Shown in pieces: positions 1 to 32,000 of a DNA stretch of 32,000 bases. The stretch is taken from NCBI GenBank assembly GCA_031316235.1, contig JALDRA010000001.1, forward strand, positions 3,900,001 to 3,932,000, in the 5' to 3' direction. This DNA comes from Candidatus Scalindua sp. GTDB taxonomy: Bacteria; Planctomycetota; Brocadiia; Brocadiales; Scalinduaceae. The notes beneath the pieces were generated by a model. That model had not been told where the DNA came from and ran no database searches. It saw only the letters and a list, made by a program, of their open reading frames with translations. The translations under genes and the position numbers were made by a program. Positions within the stretch are counted from its first letter, which is position 1; each line of letters begins with the position of its first letter.

Positions 1-590
1 GATACGCAGGCATCCAGATCCTTTAAGAGGCCGTTTCCAAGATTATACACCCAGCCATGAATCGTTAACTCCTGTGCAGATTCCCACGCATTCTTAACAA
101 ATGTTGTGTGGCATATATTGTTGACCTGTTCAATTACATTGAGCTCGCACAGCAGGTTTAATTTTTCTTCTTCCCTTTCAACCGAATCAACCTGCTCTTT
201 ATAAATGCGGTATACATCTTTGATGTGCCGGAGCCAGTTGTCAATCAATCCATGTTGATGATCATCCATGGAGGCTTTAATGCCTCCGCACCCGTAATGG
301 CCGCAAACGATAATATGTTTCACCTTTAATACATCTACCGCGTATTGCACAACTGACAAACAGCTCAGGTCGGTATGGATTACGAGATTGGCGATATTAC
401 GGTGTACAAAGATTTGACCAGGTAACAGGTCAATAATCTGATTTGACGGCACACGGCTGTCAGAACAACCGATCCACAAGTATTCAGGGGTTTGTTGATT
501 AGCGAGTTCTGAGAAGAAATCAGGATCGGTTTCCTTTATCTTGCTTGCCCACTTCCTGTTTCTATCAAAAAGATGCTTTAATGTCTTCAT
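1..590 (-). CDS. can: beta-class carbonic anhydrase (E. coli Can-like); the 3' end lies outside the window
   Basis: Absent from the ORF track because there is no stop in the window. My translation of the minus strand from the ATG at 588-590 gives MKTLKHLFDRNRKWASKIKETDPDFFSELANQQTPEYLWIGCSDSRVPSNQIIDLLPGQIFVHRNIANLV...IIVCGHYGCGGIKA. It carries the CSDSR and GHYGCGG zinc-site motifs of beta-CA. AGGAG sits about 9 nt upstream of the ATG. Confidence 0.9.
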   Translation of the reverse strand, partial: MKTLKHLFDRNRKWASKIKETDPDFFSELANQQTPEYLWIGCSDSRVPSNQIIDLLPGQIFVHRNIANLVIHTDLSCLSVVQYAVDVLKVKHIIVCGHYGCGGIKASMDDHQHGLIDNWLRHIKDVYRIYKEQVDSVEREEEKLNLLCELNVIEQVNNICHTTFVKNAWESAQELTIHGWVYNLGNGLLKDLDACV

Positions 591-633
591 GTAAATATTC
601 TCCTAATTTGTTAAAAAGATAACGTCTCTATCA

Positions 634-665
634 GGTTTGTGCCAGTTCATGAGCAGGCACAAACC
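634..665. repeat. perfect 10-bp inverted repeat GGTTTGTGCC-N12-GGCACAAACC in the SulP-can spacer
   Basis: Read directly: arms at 634-643 and 656-665, loop agttcatgagca. There is no U-run on either strand, so it is not a canonical intrinsic terminator. Confidence 0.6.
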
Positions 666-855
666 ATACGGTAAACTCTATTACCGTTAACGATATTTCC
701 GGTGAAGGTATATCTGCGTAGCGGTACCACCGGAAAGAGCCGCAAAAACACCAACTGTCACAGCTCCGTAAAGCCCTGCTGTCGCCCCAAATTCCCGACT
801 GGGGATCAGGCCTCTAGCGCAGGAAAAAGCTGCTGTTATCAAATCGGGGTTATTT

Positions 856-2481
856 TTACCTTGGAAGGGCAAAGACCCATTTATCAAGCTTTCCAGAGTA
901 AATCTTCTCTCTGTCCCCAGTGCTAACCGGGTTGCGCAGCAGTTTGACACTGATGCCCCTGCTCTGTGCTGAAACCATAAAATCTTCTATAGCCTCCCTC
1001 ACATCGTAATCAATACTGTAGCATTTACTCAGATCAATAGTCAGGAGTGTTCCTTTGGGTATACCGGCCAATTCTTTTATAATTGCTCCTTTATTTAAAA
1101 AGTTAACGTCTTCAGCCAGGGTTATTCTCATTTGTTTTTCTCTAGCCCCTGTTTCCATATGCAGAAAGTGAGAATTTCTGTAGTTACGGATTAGGACCAC
1201 AACAGTACCTACACAGCACCCAAGACCGAGCCCTACCAGCAGATCGACAAATACTATACCAAGAATAGTAACGGTAAAAGGTAGAAACTGGTTCCATCCC
1301 AGTCTATATATCTGTACAAACAGAGAAGGTTTAGACAATTTATACCCTACCAGTAATAAAATACATGCAAGAGCGGATAACGGTATCATATTAAGAATAA
1401 CCGGAATAAACCCTACACAGATCAGCAGGAAAAAACCATGGAGTATCGTAGATAGTTTGGTTCTGGAACCGGCTTGAACATTGGCGGAACTTCGAACGAT
1501 TACCTGTGTAATCGGCAGCCCGCCAATCATTCCGCACAATATGTTTCCGGTACCTTGAGCAATTAACTCACGGTTGGTTGAGGTGATTCTCTTGTGGGGA
1601 TCCAGTTTGTCAGTAGCCTCCACACTTAAAAGTGTTTCAAGGCTCGCGATAATCGCAATGGTAACAGCTAAAATATACACTTCTTTATTGCCCAGTTGAC
1701 CGAAATCAGGAAAGGTAAACAGGTTGAAAAATGATGAGATACTGCCTGCAACCGGCACACTTACCAGGTGTTCCGGACCTAAGGTATATTGAGGGAAATA
1801 ACTTTTTGTTATAAACTGGCAGCAGATAGCAGCGGCTACCACAACTATGGGTCCCTGTATTAATTTAAAAATATTATATTTCTTCGTCAGATACAGCTCC
1901 CACAAGAGCAGAATCGACATTGAAATCGCAGCGATTAATACTGCCCCGGGTGTTAATTGATCAAGAATCTGCCATAGTAAGGTAAATGTGTTTTCACCTT
2001 CCTTCAAGACAAAAGAATCACTACCCATCCACTCTTTGTCTAATCCAAGCGCATGGGGTATCTGTTTCAGGATGATGATGATGCCAATGCCTGAGAGCAT
2101 TCCCTTTATGACGGCGGAGGGAAAAAAATACCCGATAACACCTGCTCTCGCTAGACCAAGTATTATCTGTATCACTCCTCCAATAGCAACTGCAAGCAGA
2201 AATGTTTCGAAAGAGCCGACCTTAGCCAGCGCATCCAGGATAATTACCGCAAGGCCTGCCGCCGGACCGCTGACTCCATGCGAGGAGTCACTTATGGAAC
2301 CTACAACTATCCCTCCGATTATTCCCGCGATAAGGCCTGAAAACAGAGGTGCTCCGCTTGCCAATGCGATTCCGAGACAAAGCGGCAACGCTACAAACAG
2401 TACGATAATACTTGCTGAAATGTCTTGTTTCAGATGAGAAAAAATTTCAAATCTCATTATTCCTCTTTTCATATCAGCCAT
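856..2481 (-). CDS. SulP-family anion (sulfate/bicarbonate-type) permease with a C-terminal STAS domain, copy 1
   Basis: ORF 856..2553. It is a long polytopic membrane protein with SulP-like segments (PLCLGIALASGAP, GVSGPAAGLAV, TSTNRELIAQGTGN) and a soluble C-terminal STAS-like tail. I prefer the ATG at 2481 because AGGAG lies 8 nt upstream and the start then aligns with the N-terminus of the paralog at 16780..18423. Confidence 0.9.
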   Translation of the reverse strand: MADMKRGIMRFEIFSHLKQDISASIIVLFVALPLCLGIALASGAPLFSGLIAGIIGGIVVGSISDSSHGVSGPAAGLAVIILDALAKVGSFETFLLAVAIGGVIQIILGLARAGVIGYFFPSAVIKGMLSGIGIIIILKQIPHALGLDKEWMGSDSFVLKEGENTFTLLWQILDQLTPGAVLIAAISMSILLLWELYLTKKYNIFKLIQGPIVVVAAAICCQFITKSYFPQYTLGPEHLVSVPVAGSISSFFNLFTFPDFGQLGNKEVYILAVTIAIIASLETLLSVEATDKLDPHKRITSTNRELIAQGTGNILCGMIGGLPITQVIVRSSANVQAGSRTKLSTILHGFFLLICVGFIPVILNMIPLSALACILLLVGYKLSKPSLFVQIYRLGWNQFLPFTVTILGIVFVDLLVGLGLGCCVGTVVVLIRNYRNSHFLHMETGAREKQMRITLAEDVNFLNKGAIIKELAGIPKGTLLTIDLSKCYSIDYDVREAIEDFMVSAQSRGISVKLLRNPVSTGDREKIYSGKLDKWVFALPR

Positions 2482-2700
2482 TGCCTGATCTCCTGTAAAA
2501 AATCCGCTCAAATGTTCGGCAGAGACAAATACCTGGCCCGATCCTTTCTCCAAGTAAAGCCGGGTTCATGGAACAAGGCTGCCCATGCCAAAAGATTTTG
2601 GTCGCCGGCAGCTTGTGAAAAAACCAAGTCGCAATATTCTCTGGTCTTGAATATACGCCATTTTAAACTCTTTTCCCTTATTGTAAGATCACAAATTTTT

Positions 2701-3330
2701 TTAAAGAACTGGAAAATTAATGATTCCATCAGACAAAAGGGTGCTTAAAAATGAGCAATAGACCTCTAAAATGTCTTTTCTTTTTGCCATTGCATAAGAT
2801 GCGATATAACCTGCCCAGTATGATCCCAGTTCAATGTTCTGTTTTTCTTCACCAAGGATCATGAGATCACAATCACACCCGCTTATGGGGGGTATACGTT
2901 TTTGCTGAAGGCACGCCCTTCTCCCCAGGAAAATATCACCCTTTTCAAATAATTGCTGCCAGAGCATTATTTCACTTTTATGTTTGATTTTCTGGTTTTC
3001 GGATAAAATTACTATATGAGGTATTGAAGTGCTTATTAAACGATTGGGAATTTTATTTTTTTCTTCAACCAGGATTGAATATACCTGGATCAGCAAATCA
3101 GGCCGAACTTCCTTAAATCTGCCCCATGACTGTTTTATGAAAATTTTGTTCGGCATAGAAACTGCAACTTCTTTTGATACGGAAAGCAACATTAATCTCT
3201 CATCATTTATTACATCTCTGGTTAATGGTGCAAACTCTAGATTTTCAGGAGAAATTAGATAGACAGGGTCTATCTGTTTCACAACCTGCTCGTGGATTTC
3301 TGCGATAATCGTTAGTGGCTGTCCATTCAT
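2701..3330 (-). CDS. hypothetical protein (209 aa), no family recognised
   Basis: Intact ORF on the same strand as its neighbours. I could find no recognisable motif. Confidence 0.45.
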   Translation of the reverse strand: MNGQPLTIIAEIHEQVVKQIDPVYLISPENLEFAPLTRDVINDERLMLLSVSKEVAVSMPNKIFIKQSWGRFKEVRPDLLIQVYSILVEEKNKIPNRLISTSIPHIVILSENQKIKHKSEIMLWQQLFEKGDIFLGRRACLQQKRIPPISGCDCDLMILGEEKQNIELGSYWAGYIASYAMAKRKDILEVYCSFLSTLLSDGIINFPVL

Positions 3331-3364
3331 GATCTCTGAAACTTTTTCTGCTACTCACCTTATA

Positions 3365-3403
3365 AAAGTTTTTGGTTAAAATCCGAGAAAAACCGAGTGA
3401 GCC
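3365..3403 (+). repeat. intergenic repeat family A (..GTTTTTGG[AT]TAAAATCCGAGA..GAG[TC]GAG..), copy 1
   Basis: Sequence aaagtttttggttaaaatccgagaaaaaccgagtgagcc, which aligns with 22930-22970 and with the reverse complement of 29461-29503. Confidence 0.6.
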
Positions 3404-3444
3404 TAGCTGCAATCAATCTTTTGTTTTTAGAAAAATTTAACATA

Positions 3445-3462
3445 GATCGGTTTTCGTATATC
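3445..3462 (-). repeat. intergenic box family B (GATATAC[TGA]AAAACCGAT), copy 1
   Basis: The reverse complement reads gatatacgaaaaccgatc. It lies about 115 nt upstream of the start of the hypothetical gene. Confidence 0.5.
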
Positions 3463-3710
3463 AGGTTTCGAAAATATAGTAGTCTATTCATTGTATCGAT
3501 GAGGTGTCAACTACTATATCTTTCTTTAAAACCGGAAAATAATAAAAATTGTTCCGGAAATACAATGATTCATATACGCATACTATACTGAATATAACTC
3601 GTTTGTAAAGAAATGGTTCCGTACAGACAGAAAAAGCATTTCTGTATAATTGGCAGTGTGAAAAACAGAAACCGCATTTTTTTGTTTACTTCAAGTATTC
3701 ATTCCTTTCC

Positions 3711-4835
3711 TTAAAACATTGGTTCCATTGCAAGAACGGGATGGTTGACTTTCTGCAGGTGTTCAAAGACCTCTTCTTCTGTCACCGCTATGGTTTCGTC
3801 AGCAATCTTACTGACAAAATCTTCCAGCCCGGCAGATTCTGCAGCCTTAAGCAGGACATCACCGATCTCATCTTTGAGCTGTTTTGGCATCCACACCAGC
3901 CTGGCAAGACCACCGTCACCAGAAATAAATTTGCTGCTGCTCATGTAAAATTTGCTGTGCCCTACAAACCCGGGCGTCTGTATTCCACCTCCGACTGTTC
4001 CCGCAAGTGTAGAAAATTTCATCCCGCAGGGAGTCATACCTGTATAGTCTCTATCCACGGTCATTATCCCATTAGTCATCGGCAGCATGGCGGAGATACA
4101 TTCAAAACAACCGCAGCTTGTCATGGGATTCGTTACCATACTGTACATGCTTACCTGTTCAAACTCTCTGTTGGATGCCTGGTAGAGGAACCTGTTTGTC
4201 CCTTCCCAGAGGCCCAGCTTTTCATCTATCAATTTACCTTTTTCAATTGGTTGATTCGGGCCTGTCGGTGTTATTTCAAAACCTGCCTTCCCGTCCAGCC
4301 AGCTGACCGCACCGCACAAACCGGAACGTTCAGGAGATATTATGCATACGTGGCTGGGCGCGAAACTCTGGCACAGAGTACAGCTGTAAAATTGATTTAC
4401 TGATGCATCTGTCATCCCCAGTGCCCTTTCATCACGTTCGGTAAATGCCGCTTTCACCTCATCCAGCTTAGTCTCTACCTTATCTCTGTCTGTATACAAT
4501 GTTACCTGGACCTTGTCTAATAATGCACCGTACTCCTCATGATATTTGGAGTGAATTATTTTGCCTATGTGGAACAGCCTGAATCCTTTATCAAAAGCAT
4601 CCTTGCTGATTCTGTGCCTGATAATGTCTCTCTGCCCCATATGAAAGAATCCCTGTGCTTCTCCGAGGAAATGATGGGTTCTTCTTTCAAAGATCGGTTC
4701 AAATTCACTCTGCATCTTACGCCCGGATACCTCAATATATATCCCCAGCGATTTACCCGGACCCGGCTCCATTTCATCCATATCCGGACCAACCACATTC
4801 ACCTTACCATCTTCAATTTCACTATTATCCCTCAT
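3711..4835 (-). CDS. acsB: acetyl-CoA synthase (CODH/ACS alpha, AcsB), C-terminal two-thirds fragment carrying the A-cluster
   Basis: Carries the A-cluster Cys-Gly-Cys context MTSCGCFECI, plus FYSCTLCQSFAPSHVCIISPERSGLCGAVSWLD and a C-terminus (GLARLVWMPK...IADETI) that is colinear with Moorella AcsB as I remember it. It overlaps the upstream fragment by 4 nt (ATGA). Confidence 0.9.
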   Translation of the reverse strand: MRDNSEIEDGKVNVVGPDMDEMEPGPGKSLGIYIEVSGRKMQSEFEPIFERRTHHFLGEAQGFFHMGQRDIIRHRISKDAFDKGFRLFHIGKIIHSKYHEEYGALLDKVQVTLYTDRDKVETKLDEVKAAFTERDERALGMTDASVNQFYSCTLCQSFAPSHVCIISPERSGLCGAVSWLDGKAGFEITPTGPNQPIEKGKLIDEKLGLWEGTNRFLYQASNREFEQVSMYSMVTNPMTSCGCFECISAMLPMTNGIMTVDRDYTGMTPCGMKFSTLAGTVGGGIQTPGFVGHSKFYMSSSKFISGDGGLARLVWMPKQLKDEIGDVLLKAAESAGLEDFVSKIADETIAVTEEEVFEHLQKVNHPVLAMEPMF

Positions 4836-5890
4836 GACAACATATTCAAACGCCGGGGTACCCGGTCCCCTATCTCTATCTGCATATCCTCTTTTCTGAT
4901 TCTCTCGCCTTCGAATGCCGGGCCGTATGCAACCGGAATATCCACCTTCGCGGCAGCTACCTTTAACCCCCTCACCTCAATGCACTTTTCTACAATCTTA
5001 TCATGAGAAATATTGGGCACCACATGCTCATACGTACAAACACCTGTCGGCAAAACAGAAGGTATATCGGTATCCGCTATGGTCGGAAAACCATAGTTGA
5101 TAGCTCCCGCAGCATTTGCATATTTTTCATCATCCACCTCGCCCAGCGCCATGACAAAGGCAAAAATCCTGTTTTTATTGTAGAGCAGATTCCTCCTGAA
5201 GTCTCCTGCTTTTATACCTCCAAAAGATAACGCGGCTTTATTTGCAAATCCAAGGGAATAGATAGTAGCGGTAATGCTCTTGCCAAACGGTACAAGTCTT
5301 GTCTCCCACCCAAGCTGTACACCCTCTTCATCAAGCTGCTCCGCGAAAGATTTGCCGTTTGTGTTACCGGAGATAAAAACATACAGGTTTTTCTCCTGCA
5401 ACTCGCGCGCTATCTTCACGGCAATCTCATTTGTGGGCGCAGCTCCAACAACCGCAGCAAACCCCGGAGCAGTGCCGTCAACAAACTCTATCCCGCGTTC
5501 CCGCAGAATAACGTCACTCGCAGCTCCCAGCCATATCCCCTCTACAGGGTTCGGGCCGATAAGGTATTTACACGCCTCTAATACCTCCTCTGCAAAAAGC
5601 GTCGCTATGCCGGCATCCAGGGCCCAGCCGAGATACGGCAGCCATACTTCTTCTTCCGGCATGGGCGGTAATAACGCCCGTGCGTGCCCGAGTGCCTCTT
5701 CGCAATCAGACAGGGTCTTTACCTTCAGTGCAGTAGCTGCGTAGATTATGGGCAGACAGTAACCGGTGTTGGGAAATTCAACCTTCGCATCTTTCCCTTT
5801 TGATTCTATTGCTTCGTTTAATTTTGCCTCTGCCTGCTTTACAATAGAATATGCACCCCGTATTGCAGCAGAACATATTATTCTTGACAT
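4832..5890 (-). CDS. acsB: acetyl-CoA synthase (AcsB), N-terminal fragment; ends prematurely after a frameshift
   Basis: Colinear with the AcsB N-terminal domain up to ...VAYGPAFEGERIRKEDMQIEIGDR. The last 10 residues (VPRRLNMLS) are out of frame, and the expected TPAFEYVV continues in the frame of 3711..4835. Confidence 0.85.
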   Translation of the reverse strand: MSRIICSAAIRGAYSIVKQAEAKLNEAIESKGKDAKVEFPNTGYCLPIIYAATALKVKTLSDCEEALGHARALLPPMPEEEVWLPYLGWALDAGIATLFAEEVLEACKYLIGPNPVEGIWLGAASDVILRERGIEFVDGTAPGFAAVVGAAPTNEIAVKIARELQEKNLYVFISGNTNGKSFAEQLDEEGVQLGWETRLVPFGKSITATIYSLGFANKAALSFGGIKAGDFRRNLLYNKNRIFAFVMALGEVDDEKYANAAGAINYGFPTIADTDIPSVLPTGVCTYEHVVPNISHDKIVEKCIEVRGLKVAAAKVDIPVAYGPAFEGERIRKEDMQIEIGDRVPRRLNMLS

Positions 5891-6041
5891 CTGTACCTAC
5901 TCCTATTGAATGTTAATCTATCTGTACCTGATAAGGAAAAAGTTCGTCATACATACCTTCAACTTGCTCAGACACAGATTCTGAAAAAATTTACTCTTAA
6001 TGTTAAAAATTAATACAGAGGTGAATAATCACACACCCCTG

Positions 6042-8741
6042 CTACTGGCCGTTTAATTTCTCAACTTTGATTGCACATGACTTAAGCTCAGGGATCTTAC
6101 ATATCGGGTCAAATGCATCATTAGTAAGTAAGTTTGTCAATGCATCTCTGTGATGGAATGCGAGGAACGTAACGCCCGGCTGGGCTCTGTCGGTTATGTG
6201 TACCTTTATCTCCATTTTTCCTCTCCTTGAGCTGACGAGAACCTTTTCGTTATCCTTTATATCAAATCTCCTTGCATCATACGGATTCAGTTCTAATGTC
6301 TCATCAGGCCACTTGTCATATATTTTACTTGACCTTCTCGTCATGGAACCGTTGTTATAATGCTGTCTGCGACGGCCGGTCGTAAGGATAAGCGGATACT
6401 GATCATCGGGCACTTCAGCCGATGGCATGTGTTCCCTGAAATTGAACATGGCTTTCCCACTCGGCCTGTTGAATTTCTCCTCGTACATTATAGTCGTACC
6501 CGGATGATCTATATCAGGACATGGCCACTGGATTCCGTCAGGATCAAGTTTTTCATGATTAACCCCCGCAAACATGGGAGCAAGTTCCGCAAGCTCGTCC
6601 CATATCTCAGAAGGCGAAGAATAGTTCATATTTTTTATTCCAAGCGCATTTGCCACCATGCATATGATTTCCCAGTCCGCCTTGCCTCCCAATGGTTCGA
6701 TTGCTTTCCGAATGAGCTGTATCCTTCTTTCACCATTGGTGAAGGTGCCGTCCTTCTCCACGTGACTTGAGCCGGGAAGGATTACATCGGCAAACTCAGT
6801 GGTCTCTGTCGGCACGATATCCTGCACCACGAGGAAGTCTAATTTCTTCAGCCCGCTTTTTACGAAGTTGACATTGGCATTTGTCATGGCAGGATCTTCT
6901 CCGAAGATATAGTATGCCTTTAACGTTCCCTTATTCATTGCAATGTCCATCTCCGTACAGGTTAAACCCGTCTTCTCATCAAGCTCGACACCCCAGGCCT
7001 TTTCTAATTTAGCCTTTACCTTCTTGTCATCAAGCTTCTGATAACCAACGTGTACATTAGGCAAAGCTCCCATATCACACGACCCCTGGACGTTGTTCTG
7101 GCCCCGGGTAGGATTTATTCCCACGTTCGGTCTTCCAAGATGACCGGTAACGGTAGCAAGATTAGCCAGAGACATGACGGTGGCCGTTCCGGTTGAATGT
7201 TCTGTCATACCAAGACTGTAAATAATCATTGCCTTGTCAGTCTTTGCATACATCCTGGCAGCGTCAATAATCCTGTCTTTTGGAACACCCGTGATGCCTG
7301 AAACGTATTCGGGAGTGTATTTCATCACACCTTTCTCAAGCTCTTCGAATCCTTCGGTACGTTTCCTGATAAACTCCCTGTCCTCAAGCCCTTCATTTAC
7401 GATGACATGGACCAGCCCGTTTAACAGCGCTATATTCGTGCCTGGTATCAGGTTCAGCCAGATGTCAGCCCTCTCCGCAAGCTGGGTCTTTCTCGGATCA
7501 CCTACAATCAGTTTCGTCCCGTTATCGAGCGCGTCTTTTATCTTCAGTCCGATAATAGGGTGAGCCTCATAGGGGTTAGCTCCTATTACGAACAGAAGTT
7601 CCGCGTCACGGATATGTTCAAATGAATTTGTCGCCGCACCGCTGCCGTAGCATGCCGCCAGCCCCGAAACGCTCGCGCTGTGGCATACTCTTGCGCAGTT
7701 ATCAATGTTATTGGTACCCATCATTCGACCCAGTTTCTGGAATATATAGTTTTCTTCATTTGTACATCTTGATGAAGATAAGAATCCCAGGCTGTTCGGA
7801 CCATGCTTCTTCTTAATCTCCGTAAACTTATCGGCAATGAGCGTAATCGCCTCATCCCAGCTCGCCTCTTCCAGCTTTCCGTTTTTTCGTATCAGGGGTG
7901 TAGTTATCCTGTCCTTATGATGTATGTGCTCATAGCCAAACCGGCCCTTTACACAGAGACTTCCCTTATCATTAACCGGTGCATCAAAGCACTGAGAAAT
8001 GGAGACAACCTTTTGGTCTCTGATATTTAAGTAGTAATTGCAGCCTGTTCCGCAGTAGGTACAGGTGGTTCTGACCTTCTCAAACTGCCAGGACCGTCCC
8101 TTACCTTTGGTGGATAGCTCCTGTAACGACCCAACCGGACACGCTTCTATGCACTGGCCGCAAAGCTCACAGTCACCTTCCCTGGAAATATTAGTAGTAT
8201 TCGGAGTGCCTAAGGCCGTGAATCCCTTAGCCTTAAACCCGAGAGCGAAGGAATACTGAAGTTCAGCGCAGGTTCGAGAACACCTGGCACACATGATGCA
8301 TTTATCGCGATCCCACTCAATCACCCCATTATTGGGCAGTTCTGTGAATTTTCGTATCGTCTGCTGGCTCCATTCCGCGTGTACCTCGAACTGGTAGGAA
8401 TAATTCTGGAGTTCACACATACCTGTCTTTTCACAGGTCATACAGTCATTAGGATGGTTGGCCAGTATCAGTCTCAGGTTGTTTTTCCGTAGTTCCGCAA
8501 TATTATCACTTTCTGTCGTAACTTTCATCCCATCCCAGACAGGAGTGTTACAGGCAGTTACCGGACCAAGATTCCCATCTACCTCGACAACACATATCCT
8601 GCACTGTCCAAATGGTTTCAGGAGGTCCCAATGGCATAGAGTAGGAATATGTATCTTATTTTTTTTGGCAACCTGAAGGATAGTTTCACCTTCACCTGCT
8701 TCATATTCTTTCTGGTTCATTTGAAATGTAATCTTTTTCAT
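6042..8741 (-). CDS. fdhA: formate dehydrogenase alpha subunit, molybdopterin type with an N-terminal 2Fe-2S/4Fe-4S (NuoG-like) module, cysteine variant
   Basis: ORF 6042..8756. Motifs seen: 2Fe-2S region CHWDLLKPFGQCRICVVEV, ferredoxin motifs CIMCARCSRTC and CELCGQCIEACP, Mo-bisPGD cluster CTYCGTGCN, and active site CARVCHSAS (Cys codon at 7683-7685, no in-frame TGA). I prefer the ATG at 8741 (MKKITF...) because GGGAGA lies 5-6 nt upstream. Confidence 0.9.
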   Translation of the reverse strand: MKKITFQMNQKEYEAGEGETILQVAKKNKIHIPTLCHWDLLKPFGQCRICVVEVDGNLGPVTACNTPVWDGMKVTTESDNIAELRKNNLRLILANHPNDCMTCEKTGMCELQNYSYQFEVHAEWSQQTIRKFTELPNNGVIEWDRDKCIMCARCSRTCAELQYSFALGFKAKGFTALGTPNTTNISREGDCELCGQCIEACPVGSLQELSTKGKGRSWQFEKVRTTCTYCGTGCNYYLNIRDQKVVSISQCFDAPVNDKGSLCVKGRFGYEHIHHKDRITTPLIRKNGKLEEASWDEAITLIADKFTEIKKKHGPNSLGFLSSSRCTNEENYIFQKLGRMMGTNNIDNCARVCHSASVSGLAACYGSGAATNSFEHIRDAELLFVIGANPYEAHPIIGLKIKDALDNGTKLIVGDPRKTQLAERADIWLNLIPGTNIALLNGLVHVIVNEGLEDREFIRKRTEGFEELEKGVMKYTPEYVSGITGVPKDRIIDAARMYAKTDKAMIIYSLGMTEHSTGTATVMSLANLATVTGHLGRPNVGINPTRGQNNVQGSCDMGALPNVHVGYQKLDDKKVKAKLEKAWGVELDEKTGLTCTEMDIAMNKGTLKAYYIFGEDPAMTNANVNFVKSGLKKLDFLVVQDIVPTETTEFADVILPGSSHVEKDGTFTNGERRIQLIRKAIEPLGGKADWEIICMVANALGIKNMNYSSPSEIWDELAELAPMFAGVNHEKLDPDGIQWPCPDIDHPGTTIMYEEKFNRPSGKAMFNFREHMPSAEVPDDQYPLILTTGRRRQHYNNGSMTRRSSKIYDKWPDETLELNPYDARRFDIKDNEKVLVSSRRGKMEIKVHITDRAQPGVTFLAFHHRDALTNLLTNDAFDPICKIPELKSCAIKVEKLNGQ

Positions 8742-8888
8742 GTTTTCTCCCAACATTAATTATCTAGCTTGTAGACTTTGTAAAACTGCAAATTATATTT
8801 TTGAATTACCAAAAAACACCACTTACAGGTAACGCAATTTTCACTTGTGAATCTTTTCTTTACCATTTTCTTTGCACCCTGGATAACC

Positions 8889-9040
8889 ACAAAAAAAGCC
8901 AACACCTCAACCACAATACTTTTTTTAAAGTATTCGTGAAAAAGATGCTGGCTTACTCTGCAACAATTTTTCGTAACAAAAAATCCTTGCCAAGTCTTCC
9001 TTTAAAATCGCAAAGTACCTGAATTGAAAAAAATAATCAA
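8889..9040 (-). promoter_or_regulatory. conserved leader RNA module, copy 1 (candidate riboswitch/attenuator or sRNA) upstream of fdhA
   Basis: On the sense (minus) strand: GGAAGACT at 9000-8993 and GTTGCAGAGTAAGCCAGC at 8964-8947. The terminator is GCCAGC...GTTGGC plus T7, spanning plus coordinates 8891-8952. A weak promoter is possible (TTGATT 9040-9035, 17-nt spacer, TACTTT 9017-9012). Confidence 0.7.
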
Positions 9041-9233
9041 GCATTATTTTATAGTATAATTTTATCAATCCATTCCTTGATCTTTTATTTTTTCTCATGA
9101 CCTGATCAGCACTTCCAAAAAGAATTAAAAGAAATTTATCAGTTACACTGTCCTCTTTGTTCCCTGTAAGGACAAGATCATGTGATATACGAAAACCCAA
9201 GCCTGGTTCATGGTATCCCCGGACAAAAGCTTG

Positions 9234-10139
9234 TTATATTAACAGCTCTTTCCCCGTAAGCTTACTATACGCCTCAAGATATTTTTCAGACGTAATCCGG
9301 ATTATGTCTTCGGGGAGCGAAGGCGGAGATGAATTTTTATCCCATCCGGTGCTCTCCAAATAATCTCTCACGAATTGCTTGTCGAATGATGGTTGAGGTT
9401 TTCCGGGTGAGTAATTTTCCATTGGCCAGAAACGCGATGAGTCTGGAGTCAGTATTTCATCGATTAAGAGCAGTTTGTCTCCATGTTTACCCCATTCAAA
9501 TTTGGTATCACATATTATGATTCCTTTCGTCAAGGCATATTCACTTGCTTTTTCATAAATCTCTATGCTTTTTTCTCTTAACTCTTCAGCGAGTTTCTTG
9601 CCCGCAATCTGTACCAGTTCGTCGAAAGAAATGTTCTCGTCGTGTCCGGAGGTTGCCTTTGTTGACGGGGTGAAAATAGGTTCTGGAAGTTTATCGCACT
9701 CTTTCAGGCCTGCCGGCAACTTAATTCCGCATACTGTTCCGCTTCCTTTATACTCTTTCCAGCCTGAACCAGCCAAATAGCCTCGTATTATGCATTCAAC
9801 AGGAATAACGTCAACTTTTTTTACCAGCATCGTCCGGCCACTTAAGGCATCATCGTCACCTTTTTTTATTCCTTTTATTCCTTTGACTTCTGTTGTGATT
9901 AAGTGGTTTTCTGTTATATCTTCAGTGCTCTTGAACCAGAATTCCGATAAATGGGTAAGCACTTTACCTTTATATGGAATCCCATCAGGCAGCACATAAT
10001 CAAAAGCGGAAATCCTATCTGTTGCGATAATTAACAAGCTGTCATCCAACTCATAAATGTCTCTAACTTTTCCGCTGCTGTAAAGTTTCAGATAAGGAAT
10101 ATTTGTTTTTAAGAGCATAGGATTGTTTCTCTGTAACAT
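9234..10139 (-). CDS. purC: phosphoribosylaminoimidazole-succinocarboxamide (SAICAR) synthase
   Basis: The 301-aa ORF contains LYSGKVRDIYE, IIATDRISAFD and CDTKFEWG, which are typical PurC segments. Confidence 0.93.
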   Translation of the reverse strand: MLQRNNPMLLKTNIPYLKLYSSGKVRDIYELDDSLLIIATDRISAFDYVLPDGIPYKGKVLTHLSEFWFKSTEDITENHLITTEVKGIKGIKKGDDDALSGRTMLVKKVDVIPVECIIRGYLAGSGWKEYKGSGTVCGIKLPAGLKECDKLPEPIFTPSTKATSGHDENISFDELVQIAGKKLAEELREKSIEIYEKASEYALTKGIIICDTKFEWGKHGDKLLLIDEILTPDSSRFWPMENYSPGKPQPSFDKQFVRDYLESTGWDKNSSPPSLPEDIIRITSEKYLEAYSKLTGKELLI

Positions 10140-10623
10140 AATTCAAATCCCCCGGGAACTGAGATCAAAGGCTTCACTTATTTTTCTCATTCCAATTTGT
10201 TAATTCTTTTTTCAAAACTCTCGGCAGGTGATAAACAGCCATTGTTTATCACCTCAGACCAACAGATTCTCTTGTGTCTATAGTCTCCGCGTTAAACATA
10301 ATTAAATTCAAAATACCTGGTATTTCTCTTGCGGGGGAAATTATGTTTCTGTTTAATTTCTTCCACCAGGAAATTAGCTCACTTACTCTGTCTTTGTGTA
10401 TTAGCCTGCATCTCTTCCACCAACCACAATTAGGCAATACAGCTACTCTTTGTTTTTATAGCCATTCAAAGATCTCCAATCGAATCTCATCAAATGACTT
10501 GCCAAACAGATCTCCGGGCAGTACTACATGACTGCAAACATCCAGTATCTCTTTGACTTCATCTGGAATCTTCCATTCTAACCACAGCCTGTTCATCGTT
10601 TTGTTTCCACTGTAAAACGGTAA

Positions 10624-10775
10624 ACAAAAAAAGCCAATGTCTGTCTACTTCCTCTCTCTTATGAGAACAAGTAGACGAACATTGGCTTACTCTTCAACAA
10701 TCCCTGTTGACTAAAGGATTCCTGCTTAGTCTTCCTGAATCAAAAAATCATAATTCAAAGAAATACATTAGTCAA
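10624..10775 (-). promoter_or_regulatory. conserved leader RNA module, copy 2
   Basis: On the sense (minus) strand: -35 TTGACT 10775-10770, 17-nt spacer, -10 TATGAT 10752-10747. GGAAGACT lies at 10735-10728 and GTTGAAGAGTAAGCCAAT at 10698-10681. The terminator is a long hairpin with a GCCAAT:ATTGGC base plus T7 (plus coordinates 10626-10686). Confidence 0.75.
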
Positions 10776-11171
10776 GTTTTTTATCCAAAAAATAATTATT
10801 CGGGATCGAGGGTTAAATGTAAAGAGAAAAAAACCGGCAGCTGAACAGGTACTAGGAATTCTTGATTCAGGAGAAACTGAAGTTTTAATTACCTCCCGTA
10901 ATAGAAGAGGCGCTTTATTTATTTTCTCTTTTAAGGAACATTATTTTATCCGTTGTGGTTTTTTAATGCTGGACATTGAGTTTGGAAATGAGTTAAATAA
11001 AGCACTCATATGTTTTTCCTGAAGTAAGAAGTAATTCGATATCAGATACCGTATTATCTCAGAACCTGATCATGTTACTAATGCTCAAAACTGTCCGAAT
11101 TATTGTAGATCGTGATTGTGCCTTTATTGAACATAACCCGGTAATTCGAACTTGCTAAAGATCAATTCTCG

Positions 11172-13268
11172 ATGACTGATAAAAAAAATTCTGCAACTTT
11201 TCCACTGCAAACGCATAGCGTCTGGATTCTCTTTGATCATATTCTGTCTGAAATGGGTAGTTCGGCACATGAAAACTTGCACCATGATCAAAAGCTCGCT
11301 GCAGACATTGTGACCGAAAACTTAACCGAAACAGCAGCAAAATTAGGTCTTAAAATCAGTGAACTGGTAGTAAACGTAGAACAAGCCGCTGATGCATCGA
11401 GCAATCTGACTCCGCTGATTAAGCCTCTCGGTAATGATGACTGGCTGGTGTTATCCGGATTCAGCCGGGGACGAATTAAAGCCACCCTGATCAACCATAC
11501 CGGGATTGATATTCGTTTGCTGAGAATCAGCGAACTGATCGCTCTGTTACAGGCAGAGCCTGACCGGTTGGTTGAATGGTATGCAGTTGAACTCAAGGCA
11601 CCTATGGATGCTTCGGAGCATCATGATGACGGGCATATGCCTCCATTTCGACGTCTTGTTTCGATGATGAAAATCGAAAGAAAAGATTTGTGGCGGATTA
11701 TTATCCTTGCGTTAGCTTCCGGGTTGCTGAGTCTTGCAACGCCGATCGCTGTCCAATCGCTGGTCAACACCGTTGCGTTAGGCGGCATGAGACAACCTTT
11801 GGTTGTGTTATCGGTCATATTGTTTATATTTCTCACCTTTTTCGGGGCTGTTTCGGTTTTGCAGTCCTATATTGTCGAGCTGATTCAACGTCGCGTGTTT
11901 GTCAGAATGGCGGCGGATATGGCTTATCGTTTACCCAAGGTCAAATGGGAGGTCTACGAGGATAAAAATGGTGCGGAACTGGTGAACCGGTTTTTTGATG
12001 TGTTAACGGTACAAAAAATTGGTGCTTTTTTATTGCTGAAAGGTTCTTCGATGGTGTTGCAAAGCGGTATCGGTTTACTGGTTTTAGCCGCTTATCACCC
12101 CATTTTGCTGTTATTCGACCTCATTGTAATAGCCTGGCTCTGTGCGGTTATTTTTATCCATGGTCGAAAAGGTGTGGAAACCTCCATTAAGGAATCAGTG
12201 GCTAAATACTCGGTGGTAGCCTGGCTTGAAACCTTGGCAAGAAATGATATGACATTCAAATTTTCAGGAGGGCCGGAACTTGCCAGAGAACGTGCTGACA
12301 AACTGGCTTATCACTATCTCAATGCACGCAAACAGCATTACCGGATTCTGCTGGGTCAAAATATCAGTCTGTACGCCCTTTACGCAGTGGCCGGCACCGC
12401 CTTACTGGCAGTCGGCGGGTTTTTGGTTATGGAAGGAAAGCTCACCCTGGGGCAATTAGTCGCCTCGGAGCTGATCGTTTTCGGTGTATTAGTGATGTTC
12501 TCCAAATTCGATGAACAACTGGAGTACTATTATGATCTGATGGCAGCTGTTGATAAACTGGGCCATCTACTGGACCTGCCGGTTGAGCGTGAGGCCGGTG
12601 AACCCATTGTCCTGAATGAACCGGTTTCACTGGTCGTTTATGATTTGGAATTCAACTACCCGGACTATAACCCGCTGTTTCAGTCGCTCAGCTTCGAAAT
12701 TAAACCCGGAGAAAAAGTCGCCTTATTCGGGGAACCCGGCAGCGGCAAATCAACCCTCGCCGATTTGCTGACAGGTCTGCGCCTTCCGAGCAAGGGACGA
12801 ATTGAAATCAATCAACTGAATATTCAGGAACTACAGCTTGAAAGTTTGCGCAAATACATTGCCGTGGTCGGCTGCACCGATATAATTGAGGATACTCTGT
12901 TCGAAAATATACGCCTGGGTCGTCCTGAAATCAGCGTTGCTGAGGTTCGAGACGTATTAAAACGTTTGAATTTGATGCACGAACCGGCCCTGACTCCGGA
13001 AGGCATGCACACAAAGCTCAGCCTGACCGGCTCGCCGTTATCCTCAACACAGATTCGTAAATTACTGCTTGCCCGGGCTATTGTCAGCCATCCAAGGCTG
13101 TTGATCCTCGATGGCCTTCTGGATGAATGGCAGCACTTGAGTAACAGCTCGGTAAGAGATATTCTTTTCTGCCCCGAGGCGCCCTGGACATTGTTGGTGC
13201 TGACCCGTTCGATGACCATTGCGCAATTTTGTCAACGTACTATTGAATTACCGTCTCGCAGCCAATAA
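11172..13268 (+). CDS. T1SS-type ABC exporter (N-terminal C39-like domain without catalytic Cys/His, a 6-TM domain and an NBD) with degenerate ATPase motifs
   Basis: The 698-aa ORF has the ABC exporter (TMD-NBD) layout. Walker A GEPGSGKST is intact (12729-12755). The signature reads LSSTQ (13038-13052), Walker B reads LLILDG (13098-13115), the H-loop position is T (13203-13205), and the Q-loop Gln is absent. The N-terminal ~165 aa contain no Cys. Confidence 0.8.
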   Translation: MTDKKNSATFPLQTHSVWILFDHILSEMGSSAHENLHHDQKLAADIVTENLTETAAKLGLKISELVVNVEQAADASSNLTPLIKPLGNDDWLVLSGFSRGRIKATLINHTGIDIRLLRISELIALLQAEPDRLVEWYAVELKAPMDASEHHDDGHMPPFRRLVSMMKIERKDLWRIIILALASGLLSLATPIAVQSLVNTVALGGMRQPLVVLSVILFIFLTFFGAVSVLQSYIVELIQRRVFVRMAADMAYRLPKVKWEVYEDKNGAELVNRFFDVLTVQKIGAFLLLKGSSMVLQSGIGLLVLAAYHPILLLFDLIVIAWLCAVIFIHGRKGVETSIKESVAKYSVVAWLETLARNDMTFKFSGGPELARERADKLAYHYLNARKQHYRILLGQNISLYALYAVAGTALLAVGGFLVMEGKLTLGQLVASELIVFGVLVMFSKFDEQLEYYYDLMAAVDKLGHLLDLPVEREAGEPIVLNEPVSLVVYDLEFNYPDYNPLFQSLSFEIKPGEKVALFGEPGSGKSTLADLLTGLRLPSKGRIEINQLNIQELQLESLRKYIAVVGCTDIIEDTLFENIRLGRPEISVAEVRDVLKRLNLMHEPALTPEGMHTKLSLTGSPLSSTQIRKLLLARAIVSHPRLLILDGLLDEWQHLSNSSVRDILFCPEAPWTLLVLTRSMTIAQFCQRTIELPSRSQ

Positions 13269-14602
13269 TGCCTATACAAAATAATCACTCGCAACTGTCG
13301 GTTATCAATGCCTGTCAAACACCGCGCCTGGTTGGCAAGATAGTCAATATATTTGCCTGTCTTTTTATTCTGGTTCCCGTTTTTGTGCAGTTTCTGCCAT
13401 GGCAGCAAAACATCAACGGCACGGGTTATGTTTCTGCCTTTACGCCCGTCGAACGGCAGCAAACAATCGATTCTCCGGTATCGGGGCGTATTCTGAGCTG
13501 GCATGTTAAAGAGAACGCTAAGGTAAAACAAGGTGATTTACTGGTCGAAGTGAGTGATATAGACCCGCAATTCCCGGATCGGCTTAAATGGCAACAGGAA
13601 GCCAACCAGGCAAAACTTGCAGCCAAACAGCAGGAATACGACGCTTATCAATTGCAGATTGAACATTTAGAAACCGTACGTGATATGAAAGTAGCTACAG
13701 CACAATTCAAGCAGGATATGACCATGCAAAAAGTGCTGTCCGCAAACGAAACGTTGTCTTCCGCACAAGCTACCCATGACACTGCACTGCAGCAAAAAAA
13801 AAGGCTGCAACGCCTGCTCAACGGAGGCTTAGTCTCACAGCGGGATTTTGAAGTCGCAGAGCGGGACGCGATTATCGCCAGGCGTACCCTGAACAGCGCC
13901 CGGGCAGCGCTACAGTCCGCTCAGGCTGAACAGAGCGCCGCGCAAACGGATATCAATCAGATCCGAGCCGCTACGCAGGCCAAAATCAATTCAGCTACCG
14001 CAGCAATGAACAAGGTCCGTGGCGAAATTCAGGATATCCGTAACAGTCTGATCAACATCGATGTCAATATTGCCCGGCAGGGCGCCCAGCAAGTTAACGC
14101 TCCACAGGACGGTTTTGTCTTGCGGCTGTTGATGAATCCTCAGGGACACATCGTTAAACAGGGCGATCCACTGATGATCCTGGTGCCTGACACTGATGCC
14201 AGAGCCGCTGAAGTGTGGGTATCTGGAAACGATGCACCGCTGATTCAGCCAGGCCATCATGCCCGGCTCATGTTTGAAGGCTGGCCTGCAGTTCAGTTTG
14301 TTGGCTGGTCGAAAGTTGCTGTGGGTACCTTTGGCGGAACCGTAGTCTTTGTGGATTCCAGTGACAATGGTCAGGGTAAGTTCAGGGTATTGATTGTGCC
14401 TGATGAAAGCGATCATCTGTGGCCTTCTAACCGTTTTCTGCGTCAGGGAGGTTCGGTAAAGGCCTGGATTTTGTTGGGGAAAGTCAGCATTGGTTATGAA
14501 ATTTGGCGCCAGTTGAACGGTTTTCCGCCAAAATTGACGTCCGAACATCCTTATAAAGACCTGAAACGTGAAATTTCGCATGAAAAGTCAATGAAGCGCT
14601 GA
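13268..14602 (+). CDS. HlyD-family periplasmic adaptor (membrane fusion protein)
   Basis: The 444-aa ORF has one N-terminal TM helix, a lipoyl-like motif (SPVSGRILSWHVKENAKVKQGDLLVEV) and a long coiled-coil Q/A-rich middle. Its start overlaps the ABC gene stop by 1 nt (TAATG). Confidence 0.88.
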   Translation: MPIQNNHSQLSVINACQTPRLVGKIVNIFACLFILVPVFVQFLPWQQNINGTGYVSAFTPVERQQTIDSPVSGRILSWHVKENAKVKQGDLLVEVSDIDPQFPDRLKWQQEANQAKLAAKQQEYDAYQLQIEHLETVRDMKVATAQFKQDMTMQKVLSANETLSSAQATHDTALQQKKRLQRLLNGGLVSQRDFEVAERDAIIARRTLNSARAALQSAQAEQSAAQTDINQIRAATQAKINSATAAMNKVRGEIQDIRNSLINIDVNIARQGAQQVNAPQDGFVLRLLMNPQGHIVKQGDPLMILVPDTDARAAEVWVSGNDAPLIQPGHHARLMFEGWPAVQFVGWSKVAVGTFGGTVVFVDSSDNGQGKFRVLIVPDESDHLWPSNRFLRQGGSVKAWILLGKVSIGYEIWRQLNGFPPKLTSEHPYKDLKREISHEKSMKR

Positions 14603-14751
14603 TTTAGAGATAGCTCCTCTCTCCCCGGAGTTAGTAGTCATTATAATAACAAAATAACAACAAAGATGTTGAGCTGCAACTCTTACAAAAGTTAAAAAAG
14701 CTCACTTCTGTTCTTTGGGTGCACTATTTGGCCTGCCTTGATGGCGTATCT

Positions 14752-16563
14752 ATGATTAAAACCGGACATCGTTACCTTATGATCATTTTTGATGCTTGTT
14801 TCTTGCATAGCCGCAACATTTCAGTTGCGGCATGCGCACTGGTTTTATTGTCGGGCTGTGCCGCCTATTTCGACACATCTCTCCAACCAGACTTAATGCA
14901 AAGATTAGAAGAGCGCATGGAACGTGACGAAGCTTTGCCGATGCCGTCATTGTCTAAATCAGCTCCTAAAACGCTGGATTCCGCGCTTGCTGAAGCCAAA
15001 GCAAAGCGATCGGAATTAAAACGGGAAGCGTCGTCTGTCATAATTGAACAGACTAAGTCAAAAAGCAGGGAAGAGAGCAGGCAACTGTCAATCACCGATG
15101 TAAGGGCCATGGCACTGGAAAACAACCTGGACTTGAAAATTGCGCTTATAGAGCCTTCTATCGCTGCTACTTATGTGAGCGAGGAACAGGCAAAATTCGA
15201 TGATTTAATCTTTGCCAACGCCAAATATTCAGACAAAAACACGCCGTTACTGAACAGCGATGTCGTCAGTTTCAAATCGGTAGACAAAAATTCTCCATTG
15301 AATAATGAAATTACCAAGCTCAGTTTACAACCACAAGACACCGAACAAATTGATCTCGAAGCTGGCATTATTATTCCACTTCGGACCGGTGGCAAAATCA
15401 CAATCGGCAGCCCGCTTAATTATAAACAAACAGATCGTTTTGTTCCTTCGGACCAATACCTTGGCGCCTTGCGTTTTTCCATAAGCCACTCACTGTTGCG
15501 CGATGCCGGAATCGACACCAACGTAGCAGGCATCCGCATTGCCCGGTACGAGCAGAAGATGGTAGATCTGGGAATCCGTTTACAAACCATTCGCGTCCTT
15601 GCTATGGTTGACAAAGCGTACTGGGCGCTCTATGCTGCCTGGGGTGAATTGGATATCCGTCGTCAACAATACGAAATAGCCACTCAGAACCTGGCTATGG
15701 TCAGACGCAGGGTAAAGGAAGGCCTCATTGCTGCAATAGAAACTAACCGCGCGGAAATCGGTGTCGCCGAACGTATGGAAGCCCTGATTGTCGCAAAAAC
15801 CAGGCTTAAACTGAGCCAGAGGCAATTAACGCTGCTTTTGAATGACCCTCGCTACGATCTCGATACGTCAACCGTGATGATTCCGGCTACCCAGCCGACA
15901 TTGATGAGCTTTGATTTTGAACGCAACACGCTGGTTCGAAAAGCCCTGGTGGGCCGCCTGGAACTTCTGGAACTGGAATTAAAACTGGCCGCCGATGCAA
16001 CGAAAATCGATTACCTGAAAAACCAGACATTACCACTTTTCATGCTGGATTTCAGCTATGGAACACAAGGCCGCAGTGATAACTTTGACTCTGCTTATTC
16101 CGATGCATTGACAAGTCAAAACAATGATTGGTCAGCTGGCCTGAAACTGGAAATTCCATTAACCAACGCACTGCGTAAATCCCGTTTGTCTCGGGCTGTG
16201 CAGCAAAGACTGCAGCGCCTGGCTACGCGTGATCTTAAAGAATTATCGGTACGCAGAGAAATTTACGACGCCTTGGATCAGGTTGAACAGAACTGGCAAC
16301 GAATTATCGCCAATCGGCAAAATGTGGTGTTAGCCGGGGCTAATTATGATGCTGAACTGAAACAGTTCAACGAAGGATTAAGGACCATGACCGAAGTGCT
16401 GGAGATATTAACCAAACTGGGTGATACCCAAATCAAGGAAGTCAAAGCGATAGCAGATTATCAAGTGGCTATGATTGATCTGGCATATGCAACTGGCACG
16501 CTGCTAGGATATAGTCGGACCGACATGACGGAGGATTTTTCCAATATCAATCCGAACCAATGA
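14752..16563 (+). CDS. TolC/OprM-family outer-membrane efflux protein, probable lipoprotein
   Basis: ORF 14719..16563. It has a lipobox LLSGC and two repeated OEP-like halves with coiled-coil segments. The start is uncertain (GTG 14719, ATG 14752 or ATG 14779). Confidence 0.8.
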   Translation: MIKTGHRYLMIIFDACFLHSRNISVAACALVLLSGCAAYFDTSLQPDLMQRLEERMERDEALPMPSLSKSAPKTLDSALAEAKAKRSELKREASSVIIEQTKSKSREESRQLSITDVRAMALENNLDLKIALIEPSIAATYVSEEQAKFDDLIFANAKYSDKNTPLLNSDVVSFKSVDKNSPLNNEITKLSLQPQDTEQIDLEAGIIIPLRTGGKITIGSPLNYKQTDRFVPSDQYLGALRFSISHSLLRDAGIDTNVAGIRIARYEQKMVDLGIRLQTIRVLAMVDKAYWALYAAWGELDIRRQQYEIATQNLAMVRRRVKEGLIAAIETNRAEIGVAERMEALIVAKTRLKLSQRQLTLLLNDPRYDLDTSTVMIPATQPTLMSFDFERNTLVRKALVGRLELLELELKLAADATKIDYLKNQTLPLFMLDFSYGTQGRSDNFDSAYSDALTSQNNDWSAGLKLEIPLTNALRKSRLSRAVQQRLQRLATRDLKELSVRREIYDALDQVEQNWQRIIANRQNVVLAGANYDAELKQFNEGLRTMTEVLEILTKLGDTQIKEVKAIADYQVAMIDLAYATGTLLGYSRTDMTEDFSNINPNQ

Positions 16564-16766
16564 GCCTCTCGTGCATCCCTGTTTGTTAATAGTGCTGCCA
16601 CAGCATTCACATACACCATATTTCTCTTTTTTTTATCTTTTCAAGAGGTTCCGTCTTCTTAATTATTGTCCGATGTCCGTCCATCTATTTTCACTTGGGG
16701 GAAACAACGTTATACTGTTGATTTCAGTTTGACGATTACCTCTTGAGCCTGCTTATACGGGACAGT

Positions 16767-16794
16767 AAAAGTGCCATCATTAAGCCGGCACTTT
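16767..16794. terminator. hairpin AAAGTGCC-N11-GGCACTTT between the convergent TolC-like and SulP genes (weak terminator candidate)
   Basis: The 8-bp stem was read directly and overlaps the stop codon of SulP copy 2. The U-tract is short, so this is a low-confidence call. Confidence 0.3.
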
Positions 16795-18423
16795 ATTTCC
16801 GACGGGAAGGGCCGAGACCCATCTGTCAAGTTTCTCGGAGTATATCTCTTCTCTGCTCTCAACACTGTCCGATTTACACTTCACCCTGACAATAATGTCT
16901 TTTTCGTCTGCCGATACAATAAAATCCTCTATGATCTCCCGCACATCGTAATCAATACTATAACATTTACTCAAATCGATAGTCAGGATTGTTCCGCTGC
17001 GTATCTTTGAGAATTCATTCAAGATAGCCCCTTTATGTAAAAAAGTAACATCTTCTGCCAGGGTCATTCTCAATTGTTTCTTCCTGTCATATATCTCAAG
17101 ATGTAAAAAGTGAGAGTTTTTGTAGTTACGGATTAATATCATGGCAATACCAACACAACATCCAAGCCCAAGCCCTACCAGTAAATCAACAAAGACAATT
17201 CCAATGACCGTAGCCACAAACGGTATGAACTGGTCCCATCCCAGACGGTATATTTCTGCAAGCAGTGAAGGCCTGGACAATTTAAACCCTACCATTAATA
17301 AAATGCATGCAAGGGCGGACAACGGTATCATATTGAGAATGCCCGGAATGAGCCCTACACAGATCATCAGAAATGAACCATGAAGTATAGTGGATAATTT
17401 AGTTCTTCCACCGGCCTGAATATTGGCAGAACTTCGAATGATCACCTGGGTAATCGGCAATCCACCAATCATTCCGGATATGATATTTCCGGTACCTTGA
17501 GCGAATAACTCCCGGTTTGTTGACGTGACTCTCTTGTGAGTATCCAGTTTATCCGTGGCTTCCACGCACAGGAGCGTTTCTAAACTGGCGGCAATTGCAA
17601 TGGTAACAGCTAAAACATACACTTCTCTATTTCCTAACTGGCTGAAATCAGGAAAAGTAAACTGATCAAAGAGTGAGGTGAAGCTGCCTGCAACCGGCAC
17701 ATGCACCAGGTGTTCAGGACCCAAGTTAAGGAGAGGAAAATAACTCTTTGTTATTATCTGGCAGCAAATAGCAGCTACGACCACAACGATTGGCCCCTGC
17801 ATCAATCTGAATAGATCGTGTTTTTTTTTCAGATACAACTCCCACAGAAGTAAAATTGCCGTTGAAATAATAGCAATAAATACCGCTCCGGGTGTTACAT
17901 GTTGAAGAAGTTTCCACAGCAAGGTAAACGTGGTATCGCCACTTTTAAATGCTGAAGAAACACTGCCCATCCACTCTTTGTCTAATCCAAGCGTATGAGG
18001 TATCTGTTTCAGGACGATGATGATGCCAAAGCCCGCCAGCATCCCCTTTATGGCCGAAGAGGGGAAATAATACCCGATGATGCCTGCCCTTACCAGGCCA
18101 AGCAGTATTTGTATCACTCCCCCAATGACAACAGCCAGTAAAAATATTTCGAAAGAACCAATTTTAGCCAGTGCATCCAGGACAATTACCGCCAGACCTG
18201 CTGCGGGGCCGCTGACCCCATGTGCGGAGTCACTGATAGACCCTACAACCATCCCCCCGATTATGGCTGCGATAAGGCCGGAAAATAAGGGAGCTCCGCT
18301 TGTCAGGGCAATTCCAAGACAGAGAGGCAGTGCGACAAATAGCACCACAATACCTGCAGGTATGTCTTGCTGAAAGTGAGACAAGATTTCAAATTTCTTT
18401 CTGCCAGTTTCAATCTTAAGCAT
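16780..18423 (-). CDS. SulP-family anion (sulfate/bicarbonate-type) permease with a STAS domain, copy 2
   Basis: The 547-aa ORF is colinear with copy 1 along its whole length and is roughly three-quarters or more identical by eye. Confidence 0.9.
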   Translation of the reverse strand: MLKIETGRKKFEILSHFQQDIPAGIVVLFVALPLCLGIALTSGAPLFSGLIAAIIGGMVVGSISDSAHGVSGPAAGLAVIVLDALAKIGSFEIFLLAVVIGGVIQILLGLVRAGIIGYYFPSSAIKGMLAGFGIIIVLKQIPHTLGLDKEWMGSVSSAFKSGDTTFTLLWKLLQHVTPGAVFIAIISTAILLLWELYLKKKHDLFRLMQGPIVVVVAAICCQIITKSYFPLLNLGPEHLVHVPVAGSFTSLFDQFTFPDFSQLGNREVYVLAVTIAIAASLETLLCVEATDKLDTHKRVTSTNRELFAQGTGNIISGMIGGLPITQVIIRSSANIQAGGRTKLSTILHGSFLMICVGLIPGILNMIPLSALACILLMVGFKLSRPSLLAEIYRLGWDQFIPFVATVIGIVFVDLLVGLGLGCCVGIAMILIRNYKNSHFLHLEIYDRKKQLRMTLAEDVTFLHKGAILNEFSKIRSGTILTIDLSKCYSIDYDVREIIEDFIVSADEKDIIVRVKCKSDSVESREEIYSEKLDRWVSALPVGNKVPA

Positions 18424-18515
18424 TTATTTCTCATCCAATAACATACAGCTGTCTCAGACAAAGCCGGTTTTAGGTTGTTTTATTGGATGCCTTCTTTACC
18501 TCACTCTATGATATC

Positions 18516-18533
18516 TGATATACTAAAACCGAT
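18516..18533 (+). repeat. intergenic box family B, copy 2 (porin-SulP spacer)
   Basis: Sequence gatatactaaaaccgatt. Confidence 0.5.
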
Positions 18534-18586
18534 TACGGCACCGTGACGGTTGATTATCAAAATAATGAGGTCATCAAAACTCAGCG

Positions 18587-19510
18587 TTAGAATTCCCATT
18601 TGAATTTTACTCCCCATGCACTGTTGGCCTCATGATTAAGGAGATCGCCGAAGTGCATATAGGCTATTGACATAGTCAAATGGTCATTAGCTATATACGT
18701 TATAAAACCGTCCCACCAATCATCTTCTTCTGCAATGAGTCCCGGGATTTTATCGTATTGATCAGGTTTTTGACGATACTCCCCACCTATCACAAGATTG
18801 TCCAGGGCCAGGACACCAAAGTTGCCTTCAAAGACGGTTTTCCGATTCTCAGTAAAGCCAAGCAGGCCAATCTGGGCAGCTTCAGTAGACCTGACACCCA
18901 CATTTATCATGAGAGGCCGCGGCAGTGATGTAATCATTTTAGATGCATAAAGAGTTACATCAACTCCATCGTCATCCTTGATACCTATAGCATTAAGTCC
19001 TCCCTGCAAACGTCTGTCTATGACTTCAGAATCATTGTTGTTCTTATAGTGCAGCCCCAACGTCAGGGCCGGCATCCATGATTTCTTAAAGTCCCCCTCT
19101 TTCAGTATCTGAAACCTGGTGTTAAAGTTATGCATATATATTGAATCCTCTATAGTGTCTATACCGGTACCTGCCCGGATATCCCTGGGTAAATCACCTA
19201 AATCAAGATGGTTTAAAGAATACCCAAATTCAAGCCGGCCCCACAGAGTTTCAGATACGGTAAATGCTTCCATGTGTCTTCCATGACCAATGTTAGCATA
19301 TGTCACACCACCGGCCGGCAGCCCGAAAACCCTGCCCTCTTCTGATGGATTTATGAGATAGGCGGAGCCGGTTATGAGGATTCCTCCAAACCCTTCAATA
19401 TTTTGTAATGGAAGTGGTGGAGCCTTCACTTTCTCTCCTGCAAACACGGTTTGGGCTGTCATGATAAGCACAAGGTAAACCAGACTATTGATCATAGATA
19501 TTTTCTTCAT
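18587..19510 (-). CDS. secreted outer-membrane beta-barrel (porin-like) protein, family not identified
   Basis: It has a signal peptide MKKISMINSLVYLVLIMTAQTVFAGE, an alternating amphipathic pattern and the C-terminal signature ...WGVKFKWEF. GGAGG lies 8 nt upstream of the ATG. Confidence 0.65.
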   Translation of the reverse strand: MKKISMINSLVYLVLIMTAQTVFAGEKVKAPPLPLQNIEGFGGILITGSAYLINPSEEGRVFGLPAGGVTYANIGHGRHMEAFTVSETLWGRLEFGYSLNHLDLGDLPRDIRAGTGIDTIEDSIYMHNFNTRFQILKEGDFKKSWMPALTLGLHYKNNNDSEVIDRRLQGGLNAIGIKDDDGVDVTLYASKMITSLPRPLMINVGVRSTEAAQIGLLGFTENRKTVFEGNFGVLALDNLVIGGEYRQKPDQYDKIPGLIAEEDDWWDGFITYIANDHLTMSIAYMHFGDLLNHEANSAWGVKFKWEF

Positions 19511-19639
19511 ATATTTCCTCCAATCTAATAAAGGTAGAATTAACTAATTAATACAGGCATACTATTATTTTCTTTTTCAGTCATGATGCAGTTTCAATGG
19601 CTCAGTCTTCCCTCACCGGTTTATTATATTTGCGTATAA

Positions 19640-19825
19640 GCAAAAAAAGCCAACTCCCTACCACCTGTCCATTCATCATGAGAACAGTATGATAGGTGTT
19701 GGCTTACTCTTCAACGGCCCCTTTTATTTAAAGTGCCTTTGCTTAGTCTTCCCCCACTGCTTCAAACAAACTTCCTCTCAACACTACAAATTTACTATCA
19801 TATTTTCATCCGCAATCATAGTCAC
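19640..19825 (-). promoter_or_regulatory. conserved leader RNA module, copy 3, upstream of the porin-like/SulP operon
   Basis: On the sense (minus) strand: -35 GTGACT 19825-19820, 17-nt spacer, -10 TATGAT 19802-19797. GGAAGACT lies at 19752-19745 and GTTGAAGAGTAAGCCAAC at 19715-19698. The terminator is GCCAAC...GTTGGC plus T7 (plus coordinates 19642-19703). Confidence 0.75.
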
Positions 19826-19890
19826 TAAATTGTTCCAGCCAGATTCTCCATTATACACGGGTTATTTTTAATTAGACAATAGAGTTATTG

Positions 19891-20265
19891 TCATGCTATT
19901 TCCTTATTCTTAAGCCTTGATTCCAGATTCTGCTCTAATATGAAAACAATTACCCTCTCTCCTGTTTTTGTGCTTATATCAGAGTGTAAACTTTTTATCC
20001 TGCATCCCGTAATTTCTATAATAATATTTTTCAATAAAGCCTTGGCTCCCTCTAATAATTGAACATGAGTTTCCTTTACCAAAGCTGCACCCTCCGAGGT
20101 TTTAGCCAACTGTTCTTCAGCCGGAGTCAGCACACCTTTAAGCTGTACGTATATAACATCCTTTATAATGTAGATAACTGTTTCTATAGGGCATCTACCC
20201 ATAAATTCTTGTTCAAACTTTATGATTGCTTCACTGATTTTTGCTTCGAATTGACACTTAGTCAT
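19891..20265 (-). CDS. DUF2294 / MpsC-family protein, copy 1
   Basis: ORF 19891..20460. The N-terminal 65 codons cover the leader module, so I place the start at ATG 20265 (MTKCQFEAKISEAIIKFEQEFMGR...). That start aligns with the paralog and with DUF2294 proteins (LKGVLTPAEEQLAKT, HSDISTKTGERVIVF). Confidence 0.8.
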   Translation of the reverse strand: MTKCQFEAKISEAIIKFEQEFMGRCPIETVIYIIKDVIYVQLKGVLTPAEEQLAKTSEGAALVKETHVQLLEGAKALLKNIIIEITGCRIKSLHSDISTKTGERVIVFILEQNLESRLKNKEIA

Positions 20266-20320
20266 AATTGTTTTAAGGACCTCTTGCTGAGTTATCCCGC
20301 ACCAATTACCATACCCATAA

Positions 20321-20476
20321 ACAAAAAAAGCCAACCTCATGTTCTTTACATACTCTAAAAAAGAGTATAGAAAACGGGGTTGGCTTACTTCGCAACAATT
20401 ATTTTGTATAGAAAATTCCTGCTCAGTCTTCCTTATAGTAGAATCTACTATATAATCCAAATAATTAAGAAGTCAA
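20321..20476 (-). promoter_or_regulatory. conserved leader RNA module, copy 4, upstream of MpsC-like copy 1
   Basis: On the sense (minus) strand: -35 TTGACT 20476-20471, 16-nt spacer, -10 TATATA 20454-20449. GGAAGACT lies at 20432-20425 and GTTGCGAAGTAAGCCAAC at 20396-20379. The terminator spans plus coordinates 20323-20384 with T7. Confidence 0.75.
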
Positions 20477-20552
20477 GTGTTTTTTAGATTCAGGTTGTCA
20501 TTTTTCGTATCATCTCTTAAATGATTGGTTCGATAAAGTTTATCCTGTTTAA

Positions 20553-20924
20553 CTAACCTTTATATTCAGATTCTAAATCATGATCTAATATAAAAACAAT
20601 TACCCTCTCTCCTGTCTTTGTGCTTATGTCAGAATGCAGGCTCTTTGTGATGCAGCCCGTAATATCCAAAATAATATTTCTCAGTAAAGACCTTGCCCCC
20701 TCTAATAATTGAGCACGAGTCTTTTTTATCAATAATGCGCCTTCAGAGGTCTTGGCAAGTTGCTCTTCAGCCGGGGTAAGGACGCCCTTAAGCCGAACTA
20801 ATACTACATCTTTTATAATGAAGGTATTCGTTTCCATAGGACCTCTACCCATAAAATCTTTTTCAAACTTTATCAATGCCTCGCTTATTTTCGCTTCCAG
20901 TTGGCCTTTGGTTAACTTTCCCAT
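20553..20924 (-). CDS. DUF2294 / MpsC-family protein, copy 2
   Basis: ORF 20553..20957 begins with a GTG. The ATG at 20924 gives MGKLTKGQLEAKISEALIKFEKDFMGRGP..., a typical DUF2294 N-terminus. Confidence 0.8.
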   Translation of the reverse strand: MGKLTKGQLEAKISEALIKFEKDFMGRGPMETNTFIIKDVVLVRLKGVLTPAEEQLAKTSEGALLIKKTRAQLLEGARSLLRNIILDITGCITKSLHSDISTKTGERVIVFILDHDLESEYKG

Positions 20925-20954
20925 ATGATTAAATATAAGAGTAATTATTTTGTA

Positions 20955-20976
20955 CACTAAAACCGATTTGGTTTTC
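20955..20976 (+). repeat. intergenic box family B, copy 3 (immediately upstream of MpsC-like copy 2)
   Basis: Sequence actaaaaccgatttggttttcg, containing the AAAACC-N5-GGTTTT palindrome. Confidence 0.55.
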
Positions 20977-21137
20977 GCTTAAAGAGAAAGAATAGATAAA
21001 TAATTACCAAAATCAAGAAGTATTTGGAAAATTATTTTTTATACCTATTGAGGTAATGGGAAATAACAAGACAAGCAGGGGAGATTTTTTTACAATTTGA
21101 AAATATGGCATAAGGGAAAAATAAGCCGTTAAAAGAA

Positions 21138-21289
21138 TTGACTATTTAATCTTTTTGGATTATAATGCCGCGCAAGTAAGGAAGACTGTACAAGAATTTC
21201 TAAAACCAAAGAAATTGTTGAAGAGTAAGCCAACATCAATTTCCAGACGTTATGTAAAAGAAAATCAGGAAATAGTGTTGGTTTTTTTG
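21138..21289 (+). promoter_or_regulatory. conserved leader RNA module, copy 5, upstream of oadGBA
   Basis: -35 TTGACT 21138-21143, 17-nt spacer, -10 TATAAT 21161-21166. GGAAGACT lies at 21180-21187 and GTTGAAGAGTAAGCCAAC at 21217-21234. The terminator is GCCAAC (21229-21234)...GTTGG (21277-21281) plus T7 (21282-21288). Confidence 0.8.
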
Positions 21290-21388
21290 TATCCACTGTG
21301 TATCAATTATGATTGGAATGAAAAGATATTATACTTCACCTTTATACGACAGTAAAACAGTCCACCGTTATCGGGGCATACTGCTATT

Positions 21389-21667
21389 ATGGAAATCAAA
21401 TTAAGTATTCAGAATATCCTGGATGGACGGGGTTTCGACATCTCAATTACCGGTATGGTGGTTGTATTTACAGCACTTGCCTTGATAAGTGCCTTTATCT
21501 CCCTCCTTCCCGCTATTTTGAGGATAGTTAACAGGATATTTCCGCAGGAAGAAGCTTCCCATGCCCCTTCTCTGTCACGGAGTTCGCATACACCGGAAAA
21601 TGAGGTGATAGCAGCAATCGGATTCGCTCTTCACATGGCAAAGGAAAAACATGTTTTTAACGATTAA
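21389..21667 (+). CDS. oadG: Na+-pump decarboxylase gamma subunit (OadG family)
   Basis: The 92-aa protein has a single N-terminal TM helix (ITGMVVVFTALALISAFISLL) and sits immediately upstream of the beta subunit. Confidence 0.7.
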   Translation: MEIKLSIQNILDGRGFDISITGMVVVFTALALISAFISLLPAILRIVNRIFPQEEASHAPSLSRSSHTPENEVIAAIGFALHMAKEKHVFND

Positions 21668-21747
21668 ATAGCGTATTGAATGGAAATTAACCTGTTTTTT
21701 GGAATGGATTACAACTAACATCTACCTGATATTTCGAGAGGATATAA

Positions 21748-22875
21748 TTGGAAATTTTTTATGAGTTTCTTAATACAACCGGTTTTGCAATGATGACATG
21801 GGGCAATGCTATCATGATACTGGTAGGTATCATTTTTGTCTCTCTTGCCATTATCAAAGATTATGAGCCTTTGCTGCTTCTCCCTATCGGATTTGGGGCA
21901 ATCGTTGGAAATATACCTTCAATTCAGGGAATGGCCCTTAATGTATACGATGAAGGAAGCGTTCTGAGTTATCTGTACTATGGTGTCAGCAAGGGTATAT
22001 TCCCCCCTATTATATTTCTTGGTATCGGAGCCATGACAGATTTTTCCACTATGCTCTCTAATCCCAAGCTGGTTCTGCTTGGTGCGGCAGCCCAGATAGG
22101 GATATTCCTGACGCTAATCGGCGCCTTGTATCTGGGGTTTCCTCCTTCAGATGCCGCATCCATAGGGATCATAGGTGGCGCGGATGGACCTACAGCAATA
22201 TTTTTGTCAGCTAAACTTGCTCCGCATCTTTTAGGTTCTATTGCCATAGCCGCCTATTCGTACATGGCCCTTGTCCCGGTAATACAACCTCCGATAATGA
22301 GACTGCTTACTACCAGAAAGGAACGTCTGATACGGATGAAAGCACCAAGACATGTGCCACAGCGGGAAAAAATCATTTTCCCGGTTGCAGCTTTTCTTGT
22401 TGCCGCATTGATTGCTCCGGGTGCCCTGGTGCTCATAGGAATGCTTTTCCTCGGAAATCTCTTAAAGGAAAGTTGTGTGACAGAACGTCTGGCTAATACA
22501 GCACGTAATGCGATGATTGATATCGTAACAATCTTTCTCGGATTTTCAGTCGGGGCGAGTACCCAGGCACAAACCTTTCTGACCCATCAATCGCTACTTA
22601 TTTTTGGTCTGGGTGCCTTGTCATTTGCTATAGCAACTGCAGGCGGCGTACTTTTTGCCAAGTTAATGAACCTCTTTATTCGTGAAAAGATAAATCCTCT
22701 TATCGGAGCTGCTGGTGTATCTGCGGTACCTGACTCTGCACGAGTTGTTCAGATGGTTGGACAGAAAGAGGATCCGCACAATTTCCTGCTTATGCATGCC
22801 ATGGCCCCCAATGTAGCCGGGGTAATCGGCTCGGCTATCTGTGCAGGTATTTTATGGTCTGTACTGGTAAAATAA
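21748..22875 (+). CDS. oadB: Na+-translocating decarboxylase beta subunit (OadB/GcdB/MmdB family)
   Basis: The 375-aa polytopic protein starts colinear with OadB (..[20 protein letters not shown]). It uses a TTG start with GAGAGGA 6 nt upstream. Confidence 0.88.
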
Positions 22876-22929
22876 GGTAATAATTATTTCTTAACTGGTA
22901 TTGCGAGAGAGCAGACATACTCATTGCAT

Positions 22930-22970
22930 AAGGGTTTTTGGATAAAATCCGAGATAAAATTGAGCGAGTA
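22930..22970 (+). repeat. intergenic repeat family A, copy 2 (oadB-oadA spacer)
   Basis: Sequence aagggtttttggataaaatccgagataaaattgagcgagta. Confidence 0.6.
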
Positions 22971-23112
22971 TACCTTCACCAAGATTTGGTATAGCATAAA
23001 GGATAATAAGAAATCTGATATCTGATTTAAGAAGAGCATGTATGTTTATAATTAATTTCCATCTGTAAAATTCTATAGAAGCAGGATTTTGTTTTGGTTT
23101 TGAGGGAGAAGT

Positions 23113-24933
23113 ATGACAAAGAAGATAAAATTCATGTGTACAGCCTTTCGTGATGGCTTTCAATCTGTATATGGTGCGAGGGTATTAACCAGGGATTTTC
23201 TCCCTGCTGTTGAAGCGGCCAGGGATGCGGGTCTTTATTACCTGGAGGCCGGTGGAGGAGCCCGTTTCCAATCTCTATACTTTTATTGCAACGAAGATGC
23301 CTTTACCATGATGGATGATTTCCGTAAGACTGCAGGGCCGGATGCAGAACTGCAGACCCTTGCCCGTGGTGTTAATGTCGTCGCCCTGGATTCTCAGCCA
23401 AGCGATTTTATTACGCTCCACGCTCAGCTCTTTAAAAAACACGGTATTACGACGATACGCAACTTTGATGCACTTAATGATGTAAGGAATCTCATATTCA
23501 GCGGTAAAAGTATTGTTGATGCCGGACTGAAACACCAGGTATGCATTACCATGATGGAGTTGCCTCCAGGTTGCACGGGTGCACATGATCCGGAGTTTTA
23601 TCTCGGCATCCTGCGCCAGATATTGGATGCAGAGATTCCTTTTCATTCCATATGCTTCAAAGATGCTTCCGGTACGGCAGTACCATCAAAGGTTTACGAG
23701 ACAATCAAACAGGCGAGAACAATGGTCCCTGCAGATACATCCATTCATTTCCATACACATGAAACCGCCGGAATCGGAGTCAGTGCCAACAAGGCAGCAA
23801 TTGACGGCGGTGCAGATGCTATTGATCTCTCGATGGCACCATGTTCAGGAGGCACCTGTCAACCCGACATACTGGTGATGTGGCACGCATTGAGAGGGTC
23901 TGGTTATGATCTTGATGTAGATATTGATAAGGTGCGAAAGGTAGAAGAAATCTTCAAGGAGTGTATGAAAGAGTATTTTCTTCCGCCTGAGGCGACTGCT
24001 GTTGAGCCCATGATTCCCTGGTGTCCCATGCCGGGTGGTGCCCTTACGGCCAATACCCAGATGCTTCGTGATAACAATATCATGGAAAAATATCCGGATA
24101 TCATAAAGGCTATGAGCGAAGTGGTCCGAATGGGTGGGTACGGAACATCTGTAACGCCTGTTTCTCAGTTTTACTTCCAGCAGGCATTCAATAATGTCAT
24201 GTTTGGTCCGTGGAAAAAGATTGCACCGGGTTACGGTAAAATGGTCCTCGGTTATTTTGGAAAAACCCCTGTGTCACCAGATCCTGAGATCGTTAACATT
24301 GCATCTGCTCAACTCAAGCTCAAACCAACAGAGGCGTCACCACTTGAAATTGATGACAAAGATCCGGAGAAGAGTGTCGAACACGTTCGTAGCATTCTAA
24401 AAGAAATGAATATTGATGAGACAGATGAAAATCTCTTCATCGTTGCTACATGCAAAGAGAAGGGGGTAAAATATCTTAAAGGAGATGCTGAAACAGGAAT
24501 CCGTAAGATTATGAAAAAAGCAGATTCAGCAGCACCCCAGACACCTGTTAACCAGAAAACCGGCAGAGCAGAATATACGTTGAAAGTTAATGAGAAAAGT
24601 TATTCAATTGAATTAGAAGGAAGCAGGGTAAAAGTAAACGGCAACGTTTATCAGGTAGACATGCAGGGAGAGAAAAGCACCTCACAGGAGAGCAGTTCTG
24701 CAGGTGCCGGTGGAACTGACCAAACCGCCGTGAAGGCCCAAATGCCGGGCAAAGTAATACGTTTAACTGCAAGAGTCGGAGATCGGCTAAAAGCGGGCCA
24801 ATCAATCCTGATAGTAGAAGCAATGAAAATGGAAATACACGTTTCAAGTCCCATAGAAGGTACGCTGTGCGACATAAGCGTCCAGGAGGGAGACCAGATA
24901 ACCACTGGACAAACTCTAGCTACAATGAAGTAA
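23113..24933 (+). CDS. oadA: oxaloacetate decarboxylase alpha subunit / pyruvate carboxylase subunit B type (carboxyltransferase plus biotinyl domain)
   Basis: It has an N-terminal carboxyltransferase motif (AFRDGFQS) and HTHETAGIG, and a C-terminal biotinyl domain with EAMKME. GGGAG lies upstream of the ATG. Confidence 0.88.
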   Translation: MTKKIKFMCTAFRDGFQSVYGARVLTRDFLPAVEAARDAGLYYLEAGGGARFQSLYFYCNEDAFTMMDDFRKTAGPDAELQTLARGVNVVALDSQPSDFITLHAQLFKKHGITTIRNFDALNDVRNLIFSGKSIVDAGLKHQVCITMMELPPGCTGAHDPEFYLGILRQILDAEIPFHSICFKDASGTAVPSKVYETIKQARTMVPADTSIHFHTHETAGIGVSANKAAIDGGADAIDLSMAPCSGGTCQPDILVMWHALRGSGYDLDVDIDKVRKVEEIFKECMKEYFLPPEATAVEPMIPWCPMPGGALTANTQMLRDNNIMEKYPDIIKAMSEVVRMGGYGTSVTPVSQFYFQQAFNNVMFGPWKKIAPGYGKMVLGYFGKTPVSPDPEIVNIASAQLKLKPTEASPLEIDDKDPEKSVEHVRSILKEMNIDETDENLFIVATCKEKGVKYLKGDAETGIRKIMKKADSAAPQTPVNQKTGRAEYTLKVNEKSYSIELEGSRVKVNGNVYQVDMQGEKSTSQESSSAGAGGTDQTAVKAQMPGKVIRLTARVGDRLKAGQSILIVEAMKMEIHVSSPIEGTLCDISVQEGDQITTGQTLATMK

Positions 24934-24935
24934 AT

Positions 24936-25679
24936 CTACCGGGATATGTCAGCGGCCCAGATCTCACGCATTACGCCGTCTTCAACACGAAGAAGGAGTT
25001 GTCCTTTTTCACCAAAACCTGCGAGTGTGCCGGTCTGTCTATCCAATCCATCACCAACAGTAACTGACTCGCCCACCGAAACACAACGGGCTATCCAATC
25101 TTCACGAATGGCAGGAAATCCTCCCACCTCCCAGCGATTAATCCATTCAGGTAATATCTCCAAAAGGGTATCAAGCACACTCTTTATTGCATACTTTTTC
25201 CCTGTCTCTATCCTGAGAGAAGTCGCAGTCTTTATGAGAGTCTCTTCTTCACGATCCTGCATGTTTACGTTTATTCCTACCCCGACCACAATCGCTTGTC
25301 CCTGTTCGTATCGAATCTCACTTTGCTCGGAAAGGATTCCCCCTATCTTCTGACCTCTGACGAGAATGTCGTTAGGCCACTTTGTTTGTGTGAGAATACC
25401 GAAGGTATCCAACGCTGAAGCAGTCCCTAACGCTATTGCCTGTGAAAGTGAAGCCAAATCTTCAAGATCCTTACGGGTAGAAATAACAAATGAAAAAGTT
25501 AAATCCCGCCCAGCCTTGGAAATCCAATGACGATTATAACGCCCATGCCCCGCAGTCTGTTCGAGTGCCGCCAGAACAAAGCCGGGAGATGGCCTTGTCT
25601 CTTCATTCTTCAGCAAATCTAACAGAACGGTGTTTGTCGATGAAAGTTTGTCGTGCCACTCTGGATCAAGAAATTTCAT
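24936..25679 (-). CDS. birA: biotin--protein ligase (group I, no HTH domain)
   Basis: The 247-aa ORF has a GHGRYNRHW biotinyl-AMP loop (GRGRxGRxW type) and KWPNDI. It is convergent with oadA, with 2 nt between the stop codons. Confidence 0.88.
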   Translation of the reverse strand: MKFLDPEWHDKLSSTNTVLLDLLKNEETRPSPGFVLAALEQTAGHGRYNRHWISKAGRDLTFSFVISTRKDLEDLASLSQAIALGTASALDTFGILTQTKWPNDILVRGQKIGGILSEQSEIRYEQGQAIVVGVGINVNMQDREEETLIKTATSLRIETGKKYAIKSVLDTLLEILPEWINRWEVGGFPAIREDWIARCVSVGESVTVGDGLDRQTGTLAGFGEKGQLLLRVEDGVMREIWAADISR

Positions 25680-25843
25680 AATAGATCAAAGAAACCGCAA
25701 AAAAAATGAGTATAAAGTAAGTGAAACAACAAATCAACTATTTTTAAAAAGTACAGGGAAATATATCTGATGAAGATCGTTGTGTCAAGGATGACGAGGA
25801 CGCTTGCCGATTGAATTGTGAATGTGACCCCAATTGCAATTGC

Positions 25844-26578
25844 TTACCCTTTGTCACTCTTCTCAGATGGCCAGTAATAAGCATCAGGTGTTTCCCTGGC
25901 TCCAAAAATAGCCGTACCCACACGCACCATATTTGCGCCCTCCTCGATTGCAATATGATAATCTCCTGACATTCCCATGGAGAGATACTTCATTTCTACT
26001 CCCTCAATACTCTCTTGTATGATCATGTCATGAATCTGCTTTAATGACTTGAAACACTTTCGAATCTTTACTTCATCATTGGTAAATAGTCCGATTGTCA
26101 TAAGTCCTTTAATTTTTAAGGTCTCGTACCGTGACGCCTCCTTTACCAGAGAAATTGCCTCCTCAGGAGCAACTCCGTATTTACTCTCCTCATACGAGGT
26201 GTTAACCTGGATGAGGACCTCCATTGACCTCCCCTCTTTCAGAAGACGCTGGTCTAATTTTTCAGCCAGATCTATTCTGTCTACGGAATGGATCATATCG
26301 GCAAATTTCAAAACATCTTTGACCTTATTGGTCTGTAAATGGCCAATAAAATGCCATGCAGCATCCTCATCTTTCAGTGCTGCATGTTTTTTCAGTGCTT
26401 CCTGAACCTTATTCTCACCTATTATGTGTCCACCGTTTCTAACGGCCTCCCGTATCCGATCTACATCCACAGTTTTCGTTGCCATAACCAATGTAATGTC
26501 TTCGGCAACCTTGCCAATACTGACAGCTGTATCTGAAATCCGTTTTTTTACATATTCTAAATTTTCCCTGATTGACAT
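25844..26578 (-). CDS. yggS: YggS-family pyridoxal-phosphate homeostasis protein
   Basis: The 244-aa ORF contains the PLP-lysine context LVMATKTV, then IGENKVQE, WHFIGHLQTNK and YLSMGMSGDY. GGAG lies 7 nt upstream of the start. Confidence 0.9.
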   Translation of the reverse strand: MSIRENLEYVKKRISDTAVSIGKVAEDITLVMATKTVDVDRIREAVRNGGHIIGENKVQEALKKHAALKDEDAAWHFIGHLQTNKVKDVLKFADMIHSVDRIDLAEKLDQRLLKEGRSMEVLIQVNTSYEESKYGVAPEEAISLVKEASRYETLKIKGLMTIGLFTNDEVKIRKCFKSLKQIHDMIIQESIEGVEMKYLSMGMSGDYHIAIEEGANMVRVGTAIFGARETPDAYYWPSEKSDKG

Positions 26579-26650
26579 AGTATCTCCAATTTCTGATCAA
26601 TAGCTTTATCGTAAAAAATAATGGCACGTTTAGAGTAGATGGTTTCCAGT

Positions 26651-26685
26651 AAAACCGAAAACCAAATCGGTTTTAGTATATATCA
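26651..26685 (-). repeat. intergenic box family B, copy 4 (upstream of yggS), extended palindrome
   Basis: The reverse complement reads gatatatactaaaaccgatttggttttcggtttt, with AAAACCGA-N8-TCGGTTTT arms. Confidence 0.55.
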
Positions 26686-26709
26686 CGAAAACCACTGCGG
26701 TGCCTGATA

Positions 26710-28362
26710 TCATACCTGTTTACCCTTTTCCAGATGGTGATAAGGTGGCAATGTCGTTATCCTCTTATCTTCCAATGCCCCTCCAATGGTAAAATGATAG
26801 AGGCTTTGGTATGCATTATCTTTCAACCCCAGAATTTCATGGACTAAATCATCAAAAAAACATCCGATTCCGGTTCCTCTCACTGAATGGGCCTCTGCTT
26901 CAAGATAAAGGACCTGTCCGATCATCCCTGTCTCCCAGAAAAGATGACGGTACAGATAAGGATTCTTTTCAATGTTTTCCCTGAACTTTGCAATCATCCC
27001 AACTGAAAATGCTCCATCTCCTGCAATCTCCTGAAAGCAGCTTACCCCCGTTGCTTCAGATACATAGTCTCCCTCTTTCAAGAGGTAGAGGGGAAGCGTA
27101 TCGGGTGTATCTTTTACCTTATTCCATAAAAAATGAGCGTGGCACCTTTCTCTTATATCGTCATGATCAGTATCATTACGGATGAGAAAATAGAGACCTG
27201 CCTCCAGGCCTGTTACCCTATGGACAAAGAGAAGCAGGTGAACCGAAATCTTTCCCAGCTCAAGATCAAAGGGAGCGCTGAAACTCCTCGGGATAGTCTT
27301 ATCCAGCATTGCAAAAAAATCTTCTTTTCGAATGGTTGTTTCTCCGTCATATGCCTGGGCACTTCTCCTTTGGCGAACGATCTTTGCTCCACAGTTCACC
27401 TGGGACCTGTTCTCAACATATTCATGATCTCCATAATGATATCTCTTTTCATCCGTGCACGGTTTTACCGTCATAGACGATACAGTATCAATGATATCCC
27501 AATCAACATGATCTTTACTTAAAAGATTTGGTTCTCCCTGAAAATGAAGTGATCCGAAGGATGAGATAATGTCAGAGGGGATGGTTCTCGGTACACAACC
27601 ACTGTTTCCACCTCTATGAACAAACAAAAGGAGTTCCGGCTCCTCCCTTTCAAACTCCTTCCACCTGGTCTCCGGGAATCCCAGGATGATTCCGATATCG
27701 CTGCTGGAGAGTGAATTGAGAAAGGTAGTCTTCCATCCAAAAAGATTTGCAGAAAAACGTAAACAGGCCATGGCGTGTCCCACATCATGATTGCAATAGC
27801 GGAATGCCCGTTCACCATATTTCCACGCTTCTCTCCAATAGACACTCGTAAGCCCGACAAGAAAACCTCTCAAGGTGAAATGCTGATGTATCCTCTCCCA
27901 GAAAGTTTCGTTGAACGCTGTTCTCGGCTCTAAAGAGTGCAGGAAGGGGTTGTAATGAAACACTCCTCCCTGATCACTGTTTTCTGGTAGTGGGGGAAGG
28001 ACAAGGTGCGTCTCGGTCGGATGGAGGTTTCCACTTGAGGGATTCATCCGGAGCACCCAAGAACTCCCGGCGTATGATTTCCAGGCAGAAAGTCCCATAG
28101 ATAATTCGAGAAAGGCCGCTATATTTTGTAAGGAAAAGGCCCTGAAGTTGTCACCCCCCCCTTTAAATAATCCAAAATAGCCTGACTCAGGATCAGCATT
28201 TGCTAAAGGAAGTGGTATTGTTCCGACCCCCTCAAACCGCCGGAAAGGATTTGGTTCAGTTTCCCAATCAAGATACCCGGAAGACCTGGCATAGCGTTCA
28301 GGATGATGCTTTGTGGCTTCGTGATATTTTATGACATTCCTGGAATTACTACTTGTGTTCAT
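26710..28362 (-). CDS. SagB/ThcOx-type dehydrogenase (two nitroreductase-fold halves)
   Basis: ORF 26710..28485. The first 41 codons overlap prmC, so I place the start at ATG 28362 (MNTSSNSRNVIKYHEATKHHPERY, the YHxxTKH opening typical of SagB-type proteins). That start lies 1 nt after the prmC stop. Confidence 0.7.
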   Translation of the reverse strand: MNTSSNSRNVIKYHEATKHHPERYARSSGYLDWETEPNPFRRFEGVGTIPLPLANADPESGYFGLFKGGGDNFRAFSLQNIAAFLELSMGLSAWKSYAGSSWVLRMNPSSGNLHPTETHLVLPPLPENSDQGGVFHYNPFLHSLEPRTAFNETFWERIHQHFTLRGFLVGLTSVYWREAWKYGERAFRYCNHDVGHAMACLRFSANLFGWKTTFLNSLSSSDIGIILGFPETRWKEFEREEPELLLFVHRGGNSGCVPRTIPSDIISSFGSLHFQGEPNLLSKDHVDWDIIDTVSSMTVKPCTDEKRYHYGDHEYVENRSQVNCGAKIVRQRRSAQAYDGETTIRKEDFFAMLDKTIPRSFSAPFDLELGKISVHLLLFVHRVTGLEAGLYFLIRNDTDHDDIRERCHAHFLWNKVKDTPDTLPLYLLKEGDYVSEATGVSCFQEIAGDGAFSVGMIAKFRENIEKNPYLYRHLFWETGMIGQVLYLEAEAHSVRGTGIGCFFDDLVHEILGLKDNAYQSLYHFTIGGALEDKRITTLPPYHHLEKGKQV

Positions 28363-28363
28363 C

Positions 28364-29257
28364 CTATTTTCTTCTGGCTGATACAATACGGTCTCGTTTC
28401 TGAAGATCCTGAAAAATTTGAATATCTGTGAAGCACCCGGAATGTACCATGATCTGAGCAACACTTTCAGCCTGTGTCTCTCCAATTTCCAGGATTAAAT
28501 AACCATCAGACCTCAGCCACTCAGGAGAACCGTTGACTATCCGTTTAAGATAGTACAATCCATCCTCAGCTGCAACCAATGCCCTGAGTGGTTCATGATC
28601 TTTTATTTCAGGTTCCAGACAGGGCAGCTCGGTTTCTGTAACATAAGGAGGATTTGAGACAACAAGATCAACGCTCCCCTTGCGTAGTTTTCCATCAAAT
28701 GCATCGAAAAGATACCCTTTGAGCAGACTTACCTGTTCCGTAACCTCAAGATTTTTCACATTTGTCTCTGCGACATCCAGAGATTCTTTTGAGATATCAC
28801 TTGCATACACATGGCTCTCTTTAAGATGAATGGCCAGGGACACGGCAATAATTCCGCTACCGGTTCCGATATCTAAAATGATTAATTTTCTATCTGAAAA
28901 TGGCCCACTCTTTACCAGGTCCAGGGCTCTTTCTACGAGCATCTCTGTCTCGGGTCTGGGGATTAAGACCCGTTTATCTATAGTGAAACCACGTGACATG
29001 AATTCAGTTTGTCCTATGATATACTGTAGTGGAACACGGCTGGCTCTTTGAGCAACAACTCTTTTACAGGCAAAGACTTCTGTTTCTCGTAGTACTTTAT
29101 CACGTTGTGTATAAAGTTCAAGTGTATTACATGACAAGGCATGAGAGAGCAACGTTGCCGCATCACTTTGCGGGAATTCAATATTCGATTTCTTTAATGT
29201 GATAACTGCCCAATTGAGCAGATTGCGTATGGTATCCGATTCTTGAATTTGTGTCAT
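28364..29257 (-). CDS. prmC: release-factor glutamine N5-methyltransferase
   Basis: It has an NPPY motif (VVSNPPYV) and the SAM motif ILDIGTGSG. I place the start at ATG 29257 (MTQIQE...) because the longer ORF reaching 29350 has an implausible N-terminus. Confidence 0.88.
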   Translation of the reverse strand: MTQIQESDTIRNLLNWAVITLKKSNIEFPQSDAATLLSHALSCNTLELYTQRDKVLRETEVFACKRVVAQRASRVPLQYIIGQTEFMSRGFTIDKRVLIPRPETEMLVERALDLVKSGPFSDRKLIILDIGTGSGIIAVSLAIHLKESHVYASDISKESLDVAETNVKNLEVTEQVSLLKGYLFDAFDGKLRKGSVDLVVSNPPYVTETELPCLEPEIKDHEPLRALVAAEDGLYYLKRIVNGSPEWLRSDGYLILEIGETQAESVAQIMVHSGCFTDIQIFQDLQKRDRIVSARRK

Positions 29258-29402
29258 AACTTCCTGAAAACGAGAATTTGCGTGGTTTCGCGGCTCTGCA
29301 AGATGGGTAAAATGCCATAAATGGGATTTATTGCATATATGAACGTACAAAACAGGAAAAGAACATCACGTGATTTGACAAGATTCAATACGAAGACAAA
29401 GT

Positions 29403-29425
29403 TTATACAAAAACCGATTTGGTTT
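29403..29425 (+). repeat. intergenic box family B, copy 5 (prfA-prmC spacer, next to the family A copy)
   Basis: Sequence ttatacaaaaaccgatttggttt. Confidence 0.5.
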
Positions 29426-29460
29426 AAGATTTTTCTAAAAATCAAAGCCTGGCTGCAGTT

Positions 29461-29503
29461 GTACTCGTTCCGTTTTTTTTCGGATTTTATCCGGAAACTC
29501 TTA
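29461..29503 (-). repeat. intergenic repeat family A, copy 3 (prfA-prmC spacer)
   Basis: The reverse complement reads taagagtttccggataaaatccgaaaaaaaacggaacgagtac. Confidence 0.55.
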
Positions 29504-29517
29504 CAAGATGAGCATAG

Positions 29518-30615
29518 TTACAAACTCTCCGTCAATTGTTTAATCCTTTCTTCTTTGCCATGATTTATCATTGCCCCGACCAATTCATCCATCTCACCAA
29601 GCATTATCTTTTCCAGACTGTAGAGATTAAGATTAATACGATGGTCTGTAATCCTGTTTTGTGGATAATTGTATGTGCGGATCTTTTCGCTTCTATCTCC
29701 GGATCCGATTTGAATTCGCCGGGTTTTATCACGCTCTCCCTTCTTCTGATCTTCTAGAAAACTGTAAAGGCGGCTTCGTAATATACGCATTGCCTTGGCG
29801 CGGTTCCTGTGCTGAGATTTTTCGTCCATGCACTTCACGACCAGCCCTGTTGGTTCATGGGTGATCCTGATCGCAGAACTCGTTTTGTTTACCTTCTGAC
29901 CCCCCGGGCCGGAAGCGCGGAATGTATCAACTACAATATCCTGTGGATCAATTTTTATCTCAACTTCCTCAATCTCTGGTAAAACTGCCACTGTAGCAGC
30001 TGAAGTATGTATCCTTCCGCTTGTCTCTGTGTCAGGTACTCTTTGTACACGGTGAGTACCACTTTCATAACAAAGTTTCTGGTAAACTGAGTCGCCCTCG
30101 ATAGAGAGCGTTACTTCCTTAAAACCTCCTATCTCTGTCGGGCTGCAATCAAGTATTTCTGTTTTCCATTTCTGTTTTTCAGCATATTTCGTATACATCC
30201 TGAAGAGATCCGCAGCAAAGAGTGCGGCCTCATCGCCTCCAGTGCCTGCACGTATTTCCATTATAACGTTCTTGTCAGACTCAGCACTTTCAGTAACAAA
30301 CTGATTCTTGATTTCTTCAAAGAGTTCCTTCTCTTTTTTCTCAAGACTACGAAATTCTTCCTTGGCAAGATCGTATAAATCTCTATCTCCGTTATTCTCA
30401 GACAGTATGGTCTCTGCCTCTTCTTTCTGTCTTAACGTCTGGTCAAATTGTTGATATTTGCCGGCAAACTTTGCAAGCCTGCCATGTTCCTTCACATAAG
30501 AGGTATACCTGACATTGTCTGAAATAACTTCAGGGCTTGATAAGAGTTTTTCAAGTTTGTTATATCGATCAAACCTCTCCTGAAACTTCTTTAACAATTT
30601 CTCATGAATCTGCAT
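29518..30615 (-). CDS. prfA: peptide chain release factor 1
   Basis: The 365-aa ORF has the GGQ motif ([11 protein letters not shown]) and an RF1-type PxT tripeptide ([17 protein letters not shown]). Confidence 0.95.
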
Positions 30616-30632
30616 TTCTTATCTTCGCCTTA

Positions 30633-30890
30633 TTATCTGGCACCGGAGCCCTCTCCTCTGTCTTTGCTTTCAACAGTATTTTCCGATTTATCGGGCCAAT
30701 TAAATCTTTGTTTAAATCTTTCAACCCTTCCGGCCGTATCGACAAATTTCTGTTTACCAGTATAAAATGGATGGCATTTCGAACAAACCTCTATAGAAAT
30801 TCTGCTTTTTGCAGATCTTGTTTCAAAGGTTTCGCCACACCCACAAGTAACAACAGTATTAACATATTCCGGATGTATTCCCTGTTTCAT
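30633..30890 (-). CDS. rpmE: 50S ribosomal protein L31 with a C-terminal extension
   Basis: Sequence reads [26 protein letters not shown]...[24 protein letters not shown]. It lies 17 nt upstream of prfA. Confidence 0.93.
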
Positions 30891-31334
30891 TGTCTAAACT
30901 CTCCGATTTTCTTAAAGATAAAAAATTTATTTAAAAATCTTATAACCTTAAATGGTTATGATACATATAAGTTCCAGAAACTACCTCGATTTTATCAGAG
31001 TGTATTCTTTACTGCAATAAAAAACAGAAATATTATAATGTCCGCAAATAGTATTCATCAGTAATTCAGGATAAATGTTTGACACTCTTGCTTTATCATG
31101 GTATTCTTTTTAGACTTACAGAAAACAGGACCTGGCTAATTCTCCCCACCAGCTCAGCAGGAACTGTACCCATTTGTGCAGTTCATGAAAATTGCGAACA
31201 CCTATTAAAATAATTAAACACAAACAAACACTATACGATCTGCAGACAGCAGCCTGAAAGACTCTTCGGACACTAAAAAATGTATGCAGTTGCAGGATGC
31301 GTAATCTCAACTCCTTTCACTGACTGTTTTCGTT

Positions 31335-32000
31335 ATGAAGAACCAAAGCAACCAAATTATTGAAAGCTATCGGAACAATTTGCTTGAGATTGGTTATTCC
31401 TTCTTTAAACCGAGGGTATTAATAACAGCAACCAAACTTGATCTATTTAACACGATTGGAGAGACACACATCACCGTTCGTGAAATTGCATCCCGATTAG
31501 ACCTCGATCGGGATGCGACAGAAACCTTTTTAAATGCGATGGTTAGTTTAGGCTTCCTTGGTAAAGATAAAAATTCATATTTTAATACAGAAGAGGGAAA
31601 AGAGGTATTTATCAAGGGTAAAGAGGGGTACATCGGGGATATCATTATTCTGCAGGATATGATGTGGAACAGCTGGAGTAAGCTGGAGGAATCAATAATT
31701 ACCGGAAAACCGACACGGAGACCGGATATGTTTCAGGAGAAGAGAGAAGAAACCAGAAACTTTATCAGGGCCATGCACAATACGGCCATGGCAAATGCGC
31801 CCTTCTTGTCGAAAAACATTAATTTTCCGGGTTACAAGACCCTGATTGACGTAGGTGGCGGACCCGGTACTTATTCTGTCTATTTCTGTATTGAAAATCC
31901 AGAACTTGAGTCAACCATTTTAGATTTACCCGGTACGCTGGAAATCACAAAAGAATTAATTTCTCTTGCCGATGTATCAGATCGGATTACGTTGATGGAA
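31335..32000 (+). CDS. class I SAM-dependent O-methyltransferase (family-2 type with an N-terminal dimerisation/winged-helix region); the 3' end lies outside the window
   Basis: Absent from the ORF track. My translation from ATG 31335 gives MKNQSNQIIESYRNNLLEIGYSFFKPRVLITATKLDLFNTIGE...YKTLIDVGGGPGTYSVYF..., open to the window end. An in-frame TAA lies at 31311. Confidence 0.8.
   Translation, partial: MKNQSNQIIESYRNNLLEIGYSFFKPRVLITATKLDLFNTIGETHITVREIASRLDLDRDATETFLNAMVSLGFLGKDKNSYFNTEEGKEVFIKGKEGYIGDIIILQDMMWNSWSKLEESIITGKPTRRPDMFQEKREETRNFIRAMHNTAMANAPFLSKNINFPGYKTLIDVGGGPGTYSVYFCIENPELESTILDLPGTLEITKELISLADVSDRITLME

Follow-up and report, generated by a model that had tools for sequence, protein, structure and literature searches.

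The RAT sites on which antiterminators of the BglG family act (GlcT-ptsG, LicT-bglPH, SacY-sacB) are imperfect hairpins with internal loops, the 3' part of which overlaps the 5' arm of a terminator; the RAT-type geometry is thus one irregular hairpin whose apex varies and which shares bases with a terminator. Binding of the protein stabilises the RAT and gives read-through, and the gene for the regulator is often the one immediately upstream, as in glcT-RAT-ptsG. In Bacillus, HutP and PyrR are encoded at the head of their own operons; HutP recognises repeats of UAG, PyrR uses an anti-antiterminator to promote termination, and the pyr attenuators are repeated between successive genes. With the ZTP riboswitch (pfl motif), purine and C1 genes are turned on in response to a purine-pathway intermediate that signals a shortage of the one-carbon donor.

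Two sodium-related classes are also relevant. The Na+-I riboswitch (DUF1646 motif; White et al. 2022, PMC9337991) is built of two extended stems, P1 and P2, and its conserved bases sit at the foot of P1 and in the loop of P2. Competition between aptamer and terminator makes it an ON switch. Na+ transporter genes are its typical targets and oxaloacetate decarboxylase genes occasional ones, and a genome can carry several copies that serve different operons (PMC9337991). In the Li+-I/Na+-II class (nhaA-I motif), Na+-II variants with terminator platforms precede hypothetical genes in anaerobic Deltaproteobacteria (PMC9646797).

We analysed a window of 32,000 nucleotides from the marine anammox bacterium Candidatus Scalindua sp. 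(GCA_031316235.1, JALDRA010000001.1:3900001-3932000). Its five leader copies are members of an RNA family without an earlier description. A pattern search of the window gave 5 matches against 0.00 expected, and a covariance-model (CM) search with the filters off found exactly five strong copies of an element of about 57 nt, scoring 54.8-67.2 bits (Table 1). A sixth, degenerate copy has retained GGGAAGACUGAGC...AGUAUGCC and lost the inner stem; at its site, four related loci (L034, L084, L003 and L062) carry intact tandem copies.

Table 1. Features of the window, with positions counted from its first nucleotide
Feature	Position	Strand	Evidence or remark
Leader 1 hairpin (fdhA)	8946..9002	-	CM 63.9 bits
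Leader 2 hairpin (purC region)	10680..10737	-	CM 66.1 bits
Leader 3 hairpin (upstream of DUF3034-SulP)	19697..19754	-	CM 65.3 bits
Leader 4 hairpin (upstream of mpsC)	20378..20434	-	CM 54.8 bits
Leader 5 hairpin (upstream of oadGBA)	21178..21235	+	CM 67.2 bits; fold z-score -4.0
Degenerate sixth copy, remnant of second tandem copy	19552..19613	-	CM 9.9 bits
Leader 1 terminator	8891..8954	-	full-length fold
Leader 2 terminator	10626..10688	-	full-length fold
Leader 3 terminator	19642..19705	-	full-length fold
Leader 4 terminator	20323..20386	-	GCCAACC...GGUUGGC, then U7; sequence and alignment fold
Leader 5 terminator	21227..21288	+	5' arm AAGCCAAC overlapping hairpin 3' strand, U7 tail; fold
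Promoter-like site, leader 2	10747..10775	-	sequence match
Sigma-70-like promoter, leader 4	20447..20476	-	sequence match
Sigma-70-like promoter, leader 5	21138..21166	+	TTGACT-17-TATAAT, 12 nt upstream; 11/12 matches
beta-carbonic anhydrase	3..602	-	Pfam; within unk214-SulP2-CA operon
SulP2	856..2553	-	Pfam; within unk214-SulP2-CA operon
unk214	2701..3330	-	first gene of unk214-SulP2-CA operon (3-3330)
FdhA-like molybdopterin formate dehydrogenase	6042..8756	-	Pfam; acsB next
purC (SAICAR synthetase)	9234..10139	-	Pfam
SulP permease	16780..18423	-	Pfam Sulfate_transp, E 1.1e-61
DUF3034	18587..19510	-	Pfam; signal peptide; C-terminal ...KWEF, terminal Phe
mpsC paralogue a (DUF2294), behind leader 4	19891..20265	-	Pfam MpsC, 8.6e-35
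mpsC paralogue b (DUF2294), leaderless, candidate trans-acting regulator	20553..20924	-	Pfam MpsC, 2.6e-37
oadG	21389..21667	+	Pfam OAD_gamma
oadB	21748..22875	+	Pfam OAD_beta, 1.5e-153
oadA	23113..24933	+	Pfam HMGL-like, PYC_OADA, Biotin_lipoyl

One hairpin, conserved in its internal loops and variable at its apex, makes up the element. From the base upward it consists of GG/CC closing pairs, a symmetric AAG/AAG purine loop, an ACU/AGU helix, a 3x3 loop, a CAR/UUG helix, an R.G mismatch and a variable, covarying stem-loop. Among 115 distinct sequences, paired cells made up 86.9%, compared with 76.2% after shuffling, and two-sided changes were found at 11 pairs; at C14-G54 the counts were CG 57, UA 32 and UG 23, and the ACU/AGU helix showed a compensatory A-U to G-C change. 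About 22 nucleotides are near-invariant, and the loop nucleotides are strongly conserved over a GC range of 29-67%. The element thereby has the generic riboswitch trait of a covarying, conserved structured RNA joined to an expression platform.

That platform is an intrinsic terminator, found after each of the five copies, whose 5' arm overlaps the 3' strand of the hairpin: the end of the latter, ...AAGCC, also forms the first five bases of the former. The GCC of this strand was paired by the terminator in 178 of 186 copies among the matches listed, which points to a design that is off by default and turned on by an effector. The terminators are strong (-15 to -35 kcal/mol). In the full-length minimum-energy folds of leaders 1, 2, 3 and 5 the terminator was formed and the outer clamp was open; for leader 4, where the scripted fold ended at an internal U run, the terminator was read off the sequence and the fold of the alignment. 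Since the terminator is thermodynamically favoured, the default state would be OFF.

Sigma-70-like promoters were recognised by sequence match 10-45 nt 5' of leaders 2, 3, 4 and 5. Near-consensus promoters directly upstream, strong terminators and many copies per genome neighbourhood would also suit a small-RNA gene, that is, a trans-acting transcript of about 110 nt that might titrate MpsC or another protein, with downstream read-through being incidental. We consider this improbable: every copy points the same way as the gene that follows and lies at a leader-like distance from it, including copies between the genes of an operon, the final copies of tandem arrays have no terminator and abut the ribosome-binding site, and the systematic overlap of hairpin and terminator implies switching. 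The five CM copies, the covariation and the terminator overlap thus bear out the view of the first-pass annotation that the modules are real cis-regulatory leaders.

The genes behind the leaders were largely as that annotation had named them. Leader 5 precedes oadG-oadB-oadA, in which Pfam recognised the gamma, beta and alpha (carboxyltransferase and biotinyl) subunits of a biotin-dependent decarboxylase of the Na+-pumping type in one operon, and leader 4 precedes a gene of the DUF2294/MpsC family. The outlying copies stand before fdhA-acsB and the purC region, although purC does not begin until 540 nt past leader 2; a tandem motif pair followed by purC occurs in a related locus (L028), and FdhA lies behind the motif in three others (L005, L023, L025). 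For leader 3 a barrel gene and a SulP/STAS permease had been proposed. The signal peptide and C-terminal ...KWEF of the DUF3034 protein fit an outer-membrane barrel, and the permease is indeed of the SulP family, but a search at E<=0.01 detected no STAS domain, neither in the full-length protein nor in the C-terminal 156 residues taken separately. Compared with BicA-like SulP transporters, the Sulfate_transp domain is present and the C-terminal STAS domain is not detected; bicarbonate transport here is a prediction. The orthologous DUF3034-SulP operons of relatives run on into a beta-carbonic anhydrase gene, and both SulP2 and the orthologous SulP operons are linked in this way to beta-carbonic anhydrase. 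The carbonic anhydrase announced elsewhere in the window is that of the unk214-SulP2-CA operon, for which the covariance-model search found no motif copy in the window; in other Scalindua contigs the orthologous operon does carry the motif.

Sodium had been put forward as the conservative choice of ligand. A search of Rfam 15 returned no family at the gathering score and none for the five leaders at E<=10, including searches of a 1.7-kb stretch and of 10 related loci. The DUF1646 (Na+-I) and nhaA-I (Li+-I/Na+-II) models are presumably part of this release, and provided that they are, identity with either class is ruled out. A sodium-sensing riboswitch of a new structural class, which would turn Na+-related genes on as cytoplasmic Na+ rises, could be argued from the marine habitat of Scalindua, the Na+ dependence of some SulP members and the P-type cation ATPases behind two GC-rich copies. 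In addition, the oadB product is a Na+ pump, Na+-I riboswitches occasionally control oad genes (PMC9337991), and our element shares with Na+-I the terminator-overlapping ON design and the multiple copies controlling different operons. It is, however, a single hairpin where Na+-I has two stems, and only oadGBA fits the Na+-I gene repertoire: no Nha, Mrp or DUF1646-type exporter genes, and likewise no NapA or Na+-ATP synthase genes, were found in about 190 downstream contexts among the matches listed, and a sodium signal makes no sense for purE, purC, PEPCK, FDH, carbonic anhydrase and CODH/ACS. Like the Na+-II variants, the element has a terminator platform, but the nhaA-I motif is two-stemmed as well, and the GGAAGACU...AGUAAGCC core is absent from the dissimilar "71 hypo" Na+-II construct sequence of D. 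propionicus. With no Na+ exporter genes, sodium is not supported as the ligand, and we consider a sodium sensor highly improbable.

Related loci were fetched from public genomes and metagenomes with an exact-core pattern. They gave at least 210 CM matches, at least 189 (about 190) of them distinct, in at least 133 loci, mostly of Planctomycetota. The modules cluster, as had been claimed for the window: 40 of the 133 loci listed hold two or more copies, and tandem arrays of 2-4 copies occur (e.g. L034, L077). In low-GC lineages (Scalindua-like and others) a CO2/bicarbonate gene lay within three ORFs of 50 of the 70 copies among the matches listed, and the cargo comprised SulP with beta-carbonic anhydrase (repeatedly), purE-CA-CODH/ACS, pyruvate carboxylase-BioY, PEPCK, oadGBA and FDH. 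This supports an inorganic-carbon theme in Scalindua-like low-GC contigs, and the suggestion that the signal is related to inorganic carbon came through the tabulation of downstream genes unrefuted for these lineages. It does not extend to GC-rich Planctomycetota, where ORF calls are crude and inorganic-carbon genes stood behind 0 of 103 copies among the matches listed. General-stress and regulatory genes follow the motif there, a cargo that the earlier annotation did not foresee.

The main rival to a protein-operated switch is a true riboswitch, in which the AAG/AAG loop of the hairpin and the loops next to it would themselves bind a small molecule or ion, and binding would prevent termination, MpsC being merely the commonest co-located gene. 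The strong loop conservation across the GC range, the near-invariant nucleotides together with tandem arrays, which are typical of riboswitches, the ON-type terminator overlap and the coherent CO2/HCO3- regulon of low-GC lineages all speak for it. So do the cargo sets, which correspond to enzymes that make cells CO2-dependent: purE, purC, acetyl-CoA/pyruvate carboxylase, Sua5, PEPCK, carbonic anhydrase and a bicarbonate-type permease. Candidate signals in the Scalindua type would be bicarbonate, a carboxylation intermediate such as AIR, or pH through adenine protonation; global stress would be an alternative. The ZTP riboswitch offers a conceptual parallel, although its fold is pseudoknotted and two-domained, its model gave no match here and its regulon is another one. 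On the other hand, a lone helix whose apex varies offers only a simple fold for building a selective pocket, the GC-rich subtype has its stress and regulatory cargo, an ON switch driven by bicarbonate would turn uptake genes on in times of ample carbon, and the leaderless mpsC immediately upstream of the element before unrelated cargo is left unexplained. We therefore hold a true riboswitch to be possible but doubtful.

It is this placing of mpsC that argues for a protein. The motif directly flanked 62 of 75 mpsC genes in the RNA-seeded loci among the matches listed, a consistency that had previously gone unnoticed and that makes MpsC a likelier effector than cargo gene. In low-GC loci, the motif lay downstream of mpsC on the same strand within 500 nt for 24 of 31 genes among the matches listed; for the 44 GC-rich mpsC genes listed it stood before 16, after 11 and divergent from 16. 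The usual layout is mpsC, motif/terminator and a variable cargo gene, and the mpsC-motif unit precedes cargo as unrelated as PEPCK, purE, pyc, aminotransferase, DUF3034-SulP and stress genes. The window also holds a second mpsC gene, paralogue b, overlooked in the first-pass annotation; it lies between leaders 4 and 5, heads the minus-strand array divergent from oadGBA, has no CM match upstream and is 73% identical to paralogue a. The same leaderless arrangement occurs in L164, L167 and L170, and a leaderless mpsC1, a motif and mpsC2 with a divergent motif-controlled operon are common to the window and to Tepidisphaeraceae loci of 60% GC.

The MpsC proteins carry the Pfam MpsC domain only, and the pI values of the two paralogues, 6.7 and 8.7, are near neutral. 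AlphaFold gave a confident model (pLDDT 91), which matched no solved fold (best TM 0.44), and no sequence relative was found in the PDB. DUF2294 is common in Firmicutes, and no locus labelled as from a Firmicute appeared in a strict-pattern genome scan for the motif; the protein therefore probably does not always depend on the RNA. Its supposed link to Na+ and bicarbonate turned out to be one of name: in S. aureus, Fan et al. (2019, PMC6689103) saw no phenotype on deletion of mpsC and concluded that the gene, being dispensable, has no part in the function of MpsAB. The mpsA (NuoL-like) and mpsB (DUF2309) neighbours of the S. aureus MpsABC system are absent from the window and from the Pfam gene calls precomputed for loci L153-L170.

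Our best reading, which we think has about an even chance of being right, is MpsC-dependent antitermination; the switch is probably operated by MpsC/DUF2294 rather than by sodium. Each leader would be a conditional transcription terminator. Transcription would start about 10-45 nt 5' of the element, the first 57 nt or so would fold into the irregular hairpin, and the terminator would prevail (OFF) unless an effector clamped the GGAAG/AAGCC module, withholding the base of the terminator stem and allowing read-through (ON). The candidate effector is DUF2294/MpsC as an RNA-binding antiterminator, supplied by the leaderless mpsC paralogue, with its own site directly after it. The logic would be that of glcT-RAT-ptsG, licT-RAT-bglPH and hutP-terminator-hutHUIG. 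As in RAT systems, the hairpin overlaps the 5' arm of the terminator and the gene of the putative regulator is seen to adjoin the site; unlike them, the element has an unrelated sequence, a longer hairpin (about 52 nt) and a regulon for carbon fixation or stress instead of PTS sugars. The flanking protein is DUF2294 without CAT and PRD domains, which places the system outside the RAT/BglG family; it resembles that family only in its supposed working. The order motif-mpsC-motif-gene-motif-gene, found in L035 and in the window, recalls the pyr operon, although HutP and PyrR are unrelated to DUF2294.

For Candidatus Scalindua, the leaders would thus govern oadGBA, DUF3034-SulP, FDH and purC as a predicted regulon of inorganic-carbon acquisition and carboxylation, which in relatives would be enlarged by SulP-carbonic anhydrase, purE-CA-CODH/ACS, pyruvate carboxylase-BioY and PEPCK; our best guess is that the signal relayed by MpsC in the Scalindua type would be linked to inorganic carbon.

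The leader element represents a new family of terminator switches, widespread and constantly partnered by DUF2294/MpsC. A search pattern taken from the repeat (GAAGACT, 25-55 nt, AGTAAGCC) matched the window five times, against 0.00 matches in shuffled sequence, and a covariance model recovered the same five copies at 54.8-67.2 bits, the next match reaching 14 bits. Pattern and model both confirmed the leader modules that the first-pass annotation had observed. On the strand that carries the gene behind it, every copy forms one irregular hairpin, composed from base to apex of GG/CC closing pairs, a symmetric AAG/AAG purine loop, an ACU/AGU helix, a 3x3 internal loop, a CAR/UUG helix, a purine.G mismatch and a variable stem-loop. 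A long GC-based hairpin and a U7 tract lie directly 3' of every element hairpin, and the 5' arm of this terminator starts with AAGCC, which is also the 3' side of the element hairpin base.

The terminators of leaders 1, 2, 3 and 5 (those before fdhA, the purC region, the DUF3034-SulP genes and oadGBA) have folding energies of -15 to -35 kcal/mol when taken alone. In the minimum-energy folds of the same full-length leaders the terminator was formed and only the outer GGAAG/AAGCC clamp was open. Sigma-70-like promoters were found 10-45 nt upstream of leaders 2, 3, 4 (before one of the two mpsC genes) and 5. Among the matches listed, 186 copies could be evaluated, and in 178 of them the terminator pairs the GCC of the hairpin 3' strand; most of the others stand last in a tandem array, directly before a ribosome-binding site. 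Together with the folds, this overlap indicates that the design, as read from sequence, is a default-off terminator, and that an effector keeping the clamp closed would switch it on.

Scanning one genome per species with the exact core gave 31 loci, of which about two are estimated to be chance matches. L015 and L019 look like such cases, as their model scores are low (22.2 and 31.8 bits), they apparently fall within coding regions and the downstream stretch examined contains no terminator. Ca. Scalindua, Brocadiaceae, Gemmataceae, Isosphaeraceae and other Planctomycetota account for most of the remaining loci, and MAGs labelled Aminicenantia or Cloacimonadota for a few. A scan of metagenomes gave at least 120 loci, near-duplicate contigs included, and with the covariance model at least 210 copies, at least 189 of them distinct, were found in all retrieved loci. 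The apparent invariance of the core is partly imposed by retrieval with the exact core pattern, a constraint that the model-only matches relax. In 115 distinct sequences, 86.9% of the cells pair, compared with 76.2% after shuffling and 20-44% when the partners are slid, and 11 of the 16 pairs vary in both partners. In the CAR/UUG helix the conserved C-G pair is CG in 57, UA in 32 and UG in 23 of these sequences, and one copy carries a compensatory change from A-U to G-C in the ACU/AGU helix. It is clear from the covariation, which includes G-U pairs, and from the strand-specific terminators that the element is an RNA structure; a direct-repeat DNA-binding site (GAAGASUAAGC twice) was rejected on the same grounds. 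A sigma-54 promoter (TGGC...GCA) was also considered and rejected, both spacing and strand being wrong.

No match for the element was found in Rfam 15 at gathering thresholds, and at E<=10 there was nothing relevant for a 1.7-kb stretch of the window or for ten related loci. The element is not described in the literature that we found on DUF2294, Planctomycetes riboswitch candidates, bicarbonate riboswitches and Na+-II. As described, the Na+-I riboswitch consists of the stems P1 and P2, and its conserved bases lie at the bottom of P1 and in the P2 loop (PMC9337991); the published sequence of Na+-II, itself an nhaA-I variant, shows no relation to our element (PMC9646797).

The element occurs in two subtypes with slightly different cores. 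That of the low-GC, Scalindua-like contigs has a C14-G54 pair and a G.G mismatch; that of the GC-rich contigs of other Planctomycetota has U14-A/G54 and an A.G mismatch, often reads GGAYGACU and varies at the middle position of the 5' AAG loop. The two subtypes go with two MpsC subfamilies, which by eye look only distantly related, and with different cargo genes. Tandem arrays of 2-4 copies stand before DUF3034, Lcl_C or DksA genes (L034 2149-2961, L077 404-1834, L084, L095, L041); their last copy has no terminator and adjoins the ribosome-binding site, and the window retains a degenerate remnant of that copy only. In L007 and L029 the hairpin and about 110 nt downstream are identical and the motif-PEPCK ORF layout is the same, with bins assigned to Aminicenantia and to Hydrothermarchaeota; probably at least one of these assignments is wrong.

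The first three ORFs past each distinct copy were called and clustered, and the clusters were named by Pfam or by similarity to window proteins. The first-pass annotation had read 16780-24933 as a putative regulon island with a Na+/inorganic-carbon theme, and when the downstream genes were checked for enrichment in ion or C1 functions its more speculative idea of an inorganic-carbon signal survived in the low-GC lineages: among the matches listed, 70 of the 77 low-GC copies had ORFs, and a gene for CO2/HCO3- handling lay within three ORFs in 50 of these 70. The cargo comprises oadGBA; unk214 (an uncharacterized protein of the window) and SulP, with one copy ahead of each gene; DUF3034-SulP-beta-carbonic anhydrase behind 2-4 tandem copies; purE, alone or as purE-carbonic anhydrase-CODH-ACS; purC-mpsC-sua5 followed by an ORF resembling biotin carboxylase by eye only; ferredoxin-fdhA; PEPCK; pyruvate carboxylase B and A with BioY; and a class I/II aminotransferase. 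SulP and carbonic anhydrase are linked in three operon types, one of them the operon without a leader at the left edge of the window. Biotin was rejected as the common theme (oadA, pyc, accC, bioY and a biotin ligase), since purE, carbonic anhydrase, SulP, PEPCK and FDH do not depend on biotin.

Both the regulon island and its inorganic-carbon character are real, with conservation in anammox-type lineages. The theme does not extend to the GC-rich group, where the same test found an inorganic-carbon gene in 0 of 103 contexts (112 copies, among the matches listed), with ORF calls that are crude in GC-rich DNA and a GC split that serves as a lineage proxy. The GC-rich cargo is a general-stress set. 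It includes regulators (response regulators, histidine kinases, KaiC, a sigma-70 factor, CsrA, DksA/TraR and a SpoIIAA-like protein) and stress or envelope genes (CsbD, YflT, BON, Band_7, an ice-binding-like protein, a fatty-acid desaturase, LPG-synthase TM, a P-type ATPase, an RRM protein and PPK2). The reading as a Na+ riboswitch is not supported: no Na+/H+ antiporter, Mrp, DUF1646 or Na+-ATPase gene was seen downstream among the matches listed, and we consider Na+ very unlikely to be the signal.

DUF2294, Pfam PF10057, is the sole family common to the low-GC and GC-rich groups and forms the largest cluster, with at least 34 ORFs. By tblastn of the RNA-seeded loci, mpsC was present in 26 of 44 low-GC and 28 of 88 GC-rich loci, and the element directly flanks 62 of the 75 mpsC genes (both among the matches listed). 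In low-GC contigs a same-strand copy follows 24 of 31 mpsC genes, typically 40-180 nt beyond, and precedes only two among the matches listed; this upstream mpsC is usually not under motif control itself. Behind the mpsC-motif unit come PEPCK, purE, pyruvate carboxylase, the aminotransferase, DUF3034-SulP or unk214. For GC-rich mpsC genes, a copy precedes 16, follows 11 and is divergent from 16 of 44 (among the matches listed). The window has a leaderless mpsC divergent from motif-oadGBA, then motif-mpsC, then motif-DUF3034-SulP, a layout repeated with entirely different cargo in Tepidisphaeraceae contigs of 60% GC. In L155-L158 (about 6424-7127) a HEPN/nucleotidyltransferase toxin-antitoxin pair lies between mpsC and the motif of pyruvate carboxylase. 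The AlphaFold model of MpsC has a pLDDT of 91 and the pI of the protein is near neutral; PDB searches gave no meaningful fold match and no sequence relative. The DUF2294 family is also present in Firmicutes, and no record title among the 31 loci of the strict-pattern scan named a Firmicute. The argument that had linked MpsC to Na+ and bicarbonate is nominal only; deletion of mpsC in S. aureus had no phenotype and the gene was judged not to be part of MpsAB function (PMC6689103).

In glcT-RAT-ptsG, licT-RAT-bglPH and hutP operons a regulator gene adjoins its site and moves with it ahead of changing cargo, as mpsC does with the motif. The RAT resembles our element in geometry, both being irregular hairpins that vary at the apex and overlap the terminator with their 3' part. 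Because of this geometry and of a regulator gene travelling with a site before varied cargo, we rank MpsC-dependent antitermination first, with a predicted binding of RNA by DUF2294, and consider this reading about as likely as not. MpsC, as the putative effector, would hold the clamp closed, so that the terminator would be blocked and read-through would follow. Direct binding of a ligand by the hairpin itself is a serious rival, which we regard as quite possible: the loops are strongly conserved, copies occur in tandem arrays and an inorganic-carbon-linked ligand would suit the Scalindua regulon, but a riboswitch leaves the placement of mpsC unexplained. Action of the element as a trans-acting small RNA is possible, if improbable, and fits poorly with the operon-internal copies.

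Pfam bore out the earlier gene calls, namely oadG, oadB and oadA, DUF2294/MpsC, DUF3034 followed by SulP, FdhA-like followed by acsB, and purC; the STAS domain attributed to the SulP protein was not detected by Pfam. The DUF3034 protein has a signal peptide and a C-terminal Phe, and a search for a solved relative found none. The purC gene starts 540 nt past leader 2, as against 30-48 nt past the motif in L028, and minus-strand ORFs of 80 aa or more are absent from the gap. The unk214 protein matches a protein from a Candidatus Scalindua MAG at 100% identity, so that the window can be assigned to a marine anammox planctomycete. The protein has homologues in Scalindua only (n=117, all at least 63% identical) and no Pfam match, and its predicted model (pLDDT 60) was too poor for use. 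Its operon with the second SulP of the window and beta-carbonic anhydrase has no motif copy; the orthologues of this operon in L001, L013, L032 and L073 carry two, one ahead of unk214 and the other ahead of SulP. The acsB protein is a single 726-residue ORF in L161 and L163. In the window acsB consists of two ORFs with a 4-nt overlap; the gene could be frameshifted or split, or the assembly could be wrong at this point.

Two other repeats were noticed. A family of about 125 nt (78% mean column identity) is not read as a leader because its orientation is inconsistent with the flanking genes, and it looks like a small mobile or REP-like element. One copy lies in the oadB-oadA spacer, which measures 237 nt here and about 62 nt in other Scalindua contigs. 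An AU-rich palindrome just upstream of SulP, the leaderless mpsC, a YggS-like gene and prmC may serve as an operator or promoter, or may belong to the 125-nt repeat.

Positions of features discussed in the text, in window coordinates
Feature	Position	Strand	Remark
Beta-carbonic anhydrase	left end of window		Pfam
unk214-SulP-beta-carbonic anhydrase operon	3-3330	-	
unk214	2701-3330	-	
125-nt repeat	3335-3460	+	
125-nt repeat	22900-23025	+	
125-nt repeat	29405-29530	-	
acsB, both ORFs	3711-5890	-	
acsB ORF 1	4832-5890	-	CODH_A_N and CdhC positions 1-26
acsB ORF 2	3711-4835	-	CdhC positions 36-155 and C-terminal domain
Gap from leader 2 terminator to purC start	10140-10679		
AU-rich palindrome	18512-18534, 20946-20980, 26640-26680, 29404-29444		TAYACTAAAACCGATTTGGTTTT; also at end of 3335-3460
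Degenerate extra element copy	19552-19613	-	
Leader 4 terminator	20323-20386	-	read from sequence and alignment fold
mpsC behind leader 4	19891-20265	-	
mpsC paralogue without leader	20553-20924	-	
Promoter before leader 5	21138-21166		TTGACT-17-TATAAT
Biotin ligase	24936-25679		

Anammox bacteria remove a large share of the fixed nitrogen of the oceans; to our knowledge they cannot be genetically manipulated and their gene regulation is almost unknown. The element marks in them a compact, conserved regulon of CO2 fixation and anaplerosis (FDH, CODH/ACS, carboxylases, carbonic anhydrase, SulP), and the ratio of terminated to read-through transcripts offers a simple RNA read-out, usable in enrichment cultures or metatranscriptomes. 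It also provides the first functional lead for DUF2294/MpsC, thousands of proteins named by association only. If MpsC binds the hairpin, it would represent a new antiterminator protein family; if the RNA binds a ligand, this would be a new riboswitch class with a regulon pointing to inorganic carbon, for which we know of no riboswitch. As a speculative reading, DUF2294/MpsC and the hairpin may form an RNA-level sensor of inorganic carbon, in which the protein or the RNA responds to bicarbonate or CO2 and gates genes for CO2 fixation, carboxylases, carbonic anhydrase and bicarbonate uptake in anammox bacteria, a sister subtype having been rewired to general-stress genes in soil Planctomycetota. 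If true, a large orphan protein family would thereby gain a function, and the position of DUF2294 beside inorganic-carbon transporters in Staphylococcus and, presumably, near ndhF-ybcC-ybcF in Bacillus would be explained.

Follow-up and report, generated by a model that had tools for sequence, protein, structure and literature searches.

In the hut operon of Bacillus subtilis, which is controlled by HutP, and in the PyrR and GlpP systems, a protein bound to the nascent RNA decides whether an intrinsic terminator is formed. The RAT element of the BglG/SacY/LicT systems is an imperfect hairpin with internal loops that shares a few nucleotides with the 5' arm of a terminator, and when this hairpin is stabilised there is no termination. 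Carboxylations are needed by every cell (purines, fatty acids, anaplerosis, tRNA t6A), and in cyanobacterial carbon-concentrating mechanisms CcmR and CmpR tune the genes for bicarbonate transporters, carbonic anhydrase, and carbon fixation to the supply of inorganic carbon. To our knowledge, CO2 and bicarbonate sensing in non-phototrophic bacteria is largely unexplained. In Staphylococcus aureus, transcription of mpsA is lower at 5% CO2, and deletion of mpsC gave no phenotype (PMC6689103). Among riboswitches, Na+-I (the DUF1646 motif) is a transcriptional ON switch in which P2 of the aptamer competes with an intrinsic terminator. It has two hairpins, of which P1 carries its conserved bases at the bottom and P2 in its loop, and some of its members control oxaloacetate decarboxylase (PMC9337991).

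Here we analysed a stretch of 32,000 nucleotides from Candidatus Scalindua (the window), which contains five copies of a module of about 110 nt composed of a rod-shaped RNA and a long intrinsic terminator. With moderate confidence, we favour the explanation that each copy is an antiterminator/terminator leader operated by the DUF2294 protein MpsC and controlling an inorganic-carbon regulon, where we infer the binding of MpsC to the RNA from the linkage of the two.

Five copies of the module in the window

The original prediction described a conserved promoter-leader-terminator RNA module, and this was borne out by the pattern, the covariance model (CM), and the homologues. The pattern GGAAGACT-N(25-50)-AGTAAGCC matched five times in the window compared with 0 expected (100 shuffles). 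These matches are the rods listed in Table 1, and their invariant core is GGA-N-GACU...GUUG...AGUAAGCC. A CM built from 53 homologues found exactly the same five copies in the window (84-89 bits, E about 1e-15 to 1e-16), and the full-length copies had folding z-scores of -4.1 to -8.2. A long hairpin and a run of seven U had been proposed after all five copies. Folding supports this, as each copy has a stable G+C-containing hairpin directly before the U-tract. A simple terminator scanner reported 0 of the 5 terminators because the hairpins are long and interrupted.

Table 1. Features of the window and the evidence on which they were assigned.
Feature	Position	Strand	Evidence
Whole operon after copy 1	856..8756	-	
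Second SulP gene, copy 1 operon	856-2553	-	Pfam
ORF of no assigned function, copy 1 operon	2701-3330	-	
Acetyl-CoA synthase, two ORFs, copy 1 operon	3711-5890	-	Pfam
Formate dehydrogenase alpha, copy 1 operon	6042-8756	-	Pfam
Copy 1 intrinsic terminator (hairpin from rod AAGCC, then U7)	8891..8954	-	MFE -42.6 kcal/mol, z -7.7
Copy 1 putative antiterminator rod (GGAAGACU...AGUAAGCC)	8950..9000	-	pattern; CM 87.3 bits over 8891-9006; isolated core is a closed rod
purC (SAICAR synthetase), downstream of copy 2	9234..10139	-	Pfam 5.9e-79
Copy 2 terminator hairpin and U7	10626..10688	-	MFE -47.8 kcal/mol, z -8.2
Copy 2 putative antiterminator rod	10684..10735	-	pattern; CM 89 bits; folding
Copy 2 promoter-like site (TTGACT/17-nt spacer/TATGAT)	10747..10775	-	consensus match only
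SulP-family anion transporter, second gene after copy 3	16780..18423	-	Pfam, NCBIfam
DUF3034 gene, first after copy 3	18587..19510	-	Pfam
Copy 3 terminator hairpin and U7	19642..19705	-	MFE -40.1 kcal/mol, z -5.1
Copy 3 putative antiterminator rod	19701..19752	-	pattern; CM 84.2 bits; folding
mpsC-1 (DUF2294), after copy 4, directly upstream of copy 3	19891..20265	-	Pfam MpsC 8.9e-35
Copy 4 terminator hairpin and U7	20323..20386	-	MFE -34.7 kcal/mol, z -4.8
Copy 4 putative antiterminator rod	20382..20432	-	pattern; CM 84 bits; folding
Copy 4 promoter-like site (TTGACT/18-nt spacer/TATAGT)	20447..20476	-	
mpsC-2 (DUF2294, A-type, FMGRGP motif), directly upstream of copy 4, divergent from copy 5	20553..20924	-	Pfam MpsC 2.5e-37
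Copy 5 promoter-like site (TTGACT/17-nt spacer/TATAAT)	21138..21166	+	11/12 positions
Copy 5 putative antiterminator rod	21180..21231	+	pattern; CM 87.2 bits; folding
Copy 5 terminator hairpin and U7	21227..21289	+	MFE -26.8 kcal/mol, z -4.1
oadG-oadB-oadA/pycB operon after copy 5	21389..24933	+	Pfam OAD_gamma, OAD_beta, PYC_OADA and biotinyl domain; NCBIfam

Four clear promoters had been predicted. Those of copies 2, 4, and 5 were found again (TTGACT as -35, a spacer of 17/18 nt, and a -10), while copy 3 has only a 9/12 match 45 nt upstream. The copies were said to be in sense orientation ahead of genes, which is the case. The terminator is 134 nt from the formate dehydrogenase gene for copy 1 (by ORF positions), 131 nt from the DUF3034 gene for copy 3, 57 nt from mpsC-1 for copy 4, and 100 nt from oadG for copy 5. 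The gene start reported 28 nt after copy 2, however, is that of a doubtful 46-aa ORF, and purC starts 486 nt downstream of this copy. The three copies between 19640 and 21289 are also not back to back as had been described, since two real mpsC genes separate them, and copy 5 is divergent from the mpsC upstream of it. These two DUF2294 genes between copies 3, 4, and 5 had been overlooked.

Two alternative folds of the leader RNA

The rod had been drawn by hand, and the isolated core of each copy folds in the same way computationally: GG:CC, an AAG/AAG loop, ACU:AGU, a second loop, CA(A):U(U)G, and an apical hairpin. In the alternative fold of the full-length copies, AAGCC is drawn into the long terminator hairpin that precedes the seven U. 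The 5' arm of the terminator begins within the 3' strand of the rod, with AAGCC common to the P1 3' strand and the terminator, and the expression platform is mutually exclusive with the aptamer-like rod. The two folds seen computationally thus agree with the ON-switch geometry that had been suggested. The overlap has the same geometry as that of the RAT. The module differs from the BglG/SacY/LicT systems in that no protein with a CAT/PRD domain is involved, the rod is about 52 nt compared with about 29 nt for the RAT, and the proposed regulon concerns inorganic carbon instead of sugar uptake. An OFF switch in which the 5' GGAAGAC pairs with the terminator 5' arm was also considered. By eye, the complementarity was partial and not conserved across copies or subfamilies, and therefore this alternative pairing was dropped.

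Compensatory variation in the apical helix and the terminator, noted earlier on the five copies, was confirmed on 136 sequences. The P2 helix and the distal terminator pairs covary, with 14 pairs changed on both sides, and 93% of the cells in the alignment are paired compared with 20-44% when the partners were slid; 0 of 500 shuffles reached the observed values. Terminator base pair 92:186, for example, is GC in 75 sequences and AU in 60. The RNA is thus conserved and structured, with covariation supporting P2 and P1b. The P1 pairs of the rod are almost invariant across homologues, and they were still nearly invariant when the pattern used for the metagenome search was loosened to allow R/Y/W changes in ACU:AGU and the loops. 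Covariation is therefore no proof of P1, for which the evidence is thermodynamic folding and a single compensatory change (ACU:AGU to GCU:AGC at locus L025).

Strand-specific G-U pairs are numerous (40 U-G at pair 20:80 and 37 G-U at pair 24:75, for example), indicating that a sense-strand RNA is conserved and not a DNA operator. They bear directly on the suggestion that the module belongs to the mobile or selfish repeats of MITE/REP type, or that it serves a DNA-binding MpsC as a double-stranded operator, an explanation that we find hardly credible. Such an element could be multi-copy, as the module is (five copies in 32 kb and tandem arrays elsewhere), and could sit beside a small conserved protein gene. 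However, the helices persist through compensatory changes and through many G-U pairs, which on the opposite strand would turn into A-C mismatches. The copies lack both terminal inverted repeats and target-site duplications, and they occupy the same operon position across phyla. Orientation is strict as well: instead of being scattered without bias, all copies with resolvable context are sense and upstream of a gene. On the strand-specific G-U pairs, compensatory changes, and strict orientation, the DNA operator and the MITE are largely refuted.

Strongly conserved unpaired nucleotides are a classic hallmark of small-molecule riboswitches. The leader RNA has about 25 unpaired nucleotides that hardly vary from phylum to phylum, and the invariant nucleotides are concentrated in internal loops. 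The main rival explanation, which we consider less likely than the one with MpsC, is that the module is a true riboswitch in which the rod itself binds a small ligand or ion in these loops, locking P1 and blocking the terminator. Bicarbonate or CO2-related species would be the foremost ligand candidates, with Na+ or oxaloacetate, aspartate, and PEP as others, and MpsC would be merely another member or neighbour of the inorganic-carbon regulon. The conservation of the loops in at least eight phyla argues for a riboswitch, and so does the compact aptamer-like rod whose 3' strand overlaps the terminator, a layout comparable to that of the Na+-I ON switch (PMC9337991). We counted the riboswitch-like conservation of unpaired nucleotides and the invariance of P1 against the MpsC explanation.

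Distribution of the module

About 190 further copies were found in at least eight phyla. The carriers are Omnitrophota, Planctomycetota (Scalindua, Anammoxibacter, Brocadiaceae), Aminicenantia, Cloacimonadota, Elusimicrobia, Clostridia, Bacteroidota, Nitrospirota, and soil/peat metagenomes. The copies fall into two subfamilies, one AT-rich (subfamily 1) and one GC-rich from soil and peat (subfamily 2). At six loci (L008, L019, L011, L042, L102, and L169), 2-4 complete units form tandem arrays. Validated riboswitches are likewise found in tandem, which is a further point for a ligand-binding rod.

No family matched in a scan of Rfam 15 at the gathering score. At E<=10, the segments of the window copies and the subfamily 2 loci gave only chance matches of miRNA/snoRNA type, because of their terminator hairpins. 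Our literature search on bicarbonate- or carboxylation-linked riboswitches, DUF2294, anammox, and Omnitrophota found no description of the motif, and the 224-motif paper does not mention such gene associations. The leader RNA is a family missing from Rfam.

The DUF1646-motif (Na+) and nhaA-I (Li+) riboswitches had been proposed as leads. Since there was no cmscan match in Rfam 15 even at E<=10, the module is neither of them. Like Na+-I, the module has the layout of a transcriptional ON switch with competition between aptamer and intrinsic terminator. In contrast, its consensus has one rod, in which two internal loops are followed by a variable apical loop, and not the two-hairpin P1/P2 architecture, and the genes that it precedes are mostly for carboxylation enzymes, not cation transporters. 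The differing architecture together with cmscan ruled out a Na+/Li+ riboswitch identity. No nhaA gene was found downstream of any copy.

The downstream genes suggest an inorganic-carbon regulon

In the AT-rich subfamily, the genes after the RNA are almost all users or suppliers of CO2/bicarbonate. They encode PEPCK, PurC, PurE, TsaC, biotin carboxylase, a gamma-carbonic-anhydrase-like protein, pyruvate carboxylase/OAD, formate dehydrogenase with ACS, and SulP. The canonical operon has the order RNA > PEPCK(GTP) > PurC > MpsC-B > TsaC/Sua5 > AccC > gamma-CA-like > PurE. In anammox bacteria, the RNA is followed by FDH-ACS-SulP, DUF3034-SulP, OadGBA, PycBA, PurE, or an aminotransferase. In the window, the SulP protein encoded after copy 3 has BicA/DauA-like matches that are under the curated cut-offs, and the order RNA > DUF3034 > SulP is repeated in L015, L102, and L110. 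The operon after copy 5 is predicted from its domains to encode a Na+-pumping oxaloacetate decarboxylase or a pyruvate carboxylase B-type enzyme.

These gene contexts suggest that the regulon is the inorganic-carbon economy of the cell, comprising the transport and interconversion of CO2/HCO3- as well as carboxylation. As the signal we therefore consider CO2/bicarbonate status, or a metabolite reporting it, most likely, and among the ligands that the original prediction listed for testing, bicarbonate fits the regulon best. CcmR/CmpR and the CO2 regulation of S. aureus mpsAB would be functional analogues of the proposed regulon. They differ in that DNA-binding factors or uncharacterised mechanisms act there, while control here would be exerted after initiation by a leader RNA and a terminator.

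The chemical coherence of the regulon around CO2/HCO3- is also what a riboswitch would explain well. With bicarbonate as the ligand, however, the ON geometry would induce bicarbonate transporters and carbonic anhydrase at high bicarbonate, and the usual logic of carbon-concentrating systems is the opposite. In GC-rich subfamily 2, the genes are a general-stress set (CsbD, BON, Hsp20, DksA, sigma factor), suggesting that the module was recruited to it in soil bacteria. This stress regulon is hard to link to one metabolite, and it has no obvious fit with a CO2 signal, which we counted against such a signal.

A Shine-Dalgarno sequence is often found 8-60 nt past the U-tract. This and the sense orientation of copies immediately upstream of genes speak against a paralogous family of trans-acting sRNAs, which had been raised as an alternative and in which the promoter-to-terminator unit of about 110 nt would be the product and read-through incidental. 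Each unit does have its own promoter-like site and a strong terminator, so that a discrete RNA of about 110 nt is expected in the OFF state. Yet the downstream genes belong together in function, the overlap of the conserved part with the base of the terminator is that of a switch, and the rod aside, the RNA lacks a conserved single-stranded seed region. Because the copies sit directly upstream of genes in the same orientation, an sRNA as the main function is very improbable.

Linkage of the leader RNA to mpsC

By tblastn, 100 of 175 loci contain an mpsC gene; for the genome loci among them, the figure is 43 of 46. In subfamily 1, it lies directly upstream on the same strand in 48 of the 81 RNA copies with sufficient upstream flank, typically at a distance of 57-68 nt from the RNA, and a second paralogue is often located inside the regulated operon. 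Subfamily 2 has a divergent mpsC-A in 25/87 copies and a downstream mpsC-B in 18/84. When loci were retrieved by MpsC alone, blind to the RNA, the RNA was again present, before pycB-pycA, aminotransferase, and SulP genes. Thus mpsC, the sole constant neighbour of the RNA across subfamilies, has the linkage of a dedicated regulator gene. Such coupling is the signature of a protein-operated antiterminator (hutP, pyrR, glpP) and not of a classical riboswitch. We know of no riboswitch class that is accompanied in most loci by a conserved protein gene, itself unregulated, lying immediately upstream or divergent as mpsC does here, and this speaks against a rod that acts by ligand binding.

In the window, no RNA copy lies upstream of mpsC-2, and its product is the candidate trans-acting partner of the leader RNA. 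The layout of gene, leader, and operon is as in the HutP/hut system, where a small regulator gene immediately precedes the leader terminator that controls entry into the structural genes. It also recalls the PyrR system, with attenuators before and between the genes of the same cluster. The differences are that MpsC resembles HutP, PyrR, and GlpP neither in sequence nor in fold, that its role as partner protein is a candidate one, and that the RNA is a single rod with purine-rich internal loops instead of UAG repeats or the PyrR binding loop.

MpsC was 68-94% identical among 29 sampled homologues from public MAGs and metagenomes. The A-type proteins have the motifs MGRGP and H-DISTKTGER, while the B-type paralogues within operons are without them. 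The AF2 model of mpsC-1 had a pLDDT of 92. Pfam gave only PF10057 (MpsC) and no HutP, CAT, ANTAR, or PyrR domain; a PDB sequence search gave no match, and no NCBIfam model matched. Foldseek found no significant match to a known RNA-binding antiterminator (best E 0.02, TM below 0.46), the fold neighbours, all non-significant, including TRAPPC3/V4R-like and uL23. MpsC is near-neutral to acidic (pI 5-8.7). Some RNA copies are without a nearby mpsC: the gene is absent from the locus sequence at L026 (7.7 kb of upstream flank), L030 (2.8 kb), and L039 (1.5 kb), and copies 1 and 2 of the window are about 10 kb from the mpsC genes. Conversely, mpsC genes without the RNA nearby were found at L167 and L168. 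The lack of a known RNA-binding fold, the pI, these copies, and these mpsC genes were counted against the MpsC explanation.

That no recognisable RNA-binding fold was found in MpsC favours the riboswitch, and it would also suit an attenuator operated by a different RNA-binding protein or a general factor, with MpsC as a metabolic or accessory protein in the handling of inorganic carbon, co-regulated or co-localised. In favour of such a partner, the RNA starts with a GGA motif, and csrA genes lie downstream of two subfamily 2 copies. Apart from mpsC, however, no gene is consistently linked to the RNA across subfamilies, and we consider another partner improbable.

A proposed leader attenuator worked by MpsC

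In the explanation that we favour, each copy would be a cis-acting 5'-leader transcription-attenuation switch, and MpsC would act in a manner resembling HutP, PyrR, GlpP, or LicT. Transcription would start at the module's own promoter, located about 10-20 nt ahead of the core, and the rod could then close in the nascent RNA. The rod consists of P1 (GG:CC, the 3x3 purine loop AAG/AAG, and ACU:AGU), the second internal loop, P1b (CAA:UUG), and the variable P2 hairpin. Alternatively, AAGCC, the last five nucleotides of the rod, would pair with GGCUU at the base of the long U7 hairpin and form the intrinsic terminator. The terminator would be the thermodynamic default and give a terminated RNA of about 110 nt. 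If the rod is held closed, the terminator base beside the U-tract would be blocked and RNA polymerase would enter the operon, making the module an ON switch. The holder of the rod is most likely MpsC, which is small, cytoplasmic, extremely conserved, and encoded beside the RNA. A B-type or second MpsC paralogue in the regulated operon would provide feedback. The copies, their conservation and secondary structure, the overlap of rod and terminator, the gene contexts, and the linkage to mpsC are observations, and from these we infer that MpsC binds the RNA, in which direction regulation goes, and what the signal is.

Whether operated by MpsC or by a small ligand, the leader would be new. In a bolder version, to which we give a small chance, no natural riboswitch for inorganic carbon (bicarbonate/CO2 or a carboxylation-status metabolite) would precede the rod, which would act alone or as an RNP with MpsC. 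Carboxylation enzymes, carbonic anhydrase, and bicarbonate transporters would then make up a pan-bacterial regulon defined by the rod, and DUF2294/MpsC would be assigned a function. Through the module, a coherent inorganic-carbon regulon can be recognised in phyla that have been little studied and are mostly uncultured (anammox Planctomycetota, Omnitrophota, Elusimicrobia, Cloacimonadota, Aminicenantia), and the extremely conserved DUF2294/MpsC gains a concrete, testable role. A leader of 110 nt and a protein of 120 aa would make a simple in vitro system for a CO2/bicarbonate-responsive antiterminator or riboswitch. The CM can also be used as an annotation marker for inorganic-carbon genes such as those encoding DUF3034, DUF4914, and SulP paralogues.

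Five leader RNAs in the window

The leader RNA forms a real, widespread cis-regulatory family that uses a terminator as its expression platform and has no entry in Rfam. The family marks an inorganic-carbon regulon and shows genetic coupling to DUF2294/MpsC. The pattern GGAAGACT-N(25-50)-AGTAAGCC had five matches in the window compared with 0 expected from 100 shuffles, and a search with a covariance model trained on 53 homologues (R1) returned exactly those five units at 84-89 bits. Thus the five conserved units of the original prediction were recovered where it had placed them. When the five full units were aligned with MAFFT, the invariant blocks were GGAAGACU, GUUG, and AGUAAGCCA, plus a terminator arm UUGG followed by the U-tract. 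ViennaRNA folded every isolated core into the rod that had been drawn by hand, and each full-length unit into a partial rod and a long terminator hairpin including AAGCC, followed by U7 (z-scores −4.1 to −8.2).

Four clear promoters had been claimed, and three of them stood: copies 2, 4, and 5 directly follow a promoter-like site in which 17/18 nt separate a TTGACT −35 from a TATAAT-like −10. The promoter of copy 3 is just a 9/12 match located 45 nt upstream, and no convincing promoter-like site was found upstream of copy 1. Three copies had been described as back to back, but two real genes lie in between. The gene start placed 28 nt after copy 2 belongs to a doubtful 46-aa ORF, and purC starts 486 nt downstream. 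The gap before purC also contains a 62-aa ORF, which may be a gene remnant since it has a 'SWWKK' segment like the 116-aa protein found after the tandem RNAs of one homologous locus (L011).

With Rfam 15, the whole window had no match at gathering thresholds, and the copy-bearing segments had only chance miRNA/snoRNA matches at E ≤ 10, on the terminator hairpins. The Na+-I (DUF1646) and nhaA-I (Li+) riboswitch models, which had been suggested for comparison, did not match, ruling out both identities. Unlike the leader RNA, the Na+-I class has a two-hairpin architecture (PMC9337991). The motif was nowhere described in the literature searched, its gene associations are absent from the text of the 224-motif paper, and the term 'DUF2294' turned up only in unrelated work.

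Coordinates of features in the window and in homologous loci (L handles); the cores are pattern matches
Feature	Sequence	Position	Strand	Remark
Copy 1 core	window	9000->8950	minus	before formate dehydrogenase, acetyl-CoA synthase, SulP transporter
Copy 2 core	window	10735->10684	minus	before purC
Copy 3 core	window	19752->19701	minus	before DUF3034, then second SulP
Copy 4 core	window	20432->20382	minus	before mpsC-1
Copy 5 core	window	21180->21231	plus	before oadG-oadB-oadA/pycB
SulP gene	window	856-2553	minus	closes RNA-controlled operon
SulP gene	window	16780-18423	minus	closes RNA-controlled operon
Acetyl-CoA synthase	window	3711-5890	minus	ORFs 4832-5890 and 3711-4835
Gap, copy 2 terminator to purC	window	10140-10625	minus	486 nt
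46-aa ORF	window	10456-10596		in gap
62-aa ORF	window	10249-10437		in gap
Type I secretion-like set	window	11172-16563	plus
mpsC-1	window	19891-20265
mpsC-2	window	20553-20924
Biotin-protein ligase	window	24936-25679	minus	BirA-like
B-type MpsC	L002	4751-5104
B-type MpsC	L010	4372-4743
B-type MpsC	L027	3732-4085
B-type MpsC	L100	1252-1551
Tandem array	L008	1424-1923	minus
Tandem array	L019	4814-5216	minus	third unit without terminator 3' arm
Tandem array	L019	1426-1668	minus
Tandem array	L011	4802-5047	minus
Tandem array	L042	1528-1766	plus
Tandem array	L102	2624-2876	plus
Tandem array	L169	6283-6535	plus
GC-rich RNA	L066	1235-1343
GC-rich RNA	L077			three copies
GC-rich RNA	L115			three copies
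SulP gene	L052	1952-3583		directly after RNA
DUF4914	L046	5454-7328	minus	directly after RNA
DUF4914	L030	about 4685 onward		after PEPCK

Distribution and covariation

A strict pattern scan of contigs from one genome per species gave 46 loci from Omnitrophota, Planctomycetota (Scalindua, Anammoxibacter, Brocadiaceae), Aminicenantia, Cloacimonadota, Elusimicrobia, Clostridia, Bacteroidota, and Nitrospirota, and nearly all share the terminator arrangement. A trans-acting sRNA is a minor alternative. The locus from Flavobacteriaceae (L032) was rejected as a chance match (no terminator, 22 bits). The element in a 'Hydrothermarchaeota archaeon' MAG (L043) is identical over 113 nt and the upstream flank to that of an Aminicenantia MAG from the same study (L006), and this archaeal occurrence is probably binning contamination instead.

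Covariance-model searches identified further copies, which are divergent, as well as tandem arrays with 2-4 complete units each (L008, L019, L011, L042). The arrays, mainly from Anammoxibacter and Scalindua, have a period of ~130 nt and a terminator for each unit; those of L008, L019, and L011 are upstream of small proteins of unknown function (235 aa, 116 aa; no Pfam match). Among the matches listed from a degenerate metagenome pattern, peat and soil sequences formed a second subfamily, which is GC-rich and has the consensus GUCGGA[U/C]GACUAGAUGAAGGGCAACCCGGC..GCCGGGGGGCUCGUUGAAGAGUAAGCCGACGUGG...CCACGUCGGCUUUUUUU, and its loci had no Rfam match either. In this subfamily (L047-L166), core position 4 is U or C and the apical helix P2 is bipartite.

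GGA-N-GACU, GUUG, and AGUAAGCC were essentially invariant in 136 aligned sequences. P2 and the distal terminator pairs covaried strongly, with 14 pairs changed on both sides; 93% of cells were paired compared with 20-44% with slid partners, and the observed values were reached in 0 of 500 shuffles. The compensatory variation noted for the apical helix and terminator is supported. The only variation in P1b (CAA:UUG) was G-U-compatible, and P1 (GG:CC, ACU:AGU) was near-invariant with one compensatory case, A-U to G-C (L025). Since many pairs are G-U, the conserved object is the sense-strand RNA and not a DNA site; a repeat or DNA operator is a minor alternative.

Genes downstream of the RNA

AT-rich RNAs were followed first by PEPCK(GTP) 17 times, and other first genes encode aminotransferase, DUF3034, PurC, PurE, SulP, FDH, PycB/OadA, MpsC, and DUF4914. 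The operon that is canonical outside the anammox bacteria has the order RNA > PEPCK > PurC > MpsC-B > TsaC/Sua5 > AccC (biotin carboxylase) > gamma-carbonic-anhydrase-like > PurE. CO2 is used or released by PEPCK, PurE, FDH, and ACS, while bicarbonate is a substrate of AccC, pyruvate carboxylase, and TsaC, and carbonic anhydrase interconverts the two. BicA-type bicarbonate transporters belong to SulP. PurC consumes an immediate carboxylation product, and the aminotransferase would do the same provided that it is specific for aspartate. This shared chemistry makes the AT-rich regulon coherent around dissolved inorganic carbon, and, judged by this content, inorganic-carbon status is the most probable signal.

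The genes after the GC-rich copies resemble a general-stress set and encode, among others, MpsC, sigma-70-type factors, STAS, CsbD, BON, Hsp20-like proteins, DksA/TraR, CsrA, PAS kinases, and phosphoketolase. DUF3309 (listed with CsbD) is also among them; carboxylation genes are not. The SulP transporters matched BicA and DauA only at scores below the curated cut-offs, and L052 has more SulP paralogues downstream. DUF4914 (~620 aa) is followed by the gamma-carbonic-anhydrase-like gene in both L046 and L030, and it is a candidate inorganic-carbon-related enzyme.

Coupling to MpsC

Local tblastn with the window MpsC as query located an mpsC/DUF2294 gene in 43 of the 46 genome loci and in 100 of the 175 loci overall. 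Of the 81 AT-rich RNA copies whose upstream flank was long enough, 48 had mpsC directly upstream on the same strand. The distance from its stop codon to GGAAGACU was typically 57-68 nt, and a conserved −10-like TAnAAT was seen by eye in this spacer. In the GC-rich subfamily, A-type mpsC was divergent from the RNA in 25/87 and B-type followed the RNA in 18/84. Loci retrieved with MpsC proteins as the only query, regardless of the RNA, contained the RNA again. In L171-174 it was upstream of pycB-pycA and two genes downstream of mpsC; in L169/170 it preceded an aminotransferase and, as a tandem, SulP. The order in the window is mpsC-2, copy 4, mpsC-1, copy 3, DUF3034-SulP, with copy 5 divergent from mpsC-2.

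MpsC was 68-94% identical among 29 sampled homologues from public MAGs and metagenomes. The B-type paralogue, which lies within the regulated operon, lacks the MGRGP and H-DISTKTGER motifs. These are invariant in A-type, and B-type proteins are ~30-44% identical. B-type may be a feedback or decoy subunit. The AF2 model of MpsC is confident (pLDDT 92) and has the order alpha-beta-beta-alpha-alpha-beta-beta-alpha; MpsC had no sequence homologue in the PDB and no significant fold neighbour. In Staphylococcus aureus, mpsC is located behind the bicarbonate transporter genes mpsAB with a weak terminator between, and its deletion had no phenotype (PMC6689103).

Possible mechanism

Competition for AAGCC between rod and terminator supports the predicted ON-switch geometry, and the computed thermodynamic default is the terminator. 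Stabilization of the closed rod would remove 3-5 base pairs beside the U-tract and allow read-through. Such antiterminator/terminator switching is a kind of mechanism already known; what is new is the RNA family, the protein likely to be its partner, and the physiological signal that it apparently serves.

We slightly favor MpsC as the rod-binding factor, with or without an effector, acting on the rod as HutP, PyrR, GlpP, and LicT do on their targets. Such tight linkage of a leader RNA with a gene for a small, conserved, unregulated protein, kept in different phyla and before differing operons, is characteristic of regulator-target pairs, and we know of no riboswitch class with such a linked protein gene. 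Feedback is also suggested by the placement of one paralogue within the operon and another outside it. That the RNA itself is a direct riboswitch is rather unlikely, although its unpaired nucleotides are extremely conserved, it is compact and occurs in tandem arrays, and MpsC has no RNA-binding signature. If bicarbonate itself turned the RNA ON, its uptake would be induced at times of plenty, a logical problem that a protein sensor removes; the protein-dependent alternative is stronger. Another protein partner is a minor possibility.

Other features of the window

The acetyl-CoA synthase (CODH_A_N/CdhC/ACS_CODH_B_C) reads as two ORFs with a 4-nt overlap; the cause could be a frameshift, an assembly error, or a gene that is naturally split. 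The type I secretion-like set (ABC exporter, HlyD-family adaptor, TolC-like OEP) lies between two groups of RNA copies and appears unrelated to them. The biotin-protein ligase gene faces the biotin-dependent oadA/pycB in convergent orientation.

What the first reader, a model, noticed from the sequence alone, without database searches (positions are those of the whole stretch)
19640..21289. Conserved promoter-leader-terminator RNA module, three copies back to back (five in the window): candidate riboswitch class or paralogous sRNA family
The sense-strand cores align almost base for base. #1 (9000->8947): GGAAGACTTGGCAAGGATTTTTTGTTACGAAAAATTGTTGCAGAGTAAGCCAGC. #2 (10735->10681): GGAAGACTAAGCAGGAATCCTTTAGTCAACAGGGATTGTTGAAGAGTAAGCCAAT. 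#3 (19752->19698): GGAAGACTAAGCAAAGGCACTTTAAATAAAAGGGGCCGTTGAAGAGTAAGCCAAC. #4 (20432->20379): GGAAGACTGAGCAGGAATTTTCTATACAAAATAATTGTTGCGAAGTAAGCCAAC. #5 (21180->21234, plus strand): GGAAGACTGTACAAGAATTTCTAAAACCAAAGAAATTGTTGAAGAGTAAGCCAAC. Four copies are preceded by a clear TTGACT-like -35, a 16/17-nt spacer and a TATAAT-like -10; copy 1 has only a weak candidate promoter. All five are followed by a long hairpin plus a run of seven U. By hand the core folds as one rod: GG:CC, a symmetric AAG/AAG loop, ACU:AGU, a 3x3 loop, CA:UG, a small junction, then an apical hairpin. The apical hairpin differs in sequence in every copy but stays paired (AATTTCT:AGAAATT, AATCC:GGATT, ATTTTT:AAAAAT, GGC.CTTT:AAAG.GCC), which is compensatory variation. 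The terminator base also covaries (GCCAAC:GTTGGC, GCCAAT:ATTGGC, GCCAGC:GTTGGC with a G.U pair). The CC that closes the conserved rod is the same CC as in the terminator 5' arm GCCAAC. Rod closure and terminator formation are therefore mutually exclusive, which is the layout of a transcriptional ON switch. All five copies are in sense orientation ahead of a gene start, 28-150 nt after the U-tract. I do not recognise the core as a family I can name with confidence.
Basis: seen in the sequence. Interest (0 to 1): 0.85.

Follow-up and report, generated by a model that had tools for sequence, protein, structure and literature searches.

The report
Attenuator RNA family tied to MpsC genes
Five copies of a previously uncatalogued leader RNA, each a conserved rod that competes with a transcription terminator, sit in front of the CO2/bicarbonate-handling genes of a Scalindua-like anammox bacterium, and across the phylum this RNA almost always comes with genes for the small MpsC (DUF2294) protein, which suggests a new RNA-based gene switch.

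Summary
Five copies of GGAAGACU-N30-45-AGUAAGCC lie at the stated places. None is expected by chance, and there are no others in the 4.26 Mb genome. Each is followed by a long hairpin and seven U. No Rfam 15 family matches, so this is not the Na+ (DUF1646) or Li+ (nhaA-I) riboswitch.

The family occurs in Scalindua-type anammox genomes and in GC-rich Planctomycetota. About 170 distinct sequences were collected. Stems P3 and P4 and the terminator covary; P1 and P2 are almost invariant. Tandem arrays of two to four copies occur.

In the anammox lineage the copies precede formate dehydrogenase/acetyl-CoA synthase, SulP transporters with carbonic anhydrase, PurE, PurC, oxaloacetate decarboxylase and PEPCK/biotin carboxylase. 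In GC-rich lineages they precede general-stress genes.

The RNA co-occurs with these genes (16/17 and 14/15 motif-bearing genomes, against 1/23 and 4/46 without the motif). A fixed module recurs: mpsC-A, then motif and terminator, then mpsC-B.

Best reading: a cis-acting ON attenuator, most likely operated by an MpsC protein (about 0.5). A protein-free riboswitch is the main rival (about 0.3). The signal is unknown.

The parts
8889..9000 (-). Copy 1. Rod/aptamer 8947-9000, terminator hairpin about 8896-8954, U-tract 8889-8895. No good promoter. It lies behind purC and ahead of fdhA.
   Evidence: (67.4 bits)
10624..10735 (-). Copy 2. Rod 10681-10735, terminator about 10631-10688, U-tract 10624-10630.
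   Evidence: 71.7 bits
10747..10775 (-). Promoter-like site for copy 2 (TTGACT-17-TATGAT, 10/12).
19642..19752 (-). Copy 3. Rod 19698-19752, terminator 19649-19705, U-tract 19642-19648.
   Evidence: 66.7 bits
20323..20432 (-). Copy 4. Rod 20379-20432, terminator 20330-20386, U-tract 20323-20329. It sits between the two mpsC genes.
   Evidence: 61.7 bits
20447..20476 (-). Promoter-like site for copy 4 (TTGACT-18-TATAGT, 10/12).
21138..21166 (+). Promoter-like site for copy 5 (TTGACT-17-TATAAT, 11/12).
21180..21288 (+). Copy 5. Rod 21180-21234, terminator 21227-21281, U-tract 21282-21288.
   Evidence: 73.1 bits. RNA contigs 21185-21650 and 21191-21901 bridge it.
20553..20924 (-). mpsC-A (DUF2294/PF10057, 123 aa, pI 8.7). 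It has no motif in front and lies 120 nt 5' of copy 4. Candidate trans-acting factor.
19891..20265 (-). mpsC-B (DUF2294/PF10057, 124 aa, pI 6.7), the gene controlled by copy 4.
6042..8756 (-). FdhA-like formate dehydrogenase/CO2 reductase, first gene behind copy 1.
3711..5890 (-). Acetyl-CoA synthase (CODH/ACS beta), here split into two ORFs, in the same transcription direction behind fdhA.
856..2553 (-). SulP-family transporter at the end of the fdhA gene string. It is preceded by a 209-aa ORF (2701-3330) with no Pfam match, which in relatives lies directly behind the motif.
9234..10139 (-). PurC (SAICAR synthetase), the first sizeable gene behind copy 2 (480 nt away).
16780..19510 (-). DUF3034 protein (18587-19510) and SulP-family transporter (16780-18423) behind copy 3.
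21389..24933 (+). oadG (21389-21667), oadB (21748-22875) and oadA-like carboxyltransferase/biotin carrier (23113-24933) behind copy 5.
   Evidence: RNA contigs

Best explanation
Each copy is a cis-acting transcription attenuator. Transcription starts a few bases before GGAAGACU. The first about 55 nt fold into a rod made of P1 (GG:CC), a symmetric ANG/AAG loop, P2 (ACU:AGU), a 3x3 loop, P3 (YAA:UUR) with a conserved purine.G mismatch, and a variable P4. The last five rod nucleotides (AAGCC) are also the foot of a long intrinsic terminator.

By default the terminator wins and a leader RNA of about 110 nt is released. When the rod is held shut, the terminator loses its foot next to the U-tract and RNA polymerase reads into the genes, so the switch is ON.

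I think the rod is most likely held shut by an MpsC/DUF2294 protein, namely the basic 'A' paralogue encoded right next to the RNA. The logic would be that of HutP, GlcT or BglG antitermination. The motif-controlled acidic 'B' paralogue would act as feedback.

In this Scalindua-like anammox bacterium the five switches tie together CO2 reduction/acetyl-CoA synthesis, bicarbonate transport, purine carboxylation and oxaloacetate decarboxylase. The likely input is therefore inorganic-carbon status.

Shown here: the RNA family, its structure, the overlap with the terminator, the gene orientation, the regulons and the MpsC linkage. Inferred: that the rod blocks termination, that MpsC binds it, and what the signal is.
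For: RNA family and architecture:
- Five window copies; 0 expected by chance.
- The rod and the overlapping terminator both fold.
- On 65 distinct sequences from both lineages, P3 and P4 covary and P2 shows one compensatory change. On 106 metagenomic sequences, 10 of 12 P3/P4 pairs and 14 of 16 terminator pairs show double changes. No shuffle reaches the observed values, and slid-partner controls fall to 23-51% paired.
- 124 of 135 metagenomic copies are followed by a T-run.

Cis action:
- Same-strand genes start 20-370 nt downstream in all arrays of the relatives.
- Coding-frame calls give 22 same-strand against 4 opposite-strand genes downstream, but 17:22 upstream.
- Tandem arrays of 2-4 copies have a period of about 129 nt. 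That leaves about 21 nt between one U-tract and the next rod, which is too short for a promoter.
- RNA contigs of two metatranscriptomes start 5-11 nt inside copy 5 and run through its terminator into oadG/oadB.

MpsC link:
- Among 40 relatives of the order, 17 genomes have the motif and 17 have MpsC; 16 have both and 22 have neither.
- Among 61 genomes that are at least 95% complete, from 57 genera of another family, 14 of 15 motif genomes have MpsC against 4 of 46 without the motif.
- An mpsC gene lies 76-350 nt 5' of a motif copy, in tandem or divergent, and a second mpsC gene often lies directly behind it. This holds in essentially every motif genome.
- 42 of 135 metagenomic copies have an mpsC gene within 600 nt, against 0 of 103 control loci.
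- MpsC is the commonest first downstream gene in the GC-rich lineage, 14 of 103.

Inference favouring a protein:
- The P1-loop-P2 element is nearly two-fold symmetric (GGAAGAC / GUAAGCC).
- The second conserved patch (AAR/GUU) lies about one helical turn away on a plain rod.
- The RNA core is invariant although the regulons differ between lineages.
- The upstream MpsC copies are mostly basic (pI 8.5-9.6) and the controlled ones mostly acidic.

MpsC and inorganic carbon:
- The closest reviewed relatives of MpsC are B. subtilis YbcI and YrhF.
- S. aureus mpsC sits behind the bicarbonate transporter genes mpsAB, separated from them by a weak terminator, and its deletion gives no transport phenotype (PMC6689103).
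Against: - No result here shows that MpsC binds RNA.
- Its confident model (pLDDT 90.8) has no clear relative among solved structures. The best matches are Z below 7 to Bet3/V4R-like, RbfA-like and other two-layer alpha/beta proteins.
- MpsC exists without the motif in G036, in four genomes of family f8, and, from my own knowledge, in Firmicutes.
- Co-occurrence and adjacency would also arise if MpsC were simply the core regulated gene of a riboswitch regulon.
- P1 never varies, so its pairing is inferred only.
- The RNA evidence comes from assembled contigs, which cannot measure termination or exclude DNA carry-over.
- Related genomes are not independent, so the Fisher values overstate the association.
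Confidence: 0.5

Rival explanations
1. A true riboswitch of a new class. The rod itself binds a small ligand or ion, the bound form keeps AAGCC out of the terminator (ON), and MpsC proteins are merely the most conserved members of the regulon. Candidate ligands are bicarbonate or a CO2-linked metabolite, as the anammox regulon suggests, or Na+ or another ion or stress signal, as the stress regulon of the GC-rich lineages suggests.
For: - About 22 near-invariant nucleotides are concentrated in internal loops between covarying stems, and the expression platform overlaps the rod.
- The size and layout resemble those of small ion riboswitches. The Na+ riboswitch is also an ON switch and also controls oxaloacetate decarboxylase (PMC9337991).
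- Tandem copies are known for riboswitches.
- The core is the same across distant lineages, as expected for a single ligand.
- The anammox regulon is chemically coherent: FdhA, ACS, carbonic anhydrase, SulP, PurE, PurC, OAD, PEPCK and biotin carboxylase.
Against: - It does not explain why an mpsC gene that the motif does not control sits immediately upstream, often divergently, in nearly every motif genome.
- A plain rod with two conserved patches one helical turn apart and a two-fold symmetric core looks more like a protein site than a ligand pocket. This is inference.
- The regulons of the two lineages share little besides MpsC.
- Activation of bicarbonate-uptake genes by high bicarbonate would be counter-intuitive.
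Confidence: 0.3
2. A family of trans-acting small RNAs. The terminated 105-115 nt transcript is the functional product, and its position ahead of genes is incidental or secondary.
For: - Copies have their own strong promoter-like sites and efficient-looking terminators.
- The terminator hairpin sequence is itself conserved in the GC-rich lineage.
Against: - Downstream genes are co-oriented 22:4, whereas upstream genes are not.
- Tandem copies leave no room for promoters of their own.
- RNA contigs run from the leader through the terminator into oadG/oadB.
- Target gene families recur across genomes.
Confidence: 0.07
3. A diverged member of a known riboswitch family (Na+-I/DUF1646 or Li+/nhaA-I).
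For: It shares the ON-switch layout and the association with oxaloacetate decarboxylase (PMC9337991).
Against: - No Rfam 15 family reaches its gathering score in the window. With E up to 10 on 19500-21500, only three chance eukaryotic hits appear.
- The Na+-I aptamer has two stems, with its conserved bases at the foot of P1 and in the loop of P2. Here there is one rod.
Confidence: 0.01
4. A mobile or dispersed repeat (MITE/REP-like) with no regulatory role.
For: It is a repeated unit of about 110 nt that contains a hairpin.
Against: - There are only five copies, all within 12.3 kb.
- The copies differ through compensatory changes.
- Their orientation is biased with respect to downstream genes.
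- The family is conserved across families of a phylum, with recurrent downstream gene families.
- A real dispersed repeat of this genome looks different: 74 nt, at least 40 copies at 89-96% identity, on both strands.
Confidence: 0.01

Closest known systems
RAT/terminator antitermination by BglG/SacY/LicT/GlcT-type proteins (from my own knowledge)
   Same: Both have an imperfect hairpin with conserved internal loops whose 3' side overlaps the 5' arm of an intrinsic terminator. Binding keeps the hairpin closed and gives read-through. The regulator gene lies next to its RNA target, as glcT does ahead of ptsG, and the RNA element is quasi-symmetric.
   Different: There is no sequence likeness to RAT. 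The rod is about twice as long. The candidate protein is a 120-aa DUF2294 protein, not a CAT-PRD protein. There is no link to the PTS. RNA binding by MpsC is unproven.
HutP and the hut operon terminator of Bacillus subtilis (from my own knowledge)
   Same: In both, a small ligand-activated protein is encoded immediately 5' of the terminator it overrides. The order is regulator gene, then attenuator, then regulated genes, as in mpsC-A, motif, genes of the Scalindua lineage.
   Different: HutP recognises spaced UAG triplets as a hexamer. Here the conserved bases form a rod with internal loops. HutP did not appear among the fold matches of MpsC, which does not exclude a relationship.
Na+-I riboswitch (DUF1646 motif), PMC9337991
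   Same: It is a small RNA overlapping a terminator and a genetic ON switch. It has several copies per genome that control different operons, and these include oxaloacetate decarboxylase.
   Different: The Na+-I aptamer has two stems with different conserved nucleotides. There is no covariance-model match. The gene set here is dominated by CO2/bicarbonate enzymes and MpsC rather than cation transporters.
Tandem riboswitches and serial attenuators, such as tandem TPP, glycine, T-box and the PyrR sites (from my own knowledge)
   Same: There are two to four complete units in series, each with its own terminator, ahead of one operon. This arrangement is expected to sharpen the response.
   Different: Up to four identical-class units at a fixed period of about 129 nt is unusually regular.
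MpsABC / YbcI-YrhF gene neighbourhoods in Firmicutes (PMC6689103)
   Same: The same protein family, DUF2294, sits beside inorganic-carbon genes. In S. aureus, mpsC lies behind the bicarbonate transporter genes mpsAB, separated by a weak terminator.
   Different: No leader RNA of this kind is described there, and I could not search those genomes. MpsC was judged dispensable for transport.

Membership tests
Any Rfam 15 family (4227 models), including, from my recollection of the library's contents, DUF1646/Na+-I and nhaA-I/Li+ | Covariance-model score at or above the family's gathering score | tested here: not met
   There were 0 matches in the whole window at gathering thresholds. With E up to 10 on 19500-21500, only SNORD27, mir-3927 and mir-465 appeared, at 17-21 bits.
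Na+-I riboswitch (DUF1646 motif) | Two stems P1 and P2, conserved bases at the foot of P1 and in the P2 loop, and a terminator that competes with P2 (PMC9337991) | tested here: not met
   The structure is a single rod with conserved internal loops. The terminator competes with the closing pair P1.
Na+-I riboswitch (DUF1646 motif) | Association with Na+ transport and Na+-cycle genes | tested here: inconclusive
   OadGBA lies behind the motif in 7 genomes. Most other targets (FdhA, ACS, PurE, PurC, carbonic anhydrase, stress proteins) have no Na+ link.
Riboswitch (generic) | Conserved structured aptamer with covarying stems | tested here: met
   P3 and P4 covary, P2 has one compensatory change, and P1 is invariant.
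Riboswitch (generic) | Expression platform that shares nucleotides with the aptamer | tested here: met
   AAGCC belongs both to the rod and to the foot of the terminator in all five copies and throughout the family.
Riboswitch (generic) | Ligand bound by the RNA alone, without a protein | not testable with these tools
   This needs in-line probing or termination assays.
Protein-dependent antitermination (RAT/HutP-type logic) | Conserved RNA element overlapping the 5' arm of an intrinsic terminator | tested here: met
Protein-dependent antitermination (RAT/HutP-type logic) | Cognate RNA-binding regulator, usually encoded beside the target | tested here: inconclusive
   Adjacency and co-occurrence of mpsC with the motif are strong. 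RNA binding is not shown, and the fold search gives no clear RNA-binding relative.
BglG/SacY family | CAT-PRD antiterminator protein and the RAT consensus | not tested
   No search for CAT-domain genes was run. The rod has no evident likeness to RAT, judged from memory only.
HutP system | Regularly spaced NAG triplets as the binding site | tested here: not met
   The conserved positions of alignments A5 and A9 are GGANGACU, AAR, GUU and AGUAAGCC inside a rod, not spaced triplets.
Intrinsic (Rho-independent) terminator | Stable hairpin directly followed by a U-run | tested here: met
   Whole leaders with the hairpin fold at -27 to -48 kcal/mol, and each hairpin is followed by 7 U. 124 of 135 metagenomic copies have a T-run. 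The simple scanner misses these hairpins because their loops and bulges exceed its limits.
MITE / dispersed repeat | Many scattered copies with no orientation bias relative to genes | tested here: not met
   There are 5 clustered copies and a downstream orientation of 22:4. Compare the genome's real 74-nt repeat with at least 40 copies.

The most novel reading that the evidence does not exclude
The module mpsC-A, rod-terminator RNA, mpsC-B is a previously unrecognised signal-transduction system in which DUF2294/MpsC proteins are a new class of RNA-binding antiterminators. Alternatively, the RNA is a new riboswitch class.

In anammox bacteria the system reports inorganic-carbon (CO2/bicarbonate) status. 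It co-ordinates the entry of CO2 into the Wood-Ljungdahl pathway (FdhA, ACS), carbonic anhydrase, bicarbonate transport and the cell's carboxylases. This would be the first RNA-level CO2/bicarbonate control circuit. It would also assign a function to MpsC/YbcI/YrhF, which sit beside inorganic-carbon and formate genes in Firmicutes.
Probability: 0.25. Interest if true: 0.9.

Novelty: new variant of a known kind. Interest (0 to 1): 0.8.

Why it matters
Anammox bacteria account for a large share of marine nitrogen loss and grow on CO2. How they regulate carbon fixation is essentially unknown, and they cannot yet be manipulated genetically. A single leader RNA that ties formate dehydrogenase/acetyl-CoA synthase, carbonic anhydrase, bicarbonate transporters, PurE/PurC and oxaloacetate decarboxylase into one regulon gives a concrete, testable handle on that regulation.

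The tight linkage to MpsC/DUF2294 gives a first functional hypothesis for a widespread protein family. That family has resisted assignment even in Staphylococcus aureus and Bacillus subtilis, where it sits beside bicarbonate and formate genes.

Either outcome adds a new part to the catalogue of RNA-based regulation. One is a new protein-RNA antitermination pair. The other is a new riboswitch class, possibly for an inorganic-carbon or ionic signal. The element is small enough (about 110 nt) for direct in vitro tests. It also occurs in complete genomes of family f8, some of which may be culturable and genetically tractable planctomycetes.

Tried and rejected
- **Rfam.** Scans at gathering thresholds and at E up to 10 gave nothing relevant.
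- **Literature.** Full-text searches found no paper on riboswitch with DUF2294 or MpsC, on bicarbonate/CO2 riboswitches, or on Planctomycetes riboswitch candidates. A search on DUF2294/MpsC/PF10057 was swamped by 'mPSC'.
- **Genome-contig scan.** About 15 real members were recovered from it.
- **Strict pattern across the phylum.** The strict 20-base pattern on 400 genomes of the phylum badly under-counted the family, finding 4 genomes. Model R2 later found 15 of 61 in one family. Model R1, built from AT-rich copies, is insensitive outside the anammox order.
- **MpsC homodimer.** Complex prediction with two copies of MpsC-A gave 'no answer' (score 0.15). This is no evidence either way.
- **MpsC against solved structures.** The sequence search gave no hit. 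Foldseek and VIA-align found only weak, common-fold matches. No RNA-binding or ligand-binding assignment is justified.
- **Orientation by longest ORF.** In GC-rich contigs this gave a noisy 57:37. It was replaced by a codon-position GC criterion, which left many cases 'unclear'.
- **RNA runs.** They are assembled contigs only, so they cannot give termination ratios, starts or strands. Stretches without cover (for example around copies 2 and 3) say nothing.
- **G036.** The mpsC neighbourhood of this motif-less genome was searched with filters off. No copy was found; the best score was 10.7 bits.
- **Leader-peptide attenuation.** Considered and dropped, because no start codon or ORF lies inside the conserved rod.
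- **RNA thermometer.** Considered and dropped, because control is at a terminator and not at a ribosome-binding site.
Full report
**1.

It occurs in none of 100 dinucleotide-preserving shuffles. Neither the pattern nor a covariance model finds another copy in the 4.26 Mb genome. All five lie within 12.3 kb.

With 60 more bases, a long hairpin that starts at AAGCC and ends at seven U forms instead of the closing GG:CC pair.

Promoter-like sites with 10-11 of 12 consensus matches end 9-14 nt before copies 2, 4 and 5. Copy 3 has weaker sites further upstream. Copy 1 has none and follows purC directly.

Start codons follow the U-tracts by 57-131 nt. Copy 2 is the exception: only a 46-aa ORF is near, and purC is about 480 nt away.

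**2. It is not a catalogued RNA**

No Rfam 15 family reaches its threshold anywhere in the window. A permissive scan of 19500-21500 lists only three chance eukaryotic hits.

The Na+ riboswitch paper describes two stems, with conserved bases at the foot of P1 and in the loop of P2 (PMC9337991). That is a different architecture from this rod.

Full-text searches found nothing on such an RNA, on a bicarbonate/CO2 riboswitch, or on any RNA linked to MpsC/DUF2294.

**3. It is a real RNA family**

In 40 relatives from the same order, 17 genomes carry it, with 1-9 copies each. Contigs of several of these relatives are identical to public records labelled Candidatus Scalindua, and one is in the window's own genus. 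The window therefore comes from a Scalindua-type anammox bacterium. A second family of the order, with complete 3-4.4 Mb genomes, showed no copy in those searched.

A GC-rich version turned up in MAGs labelled Planctomycetia, Phycisphaerae, Pirellulaceae and others. It also turned up in 120 metagenome contigs, many of which appear from their names to come from a few large sampling projects. In another planctomycete family it was found in 15 of 61 genomes that are at least 95% complete.

Invariant or nearly invariant across all of these are GGANGACU, a YAA-R patch on the 5' side, G-UUR on the 3' side, and AGUAAGCC.

Covariation was counted on three alignments:
- 24 close copies;
- 65 distinct sequences of both lineages, aligned by the model;
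- 106 metagenomic sequences aligned by MAFFT without reference to structure.

In every case 95-97% of cells pair, no shuffle reaches the observed values, and sliding the partner by one to three columns drops pairing to 23-51%. P3, P4 and the terminator stem are full of double changes: 10 of 12 and 14 of 16 pairs in the largest set. P2 has one compensatory change (A-U to G-C) and four C-G to U.G changes. P1 never varies, so its pairing is an inference.

**4. It acts in cis**

In the relatives, every array with enough flanking sequence is followed by a same-strand gene starting 20-370 nt downstream.

In the GC-rich metagenome set I used a codon-position GC criterion to call coding frames. It gives 22 co-oriented against 4 opposed genes downstream, but 17 against 22 upstream (binomial p = 5e-4).

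Arrays of two, three or four complete units occur at a period of about 129 nt. Each unit is about 108 nt, so only about 21 nt separate one U-tract from the next rod. That is too short for a promoter, so the units must be transcribed in series.

In two wastewater metatranscriptomes, error-free contigs span 21185-21650 and 21191-21901. They begin 5-11 nt inside copy 5 and run through its terminator into oadG and oadB. These are assembled contigs. They show that a bridging molecule exists, not how often termination occurs.

A genuine dispersed repeat of this genome looks quite different. It is 74 nt long, has at least 40 copies at 89-96% identity, and lies on both strands. One copy sits at window 22917-22990.

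**5. What it controls**

In the window:
- Copy 1 precedes FdhA-like formate dehydrogenase, acetyl-CoA synthase (CODH/ACS beta), a 209-aa ORF with no Pfam match, and a SulP transporter.
- Copy 2 precedes PurC.
- Copy 3 precedes a DUF3034 protein and a second SulP transporter.
- Copy 4 precedes MpsC.
- Copy 5 precedes OadG-OadB-OadA.

In the Scalindua-type relatives the same families recur:
- OadGBA in seven genomes;
- SulP, usually followed by a beta-carbonic anhydrase;
- FdhA with a 4Fe-4S protein;
- PurE (AIR carboxylase);
- in one contig, PEPCK-PurC-MpsC-biotin carboxylase.

A multihaem cytochrome, a Cache-PAS protein, a DksA-like protein and ORFs without a Pfam match also appear. Most of the assignable genes make, move or consume CO2 or bicarbonate.

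In the GC-rich lineages the picture differs. There the copies precede Hsp20, Band 7, YflT, hibernation factor with baeRF, BON, DUF892, sigma factors, response regulators and PAS kinases. The most frequent downstream gene is MpsC, in 14 of 103 cases. That set reads as general stress.

**6. The link to MpsC/DUF2294**

Within the finding's coordinates, the gene between copies 4 and 5 (20553-20924) and the gene behind copy 4 (19891-20265) are both PF10057 proteins.

Co-occurrence across genomes:
- Of the 40 relatives, 17 have the motif and 17 have PF10057. Sixteen have both and 22 have neither. The exceptions are a 79%-complete MAG and one genome of the motif-less family.
- In the 61 high-quality genomes of family f8, which span 57 genera, 14 of 15 motif genomes have PF10057 against 4 of 46 others. 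Fisher's test gives 2e-9, which is overstated because relatives are not independent.

The arrangement is fixed. An 'A' copy of mpsC lies 76-350 nt 5' of a motif unit. It is on the same strand in the Scalindua lineage and mostly divergent in the GC-rich lineages. A more diverged 'B' copy often follows the terminator directly.

In short metagenome contigs, 42 of 135 motif copies have an mpsC gene within 600 nt: 19 upstream and divergent, 7 upstream on the same strand, and 16 directly downstream. The figure for control loci is 0 of 103.

The four f8 genomes with PF10057 but no motif have a single A-type gene and no B copy.

Upstream copies are mostly basic (pI 8.5-9.6), and the controlled or operon-internal copies are mostly acidic (5.2-6.7).

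**7. What MpsC is**

The AlphaFold model is confident, with pLDDT 90.8 and a helix-hairpin-helix-helix-hairpin-helix layout. It has no sequence relative among solved structures. Fold matches are weak only: Bet3/V4R/YslB-like, RbfA, S6-like and tail-terminator proteins, all with Z below 7.

Its nearest reviewed relatives are the uncharacterised B. subtilis proteins YbcI (41% identity, TM 0.95) and YrhF.

In S. aureus, mpsC follows the bicarbonate-transporter genes mpsAB behind a weak terminator. Its deletion has no growth or transport phenotype (PMC6689103).

In the one motif-less relative with an mpsC gene, it lies next to NuoE/NuoF-like genes.

The family therefore keeps company with inorganic-carbon and formate genes in distant phyla, and it has no assigned function.

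**8. Mechanism**

The part I hold with about 0.85 confidence is this. Each unit is a cis-acting attenuator in which a closed rod withholds the five-base foot (AAGCC) of the terminator. Without its foot the hairpin no longer abuts the U-tract, and transcription reads on. Closing the rod therefore means ON.

The open question is what closes the rod. I favour an MpsC protein, at about 0.5 for the whole statement, on four grounds:
- An mpsC gene that the motif does not itself control is the constant neighbour of the RNA, often divergently transcribed. That is the classic regulator-target arrangement and is hard to explain for a riboswitch.
- The P1-loop-P2 element is nearly two-fold symmetric (GGAAGAC over GUAAGCC). 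The second conserved patch lies about one helical turn away on an otherwise plain rod. This suits a protein that reads one face of a helix.
- The RNA core is the same although the regulons differ. A protein can change its input while keeping its RNA site.
- The A copies are basic.

None of this is direct evidence.

The protein-free riboswitch remains a strong rival at about 0.3. The element has the conserved-loop and covarying-stem look of small ion riboswitches, an overlapping platform and tandem copies. In that case MpsC could simply be the core regulated gene.

A trans-acting sRNA (0.07), a known riboswitch (0.01) and a mobile repeat (0.01) are unlikely for the reasons given above.

**9. 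Signal**

The Scalindua regulon points to inorganic-carbon status. The stress regulon of the other lineages points to something more general, such as ionic strength, pH or energy state. I cannot decide between these from sequence.

**10. Novelty and verdict**

The mechanism, terminator against antiterminator, is classical. The RNA family is not in Rfam 15 or in the papers I could search. The same holds for its association with DUF2294 and for the carbon-fixation regulon it defines in an anammox bacterium. I therefore file it as a new variant of a known kind, with interest 0.8.

Noticed in passing
window 22917-22990 (oadB-oadA spacer): A 74-nt dispersed repeat with at least 40 copies at 89-96% identity on both strands of the genome. 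It explains the 200-530x spike of summed RNA-contig depth and the many loose ends at this spot in the metatranscriptomes.
   Followed up: partly
window 3711-4835 and 4832-5890 (-): The acetyl-CoA synthase (CODH/ACS beta) gene is split into two overlapping ORFs of 374 and 352 aa. The same-genus genome G002 has a single 726-aa ORF (L168:5723-7903). This could be a frameshift, a sequencing error or a real split.
   Followed up: no
window 19552-19614 (-): A half-copy of the motif's 5' strand (GGGAAGACUGAGCC) lies between the copy-3 terminator and the DUF3034 start codon. The covariance-model score is only 13.8 bits (E 0.36). It may be the relic of a decayed tandem copy.
   Followed up: no
window 10140-10623 (-): About 480 nt lie between the copy-2 terminator and purC. 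They hold only a 46-aa ORF (10456-10596) and a 62-aa ORF with no Pfam match. What copy 2 controls directly is unclear.
   Followed up: partly
alignment A9 (metagenome loci L205-L324): In the GC-rich lineage the terminator hairpin is conserved in sequence (GACGUGGUCGAAUACC...GGGUGUUC.GCCACGUCGGC), not only in pairing. It may do more than terminate.
   Followed up: no
L167 (G029:C109) 8476-8921; L179 6148-6888; L165 4897-5213: These are tandem arrays of four, four and three complete motif-terminator units at a period of about 129 nt. In the two genomes of family f3 the arrays precede a 230-235 aa protein with no Pfam match, followed by a NeuB-family gene.
   Followed up: partly
L325 (G036:C1:1443500-1451500): This is the only motif-less relative with an mpsC gene. 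The gene sits between topoisomerase I and NuoE/NuoF-like genes. A gap of about 1.2 kb without a long ORF lies downstream of mpsC.
   Followed up: partly
L098 (record labelled Candidatus Kuenenia stuttgartiensis MAG): This contig carries the GC-rich variant of the motif rather than the AT-rich anammox variant. It is probably mis-binned.
   Followed up: no
window 856-2553 and 16780-18423 (-): Two SulP-family paralogues lie in one 32-kb window, each at the end of a motif-headed gene string. In relatives a SulP gene is usually followed by a beta-carbonic anhydrase, which suggests bicarbonate transport.
   Followed up: partly
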